A stretch of 64,000 bases of DNA from Candidatus Latescibacterota bacterium (GCA_965248355.1 OZ252098.1:1632001-1696000); one strand, 5' to 3'. Numbered from the stretch's first letter, positions 1-64,000 are shown. Made by a program: numbers and translations. Notes: generated by a model not told the origin, from the letters alone.

Positions 1-7
1 GCCGCCG

Positions 8-1156
8 GTGAGCGTCCTCAACCACATCGTCGATCCGAGCTTCGAGTGGGACCCCGCCCCGGCCGTGCCCGCGGCGGTCTATGCCCAGGTGGGCGCCGGG
101 CGGGGGGCCACCGCCTTCGTCGACGGCCGCCGGGCCCATCACGGCCGGCGCTCCCTGCGCCTGGTCTCGCCCGGAGACGGCGAGGGGGTCCGCATCCGGC
201 CCTATGCGCCCTCCGTCGCCCCCGGGAGGACCTACCGGCTCTCGGTCTGGGCCATGGCGCGCAGCGGCTCGGCGCCGGTCCTGCGCCTGCATTCCCACGC
301 CGGCGGCGACTCGGCCGACTTCGTGCTGAGCGACCGCTGGACCCGGTATCATCTCGACGCCTCCAGCGGCGGGGCGACTCGCGCCGGCCTCGCCCTCGGC
401 CTGGCCACGGCGGGCACGGCCTGGCTCGACCTGGTGGAGTATCACGACATCTCGCCCCGGATCCTCACCAGCGCCACACCCACCGGCCACTGGATCTCGG
501 TGGAGTCGGTGGTGCCCGATGGTCGGATCCACCTGCGCCTCGACGGGCGCGAGGCGACGGCGCGGGACCCGGTCTACAGCCATCCGCTGACCACGCATGG
601 CTCGAGCCAGGTGCGCACAGCCCTCGTCCGCGACGGCGTGGTCCAGGCCCGGGCCGGGCTCGACCTGCATCATCACGCCGCCCTGGGCCGCTTCGTCGAC
701 CTCGCCCACCCCCACTCGCCGCGCTACCCCGCCGGCGGCTTCGAAGCGCTGACCGACGGCATCCTGGGCTCCGACCACTTCGAGGACGGCCGCTGGCAGG
801 GCTTCGAGGGCGTGGACCTGCACGCCGTCGTCGACCTCGGAGAGCCGGTGGAGATCGAGTCCGTGGCCTGCCGCTTCCTGCAGAGCACGGCCGCCTGGAT
901 CTGGCTTCCCCGGGTGATGGAGGTCAACCTCTCCGACGACGGACGCACCTTCCGCCCCTTCGCCACCGCCGATCACGAGGTCGGCGAGCGCGCCCCGGGC
1001 GGCCGCGTCGAGGAGCTGACCGCCGCGGCCCCGGCGGACCGGGCCCGCTTCGTGCGGGTCCGCGCCCGGACCGTGGGCCGGTGTCCGTCGTGGCACCCCG
1101 GCGCCGGCGCCCCGGCCTGGCTCTTCGCCGACGAGATCCGCGTGAACCCGGAGTAG
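8..1156 (+). CDS. Carbohydrate-binding protein (CBM4/9-like, chitobiase/FN3-associated and F5/8 type C discoidin domains); probably 5'-truncated by the window edge
   Basis: DPSFE...PGRTYRLSVWA...WLDLV (CBM4/9-like); LTDGILG..F.DGRWQGF, VVDLGEP, WIWLP, ARFVRV, WLFADEIRV (discoidin tail typical of glycoside hydrolases). The frame is open to the window start. Confidence 0.65.
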   Translation: MSVLNHIVDPSFEWDPAPAVPAAVYAQVGAGRGATAFVDGRRAHHGRRSLRLVSPGDGEGVRIRPYAPSVAPGRTYRLSVWAMARSGSAPVLRLHSHAGGDSADFVLSDRWTRYHLDASSGGATRAGLALGLATAGTAWLDLVEYHDISPRILTSATPTGHWISVESVVPDGRIHLRLDGREATARDPVYSHPLTTHGSSQVRTALVRDGVVQARAGLDLHHHAALGRFVDLAHPHSPRYPAGGFEALTDGILGSDHFEDGRWQGFEGVDLHAVVDLGEPVEIESVACRFLQSTAAWIWLPRVMEVNLSDDGRTFRPFATADHEVGERAPGGRVEELTAAAPADRARFVRVRARTVGRCPSWHPGAGAPAWLFADEIRVNPE

Positions 1157-1157
1157 G

Positions 1158-2591
1158 ATGGCCGTGGACGACATCGATCCGGCCTGGCTCGACGCCACGG
1201 CGCAGGCGGCCCTGGTGCGGCGCGGCGAGCTGACGCCCCTGGAGCTGGTGGACGCCGCCATCGCCCGCGTCGAACGCCTGAACCCGTCCCTCAACGCCGT
1301 GGTCACCCCCCTCTTCGACAGCGCCCGGGAGGCCGCCCGGGGCCGGCTGCCGGACGGCCCGCTGAGAGGCGTGCCCTACCTGCTGAAGGACCTGGGGGCG
1401 GCCCTGGCCGGGGTCCGGCGCACCTCGGGGGCCGCCGTGCTGAAGGACTTCGCCCCCGACTTCGACGACGTCCTCGTCGAGCGGCTGCGCGCCGCCGGGC
1501 TGATCTTCATCGGCCGCACGAACACCCCCGAGCTGGGCGCCTCGGCGACGACCGAGCCCAGCCTCTTCGGGCCGACCCGCAACCCCTGGGACCCGAAGCG
1601 CTCCCCGGGCGGCTCCAGCGGCGGCTCGGCGGCGGCCGTGGCCTCGGGGATGGTGGCGGCCGCCCACGGCAACGACGGCGGCGGCTCGATCCGCATCCCC
1701 GCCTCCTGCTGCGGCCTCTTCGGACTCAAGCCGACACGGGCCCGCTCGACCGCGGCCCCCGGCGCCGGGGAGCGCTGGCTGTCCGTCGATCACGCCCTGA
1801 CGCGGTCGGTGCGCGACAGCGCCGTGCTGCTCGACGCCATCGCCGGAGGGGTGCCGGGGGACCCCTGCTGGGCGCCGCCGCCGCGGCGGCCCTACGCCGA
1901 GGAGGTGGGGGCCGATCCCGGAAGCCTGCGCATCGCCTGGACGGCGGCGGCGCCCCGGGGATCGGCCGTGCACCCCGACTGCGTGCGGGCCGTGCAGGAG
2001 ACGGCGGCCCTGTGCCGGGAGCTGGGGCACCAGGTCGCGGAGGGCTCGCCGGAGTTCGAGTCCGCCCCTTTCGAGGAGGCCTTCCTCTCCATGTTCGCCG
2101 CCGGCGTGGCCGCCTCCCTGGACGGCATCGACCGCCACTTCGGGGTCGCCCCGTCGCCGGAGAAGTACGACCCGGCCACGTGGCGGCTCTACGAGCGCGG
2201 GGCGGACCTGAGCGCCTCCCGCTACCTGCAGGCCGTGGAGCTCACCCAGAGGGTGGGCCGGCGCCTGGCCGCCTTCTTCACCGGCACCGACATCTGGCTC
2301 ACGCCGACGCTGGGGCGGCCCCCCGAGCCGCTGGGGAGCCTGGAGCCGTCGCTGGAGAGCGATCCCGCCGAAGCCCTGGAGTACGCCCTCTCCTGGGTCG
2401 CCTTCACGCCGATCTGCAACTGCACCGGCGTGCCGGCGGCCTCCGTCCCCCTCCACTGGAACGAGGAGGGCCTGCCCATCGGCGTGCAGCTCGTCGCCCC
2501 GTACGGAGGCGAGGACGTCCTCTTCCGGCTGGCCTCGCAGCTGGAGGCCGCGCGCCCCTGGTTCGGCCGCCGGCCGCCCGTCAGCGCCTGA
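1158..2591 (+). CDS. Amidase signature family protein
   Basis: GVPYLLKD (Lys), [14 protein letters not shown] and [13 protein letters not shown] (Ser-cisSer-Lys triad). Confidence 0.95.
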
Positions 2592-2618
2592 CCGGCCCCC
2601 CGGCCTATCTTTGAGAAC

Positions 2619-3614
2619 ATGCCTCGATTCCTGATCAAGTCCGACTTCTACCGGCCCGACTTCGACTCCCAGATCCGGCGCGACGCCCTGGCGCAGCTGT
2701 CCCGCTACGGCGAGGTGGAGCCCTACGACGGCGAGCTCGGCGCCGAGCGCGGAGGCGGCGATGTGGCCGCCGTCATCGCCAGCTCCCTGTGGATCCACCC
2801 CGAGTTCTACGACGCCAGCCCCGGGCTGCGCCTCGTGGCCCGCTACGGGGTCGGCTTCGAGAAGGTCCACATCGACCTGTGCACCCGCCGCGGCATCCTG
2901 GTGACCTGCGCCCCCGAGCACATGCAGACGGTGGCCGAGTACACCATCGCCCAGTGGCTGGCCACCCTCAAGCGACTCTATACCCTCAACCGCAACGCCC
3001 ACGGCGGCGACCCGGGCCTCATGGTCACCTACGAGGCCGCCGGCACCACCCTCGGCCTCTACGGGTTCGGCCGCATCGGCCAGGCCGTGGCCGAGCGCGC
3101 CCGGCCGCTGCTCGGTCCGGAGGGGACGCTGCTGGTCTACGACGTGCGTGACGACATCGCCGACCTGGCCGCCCGCCACGGCGCCGAGGCCGTCGGCGAT
3201 CCCCTGGAGCTGTTCCGGCGCAGCGACGCCGTCTCCCTGCACCTGGCCGGAGACCGGCCCGTGGTCACCTGGGAGGAACTGCGCCGGATGCAGCCCCACG
3301 CCGCGCTCCTCAACCCGTCGCGGGGCAACCTCGTGGTCGACGCCGACGTGAAGCGCGCCCTCGACGGCGGCCACCTGTTCTACTACGTCATCGACGATCC
3401 CGTGCGCGACGGCCGCGAGATCCACCGCGATCACCCGAGGGTCATCGCCACCAACCACAACGCCGGCATCACCGCCCAGTCGACGGCCCGCCTCGACCGC
3501 CGCACCGTGAATCAGGTGATCGACGTCCTCGAGGGCCGGGTGCCGCCCCACCTCCTCAACCCCGAGGCGTTGAGCCACCCCCGCCAAGGGGACCTGGCGG
3601 CGACCGACCCGTGA
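2619..3614 (+). CDS. D-isomer-specific 2-hydroxyacid dehydrogenase family protein
   Basis: ARYGVGFEKV, TVAEY, GLYGFGRIG Rossmann motif, LNPSRG, TNHNAG. Confidence 0.88.
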   Translation: MPRFLIKSDFYRPDFDSQIRRDALAQLSRYGEVEPYDGELGAERGGGDVAAVIASSLWIHPEFYDASPGLRLVARYGVGFEKVHIDLCTRRGILVTCAPEHMQTVAEYTIAQWLATLKRLYTLNRNAHGGDPGLMVTYEAAGTTLGLYGFGRIGQAVAERARPLLGPEGTLLVYDVRDDIADLAARHGAEAVGDPLELFRRSDAVSLHLAGDRPVVTWEELRRMQPHAALLNPSRGNLVVDADVKRALDGGHLFYYVIDDPVRDGREIHRDHPRVIATNHNAGITAQSTARLDRRTVNQVIDVLEGRVPPHLLNPEALSHPRQGDLAATDP

Positions 3615-4087
3615 TCGGCGCCGGGCCCGTCCAGTCCTACCTGCACGAGCACGTGCCGCTGACGCGGCAGATGCAGGTGCGCGTCACAGGTTGCGGACCC
3701 GAAGGGGTGCGTCTCGCCGCGCCCCTGTCGCCGAACGTCAACCACGTGGGCACGGTCTTCGCCGGCAGCGCCTCGGCCCTGGCCATGCTCGCCGGCTGGA
3801 CCCTGATCCACGCCCGACTCGCCGAGTTGCCCTTCGAGACCACCCTCGTCATCCGCCGCGGGCGGATCGACTACGACCGGCCCATCGACGGCGACTTCGA
3901 GGCCTGGTGCCCGTCGCCGGTCAAGGCCGAGTGGGAGCGCTTCGGCGCCGATCTGCGCGCCGGCCGGGGGCGGCTCGAGCTGGCCGTGGAGGTGCGGCGG
4001 GAAGGGCGCAGGATGGCTTCTTTCAACGGTGTGTACGTGGCCTCGAGAAACGGGGTCCCGGCGCCGCCGGGCCCAAGGGAGGAATGA
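3611..4087 (+). CDS. YiiD C-terminal-like hotdog/thioesterase domain protein
   Basis: YLHEHVPLT..M, APLSPNVNHVGTVFAGS, IDYDRPI; GTGA overlap with the previous gene. Confidence 0.85.
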   Translation: MIGAGPVQSYLHEHVPLTRQMQVRVTGCGPEGVRLAAPLSPNVNHVGTVFAGSASALAMLAGWTLIHARLAELPFETTLVIRRGRIDYDRPIDGDFEAWCPSPVKAEWERFGADLRAGRGRLELAVEVRREGRRMASFNGVYVASRNGVPAPPGPREE

Positions 4088-4959
4088 CCGCGATGTCCGG
4101 ACTGACCCCGCAGCAGCTCGACTTCTACCGCGGGCAGGGCTACCTGCTTGTGGAGGACGCCTTCGACCCGTCCCTCTTCAGCCTCCTTCAGGCGGAGGTG
4201 GACGAGGCGACCGGCGCCTTCGCCCGCGCCGCCCTCGCCGACGGACGCATCTCCGAGCCGCACGAGGAGGAGCCCTTCGAGCGCCGCCTCCACCGGCTGG
4301 CCCTGCAGCTCGACGACCCCGGGCCCCTGGAGGCCCTGGCCCGCGGCAAGATGCGCTCGCCGGGGATGTTCCGGATCTACACCTGCGAGGCCCTCCTCGA
4401 CATGGTCGAGTCCGTCATCGGCCCCGAGATCCTGGCCCATCCGCAGTTCAACATCCGCGCCAAGCGGCCCGGCCAGGACGAGGCGGTCGTGCCCTGGCAC
4501 CAGGACCTGGGGTACCTGGAGCGCGAGGCCGAGGAGACGTTCATGGTCAACTTCTGGATCCCCCTCGTCGACGCCACCCTGGAGAACGGCTGCCTGGAGG
4601 TCATCGCCGGCAGCCACCGCTCCGAACTGATCGAGCACCACCGGGGCATGGGGCCGGCGGGCAACTTCAAGGGCGTCGCCGACGAGGAGCTGCCCCCGGG
4701 CGAGCACGTGCCGTGCCCGGTGCGCACCGGCGGCGTGCTGCTGATCCAGCACACGACCATGCACCGCTCGCAGCCCAACCTCTCCGATCACATCCGCTGG
4801 AGCCTGGACCTGCGCTACTCGCACCCCGATCTGCCCACGGGGCGGGAGAAGGTCCCCGGATTCATCGCCCGCAGCCGGCGGGACCCGGCCTCGGTCTGCC
4901 GGTCCGCGGAGGAATGGGTGCGCATCGTCGAGTCCGCGGGCGCGGCGGAGCGCCACTGA
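4084..4959 (+). CDS. Phytanoyl-CoA dioxygenase family (Fe/2OG) protein
   Basis: LTPQQLDFYRGQGYL, PWHQD, WIPLVDATLENGCL, HRS.PN.S..IR; ATGA overlap and GGAGG RBS. Confidence 0.92.
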   Translation: MTAMSGLTPQQLDFYRGQGYLLVEDAFDPSLFSLLQAEVDEATGAFARAALADGRISEPHEEEPFERRLHRLALQLDDPGPLEALARGKMRSPGMFRIYTCEALLDMVESVIGPEILAHPQFNIRAKRPGQDEAVVPWHQDLGYLEREAEETFMVNFWIPLVDATLENGCLEVIAGSHRSELIEHHRGMGPAGNFKGVADEELPPGEHVPCPVRTGGVLLIQHTTMHRSQPNLSDHIRWSLDLRYSHPDLPTGREKVPGFIARSRRDPASVCRSAEEWVRIVESAGAAERH

Positions 4960-4967
4960 GACGGGCG

Positions 4968-5687
4968 GTGGGCTCCCCGCCGGGGACCGCTCCGGCGGCG
5001 CCGGAAACGGCCCTGGTGCCGGAGGGCCGGTTCCGCATGGGCAGCGACCGGGGCCGCGCCAACGAGGCGCCCGCCCACGAGGTCTGGATCGACGCCTTCG
5101 CCCTGGCCCTGCGGCCCGTGACCCGCGCCGAGTACCAGATCTTCCTCGACTCCACCGGCCACCCGCCGCCGCGCACTTGGGGTGACGGGCGCTTCGCCGA
5201 TCCACGGCAGCCGGCGGTGGCCGTGAGCTGGTTCGAGGCCGTCGCCTACTGTGAGTGGCTCTCCGCAGGGCTGGGCGCCTCTTTCCGCCTCCCGACGGAG
5301 GCCGAACGGGAGAAGGCGGCCCGGGGCGGGACGGAGGGCCTGGAGTACCCCTGGGGCGACGGCCCTCCCGACTGGATGGACCCCCGTTACCGCGGCGACG
5401 AGGTGGAGCGGCCGGACCGCGTCGGTGAGGACCCGCCCAACTGCTATGGCCTGCACAACATGGGCGACCTCGTCCACGAGTGGTGTTCCGACTGGTACGA
5501 CGCGGGATACTACGCCGTCTCGCCGGAGCGCAACCCGCCCGGACCGGCCAGCGGACTGAGACGCGCCTCCCGGGGCGGCTCCTGGCGGCACGCCGTCAAG
5601 GTGACGCGCTGCGCCCACCGCTCGGCGATCCTGCCCGACCGGCAGCTGACCGACTACGGATTCCGCGTGGCCCTTGGGGTGGATTAG
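4968..5687 (+). CDS. Formylglycine-generating enzyme (SUMF1/FGE-sulfatase) family protein lacking the catalytic Cys pair
   Basis: GRFRMGS, PAVAVSWFEAVAYC, RLPTEAE.EKAARGG, YPWG, NCYGLHNMG...EW, RGGSW, GFRV. Confidence 0.9.
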   Translation: MGSPPGTAPAAPETALVPEGRFRMGSDRGRANEAPAHEVWIDAFALALRPVTRAEYQIFLDSTGHPPPRTWGDGRFADPRQPAVAVSWFEAVAYCEWLSAGLGASFRLPTEAEREKAARGGTEGLEYPWGDGPPDWMDPRYRGDEVERPDRVGEDPPNCYGLHNMGDLVHEWCSDWYDAGYYAVSPERNPPGPASGLRRASRGGSWRHAVKVTRCAHRSAILPDRQLTDYGFRVALGVD

Positions 5688-5856
5688 CGCCGACGCCCTG
5701 CGGAGCGGAGCAGCCGCACGTTTCGCAAGGGATGCAACCCCACCAGGTGTGGATGGCACCCCGCGCAACTCACCGGCTGCGGATTCCGCATCGCCCTGGG
5801 GGGCGCCTGACCCTGCCCAGCGGAGCCGCCGCGCCCAGGAGCCGAGGCGCCGCTCG

Positions 5857-6275
5857 GGACCGAGGGTCATCCAGTTCCCGGAGGACCGGTCCTTCGGCGA
5901 GATCGTCGTGCGCGACTGGGGGAGCCCGGTCCACGGCGGCTACCGCAGCGACTGGGAAGACCTCGGGTTCCGCATGGCACAACTCGGTCACGTGGACCGA
6001 CGACGACTGCCGTCACCTGTCACGCCTGCGGGGTCTCGTCTGGGTGAGCCTCGTAGGTGTCTCGATCAGGGACGAGGGGCTGCGCTGGCTCGGCGGATTG
6101 CGGGAACTCCGGCATCTCGACCTGCACAGGATCCCCGCGTTGACCGCCGAGGGCATCGCCCATCTCTCGGGACTGACGGAGATCGAGAGCTTCTTCTGCA
6201 CCTCGCGCCGAGGGGGTCACCGAGGAGGGTGTGAAGGCGCTGGAGGCGGCCCTGCCCAGGATGGGCGGATCGTAG
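5857..6275 (+). pseudogene. Frameshifted remnant of a leucine-rich-repeat protein
   Basis: Pieces in three frames: RVIQFPEDRSFGEIVVRDW; DDDCRHLSRLRGLVWVSL...IRDEGLRWLGGLRELRHLDL...TAEGIAHLSGL; VTEEGVKALEAALP* (typical LRR cap). Confidence 0.65.
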
Positions 6276-6303
6276 CGCTCCCCTCGGGACCGCTGGCCGC
6301 GCC

Positions 6304-6440
6304 TCAGCGGCCCTCCTTGCGCAGGATGTCGGCGGCGATGGCGCAGGTCGTGCCGTGCATGGCGATGACCACGACGCCGAGGCCCTCGGCGAGATAGCCG
6401 CCGGGGTAGAGGCCGGGGATCTCCACGGACTCACGGACCT
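6304..6440 (-). pseudogene. Orphan C-terminal gene fragment, possibly from an FAD-dependent oxidoreductase
   Basis: Reads ...EIPGLYPGGYLAEGLGVVVIAMHGTTCAIAADILRKEGR* with host-like codons and no start. Confidence 0.3.
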
Positions 6441-6512
6441 GCTGTACTCAAAGACTGGGCGACGGGTTCGAAACCTCCCACGTCTGTCTGGTCAGTGAAC
6501 CTGCATCCGGGT

Positions 6513-7394
6513 TCATCTGTCGCGGGGAGCCTGTTGCACGCCTCCCTTGATCTGACCCCAGAACGCCGGAGAGAATGACGTGGCTACCCGGGGCGTCATC
6601 CATGCATCCCCGAAAGAGTCAGCGCTCTCGCGAAGTCGCCCCGTAAGTCCGTTTGACGTGTGAACCCTCAGTACCTCGTATGGATCCACTTCCACAAAGA
6701 GAACGCTGAGCCCGATGACGGCGCCCTCGACGATCCTTGACGGAGAGCTTGACTCCAGACCGGCCGGATCGATGGAATCAAACACAGTCATATACAGTTC
6801 GAGCGTCGAGTGCACCTGATCGTCATCCTCTACAAAGGAACCCGGCCCGTCGATGAACTGCGGATCATCCAGCCACATCCGCTCGGGGCTCTCGTACTTG
6901 ATCTCCAACGCGCCTCCCCGGCCTTGAATGGCCGAACAGCGCTGTGCCCCACCGATCTCCATATGATCCTCCCCGGAATGATCGGCATCGACCATCAACT
7001 CCACCTGTCCGTCGAAATACCCATCCACGGGCTCATCCACATGCTTGTCGTCCCATCTCTCCACAGCCAGATACACACGACTTCTCTCGGGATCAACAGC
7101 GATCCAGATCTCGATATCGACTGAGCCCCCCCAGTCACCAGCATAGTGCCCTGCTGTCGGATCGATAAACAGATCAGTGTTTCGAAGTGTGGGCTCCCCC
7201 AGCACTTCCCGCCAATCCGTCAGTGACCCATCCGTCACATCGAGGACCGCGGCCTCCTGCGAGCGCAAGAGCGGTACACTCAAGAGGTATTCTCCAGTCA
7301 CGGGAATGTGGGAGAACGCTTCCTGCTGGGTAAACAACGCAGAGAAGACCAACGCTGTCCTTGCAGAGCAAAGTCGCCGCAATGTCTCCACCAT
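6513..7394 (-). CDS. Secreted CBM9/DOMON-like sugar-binding domain protein with a C-terminal WGQIK motif
   Basis: Signal-peptide-like N-terminus; DGSLTDW, RVYLAVERWDD, ELMVDADHSG, IGLSVLF; tail SFSPAFWGQIK; visibly lower GC than flanks. Confidence 0.65.
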   Translation of the reverse strand: MVETLRRLCSARTALVFSALFTQQEAFSHIPVTGEYLLSVPLLRSQEAAVLDVTDGSLTDWREVLGEPTLRNTDLFIDPTAGHYAGDWGGSVDIEIWIAVDPERSRVYLAVERWDDKHVDEPVDGYFDGQVELMVDADHSGEDHMEIGGAQRCSAIQGRGGALEIKYESPERMWLDDPQFIDGPGSFVEDDDQVHSTLELYMTVFDSIDPAGLESSSPSRIVEGAVIGLSVLFVEVDPYEVLRVHTSNGLTGRLRESADSFGDAWMTPRVATSFSPAFWGQIKGGVQQAPRDR

Positions 7395-7479
7395 CGGTGC
7401 CTCCGGAGCCCTGGCCTGGACTATGGAGCCTCATCTCACAAGCGATACCTTCTGAATCACTCGCTCGGTCCCGGCGATC

Positions 7480-7790
7480 AGTCGGAATCGAGTATGTGAG
7501 GCTCGTTGCGGGATTGAACGGATTCGGGTAGGCAACCCCCAGCTCAATGTGAGTTGGCAAGAACTCTTCAGAACCCGCGGAGGCGACGGGCTTTGGCCGC
7601 CGAGTCTCCACCCTCTTCTGAGGCAACACTCTTGCTGTCGCTCCCGCCGTCTCCATACAGCTCTTCCAGTGCATCTCGATCGTCTGTGTCAATGCTGCGC
7701 TGCCCCAGACTCTCAGCGTGGACATCGTGCCCTCTGTAGGACCCACAGTTACAGTTCCCGCAAGTATGCGCCTGCAGCATCGACGGGTCG
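7480..7790 (-). pseudogene. Remnant of a secreted protein (possible M10/matrixin-like peptidase end plus truncated FlgD-Ig/T9SS-like domain)
   Basis: RSIDTDDRDALEELYG in one frame, then after an extra A near 7593: AKPVA...LPTHIELGVAYPNPFNPATSLTYSIP, which breaks off. Confidence 0.55.
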
Positions 7791-7792
7791 AG

Positions 7793-8044
7793 CTACTGCC
7801 CGTTCTTGTCGGGGTGGCGCACGGCGCAGGCCAGGCAGGCCGCGGCCGCGGCGTCGAAGGCGTTGCCGCCCTCGCTGAAGATCCGCTCGCCGGCCTCGGC
7901 GACGAGCTCGGACTCGGCCGCCACGACACCGCGGGACCCGACCATGGAGTGGGGGGTCCTGGTGCGCGGCGGCTCCGGCTTGGCCGCGGAATCCCCCCGG
8001 TCACCTGGCGAGCCCTGGATCTGTTCCCGGCTCTCGTGCTCCAC
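7793..8044 (-). pseudogene. ggt: Truncated gamma-glutamyltransferase (N-terminal fragment only)
   Basis: GSRGVVAAESELVAEAGERIFSEGGNAFDAAAAACLACAVRHPDKNG followed by a premature stop; GGAGGAG RBS before the GTG at 8044. Confidence 0.75.
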
Positions 8045-8267
8045 CTTGGTCTCCTCCCTGTCCGCCCGCGCAGGTCCCGCGCAATGTCTCCGGGCTCCCG
8101 GCCGAACGACGATTCTCTGAAGAACAGGATCTGGCGCACTCCGGACCAGCCCAGGAGCGACGGACCGGGGACCCCCAAGGAAAGGCCCCGCAACATCGGG
8201 CGGCGGATGCGGGCCCTCCCCGCCGAGATCCGATCGCACGGGACCCGTTTCCTGCCGTTGCCCTTCG

Positions 8268-8432
8268 TGTCGCAAAATTGCGACAGGTGTCTCATATTGC
8301 TACACATGGCCCCTCGCTGCCTCTCTGGGTTTTATAACCCGTTTATAAACAGTGGGTTGAACAGTTTCCCCCCTTCAGGCCACCGCGGGGGCAGGCGCGG
8401 GGGCAGGCGCAGGAGTGTTTCAAAATGCGACA
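8268..8432. promoter_or_regulatory. Three TGT...ACA palindromes, putative upstream activator sites for a sigma-54 enhancer-binding protein
   Basis: TGTCGCAAAATTGCGACA (8268-8285), TGTCTCATATTGCTACA (8288-8304), TGTTTCAAAATGCGACA (8416-8432). Confidence 0.65.
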
Positions 8433-8512
8433 CTCGACCCCCTTCCCCCGGGGCTTTCTCCCAATGCTTCAACTCGTTTATCTGCAATCAGTTAGCTCCC
8501 TTTCTTCGAAGA

Positions 8513-8528
8513 TGGCACAGTCTTTGCG
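8513..8528 (+). promoter_or_regulatory. Sigma-54 (-24/-12) promoter
   Basis: TGGCACAGTCTTTGCG matches TGGCAC-N5-TTGC directly upstream of the giant CDS. Confidence 0.8.
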
Positions 8529-8570
8529 CAGCCGCTCGAAATGTCCGGCCTCCGGCTTCCTACACGAGCG

Positions 8571-11500
8571 ATGCGCTTCCCCTCTCGATGCCATCCGGGT
8601 GACGGCCGTCCCGCCGCCCTGGGGCTTCTGGTCGTGTCCTTCCTGTGTCTGTTTCCGGGGGCCCTGTCCGAGTCGCGGGTGGAGGGCCAGGGCGGGGCCG
8701 GCGATCAAGAGGCAGAGGATTCGGGCCCCTCGCGGCTGTACTGGACGGACGCCGGCAGCGACAAGATCCAGCGGGCTCTTCTGGACGGCTCCGAGGTGGA
8801 GGACGTGGTCGCCGGCCCCCGCCAACTGCGCGGCCTGACCCTGGACCTGGCCGGCGACCGGCTCTACTGGGCCGACCGCGGCGCCGGCAAGATCCAGCGG
8901 GCCGACCTCGACGGCGGCGGCGAACAGGACCTGGTCACCGGCCTGAGCCATCCCCGCAGCCTGGTGGTGGACGCCGAGGCCGGCCGGATGTACTGGACCG
9001 ACTCCGGCACCGACAAGATTCAGCGGTCCGACCTCGACGGCTCGGGAGTGGAGGATCTGGTCACCGACGGCCTGCAGACCCCCCTGGGCCTGGCCCTGGA
9101 CGCCGACGCCGGGTGGCTCTACTGGACCGATTGGGGCACCGACAAGATCCAGCGGGCCCGGCTCGACGGCAGCGGGGTGGAAGACCTGGTCACGGGCCTG
9201 CACACGCCCCGGGGCCTGGCCCTGGACCTGGGCGCCGGCCGGATGTACTGGACCGACTCCGGCACCGACAAGATCCAGCGCGCCCACCTCGACGGCTCCG
9301 ATATGGAGGATCTGGTCACCGGCCTGCGCCTGCCCCGGGCCCTGGCCCTGGACGCGGAGGCCGGCCAGATCTACTGGACCGACGCCGCCACCGGCCAGAT
9401 CCAGTGCGCCAACCTCGACGGCTCCGATGTGCGCGACCTGGTCACCGGCCTGCGCGATCCCCGGGGCCTGGCCCTGGCCCTCACGGGGACGCCCAACCGC
9501 CCCCCGGTCGTGGCGCCGATGGCGGACCGCACCCTGGCCGCCGGAGACACCCTGACGCTGCCGCTGACGGGTCACGACCCGGACGGCGACGACCTGACCT
9601 GGCAGGCCCGGTCCGCCGACGAGAAGGTGGCCGCCGCCGCGGTCCGGGCCGACTCCCTGCGCCTGGTGGCCCGGGCCCCCGGCCGGGCGGCGATCGAGGT
9701 CACCGCCCGCGATCCGGGCGGCCGTACGGGCACGGAGCGCTTCACCGTCACCGTACCGGCCAACCGGCCGCCGGAGGCCGTGGCCCGGCTCTACTGGACC
9801 GAGTCCGGCCGCGGCCGGATCCGCCACGCCCACCTCGACGGCTCGGGGGTGGAAGACCTGGTCACCGGCCTGTCGCAGCCCCGCGGCCTGGCCCTGGACG
9901 CGGCCGGGGGCCGGCTCTACTGGACCGACCCCCGCGCCGACAAGATCCAGCGAGCTTCCCTCGACGGCTCGCTGATCGAAGATCTGGTCACCACCGGCCT
10001 GGAGGCCCCCTCCGGCCTGGCCCTGGACCCGGCGGCCGGCCGGCTCTACTGGACCGACTACGGCACCGACCGGGTGCAGCGGGCCGGCCTCGACGGCAGC
10101 GGCGTGGAAGCTCTGGTCACCACCGGCCTGCGCCAGCCCCAGGGCCTGGCCCTGGGCGCCGGCCGGCTCTACTGGACCGACGCCGGCGCCGACCGGATCC
10201 AGGCCGCCGACCTCGACGGCGCCGGCGTGCGGAATCTGGTCACCACCGGGCTGCAGTCCCCCCAGGACATCGCCCTGGACACGCTCGGAGGCTACCTCTA
10301 CTGGGCCGACTTCGGCACCGACAAGATCCAGCGAGCCCCCCTCGACGGCTCGCCGGTGCAGGACCTGGTCACCGAGGGCCTGCGCGCCCCCCAGGGGATG
10401 GCCTTGGATGCGGCCGCCGGCCGGATCTACTGGACCGATACCGGCACCGGCAAGATCCAGCGCGCCCGTCTCGACGGCGTCGGCGTGGAGGATCTGATCG
10501 CCGAGGGCCTGGACACCCCCTACGACCTGGCCGTGGGCGCCGGCCTGCCGGCGCGGAGGGTGAGGGTGGGAGACGAGCCGGACACCCTGGCGCTGGCCGG
10601 GCGCTTCCGAGACCCGGAGGGCGGCCCCCTGAGCTACCATGCCGTCTCCGCGGACATGGCCGTGGCCGCCGCCGAGGTCGCCGGCGCCCGGATCACGATC
10701 ACCGCCGTGGCCGCCGGCCGGACGTCGATCGCCGTCACCGCGCGCGACCCCGAGGGTCTGCGGGCCACTCTCCCCCTCGCCGTGCAGGTGCTCCCCAGAC
10801 CCAACCGGCCCCCGACCCTGCTACCGCTGGCGGATCTCACCGCCACCGCCGGCGACACCCTGACCCTCGGGATCCAGGCCACCGACCCCGACGGGGACCG
10901 CCTCCGCTACACGGCCTCCGCGGCCGACTCCGCCATCGCCCGGGCCAGTGCCGTCGATTCGGTGATGACCCTCCGGCCGAAGGCGGCGGGCGAGACGACG
11001 ATCGCCGTCACGGTCCGCGACGACAGCCTGGAGGCGGCCGGAAGCTTCGGGCTGACCGTGGAGTGGCCCAACCGGGCGCCGGTGGCCGGCGACCTGCCGG
11101 ACCGCCAGGTGTTCCTGGGCGACGAGGCCCGGGTCCCGCTGGCCAAGGTCTTCTCCGACCCCGACGGCGACCGCCTCGGCTACACCGCCGCCTCGAAGAA
11201 TCCGGCGGTGGCCGCCGCCGAGGCCGCCCGGGACACCCTGACGATCACCCCCGTGGCCGAGGGCCAGGCGGCCATCGACGTCACCGCCACCGATCCCGAG
11301 GGCCTGCAGGCCGCCGGGACCTTCACCGTCACCGTGAAACCCAAGCCGCCGCCCGGCGGTGGTGGTGGGGGCGGTGGTTTCATCCCGCCTCCGCCTCCTC
11401 CGCCGCCACCGGCCAACAACCAGGCCCCGACCTTCGACGACGGGACGAGCACCGCCCGCACCGTGCTTGAAAGCGCCCCGGCCCGACAAGGCATCCAGCA

Positions 11501-14500
11501 CCCGGTCCGAGCCACCGACCCGGAAGGACACCCGCTCACCTACCGGCTCGCCGGACCCGACGCGGACCACTTCACCGTCGACCGCAGCCGAGGCCAGTTG
11601 CGCACCCGAACCGGCGTCGCCTACGACTACGAGACCACCGACCGCTACTCGGTCACCCTGCATGCCGAGGACCCCTACGGCGGTACCGACGCCATCAACG
11701 TGACCGTGCACGTGGCCGACGTCGACGAACCCCCCCAGGCCCCGGCCCGCCCCCGGGTCGAGCCCGCCTCCTCGACGAGCCTGACCGTGACCTGGGACGA
11801 GCCGGTCAACACCGGCCCCGACGTCAACGACTACGACCTGCAGTACCGCAAGAGCGGCTCCTTCCTTCCCTGGCCGCACACCGGCCCCGGCGCCACCACC
11901 ACGATCCCCGACCTGGACCTGAACACGCGTTACGAGGTGCAGGTCCGGGCCACCAACGACGAAGGCACGGGCGCTTGGTCCGCCTCGGGCTTCGGCTCGA
12001 CCGGCGCCAATCAGCGGCCGGTCTTCGAGGAATCCGCGCCCACGCGCAGCCTCGACGAGAACACCCCGCCCAATCGGAACATCGGCACCCCGGTAAGGGC
12101 GACCGATCCCGAGCTCAGCCCCATCACCTACCGCCTTGCTGGACGCGACGCCGACTCCTTCACCCTCGACGAGACCCGCGGCCAACTGCGCACCCGCCCC
12201 GGCGTCACCTACGACTTCGAGACCCGGAGCCGATACTCCGTGACCGTGGAGGCCACCGACGAGCCGGGCGGCCGTGCGACTATCACCGTGACGATTGAAC
12301 TGACCGACGACGACAACGAACGGCCGGATACACCCGACAAGCCGTCCGTCACGGCCTCCACGTTGAACAGCCTTTCCATTCGATGGACGGCCCCGGCCAA
12401 CACCGGCCCCGACGTCAACGACTACGACGTGCATTACAGTGAGGACGGCGGCGCCTTCACCGACTGGCCGCACGTGGGTCCCGGCACGACCACGACCATC
12501 ACCGGGTTGAAAGCCAACACGCCCTACGAGGTTCAGGTGCTGGCGCGCAGCGACGAAGGCGAGAGCCTCTGGTCCGAGTCCGTTGACGTGAGAACCATCG
12601 CCAACCGGGCCCCGACCTTCACCGAGGGTACGAGCACCACGCGCACTCTGGCCGAGAACACCACGGGCACAACCGATATCGGCAACCCGATAACCGCAAG
12701 CGACGGCGACGGAGGGACGCTGACCTACCATCTCGAAGGCACGGACCGGGCCTCCTTCTCTCTCGATGGCAACCAGCTTCAGACAATAGCGGGCGTCGCC
12801 TACGACTACGAGGAGAAGAGCAGCTACGTCGTGATCGTGCGCGTGCAAGACGGTCAGGGCGGCAGCAACACCATCGAGGTGGCGATCAACCTGATAGACC
12901 GACAGGAGCCACCCGAGACCCCGGCTGCACCCCGGGTCATACCGGCCTCATCAACGAGCCTGACAGTAACCTGGGACGAGCCGGCAAATACCGGACCCGA
13001 CATCGACGACTACGACATCCAGTACCGCGAAGGGGACAGCGGCGGCTTTACCTCCTGGACACACAACGGCCCGGAACTCACCGCAACCATCACCGGTCGT
13101 AGCCCGGGCACGAGCTATGAGGTGCAGGTGCTCGCGCGCAACGCCGAAGGCACGAGCGATTGGTCCCCGTCGGGCACGGGAAGCACCCACCCCAACCAGC
13201 CGCCGGTCTTCACCGACGGATCGAGCACCACGCGCAGCTTTGCCGAAAACACGACAGGCGTGCAGAACATCGGCGATCCGTTAAGCGCCACCGACCCGGA
13301 GGGCACCCCCCTGACCTACAGCCTGGAAGGCACAGACGCAGATGCCTTCACCATCAACTCGCGCAGCGGTCAACTTCGGACCAAATCGGATCAGACCTAC
13401 AACTACGAGGCTAAGCCCCGCTACGTTGTGAGTGTGAAAGCAACAGACGGGCATAGCGGTGAGCGCACCATCACCATTTTAATTAACCTGAACGACGTCA
13501 ACGAGCCGCCCTCGTTCACCAGCGACGCGACCTTCGAGACCGAGGAAAACAACCGGTCCATCGGCCGGGTGGATGCCGTGGACGTCGACAACGGCGATGG
13601 CATCACCGGCTACACCCTCACCGGCGGTGCTGACCAGGACCAGTTCGAGATCAATAGCGCAGGGGCGTTGACCTTCAAGGAGGCCCCTGACTTTGAGGAT
13701 CCCGCAGACAGTGGCAGAAACAACGAATACATCGTGGAGGTCACAGCGACTGGCGGCACGGAAACCCAGGAACAGACGACAACACAGACGATAACCGTCA
13801 CCGTGGAAAACGCAGATGAACCGCCGGGCAAGCCCGATCTGCCCACGGTGAGCAACGAGACGGAGAATAGTCTGACCGTGAGTTGGGACGAGCCGAGCAA
13901 TACCGGTCCGCCCATCACCGATTACAATGTGCAATACCGCGAAGGCAGCAGCGGCGCCTTCACTGCGGCGGCACACGATGGCACGGGCAGGACGACGACG
14001 ATTGCGAACCTGGAGTCGGACACCTCTTATGAGATTCAGGTGCAGGCCACCAGTGACGAAGGCACGAGCCAGTGGTCGCCATCGGGGAATGGACGGACCG
14101 GCGCCAACCAGGCCCCCACCTTCACCGAAGGTTCGAGCACCACCCGCAGGTTGGTCGAGAACACGACCGGCGCCCACAACATCGGCAACCCGATAACCGC
14201 AAGCGACGGCGACGGAGGGACGCTGACCTACCATCTCGAAGGCACGGACCGGGCCTCCTTCTCTCTCGATGGCAACCAGCTTCAGACCCAATCGGGCGAG
14301 ACCTACGACTACGAGGAGAAGAGCAGCTACGTCGTGATCGTGCGCGTGCAAGACGGTCAGGGCGGCAGCAACACCATCGAGGTGGCGATCAACCTGATAG
14401 ACCGACAGGAGCCACCCGAGACCCCGTCAGCACCCCGGGTCATACCGGCCTCATCAACGAGCCTGACAGTAACCTGGGACGAGCCGACAAATACCGGACC

Positions 14501-16898
14501 CGACATCGACGACTACGACATCCAGTACCGCGAAGGGGACAGCGGCGGCTTTACCTCCTGGACACACAACGGCCCGGAACTCACCGCAACCATCACCGGT
14601 CGTAGCCCGGGCACGAGCTATGAGGTGCAGGTGCGAGCGCGCAACGACGAAGGCGCGAGCCTCTGGTCCCCGTCGGGCAGGAGCTGTTCAGAAGGCGGCG
14701 ACGCCCCGACGCCGGTGGAAGTGGAAGTGACGGCGGTGCCCATCGTGGTCGCGTCCACGACGGATGAGTACTTCGTGCTCTATGTACGGCACGATCTGGA
14801 TGGCACAGAGGTCGAGATCCCTGTGCTGGTGAAGAAGGGTGAAGCGGGTACGACAACGCTTGCTGAGAACGTGGCGGCACTGCCCAAGGAGCGCTACCGG
14901 GTCGAGAAGTACCTCCTCGCTGACCCAGCCGACGTTGACGGCGATTGCATCGACGACATCACCGAACTCGATGACCTGGGCAGCCTGAACCCGGTGAACG
15001 CCGCCGGCAGCGTCGACCTCAACGACGGCGCCGTGGCCCTTCCCGACAGGGCAACGTTTGAGACCCTCTCCTATGGCTTCGGAGCCAGGACGTACCTGAA
15101 GTTCGTTCTTCTAGGCTTCAACACCGAAAACCCGCGGGTCTACTTTCTGAACGCCACCACGCACCCCGGACACCCTGGCTTCACAAATACCCTCTATGCG
15201 CTGGGCATCGAGGAGGACGGCGCCGACTACGTATACAATGGTTTGATCACTTATCACCGCGATATCCGTTCCGACAATGGGGGTCTCGGAGTTTACACAT
15301 TCTGGATTTACGGCATCAAACCCTTCAGCCACGTGGACCTCATTCATACGTTGCTCGCCGCCAGCATGCCGGTGCTTGAGCAAGACCTTGCCTATAACTT
15401 GAGCAACTATGAGATTTTGGCTATCCAAGACGACTTGCCGCTCTACGAGGCGTCCCGAATCAACGTCATGTTCGACAGAGACCTCGCTCCCGAGAGTGAT
15501 TTCATCCCGTTGAACCAGGCGATAGGGTACGGCCTGCTGCGGCACATGGACACGGACGACCGTCCCAACCCCCGCGACGTGGTGATCTACGAGGCGCTGC
15601 CCAACAATCTGCCCCGCGTCGCCGGCATCATCACCACCATGCCCCAAACGCCGCTCTCGCACGTCAACCTGCGCGCTGTCCAGGACGGCGCGCCAAACGC
15701 CTTTGTCCGCGGCGCCCTCGACGACCCCCAAATCAGTGCGCTCATCGGGAAGCACGTCCGCTACACGGTCAGTGAAGACGGATACACCATCCGGGCGGTC
15801 ACCAAAGAGGAAATCGACAACCACTATGCGTCGTCCCGCCCCGCCCAGCCGCAGACGCCGGAACGCGACCTCTCGGTCACTGAGATCACCCCCCTCAGCG
15901 ACATCGGCTTCGATGACTGGGACGCCTTCGGCGTCAAGGCGACCAACGTGGCCGTGCTAGGAACTCTCGGGTTCCCGGAGGGGACGGTGCCCGACGGCTT
16001 CGCGATCCCGTTCTATTTCTACGACGAGTTCATGAAGCACAACGACTTCTACACCCGCATTGAAACCATGCTGGCGGATGAAGATTTCCAGACGGACTTC
16101 CAAGCCCAGGCGGACTCACTCAAGAAACTGCGCAAGGCCATCGAGGACGCGGAGACGCCGGATTGGATCGTCTCGGCAATCGAGACCATGAATGAATCTT
16201 TCTCCGCGGGGATCAACCGTCGCTACCGGTCCAGCACCAACAACGAGGACCTGCCGGGTTTCAACGGCGCGGGCCTGTACGACTCCAAGAGCCAGAAGCC
16301 CAGCGAGGACGAGAGGGACTTGGCCAAGTCCCTCAAAGAGGTGTATGCCAGCCTGTGGAACTTCCGCGCCTTTATCGAACGTGACTTCCATCGTGTCGAC
16401 CACCTGTCTGCCGCCATGGGGGTCCTGGTGCACCCCAGCTACCGGGACGAACTGGTCAACGGCGTCGCCGTCAGCTTCGACCCCGTCTCCGGCAGGGAGG
16501 GGCGCTACTACGTTAACAGCCAGGTGGGCGAGGACCTGGTAACCAACCCAGATGCGCACTCCATCCCAGAGGAACTCCTGCTACGCCGCATACGCCTCTC
16601 GAATAGTGTGTCTGTCGAAGTCCTTGCTACTTCCAACCAGGTTAGCCCAGGTGAATTGCTCATGAGCGGCACTCAAATTCATCAGTTGGGCCAGCACTTG
16701 ATCGTGATCCATGAGGAGTTTAAGGAGCTGTACGACCCAGGGCCCGATGAGCCGTTCGCCATGGAGATCGAGTTCAAGATCACCAGCGACAATATCCTGG
16801 CGATCAAGCAGGGCATTGTCCCGATCTTAGTTGAAATAGCACAGGCTCCCATCGTTACGTTTGATACGAGAAATCCCCAAGAAGCCTCGTATCGGTAA
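8571..16898 (+). CDS. Giant secreted multidomain protein: two six-bladed YWTD propellers, Ig-like/cadherin and FN3 repeats, C-terminal phosphohistidine + PEP/pyruvate-binding (ATP-grasp) dikinase module; native C-terminus replaced by IS sequence after 16811
   Basis: Hydrophobic signal segment; 12 YWT(D/E)/YWAD repeats; ATDP(D/E)G and YDYE cadherin motifs; FN3 LTVTW...YEVQVRA; AGIIT..QTPLSHVNLRA; FGVKATN, VPDGFAIP, RSSTNNED..FNGAGLYDS, MEIEF, IKQ. The ORF begins at 8541; ATG 8571 is preferred given the promoter position. Confidence 0.9.
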   Translation: MRFPSRCHPGDGRPAALGLLVVSFLCLFPGALSESRVEGQGGAGDQEAEDSGPSRLYWTDAGSDKIQRALLDGSEVEDVVAGPRQLRGLTLDLAGDRLYWADRGAGKIQRADLDGGGEQDLVTGLSHPRSLVVDAEAGRMYWTDSGTDKIQRSDLDGSGVEDLVTDGLQTPLGLALDADAGWLYWTDWGTDKIQRARLDGSGVEDLVTGLHTPRGLALDLGAGRMYWTDSGTDKIQRAHLDGSDMEDLVTGLRLPRALALDAEAGQIYWTDAATGQIQCANLDGSDVRDLVTGLRDPRGLALALTGTPNRPPVVAPMADRTLAAGDTLTLPLTGHDPDGDDLTWQARSADEKVAAAAVRADSLRLVARAPGRAAIEVTARDPGGRTGTERFTVTVPANRPPEAVARLYWTESGRGRIRHAHLDGSGVEDLVTGLSQPRGLALDAAGGRLYWTDPRADKIQRASLDGSLIEDLVTTGLEAPSGLALDPAAGRLYWTDYGTDRVQRAGLDGSGVEALVTTGLRQPQGLALGAGRLYWTDAGADRIQAADLDGAGVRNLVTTGLQSPQDIALDTLGGYLYWADFGTDKIQRAPLDGSPVQDLVTEGLRAPQGMALDAAAGRIYWTDTGTGKIQRARLDGVGVEDLIAEGLDTPYDLAVGAGLPARRVRVGDEPDTLALAGRFRDPEGGPLSYHAVSADMAVAAAEVAGARITITAVAAGRTSIAVTARDPEGLRATLPLAVQVLPRPNRPPTLLPLADLTATAGDTLTLGIQATDPDGDRLRYTASAADSAIARASAVDSVMTLRPKAAGETTIAVTVRDDSLEAAGSFGLTVEWPNRAPVAGDLPDRQVFLGDEARVPLAKVFSDPDGDRLGYTAASKNPAVAAAEAARDTLTITPVAEGQAAIDVTATDPEGLQAAGTFTVTVKPKPPPGGGGGGGGFIPPPPPPPPPANNQAPTFDDGTSTARTVLESAPARQGIQHPVRATDPEGHPLTYRLAGPDADHFTVDRSRGQLRTRTGVAYDYETTDRYSVTLHAEDPYGGTDAINVTVHVADVDEPPQAPARPRVEPASSTSLTVTWDEPVNTGPDVNDYDLQYRKSGSFLPWPHTGPGATTTIPDLDLNTRYEVQVRATNDEGTGAWSASGFGSTGANQRPVFEESAPTRSLDENTPPNRNIGTPVRATDPELSPITYRLAGRDADSFTLDETRGQLRTRPGVTYDFETRSRYSVTVEATDEPGGRATITVTIELTDDDNERPDTPDKPSVTASTLNSLSIRWTAPANTGPDVNDYDVHYSEDGGAFTDWPHVGPGTTTTITGLKANTPYEVQVLARSDEGESLWSESVDVRTIANRAPTFTEGTSTTRTLAENTTGTTDIGNPITASDGDGGTLTYHLEGTDRASFSLDGNQLQTIAGVAYDYEEKSSYVVIVRVQDGQGGSNTIEVAINLIDRQEPPETPAAPRVIPASSTSLTVTWDEPANTGPDIDDYDIQYREGDSGGFTSWTHNGPELTATITGRSPGTSYEVQVLARNAEGTSDWSPSGTGSTHPNQPPVFTDGSSTTRSFAENTTGVQNIGDPLSATDPEGTPLTYSLEGTDADAFTINSRSGQLRTKSDQTYNYEAKPRYVVSVKATDGHSGERTITILINLNDVNEPPSFTSDATFETEENNRSIGRVDAVDVDNGDGITGYTLTGGADQDQFEINSAGALTFKEAPDFEDPADSGRNNEYIVEVTATGGTETQEQTTTQTITVTVENADEPPGKPDLPTVSNETENSLTVSWDEPSNTGPPITDYNVQYREGSSGAFTAAAHDGTGRTTTIANLESDTSYEIQVQATSDEGTSQWSPSGNGRTGANQAPTFTEGSSTTRRLVENTTGAHNIGNPITASDGDGGTLTYHLEGTDRASFSLDGNQLQTQSGETYDYEEKSSYVVIVRVQDGQGGSNTIEVAINLIDRQEPPETPSAPRVIPASSTSLTVTWDEPTNTGPDIDDYDIQYREGDSGGFTSWTHNGPELTATITGRSPGTSYEVQVRARNDEGASLWSPSGRSCSEGGDAPTPVEVEVTAVPIVVASTTDEYFVLYVRHDLDGTEVEIPVLVKKGEAGTTTLAENVAALPKERYRVEKYLLADPADVDGDCIDDITELDDLGSLNPVNAAGSVDLNDGAVALPDRATFETLSYGFGARTYLKFVLLGFNTENPRVYFLNATTHPGHPGFTNTLYALGIEEDGADYVYNGLITYHRDIRSDNGGLGVYTFWIYGIKPFSHVDLIHTLLAASMPVLEQDLAYNLSNYEILAIQDDLPLYEASRINVMFDRDLAPESDFIPLNQAIGYGLLRHMDTDDRPNPRDVVIYEALPNNLPRVAGIITTMPQTPLSHVNLRAVQDGAPNAFVRGALDDPQISALIGKHVRYTVSEDGYTIRAVTKEEIDNHYASSRPAQPQTPERDLSVTEITPLSDIGFDDWDAFGVKATNVAVLGTLGFPEGTVPDGFAIPFYFYDEFMKHNDFYTRIETMLADEDFQTDFQAQADSLKKLRKAIEDAETPDWIVSAIETMNESFSAGINRRYRSSTNNEDLPGFNGAGLYDSKSQKPSEDERDLAKSLKEVYASLWNFRAFIERDFHRVDHLSAAMGVLVHPSYRDELVNGVAVSFDPVSGREGRYYVNSQVGEDLVTNPDAHSIPEELLLRRIRLSNSVSVEVLATSNQVSPGELLMSGTQIHQLGQHLIVIHEEFKELYDPGPDEPFAMEIEFKITSDNILAIKQGIVPILVEIAQAPIVTFDTRNPQEASYR
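12678..14650 (+). repeat. Near-identical internal duplication (~470 bp cadherin+FN3 unit; copies ~12678-13150 and ~14181-14650, offset 1503 nt)
   Basis: ATCGGCAACCCGATAACCGCAAGCGACGGC...GAGCTATGAGGTGCAGGTGC occurs twice with few mismatches, including at synonymous sites. Confidence 0.9.
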
Positions 16899-18235
16899 CC
16901 CAAGGAGCCTGCCATGAGCAGGCTACAAGCACGGAAGAAGGGCGTCAAACGGACCGTGGCCATCGGCCCCGTGAACCGCCAAGCCACCGCGTCGATGGAC
17001 GATCTGGAGACTCGCATCGAGGTCATCCAGCTGCTGATCCCTTTGGGTCTGCAGGCGGTCTCGGAGGAGCTGCAGCAGTCGGTCGAGGCCTTGGCCGGAC
17101 CTCGGTATCAGCGCAAGGGTCCGGATCAGGCGTTGCGCCGCTGGGGGGCGCAGGCCGGGTCGGTGTACCTGGGCGATCAGAAACTGCCGGTCGAGGTGCC
17201 GCGCGTGCGCGATGTGGTCCGCGGCACCGAGGTCCCGCTGGAGGCCTATCAGGCCCTGCAGACGCCGAGGCAGATGGACCAGGGGCTGTTGTTGCGGGTG
17301 CTGAAGGGCCTGGCCACGCGCAACTACGAGGCCTGCGCCGAGACCGTCCCGCAAGCCTTCGGTCTGTCCCGTTCCTCGGTCTCTCGCCGGTACGTGAAAG
17401 GCACGGCGCGCAAGCTGGCCGAATTCCAGCAGCGATCCCTGGAAGGCTACGACCTGGTGGCGCTGTTTCTGGACGGCAAGAGCTTCGCCGACGAGGAGAT
17501 CCTCATCGCCCTGGGTGTGACTCTGGAGGGCCAGAAGGTGCCCTTGGGCTTCGTGCAGGCGGCCACCGAGAACGAGCGCGTCTGTCGCCGCTTCCTGGCG
17601 GAGCTGGTCGAGCGGGGCCTGCAATACGAAGCCGGGCTGCTCGTGGTGATCGATGGAGGCAAGGGCCTGTACAAGGCGGTGCGGTCGGTGCTTCAAGGCC
17701 ATGCCTGCGTGCAGCGATGCCAGTATCACAAGCGCCAGAACGTGGTCTCGTACCTGCCCAAGAGCGAGCAGGCCGGCCTTCGTCGAAAGCTGGAAGCGGC
17801 GTATGGGCACTCGACGTACGAGGAGGCCCAAGCCGCCCTGGAGGCGCTGAAACCGGGGTTGCAGTTGATGAACCAGTCGGCCCTGCGCAGCTTGGAGGAA
17901 GGCCAGCAAGAAACCCTCACGCTCCACCGCCTGGGCCTGATGCCGATGCTGAAGGCCTCCTTCCGTACCACCAACTGTATCGAGAACGTCAACAGTCTCC
18001 TGGAGCAGTTGACGCACAACGTGCGGCGCTGGACCAACTCGTCGCAGCGTGACCGCTGGGTCGCCACGGCGTTGCTTGACATCGAACCTCGCCTCCGCCG
18101 GGTCAACGGCTACCACCACCTGCCGATGCTCCGGCAAGCGCTCCAAGCCGAACTCGGCATCCAGCAGCTCGCGATGACGGGCTGACTCATCCACTCGAGC
18201 CTGGGCTACGTTTCAACTGAGAATGGGACTTGCCC
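16812..18235 (+). mobile_element. IS256-family insertion sequence with imperfect terminal inverted repeats
   Basis: Left end GGCATTGTCCCGATCTTAGTTGAAATAGCACAGGCTC versus reverse complement of right end GGGCAAGTCCCATTCTCAGTTGAAACGTAGCCCAGGCTC; encloses a transposase. Confidence 0.92.
16914..18185 (+). CDS. IS256 (Mutator-type) DDE transposase
   Basis: VPRVR, GLATR, S.SSVSR, LFLDG, ALGVTLEG.K, LVERGL, VIDGGKGL, QRCQYHK, RTTNCIE; AAGGAG RBS. Confidence 0.95.
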   Translation: MSRLQARKKGVKRTVAIGPVNRQATASMDDLETRIEVIQLLIPLGLQAVSEELQQSVEALAGPRYQRKGPDQALRRWGAQAGSVYLGDQKLPVEVPRVRDVVRGTEVPLEAYQALQTPRQMDQGLLLRVLKGLATRNYEACAETVPQAFGLSRSSVSRRYVKGTARKLAEFQQRSLEGYDLVALFLDGKSFADEEILIALGVTLEGQKVPLGFVQAATENERVCRRFLAELVERGLQYEAGLLVVIDGGKGLYKAVRSVLQGHACVQRCQYHKRQNVVSYLPKSEQAGLRRKLEAAYGHSTYEEAQAALEALKPGLQLMNQSALRSLEEGQQETLTLHRLGLMPMLKASFRTTNCIENVNSLLEQLTHNVRRWTNSSQRDRWVATALLDIEPRLRRVNGYHHLPMLRQALQAELGIQQLAMTG

Positions 18236-20854
18236 CGTGGGTCACGTCGTATCAATACCGGTGGCGGCTGACGATGCCGCCCGACTGGTCGAGCTGGGCA
18301 AGCGCCGGGGCCGGCTTGAGCCACACGGTGGAGGACCTGACCAACGGCCGCACCCACACCTTCGAAGTGCGGGCGGTCAATGCCGTCGGCAAGGGGCCGG
18401 CCTCCAACCAGGCCTCGGCGACGCCCCAGGCGTGCGAGTTGTCGCTGTCGGGGCCTACATCGGTGGACTACGCCGAGAACGGCACCGGCTCGGTGGGCAC
18501 CTACACGGTGACCCGCTCCAGCGCCTGCGACCCGGCCGCGACGCTGTCGTGGTCGCGGGTCGGCACCAATCCTCTGGACTTTCGATTGCAGGGCTCCGGG
18601 TCGTCGAGATCGCTGCATTTCAAGACCTCCCCCAACCACGAGGAGAAGGACTCCTACGAGGTGACGGTGCAGGTCAGCGCCGGGTCCGAGTCGGCGAGCC
18701 GGCCGGTGACGGTGACCGTTGAAGACGTCAACGAGCCGGGCACCGTCACCATCTCCTCGGACAGCCCCTATGTGGGCGACCGGGTCTGGGCCACGCTCAC
18801 CGACCCGGACGGCGTCGAGGGGCCGACGTGGTCGTGGACCTCCGTGGGCACGGGCTCGCGCTCGCCTCCGACGGAGTCGGACTCGTATTACCACACGGTG
18901 CCGGCGTCCGCCTTTGGCCGGATTCTCCAGGCGACGGTGGGCTACACCGACGCCCACGGCCCCCAGAGCGCGGTGGGCACCGCGGGCCCGGTGCAGAGGC
19001 GGCCCTGCAGCCTGTCGCTGTCGTCGGGGCCGACGTCGGTGACCTACGCCGAGAACGGCACCGGCTCGGTGGGCACCTACACGGCCACGAATTGCGACGG
19101 GCTCACGTGGTCGCTGTCGGGCACCGACGACGGCGCCTTCGAGTTGACCGGCTCCGGGTCGTCGCGCACGCTCGCCTTCGACGACCCGCCCAACTACGAG
19201 GTCAAGAGTTCGTATGCGGTGATCGTGGAGGTCGCCTCCGGGTCCGAGTCGGACAGCCGGACGGTGACGGTGAACGTTGAAGATGTCAACGAGCCGCCGG
19301 TGATCTCGGGCCCGGCCAGCAAGTCGGTGCCCGAGAACACCACCCCGGTGGCCACCTACACGGCCACCGATCCGGAAGGCCACTCGGTCACCTGGAGGAT
19401 GGCGACCGGGGGCGGCACCTTCAGCATCGGTGGAAGCAGCGGCGTCCTGGCTTTCAAGAGCGCCAAGGACTACGAGGCCCTGAGCAGCTACACCTTCACC
19501 GGCACGATCCGGGCCACCGACAGCGGCTCCCCGGAGGCGTCCTCGACCCAGGCCGTGACCGCGACGGTGACCAACGTCGACGAGCCGGGCACGGTGACCC
19601 TGTCCTCCGGCAGCCCCTATGTGGGCGACCAGCTCACGGCCACCCTCACCGACCCGGACAAAGGCATCCGGCAGCCGACCTGGTCCTGGACCTCCGAAGG
19701 GGCCGGTGCCCGCTCTCCTTTCGGTGCAGTCGTTGCGCTACACCGTGCCCGTGGGCGATTTCGGCCGGATCCTGAAGGCGTCGGTCGGTTACACCGACAA
19801 TCATGGCCCCGGCAAGAGGGCCTCGCGCACGGCCTCGGTGCCGGTCCGGGCGCACCGGCCGGACCCGCCGCCCGACTTCGACGCCGCCCGGGGCGACGGA
19901 CAGGTGGTCCTGACCTGGGGCCAGGCCGACGGCAACGGAGCCCCGATCACTGGGTATGGATACCGCTATCGCTCGGACACCGGCTCCTGGCCGTCCGGCT
20001 TTACGTCGATCTCCGGCCGTAGCAAGACGATCAGCCTGACCAACGGCACGCTCTATCACTTCCAGGTCCAGGCCCGCAACATCGGCGGCGCCAGCTCGTC
20101 GTCCGAGGACTCGGCCACGCCCGCCGGCACCCCGGGGGCGCCGCAGAGCCTGGCCACCGACCGGCAGGGCGGGAATGGGTTCATGGAGCTGACCTGGGAG
20201 GCGGCCGCGGCCAACGGCTCGCCCATCCTGGCCTACTACTACCGCTACAAGAAGACCGGGGACGAGGACTGGCGCGGCTGGTATCGCCGCACCGGCGGGG
20301 CCAACGCGCGCAGCAAGAGCTGGACCAACTTCGACGACGGCTCCGCGTACGTCTTCCACGTGCGGGCCCGCAACGGGGTCGGCTACGGCTCCACCGCCCA
20401 GATCTCGGCGTCGGCCCTGGGTCCCGGCGCCAGCCGCGGGGACCGGGGTGAGCACGAAGAGACCGAGGACGAGCTGATGCCCGAGGGCGAGGTCCCCGAA
20501 CCCGGCGAGGACGACGTGGTGGTCTTCGCCAAGCCGGTGGCCGAAGGGCCGGAGGCCAGCTGGCTGGCAGGAGCCGACTCGCTGGCGGTGCGCCCCGGGC
20601 CGAACCCGTTCAACCCGGAAACCACCTTGCGCTTCCAGTTGCCGGAAGCCGCGCCGGTGACCCTGACCATCCACAACACCGCCGGCCAGCGGGTAGTCGA
20701 GTTGGTCCGCGGCGAGATCCTGACCGCCGGGCTCCACGAACGCGCCTGGTCCGGCACCGACGAAGCCGGCCGACCGGTCGCTTCGGGGCTGTATCTCTAC
20801 CGCCTCGTCGCCGGAGACCAGGTCCGCGTCGGCAAGCTCGCCCTCATCCGGTAG
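18236..20854 (+). pseudogene. 5'-truncated, frameshifted FN3/cadherin surface-protein gene with C-terminal FlgD-Ig/T9SS-like domain
   Basis: Starts mid-FN3 (VTSYQYRW) at the IS end; cadherin motifs YAENGT, PNYE.K; frame change near 19718 links ORF 18223-20022 to ORF 19619-20854; ends PNPFNP...VASGLYLYRL...KLALIR*. Confidence 0.8.
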
Positions 20855-20894
20855 GAGGGGCCAGACAGGAACGACGCCGACGGGGGCCTCCAAA

Positions 20895-20963
20895 GGGCGC
20901 ACTTCGGTCGCCCGCAGGGCAGGGGCGGCACGACAGTCAGCCGCCGCCCCCGGGTGCGGCGGC
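20895..20963. terminator. GC-rich hairpins between convergent genes
   Basis: GGGCGCAC-TTCG-GTCGCCC and GCCGCCGC-N-GCGGCGGC stems; no U-tract. Confidence 0.3.
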
Positions 20964-20989
20964 GATCTCCCCGGGTCGAGCCCCTCTCC

Positions 20990-21826
20990 CTATCCCGGCT
21001 CCGGGTCCCCGGGCGGGGCCAACCAGCCGTCGGCCTCCCCTTCCTCCTCCGCGTCGAAGTCGAGGCCCGGTCCGGCCTCGCGCCCCCGCGCGCAGTAGGA
21101 CCGGTACGGACAGTGGCGGCAGGCGCCGATGTCCTCGGTCCGCGGGAAGGCCTCCTCCCCCTTCTCCAGCCCCTCCTCGATCTGCGCCGCCGACGATTCG
21201 ATCCGCCGGCGGGCCTCCTCGTGCTGCTCCCCGTCGTAGTGCAGCACCACCGGCTGCTCCGGCAGGGCGCTCTGCCAGTAGACGAACCGGATCCCCTCCG
21301 CGGCCACCGGCCCGGGCGCCAGGGAGGGCGCCGCCTCGAGGGCGACGAAGCGGTAGACACTCGTCTGCCAGCTGCGCTCCAGGCGCTCCCGCGGCGCCGG
21401 GGCCCCCGTCTTCCAGTCGACGATGTCGAGGCGCGCGCCGCCGGGTCCGCCGCTGACCTCGAGGCGGTCGAAACGGGCCACCAGGCGCCGGCCGCCGGCC
21501 AGGGAGACCTCCAGCTCCAGCTCCGCGTGAAGGGCGATGCGCGGCCCCTCGGGGGGCGGCGGCGGATGGCGCCGGTAGCGCTCCCACCAGGCGGCCAGCT
21601 CCGCGTCCCCCGAGGCCCGGACGATCTCGTCCGCCGGCAGGCCGAGGGCGTCCTGCTGCACGAGCAGGTGGAACCGCTCCCCCCGGCGCAGGGAGCGCTC
21701 CCACTCCTGCTCGGAGCCGGTGAGCGGCGCCGGCCACTCGAGGCGGCGCACGTAGCGCAGGTAGAACCGGCGCTCGCAGCGGGCGAAGGCGGACAGGGCG
21801 CTCTGGCTCAGGGGCGGCAGGTTCAT
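20990..21826 (-). CDS. PD-(D/E)XK nuclease (AddB/RecB-like) with four-Cys Fe-S staple
   Basis: LSQSALSAFARCERRFY, RGERFH, ARFDRL, IVDWKTG, Q...Y, CRHCPYRSYC. Confidence 0.9.
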   Translation of the reverse strand: MNLPPLSQSALSAFARCERRFYLRYVRRLEWPAPLTGSEQEWERSLRRGERFHLLVQQDALGLPADEIVRASGDAELAAWWERYRRHPPPPPEGPRIALHAELELEVSLAGGRRLVARFDRLEVSGGPGGARLDIVDWKTGAPAPRERLERSWQTSVYRFVALEAAPSLAPGPVAAEGIRFVYWQSALPEQPVVLHYDGEQHEEARRRIESSAAQIEEGLEKGEEAFPRTEDIGACRHCPYRSYCARGREAGPGLDFDAEEEGEADGWLAPPGDPEPG

Positions 21827-24051
21827 CCGGGCTCTCCCCGTGATTCGTCGAGAATCGCGCCCAGGCGGCCGAAGAGGAGGGCCTCCGGCGCCGCGCGGGT
21901 GCGCTGTCCGGCCGGGATGGTGCGGCTGAAGCTGACCGCCAGGAAGCGCCGGGCCCGGGTGATGGCCACGTAGAGCAGCCGCAGCCGCTCGCAGATGTAC
22001 TCCAGCTGGCCGGCGCCCGCCACGGAGGGGCGCGGCTCGGCGCCCAGGAGGCCCTCGAGGCGGGCCCTCGCCATGTAGGCCGGATCCCCTCCGAGGTGGG
22101 GCTGGTGCCCGCGGAAGAAGTCCTCCGGGGCCCCCGGGAACTCGATGCCGTCGACCCCCACGAGATAGACGAGGTCCCACTCCATGCCCTTGGACTTGTG
22201 CATCGTCGTCAGGGTCAGCTGCCCGGGCTGCGGCTCGTACGCGGCCTCGTCCCCGGCGCCCAGGATCTCCCGGGCCGCCTCCGGCCGCTGCAGGTCGGCG
22301 GCCAGCTCCGGCAGCCGCCAGCCGGGGTTCTGGTCCGTCCGCCGGCGCAGGTATCCGGCGACGCGCTGGGCCCGGGCCAGATCGTCGCCTTCGAAGAGCT
22401 CGGCGGCCACGGCCAGGGCGAGCTGGTCCACGGGGAAGCGCCCCGCCTCCAGCCAGCGGCGGGCCCGCCGCGCCAGGACGCCGAGGGGCTGCAGGTCCCC
22501 GTGCCGCCGGGCCACCGGCGGGAAGGCGTCGGCCACCGAGACTCCCGGGGCCGGATAGAGCAGGCTCTCGGGGCGGTAGCAGCTGCGCACCAGGGGCCGC
22601 AGCTCCTCGGTCTCCGGGCCCTCTCCGGCGGTGGCCCGGAAGACGCCTTCGAGGGCGGCCGGGAGGAGGGGGTTGGCGACGAAGGTCAGGACCCGGGCGA
22701 GCCGGTCGATCACCTCCCGGGAGCGGCGCGTGGTGGTCAGGCGCTCGTCGAAGGAGACCCCCTCCTGGCGCAGGACCTCGGCCATCTCGAAGCCGAGTCG
22801 GTTGGTGGGCACGAGCACGGCGAGGGTGCACTCGGGCCGGGCCCGGGTGAAGCCGAGGGCCCGCCGGGCGGCGTAGGCCAGCTCCTCGGCCCGGTGGTCG
22901 AAGGCGCGCAGGGCGACGGCGCTGTCCCCGTCCTCCGGATTCGGCTGCGGATCCCCGGCCCCGGCCGGATCCATCCGTTGGCGGCGGAAGGCCTCCTGCC
23001 GGACCTCGGGGACCGGGTAGGCCTCGCACGTCCAGGCCACCAGGCCGTTGGCCAGGCCCATGATCCCCGGGGCGCAGCGGCCGGAGACGGACATCTCCAC
23101 GGTGCCCACGTCCCCGCGCTCGAGAAAGCGGCGCAGGAACCGGGGATCGGCGGAGGTGAAGGTGCTGGTGATCGACTGGTTGGGGTCGCCGACCCGGATC
23201 CAGTGGCCGGAGCCGGAGGTCAGCCGCCCCAGGAGCTCCTCCTGGAGGGGGACGCTGTCCTGGGCCTCGTCCTCGAGCACCACGGGCCAGCGCGCCCCGA
23301 GCCGTTGGGCCACGTCCTCGTGGGAGGCGAGCAGGTCCACGGCCAGGCGCACCATGTCGTTGAAGTCGATGCCGCCGCCGTTCTCGACCAGCAGCTGGTA
23401 GCGCCCGTAGAGCTCGGCGCCGATGGCCAGGAGCCGCAGGGGCAGGTCCCCGTTCTCCCCGCGACCGGCGGCGGCGGACAGCAGAGCCAGCAGCCCCCCT
23501 GCATCGAGGCGGCGATTCTTGGCGCCGGCGATCACCGTGCGGGCGATCTCGGCGCCGATGCGGCCCCATCTCTCCTCCCAGGCCGTGTCGTGCTCTCCGG
23601 GGGCCAGCGGTTCCCAGCGGTGCCGGTTCCCGGCGCTCCACTCGCCGAGGGCGCGGTCGATCAGTTCCTGCTGGGAGCGCTCGTCCAGGACCCTGAAGTC
23701 GGAGTCCGTGCCCGCGTGCCCGGGCCAGGTCTGGACGATGCCGAAGGCCAGGCTGTGGAGGGTGCGCACCTCGTACCCCGCCGGGGGCAGCCGGCGGCCG
23801 GCCAGGGCCCGGGCGATGCGCCCCCGCAGGGCATCGGCGGCGGCGGCCTGGTAGGTGACCACCAGGACCCGGCCGGCGGCGGTCAGGGGGCCCAGACCCC
23901 GGCTGCGGCGGTGCAGCAGCTCGGCGGCGAGGTGGGCGATGGTCGTCGTCTTGCCGCTGCCGGGGACCGCCGCCACCCCCAGCAGACCCCCCTCGTACTC
24001 GAGGATCCGGCGCTGGCCGGGCCGGGGCCGGAAGTCCTCGGCGCCGTTCAC
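21823..24051 (-). CDS. UvrD/REP-family (SF1A) ATP-dependent DNA helicase
   Basis: AVPGSGKTT, RTLHSLA, LEDEAQD, VGDPNQSI, TMHKSKGMEWD, ERLRLLYVAITRAR; GTG start overlaps the upstream stop. Confidence 0.93.
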   Translation of the reverse strand: MNGAEDFRPRPGQRRILEYEGGLLGVAAVPGSGKTTTIAHLAAELLHRRSRGLGPLTAAGRVLVVTYQAAAADALRGRIARALAGRRLPPAGYEVRTLHSLAFGIVQTWPGHAGTDSDFRVLDERSQQELIDRALGEWSAGNRHRWEPLAPGEHDTAWEERWGRIGAEIARTVIAGAKNRRLDAGGLLALLSAAAGRGENGDLPLRLLAIGAELYGRYQLLVENGGGIDFNDMVRLAVDLLASHEDVAQRLGARWPVVLEDEAQDSVPLQEELLGRLTSGSGHWIRVGDPNQSITSTFTSADPRFLRRFLERGDVGTVEMSVSGRCAPGIMGLANGLVAWTCEAYPVPEVRQEAFRRQRMDPAGAGDPQPNPEDGDSAVALRAFDHRAEELAYAARRALGFTRARPECTLAVLVPTNRLGFEMAEVLRQEGVSFDERLTTTRRSREVIDRLARVLTFVANPLLPAALEGVFRATAGEGPETEELRPLVRSCYRPESLLYPAPGVSVADAFPPVARRHGDLQPLGVLARRARRWLEAGRFPVDQLALAVAAELFEGDDLARAQRVAGYLRRRTDQNPGWRLPELAADLQRPEAAREILGAGDEAAYEPQPGQLTLTTMHKSKGMEWDLVYLVGVDGIEFPGAPEDFFRGHQPHLGGDPAYMARARLEGLLGAEPRPSVAGAGQLEYICERLRLLYVAITRARRFLAVSFSRTIPAGQRTRAAPEALLFGRLGAILDESRGEPG

Positions 24052-26168
24052 GGCATGGGCTCCGCCGGTCCCGCGAGCTGGGCCGCCGCCTGCAGGAGGG
24101 GGCTGTCCGCCTCGGGCTGGCCGCGGCCCTCGGTCTCGCTCCAGCACACGTACACCGCCTCCCCGGCGCGGCTGCACAGGCCGCGCACCAGGCGGCCGAG
24201 GGTGCGGTTGCGGGTCTCGTAGTCGACGGCGTCCGTCCAGCGGGCCTCCCGGGGCCAGCGGCGGGACAGGACGTGGGGATTGGTCAGCGGCTGATGCGGG
24301 GGCTCCCACCAGCTGATCGAGCCCGCGTCGAGCCAGAACTGGTAGCGGTCGAAGCGCTCCTCGAGCAGGTAGGTGTAGACCGGCGCCATGACGAGCACGG
24401 CGCCGGGGACGGCGTCGGGCGCGTCCGGCGGGTGCGCGGCGGCCACCACCCCCTCCTCCACCATGCGGGCATAGCCCTCGGCCGTCCCGCCGGGGTCGGG
24501 GCCGGCGCCCAGGGAGGGGGCGGAGCGGCGGAACCAGGAGGCGGAGGCGATCAGACGCGAGTACATGGCCGCCCTCCCCGGCTCGAGATCGGGCCGCGAC
24601 AGGACCTCCCCGAAGAGCTGCCGCAGGAACAGATCGAGGGGCTGGGGCTCGCCCTGCCGGCGGGCGGCGAGCCACCGGCGCAGGGTCTCGAAGGCTTCCA
24701 GGGTCCCCGGCGGCAACCGCTCGCGCAGCCGCGGGTCGGCCTCGCCGAGCTCCCGCAGGGTGCCGGAGCCGGCGTCGTACGCCGCCCGGGTCAGCAGATG
24801 GGCGCGCACGGCGTCCAGGCCCAGGGCCGCCTGAAGCGCCTCCGAGAGATCGCTGGCATGGGGGGGGCGCTTCCAGCCCGGGTAGGCGAGCGCCGCCAGG
24901 GCCAGGGCCAGGCGCGTCTCCGGCTCCTCGCGCAGGCTCTCGAAACGGCGGACCACGGCGCACGGGATCCGGGCCTCCCGCAGGGCCTCCCCCACCAGGA
25001 ACCGCAGGACGCCGTCGGCGTGGGGGGCGACGATGGCGATCTCCCCCGGCTCGGCCTCGCCGCCGGCCACGAGGCGCACGACCTCGGCGGCGACCTCGCC
25101 GACCATCTGCCCGCGGTGGCGCGCCGAGAGCAGGCGCAGGGGCCCGGCGGCGGCGTCCTCGGCGGGGACCTCGCCCTCGGCGGCCGGCGGTTCGAAGCTC
25201 GCCGACAGGGCGCGGCCGAGGCGGACCGTGGGCCTCACCGGCTCGTCGGGGACCTGCAGGCGCCGGCCGCACGCCTCCCGCAGGGACCAGGCGCCCTCGG
25301 GATCGACCCCGAGGAAGACGCGGAAGCCCCCGTCCCGGCGGGCCACGAGCAGGGCGGAATCGACCGCCTCCAGACGCTGGCGGATGAAGTCCTGGGCCAG
25401 CGGCACCGTCTCCTCCACGGCCTCCACCAGGAGGTGCCGGAAGCGACCGTCCAGATAGTCCCGGAAGTCGCTGCAGGGCAGCAGGTTCCGGTGGAAGATG
25501 TGGAGCACGAGGGAGACGTCGACGAGGTTGTGGGCCAGGCAGTGGGCGCGGTAGCCCTCGATGCAGGTCTGGGCCTGGTGGAACCACGCCTCCCGGCCCT
25601 CCCCGTGAGCCGTCCAGGCGTCCCGCAGCCGGGGGCCGACCTCGGCGATGTCGTAGCCGTTGACGCCGGCCTTGTTGAGGTTGTCGAGCAGCTGGGAGAG
25701 CAGTCTCTGGGGCCGCAGCGAGAGCCCGTCGAAGGCGCCCTCTCCGAGCAGAGGGTCGACGATCTGCTTCATCACGTACTGGGCGGTCTCGTAGGTCAGC
25801 AGGACCGGCGGCTCCAGGGGGGCGCCGAACCCGGCCTCGGCGGCGACCCTCGGCCAGAACAGGCGGACCATGCGCGACGCCAGACCGTAGAAGGTGTGCG
25901 GCTCGACGGAGACCGCCGACCGGCTCCCGGGGCCCTGGACGGCCGGCGGGTCCGGGCGCCGGCGGGGCCGCTGCGGGACCAGCACCAGCAGCTCATCCCC
26001 GCGCACCCCCTGGTCCAGGAGCGACCCCAGCCGGTCGCGGACCAGGGCCCCGGCGGCGACCGGTCCCTGGGGCAGATCGATCCACAAGGTGCCCGCCGCG
26101 GGGGCGGCGATGGCCCGGGCCACCTCGTCGGGCCAGGAGTCGGTGACGGGCCCGTCCGGCTCCGTCAC
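24048..26168 (-). CDS. Inactive UvrD-like helicase-fold protein (RecC/AddB-like partner without nuclease domain)
   Basis: ELLVLVP, HTFYGLA and FRHLLVEAVEE (degenerate Walker B), EIAIVAP, YQFWLD; no Walker A GKT. Start is GTG 26168 (GTGA overlap) or ATG 26183. Confidence 0.75.
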   Translation of the reverse strand: MTEPDGPVTDSWPDEVARAIAAPAAGTLWIDLPQGPVAAGALVRDRLGSLLDQGVRGDELLVLVPQRPRRRPDPPAVQGPGSRSAVSVEPHTFYGLASRMVRLFWPRVAAEAGFGAPLEPPVLLTYETAQYVMKQIVDPLLGEGAFDGLSLRPQRLLSQLLDNLNKAGVNGYDIAEVGPRLRDAWTAHGEGREAWFHQAQTCIEGYRAHCLAHNLVDVSLVLHIFHRNLLPCSDFRDYLDGRFRHLLVEAVEETVPLAQDFIRQRLEAVDSALLVARRDGGFRVFLGVDPEGAWSLREACGRRLQVPDEPVRPTVRLGRALSASFEPPAAEGEVPAEDAAAGPLRLLSARHRGQMVGEVAAEVVRLVAGGEAEPGEIAIVAPHADGVLRFLVGEALREARIPCAVVRRFESLREEPETRLALALAALAYPGWKRPPHASDLSEALQAALGLDAVRAHLLTRAAYDAGSGTLRELGEADPRLRERLPPGTLEAFETLRRWLAARRQGEPQPLDLFLRQLFGEVLSRPDLEPGRAAMYSRLIASASWFRRSAPSLGAGPDPGGTAEGYARMVEEGVVAAAHPPDAPDAVPGAVLVMAPVYTYLLEERFDRYQFWLDAGSISWWEPPHQPLTNPHVLSRRWPREARWTDAVDYETRNRTLGRLVRGLCSRAGEAVYVCWSETEGRGQPEADSPLLQAAAQLAGPAEPMP

Positions 26169-28039
26169 CGCGTCCGGGACCATTCCCGGGCTCTCTTCTT
26201 CAGTGCCTCCCGCTCCACGGTCCGGCCGAGCCGGCCCAGGATCTCGGCCGCGAGCCGGTACGAGCCGCCGCGCACCGGATCGATCTCCACGGCTCGAAGA
26301 GCATACTTGAGGGATTCCTCCAACTTGTTCATACGGAACAACATGAGGCTCACGTTATGATTCGTCGATTGAGATACGGGCGCGGCCTCGGCGGCGCCCC
26401 GGTAGGCCGCCGCGGCCGCCTCCCGGTCCCCCGCCCGCCGGTGGCGCTCCCCGGACATGAACCAGCAGTTGGCCACCAGCTTCCGCACCCATGGGTCCGG
26501 GGGGCTCCGAAGGCCGAGGTCCGACTCCGACAGCCAGGCCGCCGGATCGCTGGAGGTGTCCGGGACGGCGCGGGCCCGCTGCGGGACGGCGAGGTAGCTC
26601 AGGCCCCGGGGCTCGAAGCGGAATCCCTCCGGCGGGCGGCGCGCCACCAGGAAGTGCACGGGCCGGCCGGAGGTCAGCCAGGCCAGCTCCCGGCGGCGGC
26701 GCAGCGGCTCTCCCTGCCGTCCGCCGGGCGTGGTGGGATCGCCGCGGCCGAGGCGGTTGGCGATGGTCACGTCCGGTCGGACCCCCTCCACCCGGTGCAG
26801 GTAGTCCACCAGGAAGCTGGCGTCGTCGCCCTCGGTGACCAGCACCGACCCGGGGGGCAGCTCGGCCAGCAGCCGGCGACCGTAACGGTCCGGGAACCAG
26901 GCGCCGCTGCGGTCGGCCTCACCGAGATTGGCGGCGCAGAGGACGGCGGCGACGGCGAGCGCCGCCCCTGAAGCCAGCGGACCGAGCCGGCCCCGCAGCC
27001 GCCGAACGAGGTCGTCGAGGCCGAAGCCGCTCAGGGCGGCGGCGCAGAGGATGGTCAGGAGGAAGAAGACGTCCAGCCCGGCCGGGTCGCGGTGATATCC
27101 CAGGGCCGTGATCAGGTTGAGTGCCGCCGCCGCCGCAAGCACCCGGAAAAGGACCGGGTCGCGGCGCCAGGCCGCCACCGCCCCCCAGGCGAGGACCGGC
27201 AGGAACAGGGGCGTCCACTCCCCGGCCAGCTGGTCGCCCAGACGCCGCGCGTTGGCGGCCACCGCGGCCCAGGGGAGGCTGAAGAAGGAGGTCCGGTAGG
27301 TGGCCCCGGTGAGGTGGTCCCACAAGGCCGGCAGGGAGTCGAGGGGCCCCCAGTGAAACCCGGGGCCCAGGCCGTTGCGTACCGGCAGGTAGATCCACGG
27401 GCTCAGGCCGGCCAGGCCGCCAGCGGCCAGCCAGCCCACCTGGCGCAACCGCCGCGCCCTCCGGCCGGCCGGAGGGCGCCGGTCCGTCCCGAGGGCGGCC
27501 AGCAGCACCGGCGGGACCAGCAGCAGGGCCTGCAGGTGACAGGTGGCGGCCAGGCCCGCGGCGTATCCGCCCAGGAGCAGCCAGCGGGGGCGGTCGGCGG
27601 GATCGCAGGAGCGCGCCCGCAGCCCGGCGCCGAGGAGGACCACCGCCGACAGAGCGAACAGGCCGTAGACCTCGGCGATCACGGCCTGGCTCCAGAAGGT
27701 GCGGCTCCAGGCCAGCGCCAGCCCGCCCGCCGCCGCCGCCGCCCAGCCGCAGCCGCGCCCCTGCAGGAAGAGGGCCAGAGCGGCGGCGGCCGCGGCCGCC
27801 ATGAGGGCGGTGGCCGCGTTCACCGCCTGGGCCGCCGAGGCGGCCGGGACGATCCAGGAGAGCACCCTCCCCAGCACCACGTACAGGGGATACCCGGTCG
27901 GGTGCGGCGTGCCCAGCCCCCAGGTGGCGCCGATCAACTCCCCCGAGCCCTCCACGTAGACCGAGGGGCAGAGGGTCAGCAGATAGCTGATCGCGGAGAG
28001 GCCGAGGACGGCCGGCGGGACCAGGCGGGTCCGGGTCAC
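26165..28039 (-). CDS. DUF2723/TMEM260-like GT-C membrane glycosyltransferase with C-terminal TPR
   Basis: YLLTLCPSV...SGEL......LGTPHPTGYPLY, FWSQAVIAEVY, YLPVR, GDD..F...YL..VEG.RPDV; many TM segments; TPR-like helices at the C-terminus. Confidence 0.88.
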   Translation of the reverse strand: MTRTRLVPPAVLGLSAISYLLTLCPSVYVEGSGELIGATWGLGTPHPTGYPLYVVLGRVLSWIVPAASAAQAVNAATALMAAAAAAALALFLQGRGCGWAAAAAGGLALAWSRTFWSQAVIAEVYGLFALSAVVLLGAGLRARSCDPADRPRWLLLGGYAAGLAATCHLQALLLVPPVLLAALGTDRRPPAGRRARRLRQVGWLAAGGLAGLSPWIYLPVRNGLGPGFHWGPLDSLPALWDHLTGATYRTSFFSLPWAAVAANARRLGDQLAGEWTPLFLPVLAWGAVAAWRRDPVLFRVLAAAAALNLITALGYHRDPAGLDVFFLLTILCAAALSGFGLDDLVRRLRGRLGPLASGAALAVAAVLCAANLGEADRSGAWFPDRYGRRLLAELPPGSVLVTEGDDASFLVDYLHRVEGVRPDVTIANRLGRGDPTTPGGRQGEPLRRRRELAWLTSGRPVHFLVARRPPEGFRFEPRGLSYLAVPQRARAVPDTSSDPAAWLSESDLGLRSPPDPWVRKLVANCWFMSGERHRRAGDREAAAAAYRGAAEAAPVSQSTNHNVSLMLFRMNKLEESLKYALRAVEIDPVRGGSYRLAAEILGRLGRTVEREALKKRAREWSRTR

Positions 28040-28043
28040 GCCG

Positions 28044-30533
28044 CTATCCGGCCAGCACCGCCAGCAGCCGCATGCGCTCGACCGCCTGCGTCCACAGGGC
28101 CGTCTCCCGGGCGAGGCCGTAGAGCAGGACGATGGCCGCCACCTGCACGGCCGCGTGCACGGGCGGGATCGTTCCCGGCGTCTCCGGCGCCGGCGGCCAG
28201 CGCCAGCGCCGCGACCGCCACAGCCCGGCGAGCCAGAGGAGGGCGGCTCCGGCGGCGATGGCCGAGCCCGCCGCAAGGGAGGCCGGCCGGTAGCGGAAGG
28301 AGACGAGGCGGTCCGCCGCCGTCACGGGCACCGCCCGGAAGACGTGGTTGGCCTCGAGGATCTCGCGCCCGCTCCCGTCGACCCGGGCCTCCCAGCCCGG
28401 GGCGTAGCTGTCGGCGAGCACCAGGAACCCGTCCCGCCCGGGCAGCTCCACGTCCACGGCCGTCGCCTCGTAGCGGGTGATCCGCGCCGGGGCGTAACCG
28501 GCTCCGGGGGTCGGCGCCCTGCCCGGAGCGCGGTCCAGGACGACTGACTGCCGAGGGTCGAAGCCGGGGGCGCGAAGCCGCTCCAGCCGCCGGCGCGGAT
28601 CCGGTTCGACCACGGCCCCGGGCACCACCCAGGCCCTGGGCAGGGCCTGCAGGTTGCGGTAGACGCGCTCCTGGCCCGCGTGCACCAGCTCGAGGGCCGG
28701 CGTCGACAGCGGCCGGTGGCTGATCACGTACCCGGCGTTGGCCAGGTCCAGCCGGGCCGGATAGGCCGAGGTCAGCTCCCAGTGGCGGCGCGGGTGCAGG
28801 GGGCTCCACCCCGGCAGGGTGTTGGCCAGGCCGTAGAGCCCGGCGGAGTACATGCGCAGGGTCCCCGGATAGCGCTCGTACGAGGAGCGGTCGTGGACCC
28901 AGCCGCCGTGCCAGTCGTACGGCGAGTTCCGCTCCGACACCAGGCTCGCCACGCGCACCATCCCGGACATGGGCACGCCCGGGCCGGCCCCCGGCCGCCA
29001 GCGGGCGGCGTCGGCCCGCACCGCCCGGGCCGCCGCCGGGACGCGCTCGTACACCTGGGGCGGGAGGACCCCGTTGAAGGGCCGGCCGAAGTCGTTCAGC
29101 TCGGCCAGGCAGAGGGCCGCCATGGCGACGGCCAGGGCCCGAGGCCCGAGGCGGCGCCGGACCGGCGCGGCGGTGAGCAGGGCGATGGCGACCAGGGCCG
29201 GGGCCAAACGCCTCAGGTCGGCGGCCAGATCGGCGCGATAGCGCTCCACCAGCAGCTCCCGGCCGGGGGGAAGGAGCGCCTCGCCCCAGAGAACCGGGCC
29301 GTTGACCAGAGTTGCGAGCCCGGCCGCCAGGGCCAGGACGGCGCAGACCCGGGTCCAGGAGGTCCGCAGCGGCCGGCGGTCGGCGAGCCGGTCGACGCCC
29401 AGGCCGGCCAGGACGGCGCCGGCGAAGGCCCACCACAGCAGAAAGCGCGTGGGGATGCGCAACTGGCGCAGGAAGGGGACCTCGTGGAGGGCGTGGAACA
29501 GACCCGAGTAGTGGCCCAGGGAGAGGACCAGGCCGAGGACGGCGAGGAGGGCGAAGAACCCCCGTACCGGCGACTCCCCCTCGCGCACCGCGATGAGGGC
29601 CAGGACGAGAGCGGCGACGCCGATGTAGGGGCAGAGCTGGATGAAGAAGCCGGCCTCCCGCCCCCAGTAGGACCCGGTGGCCGAGTTGCCGAAGAAGTCG
29701 GGGAGCAGCAGACACACCAGACGCTCGGGCGGCAGGGACATGCTGACGAACTGCTCGTAGCCGAGTCCGCCGCCCCGCGCCGACTCGGCGGCCAGCTCCC
29801 AGGTCGGCAGCAGCTGCACCGCCGCCACCACCGCCCCGGGCAGCGCCAGCAGCGCCGCCAGGGCCGCCTGCCGCCGTCCGAGCTGCCAGGCCCGCAGGGC
29901 CCCGTAGGCGGCGGCGGCCAGCACTCCGTAGAGGGCGGCCTGGGGGTGGCCGGTCAGCAGTTGCAGGGCCACCACCCCCCCGGCCAGGACGATGCGCAGC
30001 GGCCGGCCGCGCGCCAGACCGCTCTCCAGGAGCCAGAACAGGACCGGCAGCAGGGCGGCGGCGGCGACGAAGTTCGGCGACATGGCGCGCACCACCAGGT
30101 AGCCGCCGAGGCCGTAGGTCAGCCCCCCGGTGAGCGCCGGAAGGCGCCCGCAGCCAAGGGCGCGCAGGAAGGCCCAGGTGGCGGCGGCGGCCAGCCAGAG
30201 GTGGGCGAGCACCGACCAGGTCACCGCCGCCGCGGGCGGCAGCAACAGGGCGGCGAGCCAGTTGGGCGGGTAGAGAGCCCCCACCTGACCCTCCGCGAAG
30301 AGGGGGAACCCGCAGTTGACGAGCGGCTCCCACAGCGGCAGCCGGCCCTCGGCGAGGGCCTCGTGCAGGAAGTGGCGGAAGGGGACGTTCTGCACCATCA
30401 CGTCCTGCACGAAGAACACCCCGCCCTCCAGGACCGGGCCGGGAAAGAGCGAGGCCACGGCCAGGGCCAGCAGGGCCAGGCAGCCGGGCCCGGCGTAGCG
30501 GTCAGCACGGATGGGAACGGTCCGGGATGCCAT
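28044..30533 (-). CDS. YfhO-family membrane protein (predicted GT-C glycosyltransferase)
   Basis: G.LPLWEP..NCGFPLFAE.Q.GALYP, GHPQ, AAVQLLP, YIG, LRIPTRF, YRN..ALPRAW, LADSYAPGWEARVDG, ANHVFRAV, FRYRP. Confidence 0.9.
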   Translation of the reverse strand: MASRTVPIRADRYAGPGCLALLALAVASLFPGPVLEGGVFFVQDVMVQNVPFRHFLHEALAEGRLPLWEPLVNCGFPLFAEGQVGALYPPNWLAALLLPPAAAVTWSVLAHLWLAAAATWAFLRALGCGRLPALTGGLTYGLGGYLVVRAMSPNFVAAAALLPVLFWLLESGLARGRPLRIVLAGGVVALQLLTGHPQAALYGVLAAAAYGALRAWQLGRRQAALAALLALPGAVVAAVQLLPTWELAAESARGGGLGYEQFVSMSLPPERLVCLLLPDFFGNSATGSYWGREAGFFIQLCPYIGVAALVLALIAVREGESPVRGFFALLAVLGLVLSLGHYSGLFHALHEVPFLRQLRIPTRFLLWWAFAGAVLAGLGVDRLADRRPLRTSWTRVCAVLALAAGLATLVNGPVLWGEALLPPGRELLVERYRADLAADLRRLAPALVAIALLTAAPVRRRLGPRALAVAMAALCLAELNDFGRPFNGVLPPQVYERVPAAARAVRADAARWRPGAGPGVPMSGMVRVASLVSERNSPYDWHGGWVHDRSSYERYPGTLRMYSAGLYGLANTLPGWSPLHPRRHWELTSAYPARLDLANAGYVISHRPLSTPALELVHAGQERVYRNLQALPRAWVVPGAVVEPDPRRRLERLRAPGFDPRQSVVLDRAPGRAPTPGAGYAPARITRYEATAVDVELPGRDGFLVLADSYAPGWEARVDGSGREILEANHVFRAVPVTAADRLVSFRYRPASLAAGSAIAAGAALLWLAGLWRSRRWRWPPAPETPGTIPPVHAAVQVAAIVLLYGLARETALWTQAVERMRLLAVLAG

Positions 30534-30581
30534 GGCGCATCGTTCTCTTCGAAGGCTCGCCGCGTCGGGTGGGGGTCCTCC

Positions 30582-30646
30582 AACCTATCCCGCGCGGCCG
30601 GGAAGGTCAATCGGGATTTGCCGTAACCCTAAGCCGGGCCTACATT
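30582..30646. promoter_or_regulatory. Back-to-back divergent sigma-70-type promoters
   Basis: Minus strand TTGACC-17-TAGGTT (30610 to 30582); plus strand TTGCCG-17-TACATT (30618-30646). Confidence 0.6.
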
Positions 30647-30693
30647 TGGCGCCTTTCTGCTGCACCCTTGCAGGCGGGCCCGGCCTCTGACAC

Positions 30694-31821
30694 ATGAAGA
30701 AGATCCTGGTCACCGGCGGCGCCGGATTCATCGGCTCCCACACCGTCGACCTGCTCCTCGAGCGCGGCTACGAGGTCCGGGTCTACGACGCCCTGCAGGA
30801 GCGGGTCCATCCCAGGGGCTGGCCCGACTACCTGCCGGCGGAGATCGACCGCATCCGCGGCGACGTGCGCGACGCCGACGCCCTCCGCCGGGCCCTGGAG
30901 GGCGTCGACGGGGTCGTGCACCTGGCCGCCTACCAGGACTACATGCCCGACTTCGGCACCTATTTCGCCGTCAACGCGGTGGGCACGGCCCTGCTCTTCG
31001 AGGCCGTCGTCGCCCACCGCCTGCCGGTGCGCAAGATCGTGCTGGCCTCCTCCCAGGCCGTCTACGGCGAGGGGAGCTACCGGTGCGGCCGGTGCGGGAC
31101 GGTCCACCCCCCGGCCCGCACCCGGGAGCAGCTGTCGCGGGGCGACTGGGAGGTCCCCTGCCCCCTGTGCGGCGGTCCGGCCGAGCCCCTGCCGCTGACC
31201 GAGGACCTCCCCCTCCACCCCCACACGGCCTACGGCATCTCCAAGCACACCCTGGAGATGACGGCCCTGAGCCTGGGCCGGCGCTACGGCATCCCGGTGA
31301 CCAACATGCGCTACTCCATCGTGCAGGGAGAGCGCAACTCCTTCTACAACGCCTACAGCGGCGTGGCCCGGATCTTCACCCTGCAGCTGCTCCACGACCG
31401 CGCGCCGGTGATCTACGAGGACGGCCGCCAGCGGCGGGACTACGTCCACGTCCTCGACGCGGCCCGGGCCAACCTCCTCGCTCTCGAGGACGAGCGCACC
31501 GACTTCACCAGCCTGAACGTGGCCGGGCAGCGGACGACGACCGTCGTCGAGGTGGCGCGCCTGCTGGCCGCCATCTGCGGCAGGGAGGAGATCGAGCCCG
31601 AGATCTCCGGGGAGTACCGCCTGGGCGACGCCCGCCACACCGTCTCCTCGGGGGAGCGCATGGGCGGCCTCGGCTGGCGCCCGAGGGCGGCCCCGGAGGA
31701 GTTCCTGCGCGACTACGTGGAGTGGGTCCGGCGGCAGCCGGACCTGGCCGACTTCTACGCCCGCAGCCGCCGGAACATGCGCGCCGCCGGCGTCATCCGG
31801 CAGGCCGCGGGGGCCCGGTGA
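30694..31821 (+). CDS. NAD-dependent nucleotide-sugar epimerase/dehydratase (extended SDR)
   Basis: ILVTGGAGFIGSH, HLAA, ASSQAVYGEG, YGISK, DG.Q.RDYVHV.D; CxxC...CxxC insert. Confidence 0.93.
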   Translation: MKKILVTGGAGFIGSHTVDLLLERGYEVRVYDALQERVHPRGWPDYLPAEIDRIRGDVRDADALRRALEGVDGVVHLAAYQDYMPDFGTYFAVNAVGTALLFEAVVAHRLPVRKIVLASSQAVYGEGSYRCGRCGTVHPPARTREQLSRGDWEVPCPLCGGPAEPLPLTEDLPLHPHTAYGISKHTLEMTALSLGRRYGIPVTNMRYSIVQGERNSFYNAYSGVARIFTLQLLHDRAPVIYEDGRQRRDYVHVLDAARANLLALEDERTDFTSLNVAGQRTTTVVEVARLLAAICGREEIEPEISGEYRLGDARHTVSSGERMGGLGWRPRAAPEEFLRDYVEWVRRQPDLADFYARSRRNMRAAGVIRQAAGAR

Positions 31822-32816
31822 TCACCACGCGGGCGCCGCTGAGGATCCCCCTCGGCGGGGGCGGCACCGACCTGCCCTCCTATTCCGGGCAGCACGGCGG
31901 CTTCATCCTCTCCGCCGCCATCGACAAGTACGTCTACATCCAGCTCAACGCCCTGCAGGTCGAGGACTTCGTGCGCGTCAAGTACTCCCGCACCGAGCGC
32001 GTCGACGCCGTATCCGACCTCGAGCACCCGCTGTTGCGCGAGTCGCTCCTGCACCTGGGCATCGCCGGCGGCCTCGAGATCGGGGCCATGGCCGACGTGC
32101 CGGGGCGCACCGGTCTGGGCTCCTCCGGAGCTTTCACCGTGGCCCTCCTGGCCGCCCTGCGCGAGTTCCTCGGCCAGCCGCTGCCCAGGGCCCACCTGGC
32201 CGAGGAGGCCCACCACGTGGAGGCCGTGCGCGCCGGCCAGCCGGCGGGCCGGCACGACCACTACCTGGCCGCCTTCGGGGGCCTCACCTGCCTCGAGATC
32301 GACCCCTCCGGCCGGGTCTCCGTCAGCACCCCGAGGATCTCCGAAGAGACCCTGGGGGAGCTGCGCGACGGTCTGGTCCTGTTCTACACCGGCATCCAGC
32401 GGGAGAGCTTCGACATCCTCTCGCAGCAGGAGCGGGAGACGCGCGCCGGCAAGGCCTCCGTCATCGACGGCCTGCACGAGATCAAGCGGCTCGGCCTCGA
32501 CATCCGGGACGCCCTCGAGGGCGGCGACCTCGACCGCTTCGGCCGGCTGCTGCACGCGCACTGGGAGACCAAGAAGAGGCGCTCCGCGAAGATGTCCAAC
32601 CCCGAGATCGACCGCTGGTACGGCGAGGCCCGGCGCGCCGGCGCCCTCGGGGGCAAGCTCATGGGGGCCGGCGGCGGCGGCTTCCTGATGTTTTATTGTC
32701 CCCCCGAGGCGCGGGACGGCCTGCGGCGGCGCCTGCGGGCCGAGGGCCTGCGCGAGATGGGCTTCCGCTTCGACGCCGAGGGCGCCAAGGTGCTGACCAA
32801 CACCGGGGGGGCATGA
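31818..32816 (+). CDS. hddA: GHMP sugar kinase, D-glycero-alpha-D-manno-heptose-7-phosphate kinase-like
   Basis: RAPLRI.LGGGGTDLPSY, AIDKY, DVPGRTGLGSSG, GALGGKLMGAGGGGF. Confidence 0.85.
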   Translation: MITTRAPLRIPLGGGGTDLPSYSGQHGGFILSAAIDKYVYIQLNALQVEDFVRVKYSRTERVDAVSDLEHPLLRESLLHLGIAGGLEIGAMADVPGRTGLGSSGAFTVALLAALREFLGQPLPRAHLAEEAHHVEAVRAGQPAGRHDHYLAAFGGLTCLEIDPSGRVSVSTPRISEETLGELRDGLVLFYTGIQRESFDILSQQERETRAGKASVIDGLHEIKRLGLDIRDALEGGDLDRFGRLLHAHWETKKRRSAKMSNPEIDRWYGEARRAGALGGKLMGAGGGGFLMFYCPPEARDGLRRRLRAEGLREMGFRFDAEGAKVLTNTGGA

Positions 32817-33412
32817 GCAACAGGGACTACATCGAGGGGTACCTGAACCGCATGGCCGCCGTCATCGGGGATCTGCCGCGGCCCGAGATCGACGCCGCCA
32901 TCGACCTGCTGTTCGAGGCCTGGCGCTCGGGGAAGACGGTCTACCTGGCCGGCAACGGCGGCTCCGCCTCCACGGCCAGCCACTTCGCGTGCGACCTGGC
33001 CAAGTGGACCGTGTGCGCGGGCAAGCCCCGCTTCCGGGTTCTCGCCCTGACCGACAACATGCCCCTCTTCAGCGCCCTGATGAACGACGAGGGGACGGAC
33101 TCGGTCTACGCGGAGCAGTTGGAGGCCTTCGTCGGCGAGGGCGACGTGCTGATCCTCATCAGCGTCCACGGCGGCTCGGGGGCGGGGAACGCCGGCGCCT
33201 GGTCCGGCAATCTGCTTCGGGCCCTGCAGGTCGCCAGGGACCGCGGCGCCCGCACCCTGGGGCTCAGCGGGTTCGACGGGGGCGCCCTGAAGCAGCTGGC
33301 CGACCTCTGCATCGTCGTGCCCGTCGACTCCACGCCGCAGGTGGAGTCCTTCCACCTCGCCCTGCAGCACCTCATCTGCGACCGCCTGCGGCAGCGCATC
33401 GCCGCCGCCTGA
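32813..33412 (+). CDS. gmhA: Sedoheptulose-7-phosphate isomerase (SIS domain)
   Basis: AGNGGSASTASHFACDL, ALMND, GDVLILIS, GLSGFDGG, VESFHL..QH. Confidence 0.88.
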   Translation: MSNRDYIEGYLNRMAAVIGDLPRPEIDAAIDLLFEAWRSGKTVYLAGNGGSASTASHFACDLAKWTVCAGKPRFRVLALTDNMPLFSALMNDEGTDSVYAEQLEAFVGEGDVLILISVHGGSGAGNAGAWSGNLLRALQVARDRGARTLGLSGFDGGALKQLADLCIVVPVDSTPQVESFHLALQHLICDRLRQRIAAA

Positions 33413-33425
33413 ACGGAAGGACAGC

Positions 33426-34091
33426 ATGGAGCTCTTCATCGACAGCGCCGACCTGGAGGAGGTGCGGCAGGCCGCCGCCCTCGGCGTCGTCTCCGGGTGC
33501 ACGACCAACCCGAAGCTGGCCGCCGCCGCCGAGCCCGGCAGCCTGCGCCGGCGGGTGCAGGAGATCCTGGCCTGCATCGATGGCCCGGTGAGCGTCGAGG
33601 TCGTGGCAGACAGCGTCGAGGGCATGCTCGACGAGGCCTCGGGGTACGCCGACTGGGACCCGCGCGTCGTCGTCAAGATCCCCATGTCGATGGAGGGCCT
33701 GCAGGCGGTGCACGTGCTGGAGGGGGAGCGCGACGTCCGGGTCAACGTGACCTGCATGATGAACTCCAGCCAGGCGGCCCTGGCGATGATGGCCGGGGCC
33801 AGCTACGTGAGCCTGTTCGTCGGACGCATCACCGACCTGGGCAACGACGCCGACGCCGCCATCGCCGAGACGGCGCGGTTCATCGAGCACGGCGGCTTCC
33901 CGGCCCGCATCATCGCCGGCAGCATGCGTTCCGTCGGGGACATTCAGCGCTCCTTCCTCGCCGGCGCCCACATCGTCACCACTCCCTACCGGCTCCTGCC
34001 GGCCATGGTCCACCACCCGCGCACGGTGGAGACCATCGACGAGTTCAAGGCCGCCTGGGACGAGGCCCGGCAGCGGGGCGGCCTTCGTTGA
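33426..34091 (+). CDS. tal: Transaldolase (short TalC/FSA family)
   Basis: LFIDSADLEEV, GCTTNP, GPVSVEV, VVKIP, VNVT, YVSLFVGRI, HHPRT. Confidence 0.9.
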   Translation: MELFIDSADLEEVRQAAALGVVSGCTTNPKLAAAAEPGSLRRRVQEILACIDGPVSVEVVADSVEGMLDEASGYADWDPRVVVKIPMSMEGLQAVHVLEGERDVRVNVTCMMNSSQAALAMMAGASYVSLFVGRITDLGNDADAAIAETARFIEHGGFPARIIAGSMRSVGDIQRSFLAGAHIVTTPYRLLPAMVHHPRTVETIDEFKAAWDEARQRGGLR

Positions 34092-34939
34092 CGGAGGGCG
34101 CCCTCGATCTCGGAGGCGTCGAGGTCCTGCCCCTCCTCGCCGGCCGCATGCGGCTCGACGGCGGCGCCATGTTCGGCGTCGTGCCCCGGCCCCTGTGGCA
34201 GCGCGCCTGCCCTCCCGACGACCGCAACCGCATCGACAACGCCTGCCGCGGCCTGCTGGTGCGCACCCGGGACGGCCTGGCGCTGGTCGACACCGGCTGC
34301 GGCGACCGCTTCGACGAGCGCTCCCGGGAGATCTTCGCCGTCGACCCGGAGGTCACCCTCCTCGCGGCGCTCCACGAGGCCGGCGTCGCCCCCGCCGAGA
34401 TCACCCACGTGGTGCTCACCCACCTGCACTTCGACCACGCCGCCGGGGCCGTGATCCAACGGGACGGCGGGCTCCACCCCCTGTTCCCCGGCGCCGTGCA
34501 CGTGGTGCAGCGAGGCGAGTGGGAGGACGCTCGCAAGGGCATCTCCATCATGCGCTCCAGCTATGCGCCCGCCGACCTGGAGGCCCTGGGCGCCGTGCGC
34601 TGGGAGCTGGGCGAAGGCGACGAGTCGATCCTGCCGCAGCTCTCGGTGCAGGTCACGGGGGGCCACACCCGTCACCATCAGGCGGTCTGGGTCCACGGCG
34701 GCCGCCGGCGCCTCCTCTTCCCCGGGGACATCCTGCCGTCGCGCCACCACCTGAGCCCGTACTGGATCATGGCCTACGACATGTTCCCCCACCAGACCCT
34801 GCGAGTGAAGGGGGCCCTGGTCCGCCGTGTGCACGAGGAGGGCTGCGTGCTCGCCTGGGACCACGATCCCGAGGGCCCCTTCAGCCGGCTGGTCCGCGGG
34901 GAGCGCGGCGGCTACCGCGCCACGGGCCTGGAGGGCTGA
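34088..34939 (+). CDS. MBL-fold metallo-hydrolase (YtnP-like)
   Basis: LDGGAMFGVVP..LW, LVDTG.G, THLHFDHA, TGGHT..H, GD. Confidence 0.9.
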   Translation: MTEGALDLGGVEVLPLLAGRMRLDGGAMFGVVPRPLWQRACPPDDRNRIDNACRGLLVRTRDGLALVDTGCGDRFDERSREIFAVDPEVTLLAALHEAGVAPAEITHVVLTHLHFDHAAGAVIQRDGGLHPLFPGAVHVVQRGEWEDARKGISIMRSSYAPADLEALGAVRWELGEGDESILPQLSVQVTGGHTRHHQAVWVHGGRRRLLFPGDILPSRHHLSPYWIMAYDMFPHQTLRVKGALVRRVHEEGCVLAWDHDPEGPFSRLVRGERGGYRATGLEG

Positions 34940-34987
34940 AGGGCCGCCTGTTCGCGGCCATCGGCGGCGCCCCCTATACTGCTTGAC

Positions 34988-35224
34988 ATGTCCCTCGAAG
35001 TCATTGAATTGTCCCACAAGCACCGCCGCCTCCTCGACCGCCTCGGGGAGTTGATCCCCGACCTGGACCCGGCCCGGACGGAGAGCCTGCAGCGCATCTT
35101 CGGGCTGGGTTTGATCGCCCTCACCATGCAGGTCACCAGCAAGGCGCGGGAGAACGAGAAGGACGAGCTCGTGGAGGAGCTGGGCACCCTGGCCCGGGAG
35201 ATGGTCCAGGAGGAGCAGTGGTAG
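34988..35224 (+). CDS. Small hypothetical protein (78 aa)
   Basis: Fills the intergenic gap, host-like codons, helical composition, TATACT 7 nt upstream. Confidence 0.65.
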   Translation: MSLEVIELSHKHRRLLDRLGELIPDLDPARTESLQRIFGLGLIALTMQVTSKARENEKDELVEELGTLAREMVQEEQW

Positions 35225-35994
35225 GCGGCTCCCTCGGCCTGTTCTCCCTGGAGGGGCAGACGGCCCTGGTCACCGGGGGCAGCAAGGGCCTCGGCGAGGC
35301 CATGGCCGGCGCCCTGGCCGGGGCCGGGGCCGACGTGGTCATCACCAGCCGGCACCTCGACGAGGCCCGGTCGGCGGCCGAGGCGATCGCCGCCGAGAGC
35401 GGCCGCCGGGTGCTGCCCGTGGAGGCCGATGCCGGCGACCGGGACCAGGCGGAGGGCTCGGTGAGGGAGGCCGTCGAGCGCTTCGGCCATCTGGACATCC
35501 TCGTGAACAACGCCGGCGTCAATCTGCGGGCCCCGATCCTGGAGATGGAGGACGAGGCCTGGGAGACGGTCATCGGCATCAATCTCACGGGGCCGTTCTA
35601 CTACTGCCGCGCCGCCGGCCGGCACATGGTCGAGCGCGGCCACGGCCGGGTGATCAACATCGGCTCCACCCTGTCCTCCGTCTCGATCCCCCACCGCACG
35701 CCGTACGCCTCCAGCAAGGGCGGCATCCTGCAGCTGACCCGGACCCTGGCGCTGGAGTGGGCGGGAACGGGGGTGACCGCCAACTGCATCTGTCCGGGCC
35801 CCTTCGCCACGCCCATCAACCAGCCCCTGCTCGACGATCCGGAGGCGGCGCGGGCCATGCGGGACAAGGTCCCCCTGGGCCGGTGGGGCGATCCGGCCGA
35901 GCTGGCCACGGCGGTCCTCTACTTCGCCTCTCCCGCCTCCTCCTTCACCACCGGGGCGGCCCTCGTCGTCGACGGAGGCTACACCGCCCAGTAG
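35218..35994 (+). CDS. SDR oxidoreductase (gluconate 5-dehydrogenase/FabG-like)
   Basis: TGGSKGLG, DILVNNAG, YASSK, N.I.PG, VDGG. Confidence 0.93.
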   Translation: MVGGSLGLFSLEGQTALVTGGSKGLGEAMAGALAGAGADVVITSRHLDEARSAAEAIAAESGRRVLPVEADAGDRDQAEGSVREAVERFGHLDILVNNAGVNLRAPILEMEDEAWETVIGINLTGPFYYCRAAGRHMVERGHGRVINIGSTLSSVSIPHRTPYASSKGGILQLTRTLALEWAGTGVTANCICPGPFATPINQPLLDDPEAARAMRDKVPLGRWGDPAELATAVLYFASPASSFTTGAALVVDGGYTAQ

Positions 35995-36078
35995 GTTGCC
36001 ACGAAAGGGCCGGCCGCTATATTTCGGAGCCCCTGCCCAGGCATCGACCCCGCCAAGCGGATACCGCACGAATACCCC

Positions 36079-36897
36079 GTGGCTCCTCCTGAGACCGTCG
36101 TCAGCGGTTTGCAATCCCCGTACGGGATCGCCTTCGACGCCGACGACGTTCTCTTCGTCTCCGAATCCGGCGCCAACCGCATCGTCCGCATCGAGGACGG
36201 CCAGGCCGAGCCCTTCGCCCTGACCGGTCCCCGGCCCCTGGGCATCGCCTTCGACGATTCGGGCGATCTCTTCGTGGCCGAGAGCGGACGCCATCACCTG
36301 ATCCTCATCTCCCCCGACGAGGCGGTGGAGGTCTACGCCCACAGCTGCCGGGGCCGCCGTTTCGTCAGCCCGCGCCAGCTCTGCTTCGAGCCCACGGGGG
36401 ATGTCCTCTTCAGCGACTCCGGGCACGGGGAGGAGGGCGACGGCTCGGTCTACCGCGCCGATCTCGACGGCGAGGTGACCGAGGTCATCAGCGGGCTGTC
36501 GGCTCCGGCGGGGATGGTGCTGTCCGAGGATGCGGCCATCCTCTACGTCTCCGAGAGGGGACGCCGGCGCGTCCTCTCCCTCGAGATGGACGACGAGGGC
36601 CGGCTGGAGAACCAGCAGGTCTTCTCCGAGTTCGAGGAGGCGGGCCCCGAGGACCTGCTCTTCGACACCCACGGGCACCTGTACGCCAGCTTCCCGGGCC
36701 TGGGGATCGCCGTGATCGATCCGGAGGGCCGGCGCCAGGGTCTGCTCGAGATCCCCGGCGCCGAGGTGGCGGGCATGATCTTCGGCGGGCTCGAGTACGA
36801 CCGGCTCTTCGTGGCCGAGTCGAAGACGGGATCCGTGTACGGCCTGGCCCTGGCGGTGGCGGGCCAGCGGCCCTTCGCCGGCCCCCGCTCGATCTGA
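36079..36897 (+). CDS. SMP-30/gluconolactonase-like beta-propeller protein
   Basis: PYGIAFD, PLGIAFDDSGDLFVAE, GSVYR, LYVSE, GPEDLLFD..G.LY, FGG...DRLFV. Confidence 0.85.
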   Translation: MAPPETVVSGLQSPYGIAFDADDVLFVSESGANRIVRIEDGQAEPFALTGPRPLGIAFDDSGDLFVAESGRHHLILISPDEAVEVYAHSCRGRRFVSPRQLCFEPTGDVLFSDSGHGEEGDGSVYRADLDGEVTEVISGLSAPAGMVLSEDAAILYVSERGRRRVLSLEMDDEGRLENQQVFSEFEEAGPEDLLFDTHGHLYASFPGLGIAVIDPEGRRQGLLEIPGAEVAGMIFGGLEYDRLFVAESKTGSVYGLALAVAGQRPFAGPRSI

Positions 36898-36910
36898 ACC
36901 GCCCGGGGGC

Positions 36911-37699
36911 CTACGACCTCCGGCGCATCCGGCCCCAGACCCACCGGAACAGCCAGTAGAACGACCGCGGCGCGTGGCGCCGCAGGCGGATGGCCATGGC
37001 CACCCAGCGGTCGGCCACGTGCAGCCGGCGCTGCCGCTCCATGGCGCGCAGGATCTCGGCCGCCGCCGCCTCCGGGCCCTTGGAGGGCACCTGCTCGAAG
37101 CGCTCCATGGGGGTCCGGGACACCTCCTGGAACCCGGACCGAACGAGGCCGGGCTCGACGACGGTGACCGAGACCCCCGTGCCGTGCAGCTCGTGGCCCA
37201 GGCTCTCCCCGAGCCCGGTGACGGCGAACTTCGTCGCCCCGTACACGGCGTGCTCCGGCGAGGGCAGCTCGCCAAGGACGCTGGAGACGAAGACCAGCTG
37301 GCCCCGGCCCCGCCGGAGCATGGACGGCAGCACCCGGTGGGTCATGTTCACCACCCCCATCAGGTTGGTGTCGACCACGGCCCGGTGATCTTCCAGGGAG
37401 ACCTCCTCGAAGCGTCCGTACGCCCCTCGGCCGGCGTTGTTCACCAGCACCTCGATCTCCCCCAGATCGGTCTCGACGCGCCCGCAGAGGCCGGCCACCG
37501 CCTCGGCGTCGGAGACGTCGCAGGGAAGGATCAGAGGCTGGCCGCCCGCCAGCTCCGCGGTGCCCCGCAGCGGCCCCGGCCGACGCCCGACCAGGACGAG
37601 CCGGGCGCCTCTGGACGACAGGGCCACGGCCAGGGCGCGGCCGATGCCGTCGCCGGCCCCGGTCACCACCACGACGGCCCCCCCGTAGTCGCGGCCCAT
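36911..37699 (-). CDS. SDR oxidoreductase
   Basis: VTGAGDGIG, LVNNAG, YGATK, PG.VRS. Confidence 0.92.
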   Translation of the reverse strand: MGRDYGGAVVVVTGAGDGIGRALAVALSSRGARLVLVGRRPGPLRGTAELAGGQPLILPCDVSDAEAVAGLCGRVETDLGEIEVLVNNAGRGAYGRFEEVSLEDHRAVVDTNLMGVVNMTHRVLPSMLRRGRGQLVFVSSVLGELPSPEHAVYGATKFAVTGLGESLGHELHGTGVSVTVVEPGLVRSGFQEVSRTPMERFEQVPSKGPEAAAAEILRAMERQRRLHVADRWVAMAIRLRRHAPRSFYWLFRWVWGRMRRRS

Positions 37700-37976
37700 G
37701 GCGGTCAGCGCGGGGGGCCGACCCGTGGGGCCGCGGGCCGGGGCGGCGCAGAGATTTTTCCCGATATGGGAGATTCCTCCGGGTTTCCCCTTGCCAAATC
37801 GAGAATATTCGCTATCTCCTTTATCTGCTGCACATTAGACACCCAGGAGGGCGGTGTTCCGTAGGAATTCCTGCCATAATGAGAAAAGGGGTATCCTAAC
37901 CGAATACATCTCATCATTTGTTCAACCCCCTGTGCCACAACGCGTTGATCCTTCATCGACCGATCCTCCCAGGCCA

Positions 37977-37992
37977 TGGCACGGCCTTTGCA
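37977..37992 (+). promoter_or_regulatory. Sigma-54 (-24/-12) promoter of groESL
   Basis: TGGCACGGCCTTTGCA, a full match to TGGCACG-N4-TTGCW, about 63 nt before groES. Confidence 0.85.
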
Positions 37993-38055
37993 GTTCCCTG
38001 CGTCACAGCCACATCCGGAGGTCGAGACCGACCTCCTTTCCCAAAGGAGAGCATC

Positions 38056-39991
<1,936 letters not shown>

Positions 39992-40051
39992 AAAGTAGAG
40001 AGAGCCGGGGCGACCCCGTCGCCGCCGGAAGTTGCAGCCGCACCACGGTAG

Positions 40052-40088
40052 AGAGGGCGGGCGCCCAGAGGCTCCCGCCCTCTTCTTT
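40052..40088 (+). terminator. Intrinsic terminator after groEL
   Basis: AGAGGGCGGG...CCCGCCCTCT stem followed by TCTTT. Confidence 0.7.
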
Positions 40089-40170
40089 GTCAAGAGCCGT
40101 TTGAGCGCCGCGCCGGGCGGCGTACCCTTCTGCGGGACAGGACCTCCAACCAGGGACAGGACGCGATTCC

Positions 40171-41301
40171 ATGGCCGCCACGACGACCCCCGCCTCCATC
40201 TACGAGCGCCTGGACGTGCGCACCTTCATCAACGCCCGGGGCACCATCACCACCCTCGGTGGCTCGATCATGCCGCCCGAGGTCGTGGCCGCCATGGCCG
40301 AGGCCTCCCTGCGCTTCGTCCGCCTGGAGGAGCTGCACGAGCGGGTGGGCGTGCGCATCGCCGGGCTCACCGGATCGGAGGCCGCCTACGTCTGCGCCGG
40401 CGCCGCCAGCGGCATGCTCCTGGCGGGCGCCGCCTGTCTCACGGGCACCGACCGGAGGGCCATCGCCGCGCTCCCCGATACCGGCGGCCGCCCGAACCGG
40501 TTCGTCATCAGCCTCGTGGACAGCCACGCCTACGTGCACCAGGGCTTCCGGGTCTGCGGCGGCGAGCTGGTCCGGGTCGGCTCCAGGGAGTCGGTCACGG
40601 CGGCCGACTACGAGGCCGCCCTCGACGAGCGCACGGCCGCCGTCGTCTTCTTTCTCGGCAGTCAGCCCCTGGAGCAGCTGCGCGAGATCGTCCCCATCGC
40701 CCGGAAGCGGGGCGTCCCGGTCATCGTCGACGCCGCCGCCCAGCTGCCGCCGCGCTCGCACCTGACCGGTCTGACCACCGACGTGGGCGCGGACCTGGCC
40801 GTCTTCAGCGGCGGCAAGGGGCTCTTCGGCCCGCAGTCGAGCGGGCTGATCCTCGGCCGCGCCGACCTGGTGGAGGCCGCCTCCCTGAACAGCAGTCCCC
40901 ACTCCGGCGTGGGCCGGGGGATGAAGGTGGGCAAGGAGGAGGTGGCCGGGCTGCTGCGGGCGGTGGAACTCTTCCTGGAGGCCGATGAGGGGCGGGTGAT
41001 CTCCGAGTGGGAGCGCCGCTGCCGGGTGGTGGCGGCGGCGGCCGAGGGCGTCGACGGGGTCACGGCGGAATACGACCCCCCCTTCACGAACCGCTTCCCT
41101 CCGGCCAGCCCCATCGTGCGCCTGCGCTTCGCCGGCCAGGCCCCGGCCGGCAGCCGGGCGGTGGCGGCCGCCCTCGAGCAGGGTGACCCGTCGATCCTCG
41201 TGAGCGCCTCGGAGGACTCGATCACCGTCGCTCCGCAGACGCTTCAGGAGGGCGAGGCCGAGATCATCGCCGATCGGCTCCGCGCCGTCCTGTCGGCCTG
41301 A
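40171..41301 (+). CDS. SelA-like PLP-dependent enzyme (DgaE/D-glucosaminate-6-phosphate ammonia-lyase family)
   Basis: FINARGT.T.LGGS, VIVDAAAQ, FSGGKGL.GPQSSG, GRGMKVGKEE. Confidence 0.88.
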   Translation: MAATTTPASIYERLDVRTFINARGTITTLGGSIMPPEVVAAMAEASLRFVRLEELHERVGVRIAGLTGSEAAYVCAGAASGMLLAGAACLTGTDRRAIAALPDTGGRPNRFVISLVDSHAYVHQGFRVCGGELVRVGSRESVTAADYEAALDERTAAVVFFLGSQPLEQLREIVPIARKRGVPVIVDAAAQLPPRSHLTGLTTDVGADLAVFSGGKGLFGPQSSGLILGRADLVEAASLNSSPHSGVGRGMKVGKEEVAGLLRAVELFLEADEGRVISEWERRCRVVAAAAEGVDGVTAEYDPPFTNRFPPASPIVRLRFAGQAPAGSRAVAAALEQGDPSILVSASEDSITVAPQTLQEGEAEIIADRLRAVLSA

Positions 41302-41336
41302 GGGATCGCCGGGGGAGACCCGCCGCAGGCTGACGG

Positions 41337-42347
41337 CTACACCCGCACCCGGCGCCCCCGCTTGACCGACTCGATCTCCTTGAGGCACAGCCGCAGGCTG
41401 TTGCGGGCGCCGACCCCCGACAGCTCCTCCGAATCCTCTCCGGCGGCGACCGCCCGCACCGCCTCCCGCAGCTCACCGACGAAGCCGTCCCTTCCGGGGC
41501 GCCTCGGCCTGCGGCTTTGGCCGTCGGCGGTCAACAGCACGGGCGGCTGACCCCAGGAGCTGTTGTACTTGAGGGTGGCCCGCTCGAAGAACACGTCGTA
41601 GCCGTGCTCGAAGGGGCAGCCCTGCTGGGACAGCCAGCCGCCGCTGGCGGTCACCTGGGGCCCGCCTTCGTAGTGGTAGTGGGTGTCGATGTGCTCCACC
41701 ACACCCCCCTTGCGGACCACTCCGGCCGAGGTCACCGCCTCGGGCAGGCCGAAGAGGAACTGCACGAAGTCGGCGTCGTGGATGTGCAGGTCGATGGCCG
41801 GTCCGCCGGTGCGGTCCAGGTCCTTCGGGTCCCACCAGGCCGGCATGGAGATGACGCGCTTGAAGTCCGCCGCCAGCACGGGACCGTGCTCGCCGCCGTC
41901 CACCAGCTCCTTGATCAGCCGGAACTCGGGGAAGAACCGCAGGACGTGGGCGACCATCAGCCGCAGGCCGCGCTTCTCCGCCTCCGCCACCATGCGGTCC
42001 GCCTGGCGCAGGTCCAGGGCGATGGGCTTTTCCAGGAAGACGTGCTTGCCCGCCGACAGGGCGGCCATGGTCCACTCGTAGTGCAGGGTGGTGGGCAGGC
42101 AGATGTCCACCAGGTCCACGCGGTCGTCGGCCAGCAGGTCCTCGATGCGGTCGTACGCGGCCACGCGCCGCAGATCGTGGACGCCGCCGTCGTCGCCGAA
42201 ATTGCCCTTCACCGAGCGCCAGTCGCCGCCCAGTTTCGTGGGGTCCCGCGTGCAGATGGCGGTCACCCTCGCCCCCTTCACCCGGGCGATGGCCTTGTAG
42301 TGCGTGGTGCCCATGAAACCGACGCCGACGATGCCGATGCGTACCAT
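41337..42347 (-). CDS. Gfo/Idh/MocA family oxidoreductase
   Basis: IGIVGVGFMG, DICLPT..H, GKHVFLEKP, DLHIHD; upstream TTGACA-18-TATCGT. Confidence 0.93.
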   Translation of the reverse strand: MVRIGIVGVGFMGTTHYKAIARVKGARVTAICTRDPTKLGGDWRSVKGNFGDDGGVHDLRRVAAYDRIEDLLADDRVDLVDICLPTTLHYEWTMAALSAGKHVFLEKPIALDLRQADRMVAEAEKRGLRLMVAHVLRFFPEFRLIKELVDGGEHGPVLAADFKRVISMPAWWDPKDLDRTGGPAIDLHIHDADFVQFLFGLPEAVTSAGVVRKGGVVEHIDTHYHYEGGPQVTASGGWLSQQGCPFEHGYDVFFERATLKYNSSWGQPPVLLTADGQSRRPRRPGRDGFVGELREAVRAVAAGEDSEELSGVGARNSLRLCLKEIESVKRGRRVRV

Positions 42348-42417
42348 GCGGTTTTTCTCTCTCCCTTGGGGGCGGCTACGATACCCGAGCTCCGGAAGAG
42401 ATGTCAAGGGCTCCTGA

Positions 42418-45400
42418 TCAGCGCGGCAGGACGGCGATCCGCAGGCGGCGCACCCGGCCCTCGTGCTCGACGCGCACGAGGTAGATCCCGGCGGCCACAG
42501 GGGCGCCGGCGCGGTTGTGGCCGGTCCACGACAGCCCTCCGTCGCCATCGTCCTCCCGGCCGCTCCAGACCAGCTCCCCGGCGACCGTGAAGACCTGCAC
42601 CTCGGCTTCTCCGGGCAGACCGGCGAGGGTCAGCTCCGCGCCGGCGGGGTCGAAGGGATTGGGATACGCCCAGACCTCCTCCAGCCGGTGGACCTCCAGG
42701 CGGACCAGGGTCCGCACCCGCAACGGCCGGCCGAGACCGTCCCGCAGCCCCCAGACCTCGACCTCGTAGGGGCGGCCCCGGGGTCTCAGGGGCGTGGCCT
42801 GGGGCAGCACCAGCCACACCGTGCGATCGTCCTCCCCGGGATCGATTCTCTCGACGAGGATGCGCCCCCCGTCGACGACGGCCTCGGCCCCCCGGACCTC
42901 CGAGAGGGCGCGGTCGAAGCGGAGCTGGATCCTCGAAGGCTCGGAGAGGATCGCCTCCTGCAGCCGGGCCGGTGGGGGGACCGGCTCCAGGCGCAGGGAG
43001 ACCGTCCTCGAGCCCCGGAGGCCCACGAGGCCCCCACGGGCCGAACGCACCCCCGTGGCCTCCAGGATCACGGTGCCGGTGTCGGGCAGGGCCCGGTCGA
43101 AGGAGAGCAGCAGCCGCCGTCCACCCTGGTCGAGCAGACCGTTCCGCGGCCTGGCCACTTCGGGGATCAGCCGCCACCGGTGGGACTGGGACGCCTCCGG
43201 AGCCATGGGCTGGTCGAAATGGACCGCCAGCAGCCGGGGGTCGCTGCGCAGGACGTCGAGGATGACCGGACCCTCCCCGGGTTTCACGACCTGAACCTGG
43301 GAGCTCTCGCCTCGCCGGCCCTCCGCGTCGATGGCCGCGACCCGGTAGCCGTAGCTCCCTCCGGGGACCAGTCCGGAATCGACGCGCGCGTAGCGCAGCC
43401 CCAGGCCGGCCTCCACCCTGACCACCACCGAGTCGTCCCGGTCCACCTCGTACCAGGAGGCCCCGGAGACCGGCTCCCATACCAGCTCGACGCGGTCGCG
43501 CCCCAGGGACCGGACCCTCCACCCCGGCGGTGCGCCCAGCCGGGCGGCGTCCCCCGTCCAGGAGAGACTGCGAATGGCCCCGTCCGGGGCGTTGAAGAAC
43601 AGGTCGATGCGTCCGTCGCCGTCGGCGTCGCCCGTGGCCGGGCGCCAGGTCTCGCCCGCCTCCTCGTGCCACACGACCTCGAAGCCGCCGTCGCCGTCGG
43701 CGCGGAAGACGTAGAGGTGCGGCACCAGCACGGCGATCCATTCCAGCTGCCCGTCCAGGTCGAGGTCCGCCATGGCGATACCGGCTCCCCGGGAGGATCC
43801 GGCCAGCACCTGTCCCTGCCACTCGCGCTGGTACTCGTCGTCGCCGGCGGCCCCGTAGACCGAGAGGCGCCAGCGCCGGCCCTCCAGGTCGAAGGGATCG
43901 CGCCGCAGCCGGCCGCTGACGAACTCGGCTTCCCCGTCCCCGTCGAGGTCGGCGCCGCCCCCCACCAGCCGGCCGTCGACGAACTCCTCCTCCTCCAGGT
44001 CCCGCCAGGACCGGCGGTAGGCGTCGTCCACCCCGGCCTCGAAGACCAGCAGGTCGCCGTCGCTGTCCCCGGTGAGCAGGTCTCCCCTGCCGTCGCCGTC
44101 CAGGTCCGCCGCCACCTGTCTCGTGCCGAGCTCGTTCTCGCCCGGGGTGTCGTTCACGAGGGCCGCGGTCTCGGCGTAGTCGTCGTCGCCCCGGCTCTCG
44201 AAGACCCTGAACAGCTCGGCCGTGGCCGAGCGCAGGAACATCTCCGGCCGGCCGTCGGCGTCGGCGTCGAGGACCTCCCCGCCCCAGGCGTCGCGGACCG
44301 CCCAGGCCCTGCGCTCCGGGTACAGGCCGGGGGCCTGCTGCTCGAACAGACGGACCCGGCGGGCGTCCACGGCCATGAGCTCCAGGCGGCCGTCGGCGTC
44401 GAGATCGTGACGGCCCCACGGGATGAACCAGCTCGAGGTGGAGTGCGCGGGCTCCGTCTCCCCCCATTCGAAGAAGGCGCTGGGGGCGTAGGTCCCGTCG
44501 TCTCCGTGGACCATGGCCACCACCTCCCGGCGGCCGTCCCCGTCGAAGTCGGAGAGCTCCGGCATCAGGTAGCCGCCGGGCAGGGACGGACCGGAGCGCG
44601 GATTCGACCGGTCCACCGCGCCGGGCCGCACGATCAGGCTGTCGCGGACCTGCACGCCCTCCCCATCGGTGAAGATCCGCACCTCGTAGGCCCCGGGCGG
44701 CACGTCGGAGGGAAGCAAGAGGACCTGATCGACCCGGCCGGACGGGGCCGGCAGCCCCAGGACGCGGCCGCCGGCGGAGGTCAGCTCCAGCCTTCCCGCC
44801 GACGGCCGGTCGGTCTTCCAGGAGACCAGGTCCCTCCACCGGGGGCCCTGCAGAGCGCGCCCGACGGACCAGCCGAGGACACGGGCGCCCTCCGGCGCCA
44901 GCCGCACGGCCACCCGGCGCGAGTGCGCCCGCGGCCCCTCCCGAACCGTGGCTCGCAGCGAGTAGACCCCGGGGGGCAGGTCCGCCGTCGGCCAGAGCAC
45001 CGCCGAATCGGCGGGGCCCTGCCAGGTCAGGGCCTCCACCCTGTGCCAGCGGCCCGGGCTTTCCCCGTCCCCCCAGTCCAGGATCAGCTCCAGGCCGGCG
45101 GCCCCCGTCACCTCCAGCTCCACCTCGAAGGCGGGGGGCCGGATCCGCTGCTGCGCCGTGGGGGCCCGGAAGGCGACGGCCAGGGGCGGCTCGGTCTGGG
45201 CGGAGGGGATCTGCAGCAGGCCGTGGCCGGTGGCCGCGTCCCATCCGGGGACCGGGCCCGCGTCCCGGGCGGATGCGGCGAGGACGCCGAGGACCTGCAG
45301 CGGCGTGTACCCGGGGTGGCGGGCCAGCACCAGGGCCGCGGCGCCCGCCACGTGGGGGGCCGCCATGGAGGTGCCGGACTGGGCGCCGTACCCGCCGCCG

Positions 45401-46581
45401 GGCCGGGTGCTGTGAATGGCCACCCCCGGGGCCGCCAGATCGATGCTCGGCCCGAAGTTCGAGAACGGCGCGGCGCGGCCGTCGCGCTGGACCGCGGCGA
45501 CCGCGATCGCGCCCGGCAGGCGCGCCGGATAGAAGACCTCGGAGGAACCTTCGTTGCCGGCGGCGGCCACGACCACCAGGCCGCGGGCCAGGGCGAAGCG
45601 GACGGCGTCGTCGATGAGGGGCGAGTAGACCGGATCGCCCAGACTCAGGTTCACCACGTCGGCCCCGTTCCGGGCCGCGTAGACCACCGCCGCGGCGACG
45701 TCGTCGTCCTGCAGGTAGCCGGCGCCGCCGATGACGAGTCCCGCTCTCAGCGGCATCACCCGGACCCCGGGAGCCACCCCGGCGATGCCCTCCCCGTTGC
45801 CGGCCGCGGCGGCGGCGACCCCGGCCACCTGGGTTCCGTGGCCGGAATCGTCGTCCGGGTCGGCATCGCGTTCGAGGTAGTCCCCGGTCCCCGGCAGGCC
45901 CGGCGCGTCGGTGAAGTCCCAGCCGGCCACGTCGTCCACGTAGCCGTTGCCGTCGTCGTCGATCCCCGGTTGGCCCAGGGCCTCGGCGGGGTTCCGCCAG
46001 ATCTGGTCGCGCAGGTCGGGGTGGGCGGCGTCGATGCCCGAGTCGACGACGGCGATCAGCACCCCCTCGGCCGAGCCCGGGTCGCGAGACCGCCAGCCCA
46101 CGGCCTCCAGCCCCCACTGCTCGTCGAGGAGCGGGTCGTCGGTGCCGAAGTCGGCGGTGCGCCGCAGGTAGTTGGGCTGCGCCGCCTCGACGGCGGAGGT
46201 CCGGGCGTAGCGCTCGGCCAGCTCGAGGGCCGGGATTCCGCCGTCGAAGCGCAGCACCGACCATCGGCCGAGGGCCGCCGCCTCCGGCTCGGGGGCGGCC
46301 CTGCGCCCCGCCGCCGGGCGAAACGGCAGCAGCGGCGTCTCCGAGCGCAGGCCGAGGGCCTCGTTGAGGGAATCGAGCTCCGCCAGCCGGCCGGGAGAGA
46401 GGGGCCGCGCCGCGGAGGCCCGCCACCGGACCAGCACCTCGCCGGGCGTGACCTGCCCGGCCGGCGAGGTCCGGGGGTGGCAGAGCAGGCACAGCGCGAG
46501 GATCACGGCGCCCGGAGCCGCGTACCGGACCGGGTGGCCGCGCCCCTTCGGGAGATCGCCTCGACGGCGGGGCCGGATCAT
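42418..46581 (-). CDS. Secreted S8 (subtilisin-like) serine protease with FG-GAP/VCBS repeats, FN3/Ig domains and C-terminal FlgD-Ig/T9SS-like domain
   Basis: AVVDSG, HGTQVAG, AAGN, SGTSMAAPHVAG; multiple D.DGDG repeats; YPNPF...GIYL tail. The true start may be slightly downstream. Confidence 0.92.
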   Translation of the reverse strand: MIRPRRRGDLPKGRGHPVRYAAPGAVILALCLLCHPRTSPAGQVTPGEVLVRWRASAARPLSPGRLAELDSLNEALGLRSETPLLPFRPAAGRRAAPEPEAAALGRWSVLRFDGGIPALELAERYARTSAVEAAQPNYLRRTADFGTDDPLLDEQWGLEAVGWRSRDPGSAEGVLIAVVDSGIDAAHPDLRDQIWRNPAEALGQPGIDDDGNGYVDDVAGWDFTDAPGLPGTGDYLERDADPDDDSGHGTQVAGVAAAAAGNGEGIAGVAPGVRVMPLRAGLVIGGAGYLQDDDVAAAVVYAARNGADVVNLSLGDPVYSPLIDDAVRFALARGLVVVAAAGNEGSSEVFYPARLPGAIAVAAVQRDGRAAPFSNFGPSIDLAAPGVAIHSTRPGGGYGAQSGTSMAAPHVAGAAALVLARHPGYTPLQVLGVLAASARDAGPVPGWDAATGHGLLQIPSAQTEPPLAVAFRAPTAQQRIRPPAFEVELEVTGAAGLELILDWGDGESPGRWHRVEALTWQGPADSAVLWPTADLPPGVYSLRATVREGPRAHSRRVAVRLAPEGARVLGWSVGRALQGPRWRDLVSWKTDRPSAGRLELTSAGGRVLGLPAPSGRVDQVLLLPSDVPPGAYEVRIFTDGEGVQVRDSLIVRPGAVDRSNPRSGPSLPGGYLMPELSDFDGDGRREVVAMVHGDDGTYAPSAFFEWGETEPAHSTSSWFIPWGRHDLDADGRLELMAVDARRVRLFEQQAPGLYPERRAWAVRDAWGGEVLDADADGRPEMFLRSATAELFRVFESRGDDDYAETAALVNDTPGENELGTRQVAADLDGDGRGDLLTGDSDGDLLVFEAGVDDAYRRSWRDLEEEEFVDGRLVGGGADLDGDGEAEFVSGRLRRDPFDLEGRRWRLSVYGAAGDDEYQREWQGQVLAGSSRGAGIAMADLDLDGQLEWIAVLVPHLYVFRADGDGGFEVVWHEEAGETWRPATGDADGDGRIDLFFNAPDGAIRSLSWTGDAARLGAPPGWRVRSLGRDRVELVWEPVSGASWYEVDRDDSVVVRVEAGLGLRYARVDSGLVPGGSYGYRVAAIDAEGRRGESSQVQVVKPGEGPVILDVLRSDPRLLAVHFDQPMAPEASQSHRWRLIPEVARPRNGLLDQGGRRLLLSFDRALPDTGTVILEATGVRSARGGLVGLRGSRTVSLRLEPVPPPARLQEAILSEPSRIQLRFDRALSEVRGAEAVVDGGRILVERIDPGEDDRTVWLVLPQATPLRPRGRPYEVEVWGLRDGLGRPLRVRTLVRLEVHRLEEVWAYPNPFDPAGAELTLAGLPGEAEVQVFTVAGELVWSGREDDGDGGLSWTGHNRAGAPVAAGIYLVRVEHEGRVRRLRIAVLPR

Positions 46582-46609
46582 CGGGAGGCGGCCAGAGCCG
46601 GACGGGCTC

Positions 46610-47149
46610 CTAGCCGATGAGCTGGAGGAACTCGGACCGGGTCTGGCTGCTGTTGCGGAAGGCGCCGAGCATGCACGAGGTCGTCATCCGGCAGTTCTGC
46701 TTCTCCACTCCGCGCATCATCATGCACAGGTGCCGGGCCTCGATCACGACGCCGACTCCGCGAGGCTCGACCAGCTCCTTGATCGACTCGGCGATCTGCG
46801 CCGTCAGGTTCTCCTGGATCTGCAGGCGGCGGGCGAAGAGATCGACGATGCGGGCCACCTTGGACAGCCCCATGATCCGGCCCCGGGGCAGGTACCCCAC
46901 GTGGCAGCGGCCGAGGAAAGGCAGCAGGTGGTGCTCGCACAGGGAATAGACCTCGATGTCGCGGACGATGACCATCTCGTCATTGCGGCTCTCGTAGATC
47001 GCCGACCCGACGACCTCGGCCGGAGTCCGGCCGTAGCCGCTGGTCAGGAACTCGAAGGCCCGGGCCGCCCGGCGGGGGGTCCCGGCGAGTCCTTCGCGAT
47101 CGGGGTCCTCCCCGACCCCTTCGATCAACCGCCGGTAGAGTTCCTCCAT
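46610..47149 (-). CDS. folE: GTP cyclohydrolase I
   Basis: [53 protein letters not shown]. Confidence 0.97.
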
Positions 47150-47274
47150 CTCCTCTTTCCACTGCAACGCCGGGAGAGACGCCGCGTTGACCGGTCCTGC
47201 GGCGGGCGTATCTTCGCTGGCAAGCGGCGCCCGCTGGGCGGCCACCACACGCATCGCGACATGGAGCTCGGTCA

Positions 47275-47607
47275 ATGACAACAATCGATCTGACGGCCAG
47301 GACCTGCAAGCCCTGCGAGGGCGGGGTCCCGCCGATGACGACCCGGGAGATCGAGGCCATGCTGCCCGAGGTGGAGGGCTGGTCCCTGTCCGAGGGGCAC
47401 CTGCAGCGCAGCTTCGGCTTCGGCAACTACTACCAGACCATCTCCTTCGTGAATGCCGTGGCCTGGGTGGCCAACCAGGAGAACCACCACCCGGTGATGG
47501 ACGTGGGCTTCCGCGAGTGCACGGTGAAGTTCTGGACCCACGCCATCGACGGGCTCTCCGAGAACGACTTCATCTGCGCCGCCAAGATCAACCGCCTGGC
47601 GGGCTGA
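47275..47607 (+). CDS. phhB: Pterin-4-alpha-carbinolamine dehydratase
   Basis: CKPCEGG, FVNAVA..A...[23 protein letters not shown]. Confidence 0.93.
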
Positions 47608-47630
47608 GGCCGCCCCGCCAATCCCTCGGC

Positions 47631-48317
47631 TTGCTGCTCTCCGAGATCTTCACCAGCCTCCAGGGGGAGGGCCGCTACGCCGGCCATCCCAGCCTGTTCG
47701 TGCGCACCTCGGGCTGCAACCTGCGCTGCGCCTGGTGCGACACGCCGCACACCTCCTGGCACAGCGACGGCCGGTCCGTGGACGTGGAGCGCATCCTCGC
47801 CGACACGCGGGAATGGCGCGACGTGCGGCACGCCGTCGTCACCGGGGGCGAGCCCATGCTGCAGCCCGACCTTCCCCGGCTCGTGGACGGCCTGAGCGAG
47901 CGGGGTCACCTGGTCACCATCGAGACCGCGGCGACCCGCTTCGTCGAGGGTCTGCGCCCCCACCTGTTCAGCCTGTCGCCGAAGCTGGCCAACAGCCGGC
48001 CCGGTCCGGAGCACCCCGGGGAGCGGCGCCTCCACGAGGGCAACAACCGCCACGACCTGATCCCCCGGTTCCTCGACGCCGGGTGCGAGGTGCAGGTGAA
48101 GTTCGTCGTCCAGGGGGCCGAGGACCTGCCGGAGATCCTCGAGCAGGTCGAGCGCTGGCGGGTCCCGCGCAACCTCGTCTACCTGATGCCCGAGGGCGTC
48201 ACCCGCGAGGTCCTTCTCGAGCGCGGCCCGGTGGTGGCCGACATCTGCCGCGCCGAGGGCTTCCGGTTCACGGGCCGCATGCACATCGAGCTCTGGGGCA
48301 ACGCCCGGGGAACGTGA
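47631..48317 (+). CDS. queE: 7-carboxy-7-deazaguanine synthase (radical SAM)
   Basis: SEIFTSLQGEG, FVRTSGCNLRCAWCDT, VTGGEP, SLSPKL, KFVV, LMPEG, RMHIELWG; TTG start inferred. Confidence 0.93.
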   Translation: MLLSEIFTSLQGEGRYAGHPSLFVRTSGCNLRCAWCDTPHTSWHSDGRSVDVERILADTREWRDVRHAVVTGGEPMLQPDLPRLVDGLSERGHLVTIETAATRFVEGLRPHLFSLSPKLANSRPGPEHPGERRLHEGNNRHDLIPRFLDAGCEVQVKFVVQGAEDLPEILEQVERWRVPRNLVYLMPEGVTREVLLERGPVVADICRAEGFRFTGRMHIELWGNARGT

Positions 48318-48387
48318 CCCGGGCCGCAGGCCTCCCCCCGGGGCCGGGTCGCACCTGGCCGCCGCAGCGCCTTTCTTTCTCATCCTC

Positions 48388-49539
48388 ATGACCACTCCGC
48401 CCTACGGCGTCCTGCTCGTCAGCTTCAGCCGCCACAGCCACCAAGGCAGCTTCGTCCCCCTGTACCAGTCCCATCCGCGGACGCGGATCGTCGCCGTCGC
48501 CGACGAGGACGGCGAGATCGACGAGGCCCTGCGGCAGCTCAACCGCCGCTGGGCGCGGGACCTCGGCGTTCCCTACCTGCCGAAGGTCGAGGACGGCCTC
48601 CGGCGGGACGACGTCGACATCGTCAGCATCGCCCACGAGATCGAGCGCCGGGCGGACCTGGCCGTGCGCGCCGCGAGGGCCGGCAAGCATCTCTGGATCG
48701 ACAAGTTCATGGGCGCCACCATCGACGAGTGCGACGCCGTGGTCGGTGCCGTGGCCGACTCGGGGGTGCGCGCCATCGTGCCCAGCTTCCACTACGGCTC
48801 CCTCGTGCGCCACGCCCTCGAGGCCCTGCGGCGCGATCCCATCGGCGAGCTCCTCGGCGTCCACGTGGACGCCATGTTCTCCAAGGGATGGCCCCGGCCG
48901 ATCGCCGAAGAGGACCGCCGCCCCTTCCGCCCGGCGGGACGCTGGAAGTTCGACCAGGTCAAGCGCGAGCTGCTCACCGTCGGCTCCTACGCCGTCGGCC
49001 TCGTGCAGGCCTGTCTCGACCAGCCCGTGGCCCGGGTCGTCGGGCACGGGGGCGCCTTCTTCTTCCCCGAGCACGCCCGCACCGGCACCGAGGACTTCGG
49101 CACCCTCACCATGAGCGATGCCGCCGGCCGCACGGCCACGATCTGCGGCGGCCGCATCGGCGTGGCCACCCATCCCGCCGGGGGCCCTTCGCGGGCCTTC
49201 CTCGTCGGCTCCCGGGGCACGCTCACCATCGACGCCAAGAGGCCCGCGGCCCAGGTCTTCCTGCGCCCCGAGATCGTGGAGGCCGGCTACGAGCCGGACC
49301 CCGATGACTGGATGCAATGGGCCAGCGGTCCCCCCCTCCTGAACCCTTCCCTTGACGCCGATCCGGCCGGTCTGGCCGCCGGCCTGGAGGACCTGGTGAG
49401 CGCCCTCGACGAGGATCGGGATCCGTCCTGCCCCGTGGCCCGGGCCCGCGACAACATGGAGATCCTGCTGGCCGGGTACCAGTCGATCTCCGAGGACGGC
49501 ACCGTCGTCGACCTGCCGCTGAAGAGGGGAACGGCCTGA
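48388..49539 (+). CDS. Gfo/Idh/MocA family oxidoreductase (divergent)
   Basis: RIVAVADE, DVDIVSI, AARAGKHLWIDK, EDFG, ARDNMEILLAGYQS. Confidence 0.8.
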   Translation: MTTPPYGVLLVSFSRHSHQGSFVPLYQSHPRTRIVAVADEDGEIDEALRQLNRRWARDLGVPYLPKVEDGLRRDDVDIVSIAHEIERRADLAVRAARAGKHLWIDKFMGATIDECDAVVGAVADSGVRAIVPSFHYGSLVRHALEALRRDPIGELLGVHVDAMFSKGWPRPIAEEDRRPFRPAGRWKFDQVKRELLTVGSYAVGLVQACLDQPVARVVGHGGAFFFPEHARTGTEDFGTLTMSDAAGRTATICGGRIGVATHPAGGPSRAFLVGSRGTLTIDAKRPAAQVFLRPEIVEAGYEPDPDDWMQWASGPPLLNPSLDADPAGLAAGLEDLVSALDEDRDPSCPVARARDNMEILLAGYQSISEDGTVVDLPLKRGTA

Positions 49540-50378
49540 TGGCGGACGGGCTCGTCGTCGTCTGCGGCCCCGACCGGGCGCCGGCCCTGGAGTCGATCGC
49601 CGATAGTCACGGGCTGGCCGGATGGGTCCGCGTCGGCCGCCCCGTGCGCGCCGCGATCGAGGCGCCCCGATTCGGCTCCCTGGAGGAAGGGCTGGACCAG
49701 GCCTCGGCCGTGGCCATGCTGTCGCCCTACCGCGGTCTGGCCGGCGACCTCGAGCGCTGCCGGCGGCGGGGAATCCCGGTCCTGCTGGCGGGTCCTGCCA
49801 GCGCCCGGTCCGACGACCCGGAGTACGCGCCGGGACGCTGGCGCCACTCGGAGACCTGGACCGGCGTGGACGGACTGAGGAGGCGCCCCGCCTTCGGCCG
49901 CCCCGTGTATCTTCGCCAGGTCACGGGCGGCGGGGCCGCCGGCCTGCCGGGCGCCTGGTGGGCCCTGCTCGAGGCCGTGGAGTGCGCCCTGGATCTGCTC
50001 GACGGCCCCATGGCCCGGCTATGGGTCGGAGCCGTGACACGCAACCGACGCTGGCACGCCACGGCCACCCTCGTGGCCAACGCCGGCGCCTCGGCCCAGC
50101 TCGTGGTCGCACCGGCGCCCGATCCGGGAGAGGATCTCATGCTCCTGAGCACGGGAGGTCTGGCCCACGTCGACGCTGCCAGCGCCGCCGCTGTACGGCG
50201 CGACGCCGGGGGCGGGAGCCGCCTGCCGATCCCCCGGGCCTGGCCCGACGCCCGGTGGATCACCGCCGGCCTCGCGGGCGAGCGCCACCCGTCGATCGAT
50301 CGACGCACCCGGGCGGCCCTGCACGCCGCCTTGGGCCGCGCCGCCCGCAGCCGGACCCTGGAACGGGTCAGGCTCTGA
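49539..50378 (+). CDS. Hypothetical protein, degenerate Gfo/Idh/MocA-like
   Basis: Coupled to the previous stop; GIPVLL, FGRPVYLR and AARS...ERVRL echo the Gfo architecture but the NAD motif is absent. Confidence 0.55.
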   Translation: MADGLVVVCGPDRAPALESIADSHGLAGWVRVGRPVRAAIEAPRFGSLEEGLDQASAVAMLSPYRGLAGDLERCRRRGIPVLLAGPASARSDDPEYAPGRWRHSETWTGVDGLRRRPAFGRPVYLRQVTGGGAAGLPGAWWALLEAVECALDLLDGPMARLWVGAVTRNRRWHATATLVANAGASAQLVVAPAPDPGEDLMLLSTGGLAHVDAASAAAVRRDAGGGSRLPIPRAWPDARWITAGLAGERHPSIDRRTRAALHAALGRAARSRTLERVRL

Positions 50379-53300
50379 CCTTCGCCAGCTCCTCGAGCTC
50401 GGCCCGCACCTGATCCCGCACCTGGCGCGCCGACGCCTCCTTGACATGCTCGAAGCCGCGGATGCGCTCCGGCGCCGCGGCGATGCCCAGGATCGCGTCC
50501 AGGCCGGCGCCGCGCTCGAGGGACTCCAGCAGCTCCTCCAGAACCCCCTCGTACCAGGGGATCAGCTCGCGCTCGAGGCGCCGGCACGGAGTGCGCCGGA
50601 AGGGGTCGAGGGCCGTGCCCCGCAGTCCCCGGAAGCGGTAGAGCAGGCCCATCAGCGGCCGGATCCACGGGCCGAGGCGGATCTTCCCGAGACCGAAGGG
50701 GCGCAGCGTCGGCGGATGCAGCTTGTGAGAGACGCGCACGGGACCATCGAACAAGGCCTCGATCCGCCGTGAGCTCTCCCCCTCCGAGATCAGCCGGGCG
50801 ACCTCGTACTCGTCCTTGTAGGTCATGAGCCGGTGCAGGCTCCTGGCCACCGACAGGGTCAGCCTCTCGCCCGGGCCCGCTGCCTCCGCGGCTCTCTCGG
50901 CGTCGCGCACGCGCTCCAGGACCCTGACGTAGCGGCCGGCCCAGGCGCTGTCCTGCCAGTCCACGAGGTGGGCGATGCGATGGCTCACCACGCGCTCCCC
51001 TTCGGCGGACAGCTCGAGGGACCGCAGGGCTCTCTCGTGCTCGGCCAGGCCCTCGCGGTCGGCGGCCAGCCGCGCCCGGCTGCGCTCGACCACGGAGGCC
51101 GCGTCGGGGCGGGGGCTGCCGACCGCCGCGTGCACCCGGGACGGGTCGGCCACGGCCAGCCGGCCCCAGCGGAAGGCCCGCAGGTTGTCCTCCACCGCCT
51201 TGCCGTTCAGCCGGATCACCGCCTCCAGCGACCGCGCGCTCAGAGGCAGCTGCCCGGACTGGCAGGCGACGCCGAGGAGGATGACGTTGGCGAACAGGAT
51301 ATCGCCGAAGAGTCCCTCGGCCAGCCAGTACGTGTCCACGTAGAGGTTGTCGTCCTTGCGGCTGCAGGCGTCGATCGTCTCCGCGAGGCGGTCGGGATCG
51401 GGGAAGCGCATCTCCGGATGCCGGTTCAGCTCGGCCGTGGGCAGGCGGGTCGTGCTCACCACGGCCACCGTGCGGCCGGGGTCGGCGTAGCGCAGGTTGG
51501 ACGGCTCGGCCGCTCTCAGCAGGTCGAACCCGATGTACAAGTCGGCGCTGCCCGGCAGCAGGCGGTGGAAGGCCGGCTGCCGGGAGCGGCCCAGCTGGAT
51601 CGGCGCTTCCACGGGCCCCCCCTTCTGCGCCAGGCCCGTGTTGTTGGACAGGTACACGCACAGCCCGTCGAGCAGCGCCGCCCAGGCGATGAGATGGGAG
51701 ACGGTGACCACGCCGGTACCGCCGCGGCCGACGGTGAAGAGGGTGAAGGTTTCCTCCTCCGCCAGCTGCCGCCGCCTCGGCTCGGGGATCTCGTCGAGGA
51801 TCGGCGGACTGCGGCGGGCGAGGCGGGTCCTGCCCTTCGCCTGGACCGTCAGGAAGGAGGGGCACTCGCCGTCGAGGCAGAGCTCGTCCTGCATGCAGCT
51901 GGCCTGCTGCACCTGGGTCTTGTCGCCGAGCTCGGTGTCGACGCTGTAGAGGGCGGCGCAGCCCTCGGACTGGCGCAGGCAGTCGCCGCAGCCCTCGCAG
52001 ATCTCCTCGTCGATGAAGACGTACTCGTCGGGTGCCCCGCCCTGCCGCCGCCGCCGGCGCCCTTTCTCGGTGGCGCACTCCTTGTCGAGGATGATCACCG
52101 TCGTCCCCGGGGCCTGGCGGTAGTGGGCGATCGCCTCGGCCTGCCGTTGCAGGGGAAAGAGGCGCACCCGCCGGTCGCCGGCGACGGTCCCATAGCTGGC
52201 CGTCTGGTCGCCGACGATGCCGACCTCCCGCACGCCGAGGGCGATCAGCTCCCCGGCGACCTCGGCCACCGACCGGGCGCCGCCGGGCTGCTGGCCGCCG
52301 GTGAGCGCCACGGAGCCGTTGAACAGCAGCAGGAAGGTGATGTTCACGTCCCCCTGCACGCAGCTCTGCACGGCGCCCCGGCCGGAGTGGAAGTAGCTGC
52401 CGTCGCCGAGGTACTGGAAGATGTGCCGGTTGTCGTTGAAGACGGCCGTGCCGGAGTAGATCGAGCCGCCGGCGCCCATGGTGGGGATGTAGAGGACCCC
52501 CTCGTCGTAGGCCTCCATGGCGCGGATCGAGCTGCAGCCGATGGCCCCTCCCGGCTTCTCCCCTTCGAGGGCGCGGAAGCTGTTGTACGGGCACCCCCCG
52601 CAGGACATGGGGGCGACCTTCGGCACCTGCGGCAGGCGGCGCTGGCCGATGGACTCGACGTGCCGCAGCGCCGGAGGCGGCGACCTCTGGCCGAGCAGGG
52701 GGGACATGAGGCCGGCCAGGGCCTCCGGGTCGACCTCTCCCCACGAGGGCACGAGGGGCCGGCCCGACCCGTCGCGCTCGCCGAGGACCTCGCGCACCCC
52801 GGTCCCCCACAGGGCGGCCTTGACGCCCTCCTCGACGAAGGGCCCCGGCTCCTCCACCACCAGGACCCGCTCCACCCCGCTCTCGGCGGCGAACCGGCGG
52901 ACGGCCTCCCGGTCCAGCGGCCAGGTGACGGACAACTGCAGGGTCGGCGCCCGGACCCCGAGCAGCTCGAGGGCCTGGGCCACGTCGACGAAGCTCTTGC
53001 CCGTGGCCACGATGCCGAGAGGGCCGCCCGCCTCCGGCCAGTGGGTTCGGTTGAGCTCGTTGAGACGCACGTAGGCCTCGGCCAGGGGCGCCTTGCGCTC
53101 CACCAGCTCCCGCTGCATGGGGAGCGCTCCCAGGGCCATGACGATGGGATGGAAGCGCTTGACGTACCCGGGGTCGGGCAGGCGGGCGTCGAACCGGGCC
53201 GCGTCGCCGCGAACCGTGCTCGCCCCGTCGCAGACCGGGGTGACGAGCTTCAGGGCGGTCACCATGCCGAGCCAGCGGCTCAGGGCGATGGCGTGGGCGC

Positions 53301-53826
53301 CCAGGCGCAGGACCTCCTCCACGTCGGCCGGGTAGAAGGTGGGCACCCAGCTCGAGCGCAGGGCCCAGTCGCTGGCCCCGGGGGAGACGGAGCTCTTGGA
53401 GCGGTGGTCCTCGCCGCACAGCAGGACCATGGAGCCGCGGCCCGAGGAGCCGGTGAGGTTGGCGAGCCAGGTCTCGTCCGGGATCCACATGGTGCCGTGG
53501 GCCTTCCCGTACCAGAAGGCGTCCACGTCGGCCGAGGGCGCGTACTGGCTGCCGAGCATGGCCGAGGCCGCCGTCTTCTCGTTGATGCCGAACTGGTGGA
53601 CCGTGCGCCCCGACTCGTTGAGGAGGTCCAGCTCTTCGACCACGGCCAGGTCGAGCCCGCCCAGGGGCGAGCCCTCGTAGCCGCTGATGTAGGTCTGGTT
53701 GACGGAGGCGCCCGATTCGCGGTCGTGGCGCTGCTTGTCCAGGAGCAGGCGGACGATGGCCTCGACACCGGTGAGGAAAACGGTGCCGTCTCGCTTTCGA
53801 AACTTGTCGGAGAGCGCTGGAGGCAA
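50368..53826 (-). CDS. Indolepyruvate:ferredoxin oxidoreductase family protein (fused alpha/beta)
   Basis: FLTGVEA..R, ISGY.GSPLGG, GINE, WYGK, GEDH.SKSS, C.GCP.N, LGDGSY.HSG, CEGCGDC, CPSF, G.GGTGVVT, GLAQKGG, YKDEYEVAR, IRGF.HVK. Confidence 0.95.
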   Translation of the reverse strand: MPPALSDKFRKRDGTVFLTGVEAIVRLLLDKQRHDRESGASVNQTYISGYEGSPLGGLDLAVVEELDLLNESGRTVHQFGINEKTAASAMLGSQYAPSADVDAFWYGKAHGTMWIPDETWLANLTGSSGRGSMVLLCGEDHRSKSSVSPGASDWALRSSWVPTFYPADVEEVLRLGAHAIALSRWLGMVTALKLVTPVCDGASTVRGDAARFDARLPDPGYVKRFHPIVMALGALPMQRELVERKAPLAEAYVRLNELNRTHWPEAGGPLGIVATGKSFVDVAQALELLGVRAPTLQLSVTWPLDREAVRRFAAESGVERVLVVEEPGPFVEEGVKAALWGTGVREVLGERDGSGRPLVPSWGEVDPEALAGLMSPLLGQRSPPPALRHVESIGQRRLPQVPKVAPMSCGGCPYNSFRALEGEKPGGAIGCSSIRAMEAYDEGVLYIPTMGAGGSIYSGTAVFNDNRHIFQYLGDGSYFHSGRGAVQSCVQGDVNITFLLLFNGSVALTGGQQPGGARSVAEVAGELIALGVREVGIVGDQTASYGTVAGDRRVRLFPLQRQAEAIAHYRQAPGTTVIILDKECATEKGRRRRRQGGAPDEYVFIDEEICEGCGDCLRQSEGCAALYSVDTELGDKTQVQQASCMQDELCLDGECPSFLTVQAKGRTRLARRSPPILDEIPEPRRRQLAEEETFTLFTVGRGGTGVVTVSHLIAWAALLDGLCVYLSNNTGLAQKGGPVEAPIQLGRSRQPAFHRLLPGSADLYIGFDLLRAAEPSNLRYADPGRTVAVVSTTRLPTAELNRHPEMRFPDPDRLAETIDACSRKDDNLYVDTYWLAEGLFGDILFANVILLGVACQSGQLPLSARSLEAVIRLNGKAVEDNLRAFRWGRLAVADPSRVHAAVGSPRPDAASVVERSRARLAADREGLAEHERALRSLELSAEGERVVSHRIAHLVDWQDSAWAGRYVRVLERVRDAERAAEAAGPGERLTLSVARSLHRLMTYKDEYEVARLISEGESSRRIEALFDGPVRVSHKLHPPTLRPFGLGKIRLGPWIRPLMGLLYRFRGLRGTALDPFRRTPCRRLERELIPWYEGVLEELLESLERGAGLDAILGIAAAPERIRGFEHVKEASARQVRDQVRAELEELAKVRA

Positions 53827-54074
53827 GGGCGGACCTGCTCTATCTTGCGGTTTTTACAGGGGTTGGGTGGCCTGAGTATAGCTCCGTCCTCGATCCGCGG
53901 CAAGCTGGTTCGCGGCCCGGCCGCGGCCCTCCACCCCGGGTGCGGGCCGGCGCGGAGGGGTTCGGTTCATGGCGCCTTCGAATCCGGGGTTCACGGGGTT
54001 GCCCGGCCGAGGCCGGCGCCCGTAAATTCGCCCCCCCTTCGTTTGAGTCAGCCCTCTCTACAGGAAGCCCCGCA

Positions 54075-54371
54075 ATGGCCGAGACCATCGACGAGTTGAC
54101 CATCCACTACGAGGAAGACGGGCAGGTCCTGCGCAAGCAGCTCGACAAGGAGGTCCTGAGCAAGGGCTCGTGGACGACGATCATGTTCCTCTACCAGGAC
54201 CTCGACCGCCGGACCGGCGAGTACGGCAACCAGAAGGTCTCCATCCGGCGCTACCAGAAGCGTGAGGGCACCTACCAGCAGCGCAGCAAGTTCGAGATCT
54301 CGAGCCCGGCCCAGGCCCGCGCCGTACGCGACCGCATCGAAGGCTGGTTCGGCAACGAGGACCGGCCGTGA
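54075..54371 (+). CDS. Small hypothetical protein (98 aa)
   Basis: Strong codon bias; MAETIDELTI.YEEDG...LSKGSWTTIMF...IRRYQK; GTGA overlap with the next gene. Confidence 0.8.
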   Translation: MAETIDELTIHYEEDGQVLRKQLDKEVLSKGSWTTIMFLYQDLDRRTGEYGNQKVSIRRYQKREGTYQQRSKFEISSPAQARAVRDRIEGWFGNEDRP

Positions 54372-55429
54372 GCCACACCTATCGGGCCGTCCTGGCGGGA
54401 CTGACCGGCATCGGGTCCGGCCGCATCCAGGAGAGCGGGGGCTCGCCCGTGTACCGGCCCATGCCCGGGTCCCACGCCGCGGCCTACCACGAGCACCCGA
54501 GGACCGAGCTGGTGGCCGTCTGCGACCTGCGGCAGGAGGCGATCGACGAGTTCCTGGCCAGGTGGGGCGACGTCTGGCCCCAGGTGCGCGCCTACACCGA
54601 CTTCGCCGAAATGGTGGCCCGGGAGGAGGCCGATCTCGTCAGCATCGCCACCTCCGACCACGCCCATGCCGACCTGTGCGTGCAGGCCGCCGAGGCCGGG
54701 GCCCGGGCGATCCTGTGCGAGAAGCCGATCGCCACCACCCTCGCCGACGCCGACCGCATGATCGCCGCCTGTGAGGCCCACGGCGTGCCCCTCTCCGTCG
54801 AGCACACGCGGCGCTGGGACCCGCGGCATCTCGCCGCCCGGCGCATCCTGCGCAGCGGCGATCTCGGTCCGGTGCGCACCATCTCGGCAGAGCTCTTCAG
54901 CCGCCGCGCCATGCTCTTCCGCAACGGCACCCACCTGATCGACCTGATCCCCTTCTTCGCCGAGAGGGAGGTGCAGTGGCTGGTGGCCGATCTCGAGGAC
55001 GGCTTCGAGGATTACAATGAGTACGCCGGCGACGGGGGCCGCGACCCGGACCTGGAACCCTGCGTCTCGGCCTACCTCCGGTGCGCCGGGGACGTGCGCG
55101 TCTTCGTCAACATCTACAAGGCGGCCTTTCCGGGATCCCAAGTGATCATCACCTGCGAGGAGGGCCGCATCGAGGTGAGCGACCGCGGCGGCCGGGTGAT
55201 CCGCGGCAGCTCCCACTTCGACTGGACGGCCTCCGAGCTCCGGGTGGACAGCTTCCTCTACGAACGCCAGCTGGCGGCGGTCCACGAGCTGATCGAGAAG
55301 CTCGAGAACCCGGAGACCGAGCTCGCCTCCTCCGGCCGGGAGGCTCGCAAGACCCTGGAGATCATCCTGGCCATGCTCGCCAGCCACACCGCGGGCAACC
55401 GCCGGGTGGACCTGCCCCTGTCTTCCTGA
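54368..55429 (+). CDS. Gfo/Idh/MocA family oxidoreductase
   Basis: [37 protein letters not shown]. Confidence 0.92.
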
Positions 55430-55538
55430 ACCTGCCGTGGCTGCACGTCGTCGGCCAGGACGAAGACGTCCGCCTGGCCTGGTCCCGGCCTCCTTCACCA
55501 GGACGAGAACCGTGGATGCGGGCCGCCGCTCTCATCGC

Positions 55539-55567
55539 TTGTCCGTTCCCGGGACCGGGGTTATACT
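55539..55567 (+). promoter_or_regulatory. Sigma-70-type promoter for a probably leaderless ispG transcript
   Basis: TTGTCC-17-TATACT then 7 nt to ATG; no SD sequence. Confidence 0.65.
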
Positions 55568-55574
55568 CGCCCTC

Positions 55575-56711
55575 ATGGGCGAGCGTCCGCGAAATCCCAC
55601 CCGTTCGGTCCGCATCGGCGATCTGTCCATCGGCGCCGGGCACCCCGTGGCCGTGCAGAGCATGGCCGCTACGCGCACCCAGGACGTGGAGGCCACCCTC
55701 CGCCAGGTCCGGCTGCTGGAGGCGGCGGGGGCGGATATCATCCGGATCGCCGTGGACAGCCGCAAGGACACGGAGGCCCTGGCCCAGGTGGCCGAGTCCG
55801 CCACCCGGCCCCTCTCCGTCGACCTGCAGGAGAACTACCGCCTGGCCGAGGTCGTGGCTCCCCACGTGCAGAAGATCCGCTACAATCCCGGTCATCTCTA
55901 CCATCATGAGCGCCGGCGCCCCGAACGCGACAAGGTTGCGTACCTGGCGGAGGTGGCCGCGGCCAACGACTGCGCCATTCGCGTGGGCGTGAACTGCGGC
56001 TCCGTCGATCCGGCCAAGGCCGAGCAGTTCCCGGAGGACGACTCCATAGGGCCCATGCTCGCCTCCGCCCTCGAGCACTGCGAGATGCTCGATACCATCG
56101 GCTTCGAGCGCTACTGCGTCTCCCTGAAGGACTCCGACCCGAACAAGGTCATCGACGCCAACCGCCGCTTCGCCGAGCAGCGTCCCGACGTCCCCCTGCA
56201 CCTCGGCGTCACCGAGGCGGGCATGCCCCCCGACGGCGTCATCAAGACCCGGATCGCCTTCGAGCAGCTGCTCTCCGACGGCATCGGCGACACCGTCCGC
56301 GTCTCCCTCACCCTGCCCTTCGACGACAAGGGGGAGGAGATCACCACGGGCCGCCGGATCCTCGAGGACATCGAGGCCGGCCGCTTCCGGTCGGTGCCCC
56401 GGTACCGGCCCGAGGGCATCAACATCATCTCCTGTCCCTCCTGCTCGCGGGTCGAGAACGAGGCCTTCATCGAGCTGGCCCACAAGGTCCGGGATGTGAC
56501 CGAGTACGCGAAGATGCACTCCATCACCATCGCCGTCATGGGGTGCCGCGTGAACGGGCCGGGAGAGACCGACGACGCCGATCTCGGCTTGTGGTGCGCG
56601 CCGACCTTCGTCAACCTGAAGCGCGGTCCCGAGCTGGTGGGCCGGTTCGGCTACGACGAGGTCCTCGACCGGCTCCGGGAGCAGGTCGACCAGGTGATCA
56701 CGTCGCGCTGA
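55575..56711 (+). CDS. ispG: (E)-4-hydroxy-3-methylbut-2-enyl-diphosphate synthase
   Basis: [67 protein letters not shown]. Confidence 0.96.
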
Positions 56712-57627
56712 AGCCCCCGCGGCGATCCACCCCCCACCTCGAGAGCTCCGCCTCCAGGGCCCGCCGGCCCTCGTCGTCGAGATCAACCCTCGGCGGCCGC
56801 ACCCGTCCGCCGCACAGACCCGCGGCGTCGAGGCCGGCCTTGATCAGGGCCTCCCCGTAGCGGTTCCGCAGCCTCTCCAGCGGCGCCAGCCGGCGCTGGA
56901 TCTCGACCATCTTCCCCCACTCCCGCTGCCTGGCCAGCCGCTCAAGCTCCAGTTCCGGCCCGGGCAGGAAGTTGATGAAGCCCGCCGTGAACCCCTCGAT
57001 CCCCGCCTGGTAGCGCAGGTGGAGGACGCCCGGGTCGTGGCGCTTGTTGCCGATCCAGACGAAGCGGTCCCCCAGGCGCTGGATGGCCCGGAACAGGGGA
57101 TGGTCGTCGAGGCACGGGTCCTTGACGCCGATCACGGCGTCGATGCCGGCGAGGCGCTCGAAGAACCCGGCGCTCCAGCCCTGGGTGTTGTACGGGAACA
57201 GCCACAAGCCGGGGACGCGCTCGGCGATCAGGCGCAGGTGGTCGAGGACGCCGGTGAGGTCGTCGGGGACCCCGTTGCGCTGGAAGGGCGGCATGGCCAG
57301 GCAGACGCGGGCCCCGGCGGCCCGGCAGCGGTGAGCCAGCTCCACGGCGGCGGCGCTGTTGCCCGGCAGGGTGGGGGTCACCAGGGCCGCGTCGCCGACG
57401 GTCTCCAGGGCCACCTCGGCCAGGCGCCCCAGCTCCTCGGCGCTCAGGGCGTCGATCTCCCCCGTGCCGCCGCCGACGTTGATCACGCGCACGCCCTGGT
57501 CGACCAGGAACCGCAGGTTGCCGGCGAAGCCCTCCCAGTCGACGCTCAGCAGGTCGTCGGCGCGGAAGGGCGTGACCGCGTAGGCGTGCACGGCCTTCAG
57601 CTGTTGGCGCAGATCCTGCGTCACCAT
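56698..57627 (-). CDS. Dihydrodipicolinate synthase-family lyase (KdgD-like)
   Basis: VTPF..D...VD, GGGTGE..LS.EE, PYN, VIGVKD; GGAGAGG RBS; upstream TTGACC-17-TATTAT. Confidence 0.88.
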
Positions 57628-57721
57628 CCTCTCCTTCCCGGTGGCCGGCCGTCGCTTCGGGCGGCGGTTTTTCGCATAATAGGCGGCCCTCTCAAGACGG
57701 TCAACGAAAGGCGAACAGGAG

Positions 57722-58459
57722 ATGATCACGGGAGAAGTCAGGCTGTGGAAGCTTACCCGCAAGCAGATCCGGGAACGTCTGGCGGCGGGTCAGATCAAGG
57801 GCGTCATCCTGCCCACGGGCAGCACCGAGCAGCACAACGAGCACCTGGAGATCGAGCACGACACGGCCAGCGCCGTCCACGTGGCGCACCAGGCGGCCCT
57901 CGGCCTGTTTCCCAAGGTCGTGGTGGCCACGCCGATCGCGGTGGGCATCTCGGAGCACTGGATGGAGTGGCCGGGCACGCTGACCCTGCGGCCCGAGACC
58001 TTCTTCTCCGTCGCCTACGACACCTGCGAGAGCCTCGCCCGCCACGGCGTGGAGCACGTGCTGATCTGCAACGGCCACGCCGGCAACAGTCCCCTGAAGG
58101 AGCAGGTGGCCGGTTTCAGCGACAAGCTCGGCATCGACGTGCGGTTCCACTCCTACTGGGAGGCCTACTCCCGGGAACTGGTGGAACAGCAGATGGAGTC
58201 GGGCGACTGTCCGGCCCACGCCGCCGAGTTCGAGACCTCCTTCGCCCTGGCCGCCTTCCCGGAAAACGTCCACTGGGAGGGCGTCGACTACGACGCCGAG
58301 ACCTTCGACATCCAGCGCGAGGGCTATCGCGACCGCGACGCCCCCTACCACTACGCCGCCCGGGACTTTGCCACCCCCCACAAGGGCCGCGTCATGATCG
58401 ACGCCGCCGTCGAGTGGGTGGCCGGACGGATCACGGAGATGATGGAGGATCCCAATTGA
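57722..58459 (+). CDS. Creatininase family protein
   Basis: ILPTGSTEQH..HL...HD, G.SEH, PGTLTL, NGHAGN, HAAEFETS. Confidence 0.92.
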   Translation: MITGEVRLWKLTRKQIRERLAAGQIKGVILPTGSTEQHNEHLEIEHDTASAVHVAHQAALGLFPKVVVATPIAVGISEHWMEWPGTLTLRPETFFSVAYDTCESLARHGVEHVLICNGHAGNSPLKEQVAGFSDKLGIDVRFHSYWEAYSRELVEQQMESGDCPAHAAEFETSFALAAFPENVHWEGVDYDAETFDIQREGYRDRDAPYHYAARDFATPHKGRVMIDAAVEWVAGRITEMMEDPN

Positions 58460-59196
58460 AGAACCCGATCCGCGAGGACCTGGCCGCCGGGCGGCCCTCG
58501 GTGGGCTCCTGGTTGAACCTGGCCTCGCCCCTGGCGGCGGAGGTCATGGCCGGCGCCGGCTTCCCGTGGCTGTGCGTCGACGCCGAGCACGCCGCCTACG
58601 ACATGGAGTCGATCGCCCACTCCTTGCGCGCCATCGAGTCGCGGGGCGCCTTTCCCCTGGTGCGCGCCTGGGACCACGACCCGGTGACCGCCGGCCGGCT
58701 CCTCGACGCCGGCGCCCGGGGGATCTGCTTCCCCCACGTGAGCAACCCGGAGCAGGCCGAGTCCCTGGCCCGGGCGATGCGCTACCCGCCGCGGGGCACG
58801 CGCTCCTCCGGCACCGGCCGCTGCGTCACCCTCGATCCGGCCTACCGGTCCCTGGCCGACGACGACGTGCTCTGCATCCCCCAGATCGAGGACCCCGAGG
58901 GCATCGACCAGGCCGAGGCGATCGCCCGCGTCGAGGGCGTCGACATCGGCTTCCTGGGGCCCAGCGACCTGGCCCTGGCCATGGGCGTGGAGCCCGGCTG
59001 CGACGAGCACGAGGCCGCCCTGCAGCGGTTCCGCGAGGGCTGCGCCCGGGCCGGGACCCCCTCCGGCATCCCCGCCCCCGACGGGGCCGCGGCCAGACGG
59101 CGGATCGCCGAGGGCTTCCGGTTCATCGACCTGGCCAACGACTTCCGCTTCCTCCAGCAGGCGGCCGAGGCCGAGCGCAAGGCCGCCCTGTCCTGA
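58456..59196 (+). CDS. HpcH/HpaI class II pyruvate aldolase family protein
   Basis: GF.WL.VDAEH, LLDAGARG, RYPPRGTRS, QIE, FLGPSDL; TTG start overlapping the upstream stop. Confidence 0.92.
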   Translation: MKNPIREDLAAGRPSVGSWLNLASPLAAEVMAGAGFPWLCVDAEHAAYDMESIAHSLRAIESRGAFPLVRAWDHDPVTAGRLLDAGARGICFPHVSNPEQAESLARAMRYPPRGTRSSGTGRCVTLDPAYRSLADDDVLCIPQIEDPEGIDQAEAIARVEGVDIGFLGPSDLALAMGVEPGCDEHEAALQRFREGCARAGTPSGIPAPDGAAARRRIAEGFRFIDLANDFRFLQQAAEAERKAALS

Positions 59197-59228
59197 CCCC
59201 GGCGCCGGTGCGGCGGCCGGGCCGGCCG

Positions 59229-60560
59229 TCACGCCACGGGCTCGAAGGCCGGCGGCAGCGGTAGACCCGAGACCCGCGCGTCCTTCAGGGTCCGCGCGTG
59301 GACGCAGGCGCCTCGGTACGAGAACCCCTTGCACTCGCAGATGACGTCGGTGCCCACCGCCTCGACCCGGTAGTGGACGCCGGCCTTGGTGGAGCTGGCC
59401 ACGCGGTAGACCGATCGCCGGGGACCGCTCAGCACGGCGGCGAGGGCCTGGATCGCCTTCTCCGACACGGGCGCGAGCCGGCCCATGGCTGACGGGTCCG
59501 CACCAGGCGCTTGTTCTGCCATGTACTGCTGCACCTCGTCGGAGCTCAGCTGGTCCGGGTCCAGGGTCCCGAGCCTCCGCCTCAAGCCCTCGAGCACGCG
59601 CCGCAGCTCGGTGAGCAGGTCGGCCTGCGGCCTCCGGCCGAGGGAACGGCCTTCGACCACGTCGTCCACCAGACGCGCCTTGGTCTCGAGCAGAGACCGG
59701 ATGAACTCCTCGATCGTGCCCCGCGCCACCATGTAGGTGACGTTCACCGTGCCGGTCTGGCCGATGCGGTGGGGCCCGGTCCTCCGCCTGCCAGTGGTTG
59801 GCCGGGACCCAGTCGAGGTCGTTGAAGACCACCTGGCGCGTCGCCGCCAGGTTGATCCCGGTGCCGGCCGCGTGCAGCTGCCCCACGAAGATGCGAACGC
59901 CCTCGTCCTCCTGGAAGCGATCGACCATCTCCTGGCGTCGCGCCGCGGGCACGTCCCCGCTGATCACCAGGTGCTTCAACTCGTCCACCAACCCCCGCCG
60001 CAGGTCGACCTCGATCCAGGTGCGGATCTTCGGCCGCAGGTCGACCTCGTCCTTGGTGCGGCGCAGCATGATCCCGTGGAGCTGCACGGCCAGCTCGTCG
60101 AGGCGGCTGGCGCCGCTGGTGATCCAGTGTCCGTAGTCGTTCCGGTGGGCGTCGCAGTAGCGCCGGGCGGAGCCGAGGAAGCTCTTGCCGAGAGAGTGGC
60201 CGACGAGCTGCAGCAGCGGAAACAGATCCCGGGGGCGGTTGGTCAGGGGCGTGCCCGTCAGGGCGTGGACCACCGGGTCCCCCGGGCACTCGGAGACCAG
60301 GCGCGGTATCCGGGCTGCGGCGGCGGGTCGGGTCCGCCCACGTGCGTCTCCGCGCCGGGCAGCACGGCGAGGATCTCGCGCTCCCAGTTGCGTTTGACCG
60401 ACGCGGGACAGATGATGAGGTAGGGGCCCTGCGGGGCGGCCTGGGTGAGGCCGTGGATCGACTGGCGCGTCTTGCCCAGCCCCATGTCGTCGGCCAAGAT
60501 CGAGCGCCGCCGGCCGAGCAGGAAGGCCAGCCCCGACTTGGTGCGGGAACAGAGCCGCGG
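59229..60560 (-). pseudogene. Decayed SNF2/SMARCAL1-like helicase with C-terminal SWIM zinc finger
   Basis: LFPHQV | GLAFLL..SILADDMGLGKT, IICPAS, LTGTP..N, MLRRTK, GTGINL, QAEDRA | HRIGQ, CECKGF..RG.CVH; at least three frame breaks and no DEAH motif. Confidence 0.85.
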
Positions 60561-60586
60561 CCGAGAAACCGCCTGCCGGGAGAGAT

Positions 60587-60731
60587 CTGCCCCGACCTGT
60601 TCTCCGACTACGGCCAAGGCCCGAAGCTGCTCGAGCTCGACCGCTTCGAGATCACGCCCGAGATCCTCGCCGATCCGCAGAAGGCCCTGGATGCGATGAT
60701 CCGCCGGCTCTACGGCGGCAAGACGGGATAG
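60587..60731 (+). pseudogene. Orphan C-terminal gene fragment of unknown family
   Basis: CPDLFSDYGQGPKLLELDRFEITPEILADPQKALDAMIRRLYGGKTG* with host-like codons, no start, abutting the broken SNF2 5' end. Confidence 0.35.
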
Positions 60732-60793
60732 GCGCCAGCCTGCCCGTGCTCGCGCAGACGCCGGGACGTCCGGCTCGGCGTCGCGCGTGCCGG

Positions 60794-63700
60794 TTACCGG
60801 ATCAAGGCCATCTTGCGCACCAGGGCCTGCTCGCCCGCCACCAGGCGATAGAGGTACGTGCCGGAGGCCAACGGCCGCCCGCCTTCGTCGCGGGAGTCCC
60901 AGACCAGAGAATGGACCCCGGCTTCCAGGTAGTCGTCCCACAAGAGAGTGCTCACAGTCTGGCCGGTTATGTTGTAGATCGTGAGTGACACCGGACCGCC
61001 GGTGGGCAGGTTGAAGTAAATCGTCGTGCTCGGGTTGAATGGATTCGGCGCGGTGATCGCCACCAGCACCGAGTCCGGCAAGGCCGACAGGCCGGGGACC
61101 ACCGGCTTGTTGGCTGGGGTCGTCGCTGTGACGCTGGCCGCCGAGCCCGCACCCTGGCCGTTGACCGCACGCACCTCGAAGTTGTACTGAGTGCCACTGC
61201 TCAAGCCTGTGACCGTGCACTGCAGCGTGTCCCCCACACTCGTCCAACTCGACCAACTCCCCCAACTTCCGCTGCTGTAGCTCCTCTTGTGGTATTCGTA
61301 GCGAGTGATGGTTGAGCCGTTCGCACTCGCCGCTGTCCAACTCAACGTTACCTGAGCCCAGCTCGACGACGCCGACAGACTCCCCGGCGCACCCGGCACC
61401 CCCGCCGGACTCTTCGTGATGGTCGACGACGCACCGTTGCCCTGACCGTTCGTCGCACGGATCTGGAACGTATAGTAATAGCCGTTTGTCAACCCTGACA
61501 CCGTGTCCCGGCGGGCCGAGCTGCCCCCCGACGCACTCGACCAACTCGACCAGGACGCACCCGAAACATTCTGCTTATAACGAACACTGTAGCCCGTGAT
61601 CGAGGAACCGTTGCTCGACGCCGTACCCCAACTCAAGCGAACCGTGCCGCTGGCCACCGATCCCGAAAAACTCGGCGGCGCACCCGGCACCCCCGCCGGC
61701 GTCTTCGTGATGGTCGACAACGCACCGTTGCCCTGACCGTTCGTCGCACGGACCTGGAACGTATAGTAATAGCCGTTTGTCAACCCTGACACCGTGTCCC
61801 GGCGGGCCGAACCCCCACCCGAGGCAGTCGACCAACTGGACCACGCACCGTAGGGGCTCTGTCGATAACGAACACTGTAGCTCGTGATCGTCGAGCCGTT
61901 GCTCGACGCCGCACCCCAACTCAAGCGAACCGTGCCGCTGGCCACCGATCCCGAAAAACTCGGCGGCGCACCCGGCACCCCCGCCGGCGTCGCCGTCAGA
62001 CTCGACGACGCTCCGTCCCCCACACCGTTCGTCGCGCGGACCTCGAAAATATAGCTCGAACCGTTCGTCAATCCCGAGACCGTATCCCGGCGGGCCGAGC
62101 TTCCCCCCGACGCACTCGACCAACTCGACCAGGACACACCCGAAACATTCTGCTTATAACGAACACTGTAGCCCGTGATCGACGAACCGTTGCTCGACGC
62201 CGTACCCCAACTCAAGCGAACCGTGCCGCTGGCCACCGATCCCGAAAAACTCGGCGGCGCACCCGGCACCCCCGCCGGCGTCGCCGTCAGACTCGACGAC
62301 GCTCCGTTGCCCTGACCGTTCGTCGCACGGACCTCGAACGTATAGTAATAGCCGTTTGTCAACCCTGACACCGTGTCCCGGCGGGCCGAACCCCCACCCG
62401 AGGCAGTCGACCAACTGGACCACGCACCGTAGGGGCTCTGTCGATAACGAACACTGTAGCTCGTGATCGTCGAGCCGTTGCTCGACGCCGTACCCCAACT
62501 CAAACGAACCTCGCCGCTGGCCGCCGTCCCCGAAAGACTCGGCGCCCCCGGCACACCCGCCGGCGTCGCCGTCAGACTCGACGACGCTCCGTTGCCCACA
62601 CCGTTCGTCGCGCGGACCTCGAACGTATAGCTGCCACCGTTTGTCAACCCTGACACCGTGTCCGCTCGGGCCGAGCGGACACCCGACGCACTCGACCAAC
62701 TCGACCAACTCGCATCAGGAGCCTGCGGCGCATTGTTGTGATAACGAACACTGTACCCCGTGATCGACGAGCCGTTGCTCGACGCCGTACCCCAACTCAA
62801 ACGAATCTCGCCGCTGGCCGCCGTCCCCGAAAGACTCGGCGCCCCCGGCACACCCGCCGGCGTCGCCGTGATGCTCGACGACGAACCGTCCCCCACACCG
62901 TTCGTCGCGCGGACCTCGAACGTATAGCTGCCACCGTTTGTCAACCCTGACACCGTGTCCGCTCGGGCCGAGCCGCCACCCGACGCACTCGACCAACTCG
63001 ACCAACTCGCATCAGGAGCCTGCGGCGCATTGTTGTGATAACGAACACTGTACCCCGTGATCGACGAGCCGTTGCTCGACGCCGTACCCCAACTCAAACG
63101 AATCTCGCCGCTGGCCGCCGTCCCCGAAAGACTCGGCGCCCCCGGCACACCCGCCGGCGTCGCCGTGATGCTCGACGACGAACCGTCCCCCACACCGTTC
63201 GTCGCGCGGACCTCGAACGTATAGCTGCCACCGTTTGTCAACCCTGACACCGTGTCCGCTCGGGCCGAGCCGCCACCCGACGCACTCGACCAACTCGACC
63301 AACTCGCATCAGGAGCCTGCGGCGCATTGTTGTGATAACGAACACTGTACCCCGTGATCGACGAGCCGTTGCTCGACGCCGTACCCCAACTCAAACGAAC
63401 CTCGCCGCTGGAAACCGTCGCAGCCAAACTGTCCGGCGCATCCGGCACACCCGGCACCGTCACCGTGAGACTCGACGATGAACCGTCCCCCACACCGTTC
63501 GTCGCACGGACCCAGAACGTGTAGCTGGCACCGACCGCCAATACCGACACCGTGTCCGCTCGGGCCGAGCCGTCACCAGAAACACTTGACCAATCCCAAT
63601 CGACCAGACCCGCGTTCAAACGATGACGTACACTGTACCCCGTGATCGACGAACCGTTCGAGTCCGCCGCGGCCCAACTCAACGCCACCTTGCCACTGTC

Positions 63701-64000
63701 CACCGACGCCGAAAAACTCGGCGGCGGCAACGGCACCCCCGCCGGCGTCGCCGTGATGCTCGCAGGGAGACCGACTCCCACACCATTCGTCGCGCGGACC
63801 TCGAACTCGTAGCTGGCACCGTTCGTCAAGCCCGATACCGTGTCAACCCGGGCCGAGTTGCCACCCGCACTCGACCAACTCAAAAATGTCGAATCCGGAA
63901 CATTGCGCCGATAATGAACACTGTACCCCGTGATCCACGAACCGGTCGAGTCCGCCGCAGACCAACTCAACGCCACCTTGCCACTGGAAACCGTCGCAGC
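60794..64000 (-). CDS. Ser/Gly/Thr-rich FN3 tandem-repeat surface protein with C-terminal FlgD-Ig/T9SS-like domain (5' end outside the window)
   Basis: At least 10 FN3 units (LSW..A.SNGS.IT.YSVRY...GLTNG..Y.FEVRATN); ends APNPFNP...LASGTYLYRL...KMALIR*. Confidence 0.93.
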   Translation of the reverse strand, partial: AATVSSGKVALSWSAADSTGSWITGYSVHYRRNVPDSTFLSWSSAGGNSARVDTVSGLTNGASYEFEVRATNGVGVGLPASITATPAGVPLPPPSFSASVDSGKVALSWAAADSNGSSITGYSVRHRLNAGLVDWDWSSVSGDGSARADTVSVLAVGASYTFWVRATNGVGDGSSSSLTVTVPGVPDAPDSLAATVSSGEVRLSWGTASSNGSSITGYSVRYHNNAPQAPDASWSSWSSASGGGSARADTVSGLTNGGSYTFEVRATNGVGDGSSSSITATPAGVPGAPSLSGTAASGEIRLSWGTASSNGSSITGYSVRYHNNAPQAPDASWSSWSSASGGGSARADTVSGLTNGGSYTFEVRATNGVGDGSSSSITATPAGVPGAPSLSGTAASGEIRLSWGTASSNGSSITGYSVRYHNNAPQAPDASWSSWSSASGVRSARADTVSGLTNGGSYTFEVRATNGVGNGASSSLTATPAGVPGAPSLSGTAASGEVRLSWGTASSNGSTITSYSVRYRQSPYGAWSSWSTASGGGSARRDTVSGLTNGYYYTFEVRATNGQGNGASSSLTATPAGVPGAPPSFSGSVASGTVRLSWGTASSNGSSITGYSVRYKQNVSGVSWSSWSSASGGSSARRDTVSGLTNGSSYIFEVRATNGVGDGASSSLTATPAGVPGAPPSFSGSVASGTVRLSWGAASSNGSTITSYSVRYRQSPYGAWSSWSTASGGGSARRDTVSGLTNGYYYTFQVRATNGQGNGALSTITKTPAGVPGAPPSFSGSVASGTVRLSWGTASSNGSSITGYSVRYKQNVSGASWSSWSSASGGSSARRDTVSGLTNGYYYTFQIRATNGQGNGASSTITKSPAGVPGAPGSLSASSSWAQVTLSWTAASANGSTITRYEYHKRSYSSGSWGSWSSWTSVGDTLQCTVTGLSSGTQYNFEVRAVNGQGAGSAASVTATTPANKPVVPGLSALPDSVLVAITAPNPFNPSTTIYFNLPTGGPVSLTIYNITGQTVSTLLWDDYLEAGVHSLVWDSRDEGGRPLASGTYLYRLVAGEQALVRKMALIR
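61430..62510. repeat. Higher-order tandem repeat, period 579 nt (two FN3 units)
   Basis: For example CGAAACATTCTGCTTATAACGAACACTGTAGCCC at 61562 and 62141. Confidence 0.88.
62470..63411. repeat. Near-perfect tandem repeat, period 297 nt (one FN3 unit), about 3 copies
   Basis: ACGAGCCGTTGCTCGACGCCGTACCCCAACTCAAACG at 62767, 63064 and 63361; identical shadow ORFs 297 nt apart. Confidence 0.93.

Follow-up and report, generated by a model that had tools for sequence, protein, structure and literature searches.

To our knowledge, all characterised His-swivel dikinases (PEPS, PPDK, RPH, GWD/PWD and the phenolic dikinases) act inside cells or plastids. Little ATP is available outside cells, and a secreted surface protein is an unexpected place for an ATP-dependent enzyme. 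In a stretch of 64,000 nucleotides from a Candidatus Latescibacterota bacterium (GCA_965248355.1 OZ252098.1:1632001-1696000), hereafter the window, a giant open reading frame with the features of an exported adhesin ends in what looks like such an enzyme, and the question raised by this locus is what the module is and where it would work. In this paper we examine the module and its relatives, and conclude that it is probably an extracytoplasmic member of the His-swivel dikinase superfamily with a domain order of the GWD type.

Translation and Pfam give the giant protein a signal-peptide-like N-terminus, 11 YWTD (Ldl_recept_b) repeats, a Big_9 domain, four cadherin and five fn3 domains and the dikinase module (Table 1); its final 28 codons (16812-16895) are read-through into an insertion sequence (IS). 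A sequence-only reading of this DNA had placed a kinase module at 14683-16811, at the end of the giant protein. The end coordinate stands and the in-frame start is 14682; the terminal position holds for the window ORF but is not an intrinsic trait, the module lying at the N-terminus, in the middle or at the end in relatives. All motifs listed in that reading, and the CAC codon of the putative catalytic His at the position given for it, are found in the frame of ORF 8541-16898, and on the sequence evidence the motif set lies far above chance level. The DVDGDCIDD loop is presumably Ca-binding, from its likeness to the thrombospondin-type-3 motif.

Table 1. Features of the giant gene, its dikinase module and the adjoining insertion sequence (positions in the window; aa, module residues unless stated)
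Feature	Position	Strand	Remarks
Giant ORF, 2785 aa	8541-16898	+	carries dikinase module at end
Signal-peptide-like N-terminus	8541-8669	+	basic stretch, then AALGLLVVSFLCLFPGALS; judged by eye from translation
Conserved 710-aa module	14682-16811	+	aa 1-710 = giant-protein residues 2048-2757
Beta-sandwich domain	14715-14915	+	aa 12-78; DSSP of AF2 model
DVDGDCIDD acidic, Ca-binding-like loop	14931-14957	+	D84, D86, D88, D92 kept in 334-335/335 instances
Alpha/beta domain	15039-15485	+	aa ~120-268; AF2 model; candidate acceptor- or ligand-binding domain
Phosphohistidine (swivel-type) domain	15501-15836	+	aa 274-385; AF2 model: 7 strands + 3 helices
His motif RVAGIITTMPQTPLSHVNLRAVQDGAPNA	15615-15701	+	coordinates checked on sequence
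Putative catalytic His codon CAC	15660-15662	+	module His327 = giant-protein His2374
ATP-grasp nucleotide-binding domain (PPDK_N)	15909-16811	+	aa 410-710, cut after ...AIKQ
GVKATN	15930-15947	+	
VPDGFAIP	15987-16010	+	
ATP-grasp motif RSSTNNEDLPGFNGAGLYDS	16227-16286	+	
VYASLW	16341-16358	+	
MGVLV	16416-16430	+	
EIEF	16764-16775	+	
IKQ	16803-16811	+	
IS256/Mutator-family insertion sequence	16812-18234	+	transposase + inverted repeats
IS terminal inverted repeats	16818-16836 and 18211-18229		
Mutator/IS256-family transposase ORF	16914-18185	+	
5'-truncated fn3 + cadherin ORF	18235-20022	+	native codon composition (GC3 0.93)
ORF with fn3 + FlgD_ig-like C-terminal domain	19619-20854	+	GC3 0.89

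The AF2 model of the module (pLDDT 86.8, pTM 0.81) comprises five parts: a beta-sandwich, the DxDxDxxxD loop, an alpha/beta domain, the His domain and a PPDK_N ATP-grasp. The first 423 residues have no Pfam match at E<=10, and residues 1-400 gave no usable match in the ESM Atlas. For the alpha/beta domain, of about 150 residues, Foldseek found 0 PDB matches at E<=1e-3; its top match, APOBEC2 (E 0.013, TM 0.19-0.25), was rejected as chance. The segment carrying SHVN, which had been proposed to be a swivel-type domain, gave a confident model of a small domain in which a short helix starts at His327, and passages of PMC13553574 describe the His domain of StGWD1 with the same layout of seven strands and three helices, its His starting a short helix. 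Five of 29 family His segments align co-linearly with PF22973 GWD1_pHisD, all below threshold (E 0.058-0.25, 11-13 bits vs a cut-off of 27); the window's own His segment has no Pfam match at E<=10, and the PEP-utilizers mobile domain, PF00391, was found in 0 of the 29 segments and nowhere in the window module. Pfam places PPDK_N at giant-protein residues 2464-2747 (module aa 417-701; E 1.3e-23, 84 bits vs a cut-off of 27), downstream of His327, so that the order read from the sequence, His first and ATP-grasp last as in GWD, is borne out, as is the absence of a PEP-utilizers TIM barrel from the module ahead of the IS.

Database searches gave 2254 matches to the 710-aa module, the best 120 of which share 63-96% identity with it over 94-100% of its length. 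At E<=1e-30 the family comprises at least 1212 clusters (50% identity), and 580 module stretches occur in species-representative genomes. The best 80 genome matches are MAGs of Dehalococcoidia, Acidimicrobiia, Acidobacteriota, Latescibacterota and Thermodesulfobacteriota. Identity across phyla is 45-77%, a tree of the modules shows the phyla intermixed (19 label changes vs a minimum of 4), and the module appears to move between phyla horizontally. The adhesin-kinase fusion is seen again in hundreds of independent contigs, complete chromosomes included. The first ~270 residues of the module form a separable unit that occurs without the kinase part too, while in the full modules examined the kinase part is always accompanied by this unit. 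Comparison of P0013 with the ESM Atlas gave, as leads only, PPDK_N-only clusters from Verrucomicrobiota and Bacteroidota, a T9SS Por_Secre_tail occurring in one cluster and EF-hands in another, from Planctomycetota. The family has no name in public annotation; the sole NCBI name noted among kinase-bearing relatives, that of P0350, is 'cadherin-like beta sandwich domain-containing protein'.

By a hydropathy heuristic, whose background rate is 30%, applied from the first possible start codon, a hydrophobic signal-peptide-like N-terminus is present in 73/84 full-length module ORFs of other genomes and in 163/542 neighbouring ORFs taken as controls, in agreement with the export supposed by the sequence-only reading. 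Homolog architectures point the same way, as the module is found mostly in exported, repeat-rich surface proteins. Several short relatives consist of a signal peptide and the module and nothing more, one short form ends in C-terminal SLH repeats, and the fusion partners are all of extracytoplasmic types (fn3, cadherin, Calx-beta, LRR, SLH, sulfatase and GSDH). P0166 is fused to GSDH and P0159 to two sulfatase domains, the latter an observation that touches on the glycan acceptor considered below. Four relatives contain in-frame stops. The family seems to occur almost only on secreted surface proteins, in bacterial groups that include sponge symbionts, the sponge context being drawn from taxon names and passages of PMC11706023.

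The family alignment, in which His327 is H in 354 of the 356 instances covering that column, agrees with its proposed role as the catalytic residue. Likewise K419 is kept in 355/356, R516 and E522 each in 354/354, D523 in 353/354, E695 in 343/347 (with D in four more), E697 in 345/347 and Q710 in 344/344, and the putative catalytic residues are all under strong conservation. Among 20-aa windows conservation peaks at the His motif (0.88-0.92) and in the ATP-grasp core, and it is lowest in the alpha/beta domain (0.39-0.68 per window). For the catalytic cycle, the acceptor and the part played by the alpha/beta domain we infer the following. The C-terminal ATP-grasp would bind ATP-Mg, and His327, on the mobile small domain, would take the beta-phosphate, leaving AMP and Pi; the His domain would then swivel and pass this phosphate on to an acceptor, which the upstream alpha/beta domain, the adhesin domains around the module, or both would hold. 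Such a reaction would be located at the surface of the carrier cell or in its periplasm, since the module forms part of Sec-exported surface proteins rich in repeats. Our leading guess for the acceptor is a polymeric hydroxyl, for example on a glycan of the host or the matrix, and our next a small phenolic or antibiotic-like molecule. As the upstream unit also occurs without the kinase, its role may instead be that of a head for binding or anchoring in general, and not that of an acceptor site.

The same facts could be read as those of an enzyme with no specific acceptor, which would transfer phosphate to water and convert extracellular ATP to AMP and two Pi, either to scavenge phosphate or to clear away ATP that serves the host as a danger or purinergic signal. 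The exported context, the strict conservation of the ATP-grasp/His machinery beside a putative acceptor domain that is the least conserved part, and the existence of the upstream unit without a kinase are consistent with such consumption. Simpler secreted nucleotidases and phosphatases would, however, suffice for it, a three-step swivel enzyme of 700 aa maintained at such identity across phyla suggests specific transfer, and the constant presence of the upstream unit beside the kinase part argues in the same direction; we consider this reading unlikely.

Of 79 loci of relatives, 51 have other repeat proteins, the main type of neighbour, beside the module, and 13 have two-component systems, which are lineage-restricted. 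No ATP-supplying or acceptor-making enzyme is conserved nearby in the 79, and the missing ATP supplier, together with the scarcity of extracellular ATP, counts against our main reading. Nor is an immunity-like small gene conserved beside the module in these loci, and no translocation, autoprocessing or secretion-system domain was found in 20 long relatives or the window protein. These last two results weigh against a delivered effector or toxin that would enter a host or competitor cell and phosphorylate glycogen, a metabolite or a protein, as does the variable position of the module (N-terminal, internal or C-terminal), unlike that in polymorphic toxins. Delivery would solve the supply problem, ATP being plentiful inside cells, the module appears to be horizontally mobile, and its carriers are adhesin-like proteins with eukaryotic-like domains, a type given in passages of PMC11706023 as enriched in sponge symbionts; we nevertheless hold delivery to be distinctly improbable.

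Foldseek comparison of the AF2 model with the PDB gave 22 matches at E<=1e-3, with coverage limited to ~330 ATP-grasp columns. The top match is the ATP domain of rifampin phosphotransferase (RPH, 5hv6_A, E 1e-13, TM 0.73 on target), one of the enzymes against which the sequence-only reading had proposed that the module be compared; HpeI (9goj, E 2.4e-13) is second, and PEPS (2ols) and PPDKs follow. A PDB profile search matched solely the nucleotide domains of PEPS, RPH and PPDK (e.g. 9dae, E 6.9e-16), and a PDB single-sequence search the ATP-grasp parts alone. That the two closest solved ATP domains belong to enzymes that phosphorylate small-molecule hydroxyls favours an RPH- or HpeHI/AcvAB-like kinase inactivating phenolic or antibiotic natural products of a host or competitor outside the cytoplasm. 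The RPH similarity is non-discriminating, however, because the StGWD1 ATP domain is also reported, in passages of PMC13553574, to be nearer RPH than PPDK. In addition, the upstream domain has no Foldseek match at E<=1e-3 to the rifampin-binding domain of RPH or to any solved fold, and the ATP-supply problem would be equal, which leaves such a kinase a very improbable reading.

The window copy of the module is interrupted by the IS, for which no target-site duplication was seen; the window has a single copy of it and the 79 relatives' loci have none, and distant blastn against plasmids gave no match. Intact relatives stop ~12 residues beyond the IS junction (P0002, with 96% identity in the module, ends ...AIKQARPWVFGAQVDP), so that no TIM barrel has been lost to the IS. 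The window copy lacks these ~12 residues, to which the nearly invariant ARPW belongs. As read from the sequence it is a damaged allele whose C-terminal end was removed by an IS256-like element, and without ARPW it may be inactive. The right flank of the IS, ..PWVTSYQYRW.., resembles the lost ARPWVF, and the idea that the kinase gene resumes there was rejected because this sequence comes from the interior of an fn3 domain that lacks its first ~25 residues; the ORF at 18235-20022 is probably the original 3' part of a native adhesin gene. Across the segment that holds the module GC3 falls from 0.92 to 0.76-0.82, and this segment is compositionally foreign inside a mosaic adhesin gene. That the fusion is an assembly artefact, or the module a non-catalytic remnant acting as a binding pseudo-enzyme, is scarcely credible despite the IS truncation and foreign composition of the window copy and the in-frame stops in four relatives, since the fusion recurs in independent contigs and complete chromosomes and the catalytic residues are all strongly conserved.

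In the literature on water dikinases, PPDK_N and sponge symbionts we found no paper describing an exported dikinase family. The main text of PMC11706023, on sponge-symbiont Actinobacteriota, has 0 mentions of 'dikinase' or 'PF01326', and passages of 10.1101/2023.11.21.568195 list PPDK_N among the intracellular domains of giant proteins. A family of this size, with adhesin-like exported hosts and retained catalytic residues in five phyla, would, if active, imply either that extracellular ATP is used in a regulated way or that the phosphoryl donor is a new one, and in addition covalent phosphorylation of something beyond the bacterial cytoplasm. It also offers a confidently modelled alpha/beta domain without a solved analogue, and the forms made of signal peptide and module, ~750-870 aa, are a concrete and easily expressed target. 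It is a tentative possibility that the module is a mobile, surface-displayed dikinase which phosphorylates host or matrix glycans, or strips extracellular ATP, and represents an extracellular phosphorylation system of animal-microbe symbiosis that has so far gone unrecognised, its acceptor-binding fold being new.

With an ATP-grasp that has predicted nucleotide/Mg ligands and a nearly invariant His on a small domain, the module would fit the His-swivel dikinase superfamily. It has in common with PEP synthase and PPDK a homologous ATP-grasp with shared Lys, RSS..ED, E.E and Q motifs, but its order is permuted, it has neither PF00391 nor a PEP/pyruvate TIM barrel, and it scores 72 bits against the NCBIfam PEPS equivalog (cut-off 598). 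HpeHI, AcvAB and phenylphosphate synthase are alike in water-dikinase chemistry with non-pyruvate acceptors, and carry the ATP and His/acceptor functions on separate cytoplasmic subunits, whereas the module has all parts on one predicted exported chain. RPH is also cytoplasmic. The Listeria enzyme (5HV1/5HV6), the best structural match to the ATP-grasp, is likewise a His-swivel dikinase that lacks a PEP TIM barrel, but its order (ATP-grasp, rifampin-binding domain, His) is the reverse of that in the module, which scores 49 bits against NCBIfam RIF_Ptrans_rph (cut-off 999). As for GWD, the module lies outside that family, having no CBM45 and no all-alpha central domain, so that the likeness put forward in the sequence-only reading extends to domain order and not to family membership. 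Pfam found no CBM45/CBM20 in the 2785-aa protein or 20 long relatives, and where GWD has an all-alpha central domain of 444 residues directly before the His domain (PDB 9HA9; passages of PMC13553574), the module has a mixed alpha/beta fold. The module is moreover bacterial, apparently signal-peptide-bearing and embedded in adhesin-like proteins, and starch would not be an obvious substrate. What it shares with GWD1 and PWD of plants and algae is the succession of acceptor-side domain(s), His domain and C-terminal PPDK_N; GWD1_pHisD is the sole Pfam family that the His segments touch, and they do so below threshold; with GWD1 the module also shares the layout of the His domain (StGWD1 being compared by its published description) and an ATP domain that in both is nearer RPH than PPDK.

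The giant adhesin-like protein carries, by Pfam, 11 YWTD (Ldl_recept_b) repeats, a Big_9 domain, 4 cadherin domains and 5 fn3 stretches, and its translated N-terminus has a basic stretch and then AALGLLVVSFLCLFPGALS, which by eye reads as a signal peptide. A PPDK_N HMM scan, the check proposed in the sequence-only reading of this DNA, returned a single match, which spans residues 2464-2747 (E 1.3e-23; score 84 bits, cut-off 27). All motifs quoted in that reading were found in frame at their coordinates, including the CAC histidine codon at 15660-15662. The stretch assigned to the module is present as described, except that its start was placed at 14683 and the in-frame start is 14682. The resulting 710-residue module (giant-protein residues 2048-2757) was modelled with AF2 from a 30-sequence alignment (pLDDT 86.8, pTM 0.81), and its parts are listed below with the other features. 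Inside the cadherin/fn3 stalk there are also two 300-nt direct repeats (12594-12893 and 14097-14396, 91% identical), as if a cadherin+fn3 unit had recently been duplicated within the gene.

Positions of the giant gene, the adjoining IS element, the parts of the module and its kinase-less relatives
Feature	Reference	Position	Strand	Details
Giant ORF	window	8541-16898	+	2785 aa
IS256/Mutator-type IS	window	16812-18234		transposase ORF 16914-18185
Beta-sandwich	module, AF2 model	aa 12-78		
Acidic loop DVDGDCIDD	module, AF2 model	aa 84-92		
Alpha/beta domain	module, AF2 model	aa ~120-268		
Small His domain	module, AF2 model	aa 274-385		7 strands + 3 helices; helix 327-335 begins with His327
ATP-grasp	module, AF2 model	aa 410-708		
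Kinase-less paralogue 1	locus L046	2542-5946		upstream of module gene
Kinase-less paralogue 2	locus L046	6052-9870		upstream of module gene

Foldseek searches with the whole module model gave 22 matches at E<=1e-3, all to nucleotide-binding domains only and each over ~320-420 alignment columns. The top match was rifampin phosphotransferase (RPH) 5hv6_A (E 1e-13, TM 0.73 on the target), with HpeI 9goj (E 2.4e-13), PEP synthase (PEPS) 2ols (E 3.7e-13) and PPDKs (from E 4e-6) among the others. The alpha/beta domain, modelled separately from 58 sequences (pLDDT 87.5), had no solved analogue, with 0 Foldseek matches at E<=1e-3 and a best TM of 0.19-0.25. The His domain of the glucan,water dikinase (GWD) StGWD1 is described in the available text of PMC13553574 as having 3 helices, 7 strands and its His on a short helix, and by that description the predicted module His domain has an identical secondary-structure layout. 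Five of 29 family His segments align co-linearly with PF22973 (GWD1_pHisD), below its threshold (E 0.058-0.25), none of the 29 matches PF00391, and the window's own His-domain sequence has no Pfam match at E<=10.

The module family is large and intact. Of 7999 candidates scored in a word-indexed search, 2254 were matches, and the top 120 share 63-96% identity over 94-100% of the 710 residues, and an exhaustive search of 1.84 billion representatives gave 4414 matches at E<=1e-3, 2522 at E<=1e-10 and 1212 at E<=1e-30. Among the best 150 matches, proteins of 538-3769 aa, the module occurs as a unit at the N-terminus, in the middle or at the C-terminus, and P0122 and P0123 each contain it twice. 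The sequence-only reading had listed a histidine not conserved in homologues among the things that would refute it; in counts from 391 domain instances His327 is kept in 354/356, and the catalytic set as a whole is essentially invariant (K419 355/356, R516 and E522 both 354/354, D523 353/354, E695 343/347, E697 345/347 and Q710 344/344). Aspartates D84, D86, D88 and D92 of the acidic loop are retained in 334-335/335 instances. In 20-residue windows, conservation is highest in the His motif (0.88-0.92) and the ATP-grasp core and lowest at aa 121-280 (0.39-0.68). No published description of the family was found in the literature searched, and the NCBI name seen for one kinase-bearing relative, P0350, mentions only a cadherin-like domain. 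The nearest ESM Atlas feature clusters are PPDK_N-only hypothetical proteins from Verrucomicrobiota and Bacteroidota; one PPDK_N-only set has a T9SS Por_Secre_tail, and EF-hands occur in a set from Planctomycetota. These clusters may indicate that secreted PPDK_N proteins form a broader superfamily extending beyond the carrier phyla found here.

Relatives of the module terminate in ...AIKQARPWVF plus a few more residues, and P0002, which is 96% identical in the module and 92% identical to giant-protein residues 1757-2758 over 1002 aa, ends AIKQARPWVFGAQVDP. Because these ends are known, the IS can be said to have cost the module only ~12 residues, the nearly invariant ARPW among them; it also appended 28 read-through codons to the giant ORF. 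No domain is therefore missing, and the lack of a PEP/pyruvate TIM barrel before the IS, already remarked on from the sequence, is genuine. The window's own copy, being IS-truncated and without ARPW, is probably impaired. The IS has imperfect 19-nt inverted repeats (16818-16836 and 18211-18229, 84%) with no target-site duplication visible around it; it is single-copy within the window and was not found in the 79 module loci or the plasmid collection. Its right flank begins mid-fn3 domain and continues into cadherin, fn3 and FlgD_ig ORFs. Since both flanks are truncated, the junction does not look like a simple insertion; it has the appearance of a rearrangement or deletion mediated by the IS.

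The giant gene is a mosaic. Its GC falls sharply from 0.74 (8541-12200) to 0.62 (12200-16811), and GC3 is 0.91-0.92 at 8541-12200 and 0.76-0.82 at 12201-16811; GC3 is 0.86 in the transposase ORF and recovers to 0.89-0.93 past the IS (18235-20851), where the ORFs have values of 0.93 and 0.89. The module-bearing part looks recently acquired, and we infer that recombination placed a foreign segment, comprising cadherin/fn3 repeats and the module and bordered by the IS, within a native adhesin gene.

In species-representative genomes at least 607 stretches matched, and 580 of those 607 encode relatives. The best 80 genome matches are all MAGs, and their module rows in the tree fall to Chloroflexota/Dehalococcoidia (54), Actinomycetota/Acidimicrobiia (13), Acidobacteriota (11), Latescibacterota (3) and Thermodesulfobacteriota (3). 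As general background, the carrier phyla other than that of the Acidimicrobiia are typical of sponge microbiomes. Records of module carriers name both Poriferisodalaceae and Aldehydirespiratoraceae, Acidimicrobiia families that, in the available text of PMC11706023, include sponge-symbiont lineages; the same text describes an enrichment of cadherin, LRR, fn3 and Calx-beta domains in symbiotic Actinobacteriota. Many genomes hold several module copies, some in tandem (L006, L009, L025, L069, L070, L077). A FastTree of 85 modules interleaves the phyla (19 label changes, where the minimum would be 4 and the shuffled mean is 28.6) and groups the window module with a Dehalococcoidia copy as sisters (support 97). 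This pattern fits transfer between phyla, and binning errors could add to the pattern. The modules of L023, a Terriglobia MAG, and the second copy of L025, on a Thermodesulfobacteriota chromosome, are near-identical sisters with branches of 0.075 and 0.048 (support 99); either the module crossed between these phyla very recently or a binning fault is involved.

Export was scored by the presence of a 12-residue window averaging >=2.0 in Kyte-Doolittle hydropathy among the first 110 residues, or only upstream of the module where it starts earlier. Of 88 module ORFs in 79 genome loci, 4 were left out as 5'-open or partial; by this heuristic, which took the earliest possible start codon of each ORF, 73/84 module ORFs passed compared with 163/542 neighbouring ORFs of >=300 aa, which supports the exported placement put forward from the sequence. 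Module ORFs at L008, L024, L028 and L045 each have one in-frame stop and are either pseudogenes or assembly errors. Short relatives P0003, P0013 and P0015 are plainly a signal peptide plus module, and P0106 adds C-terminal SLH repeats to these. Intact proteins of this short form measure ~750-870 aa, the L046 ORF at 9911-12535 being one. In 20 long relatives all partner domains are of extracytoplasmic type: fn3 (15/20), IG_AIR9, cadherin, cadherin-like, Calx-beta, LRR and SWM repeats. P0159 (3278 aa) fuses the module to two sulfatase domains (E 1.5e-98) and SGSH_C, and P0166 (3210 aa) to a PQQ-type glucose/sorbosone dehydrogenase, GSDH (E 4.9e-66), and LRR; these enzyme fusions may hint at the substrate.

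Other exported-looking products of the window are a 1421-aa subtilase with FG-GAP repeats (42418-46683, -), an SGL/NHL beta-propeller protein (35995-36897, +) and, near the window end, a second cadherin/fn3-like stretch with 28% identity to the giant protein (61148-62344, -). Three large ORFs lie in a run at 24048-30584 (-), two of them membrane-protein-like (TMEM260-like O-mannosyltransferase and YfhO-like) and the third without a Pfam match; with the adjoining sugar epimerase/dehydratase gene (30691-31821) they form a possible protein- or glycan-glycosylation cluster.

The first part of the module also occurs alone. In both L046 paralogues a signal peptide accompanies a counterpart of module residues 1-270 (37% identity), and Calx-beta and PKD follow; the His and ATP-grasp domains are absent. 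Among the 120 proteins listed in a head-region search, 16 have PKD/Calx-beta-type Pfam sets without PF01326, 2 have no Pfam domain and the remainder are kinase-bearing. Since kinase-less head proteins exist, the beta-sandwich, loop and alpha/beta domain are an autonomous unit, which may be a ligand-binding head that the kinase uses as its acceptor site or may just be a module that sits beside it.

The module thus combines ATP-grasp homology, conserved ligands and an invariant His on a small domain with an exported context and the GWD-type order, His domain then ATP-grasp, recognized in the sequence-only reading. In the proposed mechanism His327 would take the beta-phosphate of ATP, AMP and Pi would be released, and the phosphorylated His domain would then swivel to an acceptor. 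Our first guess for the acceptor is a host or matrix glycan, because of the P0159 sulfatase fusion and the adhesin context; the alternatives are a small hydroxylated molecule or water, that is, net ATP removal. The main objection to the mechanism is the supply of ATP outside the cell, and no conserved neighbour gene at the module loci addresses it.

In domain order, and probably in chemistry, the module resembles GWD and phosphoglucan,water dikinase (PWD). The CBM45 modules and all-alpha central domain, two features that define GWD, are absent. The original observation is confirmed and its interpretation supported, with corrections, among them that the module lies outside the GWD definition. 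By its domain order, its lack of PF00391 and the TIM barrel, and its scores against their HMM cut-offs, it also lies outside the definitions of PEPS, PPDK and RPH. We file it within the His-swivel dikinase superfamily as a novel form.
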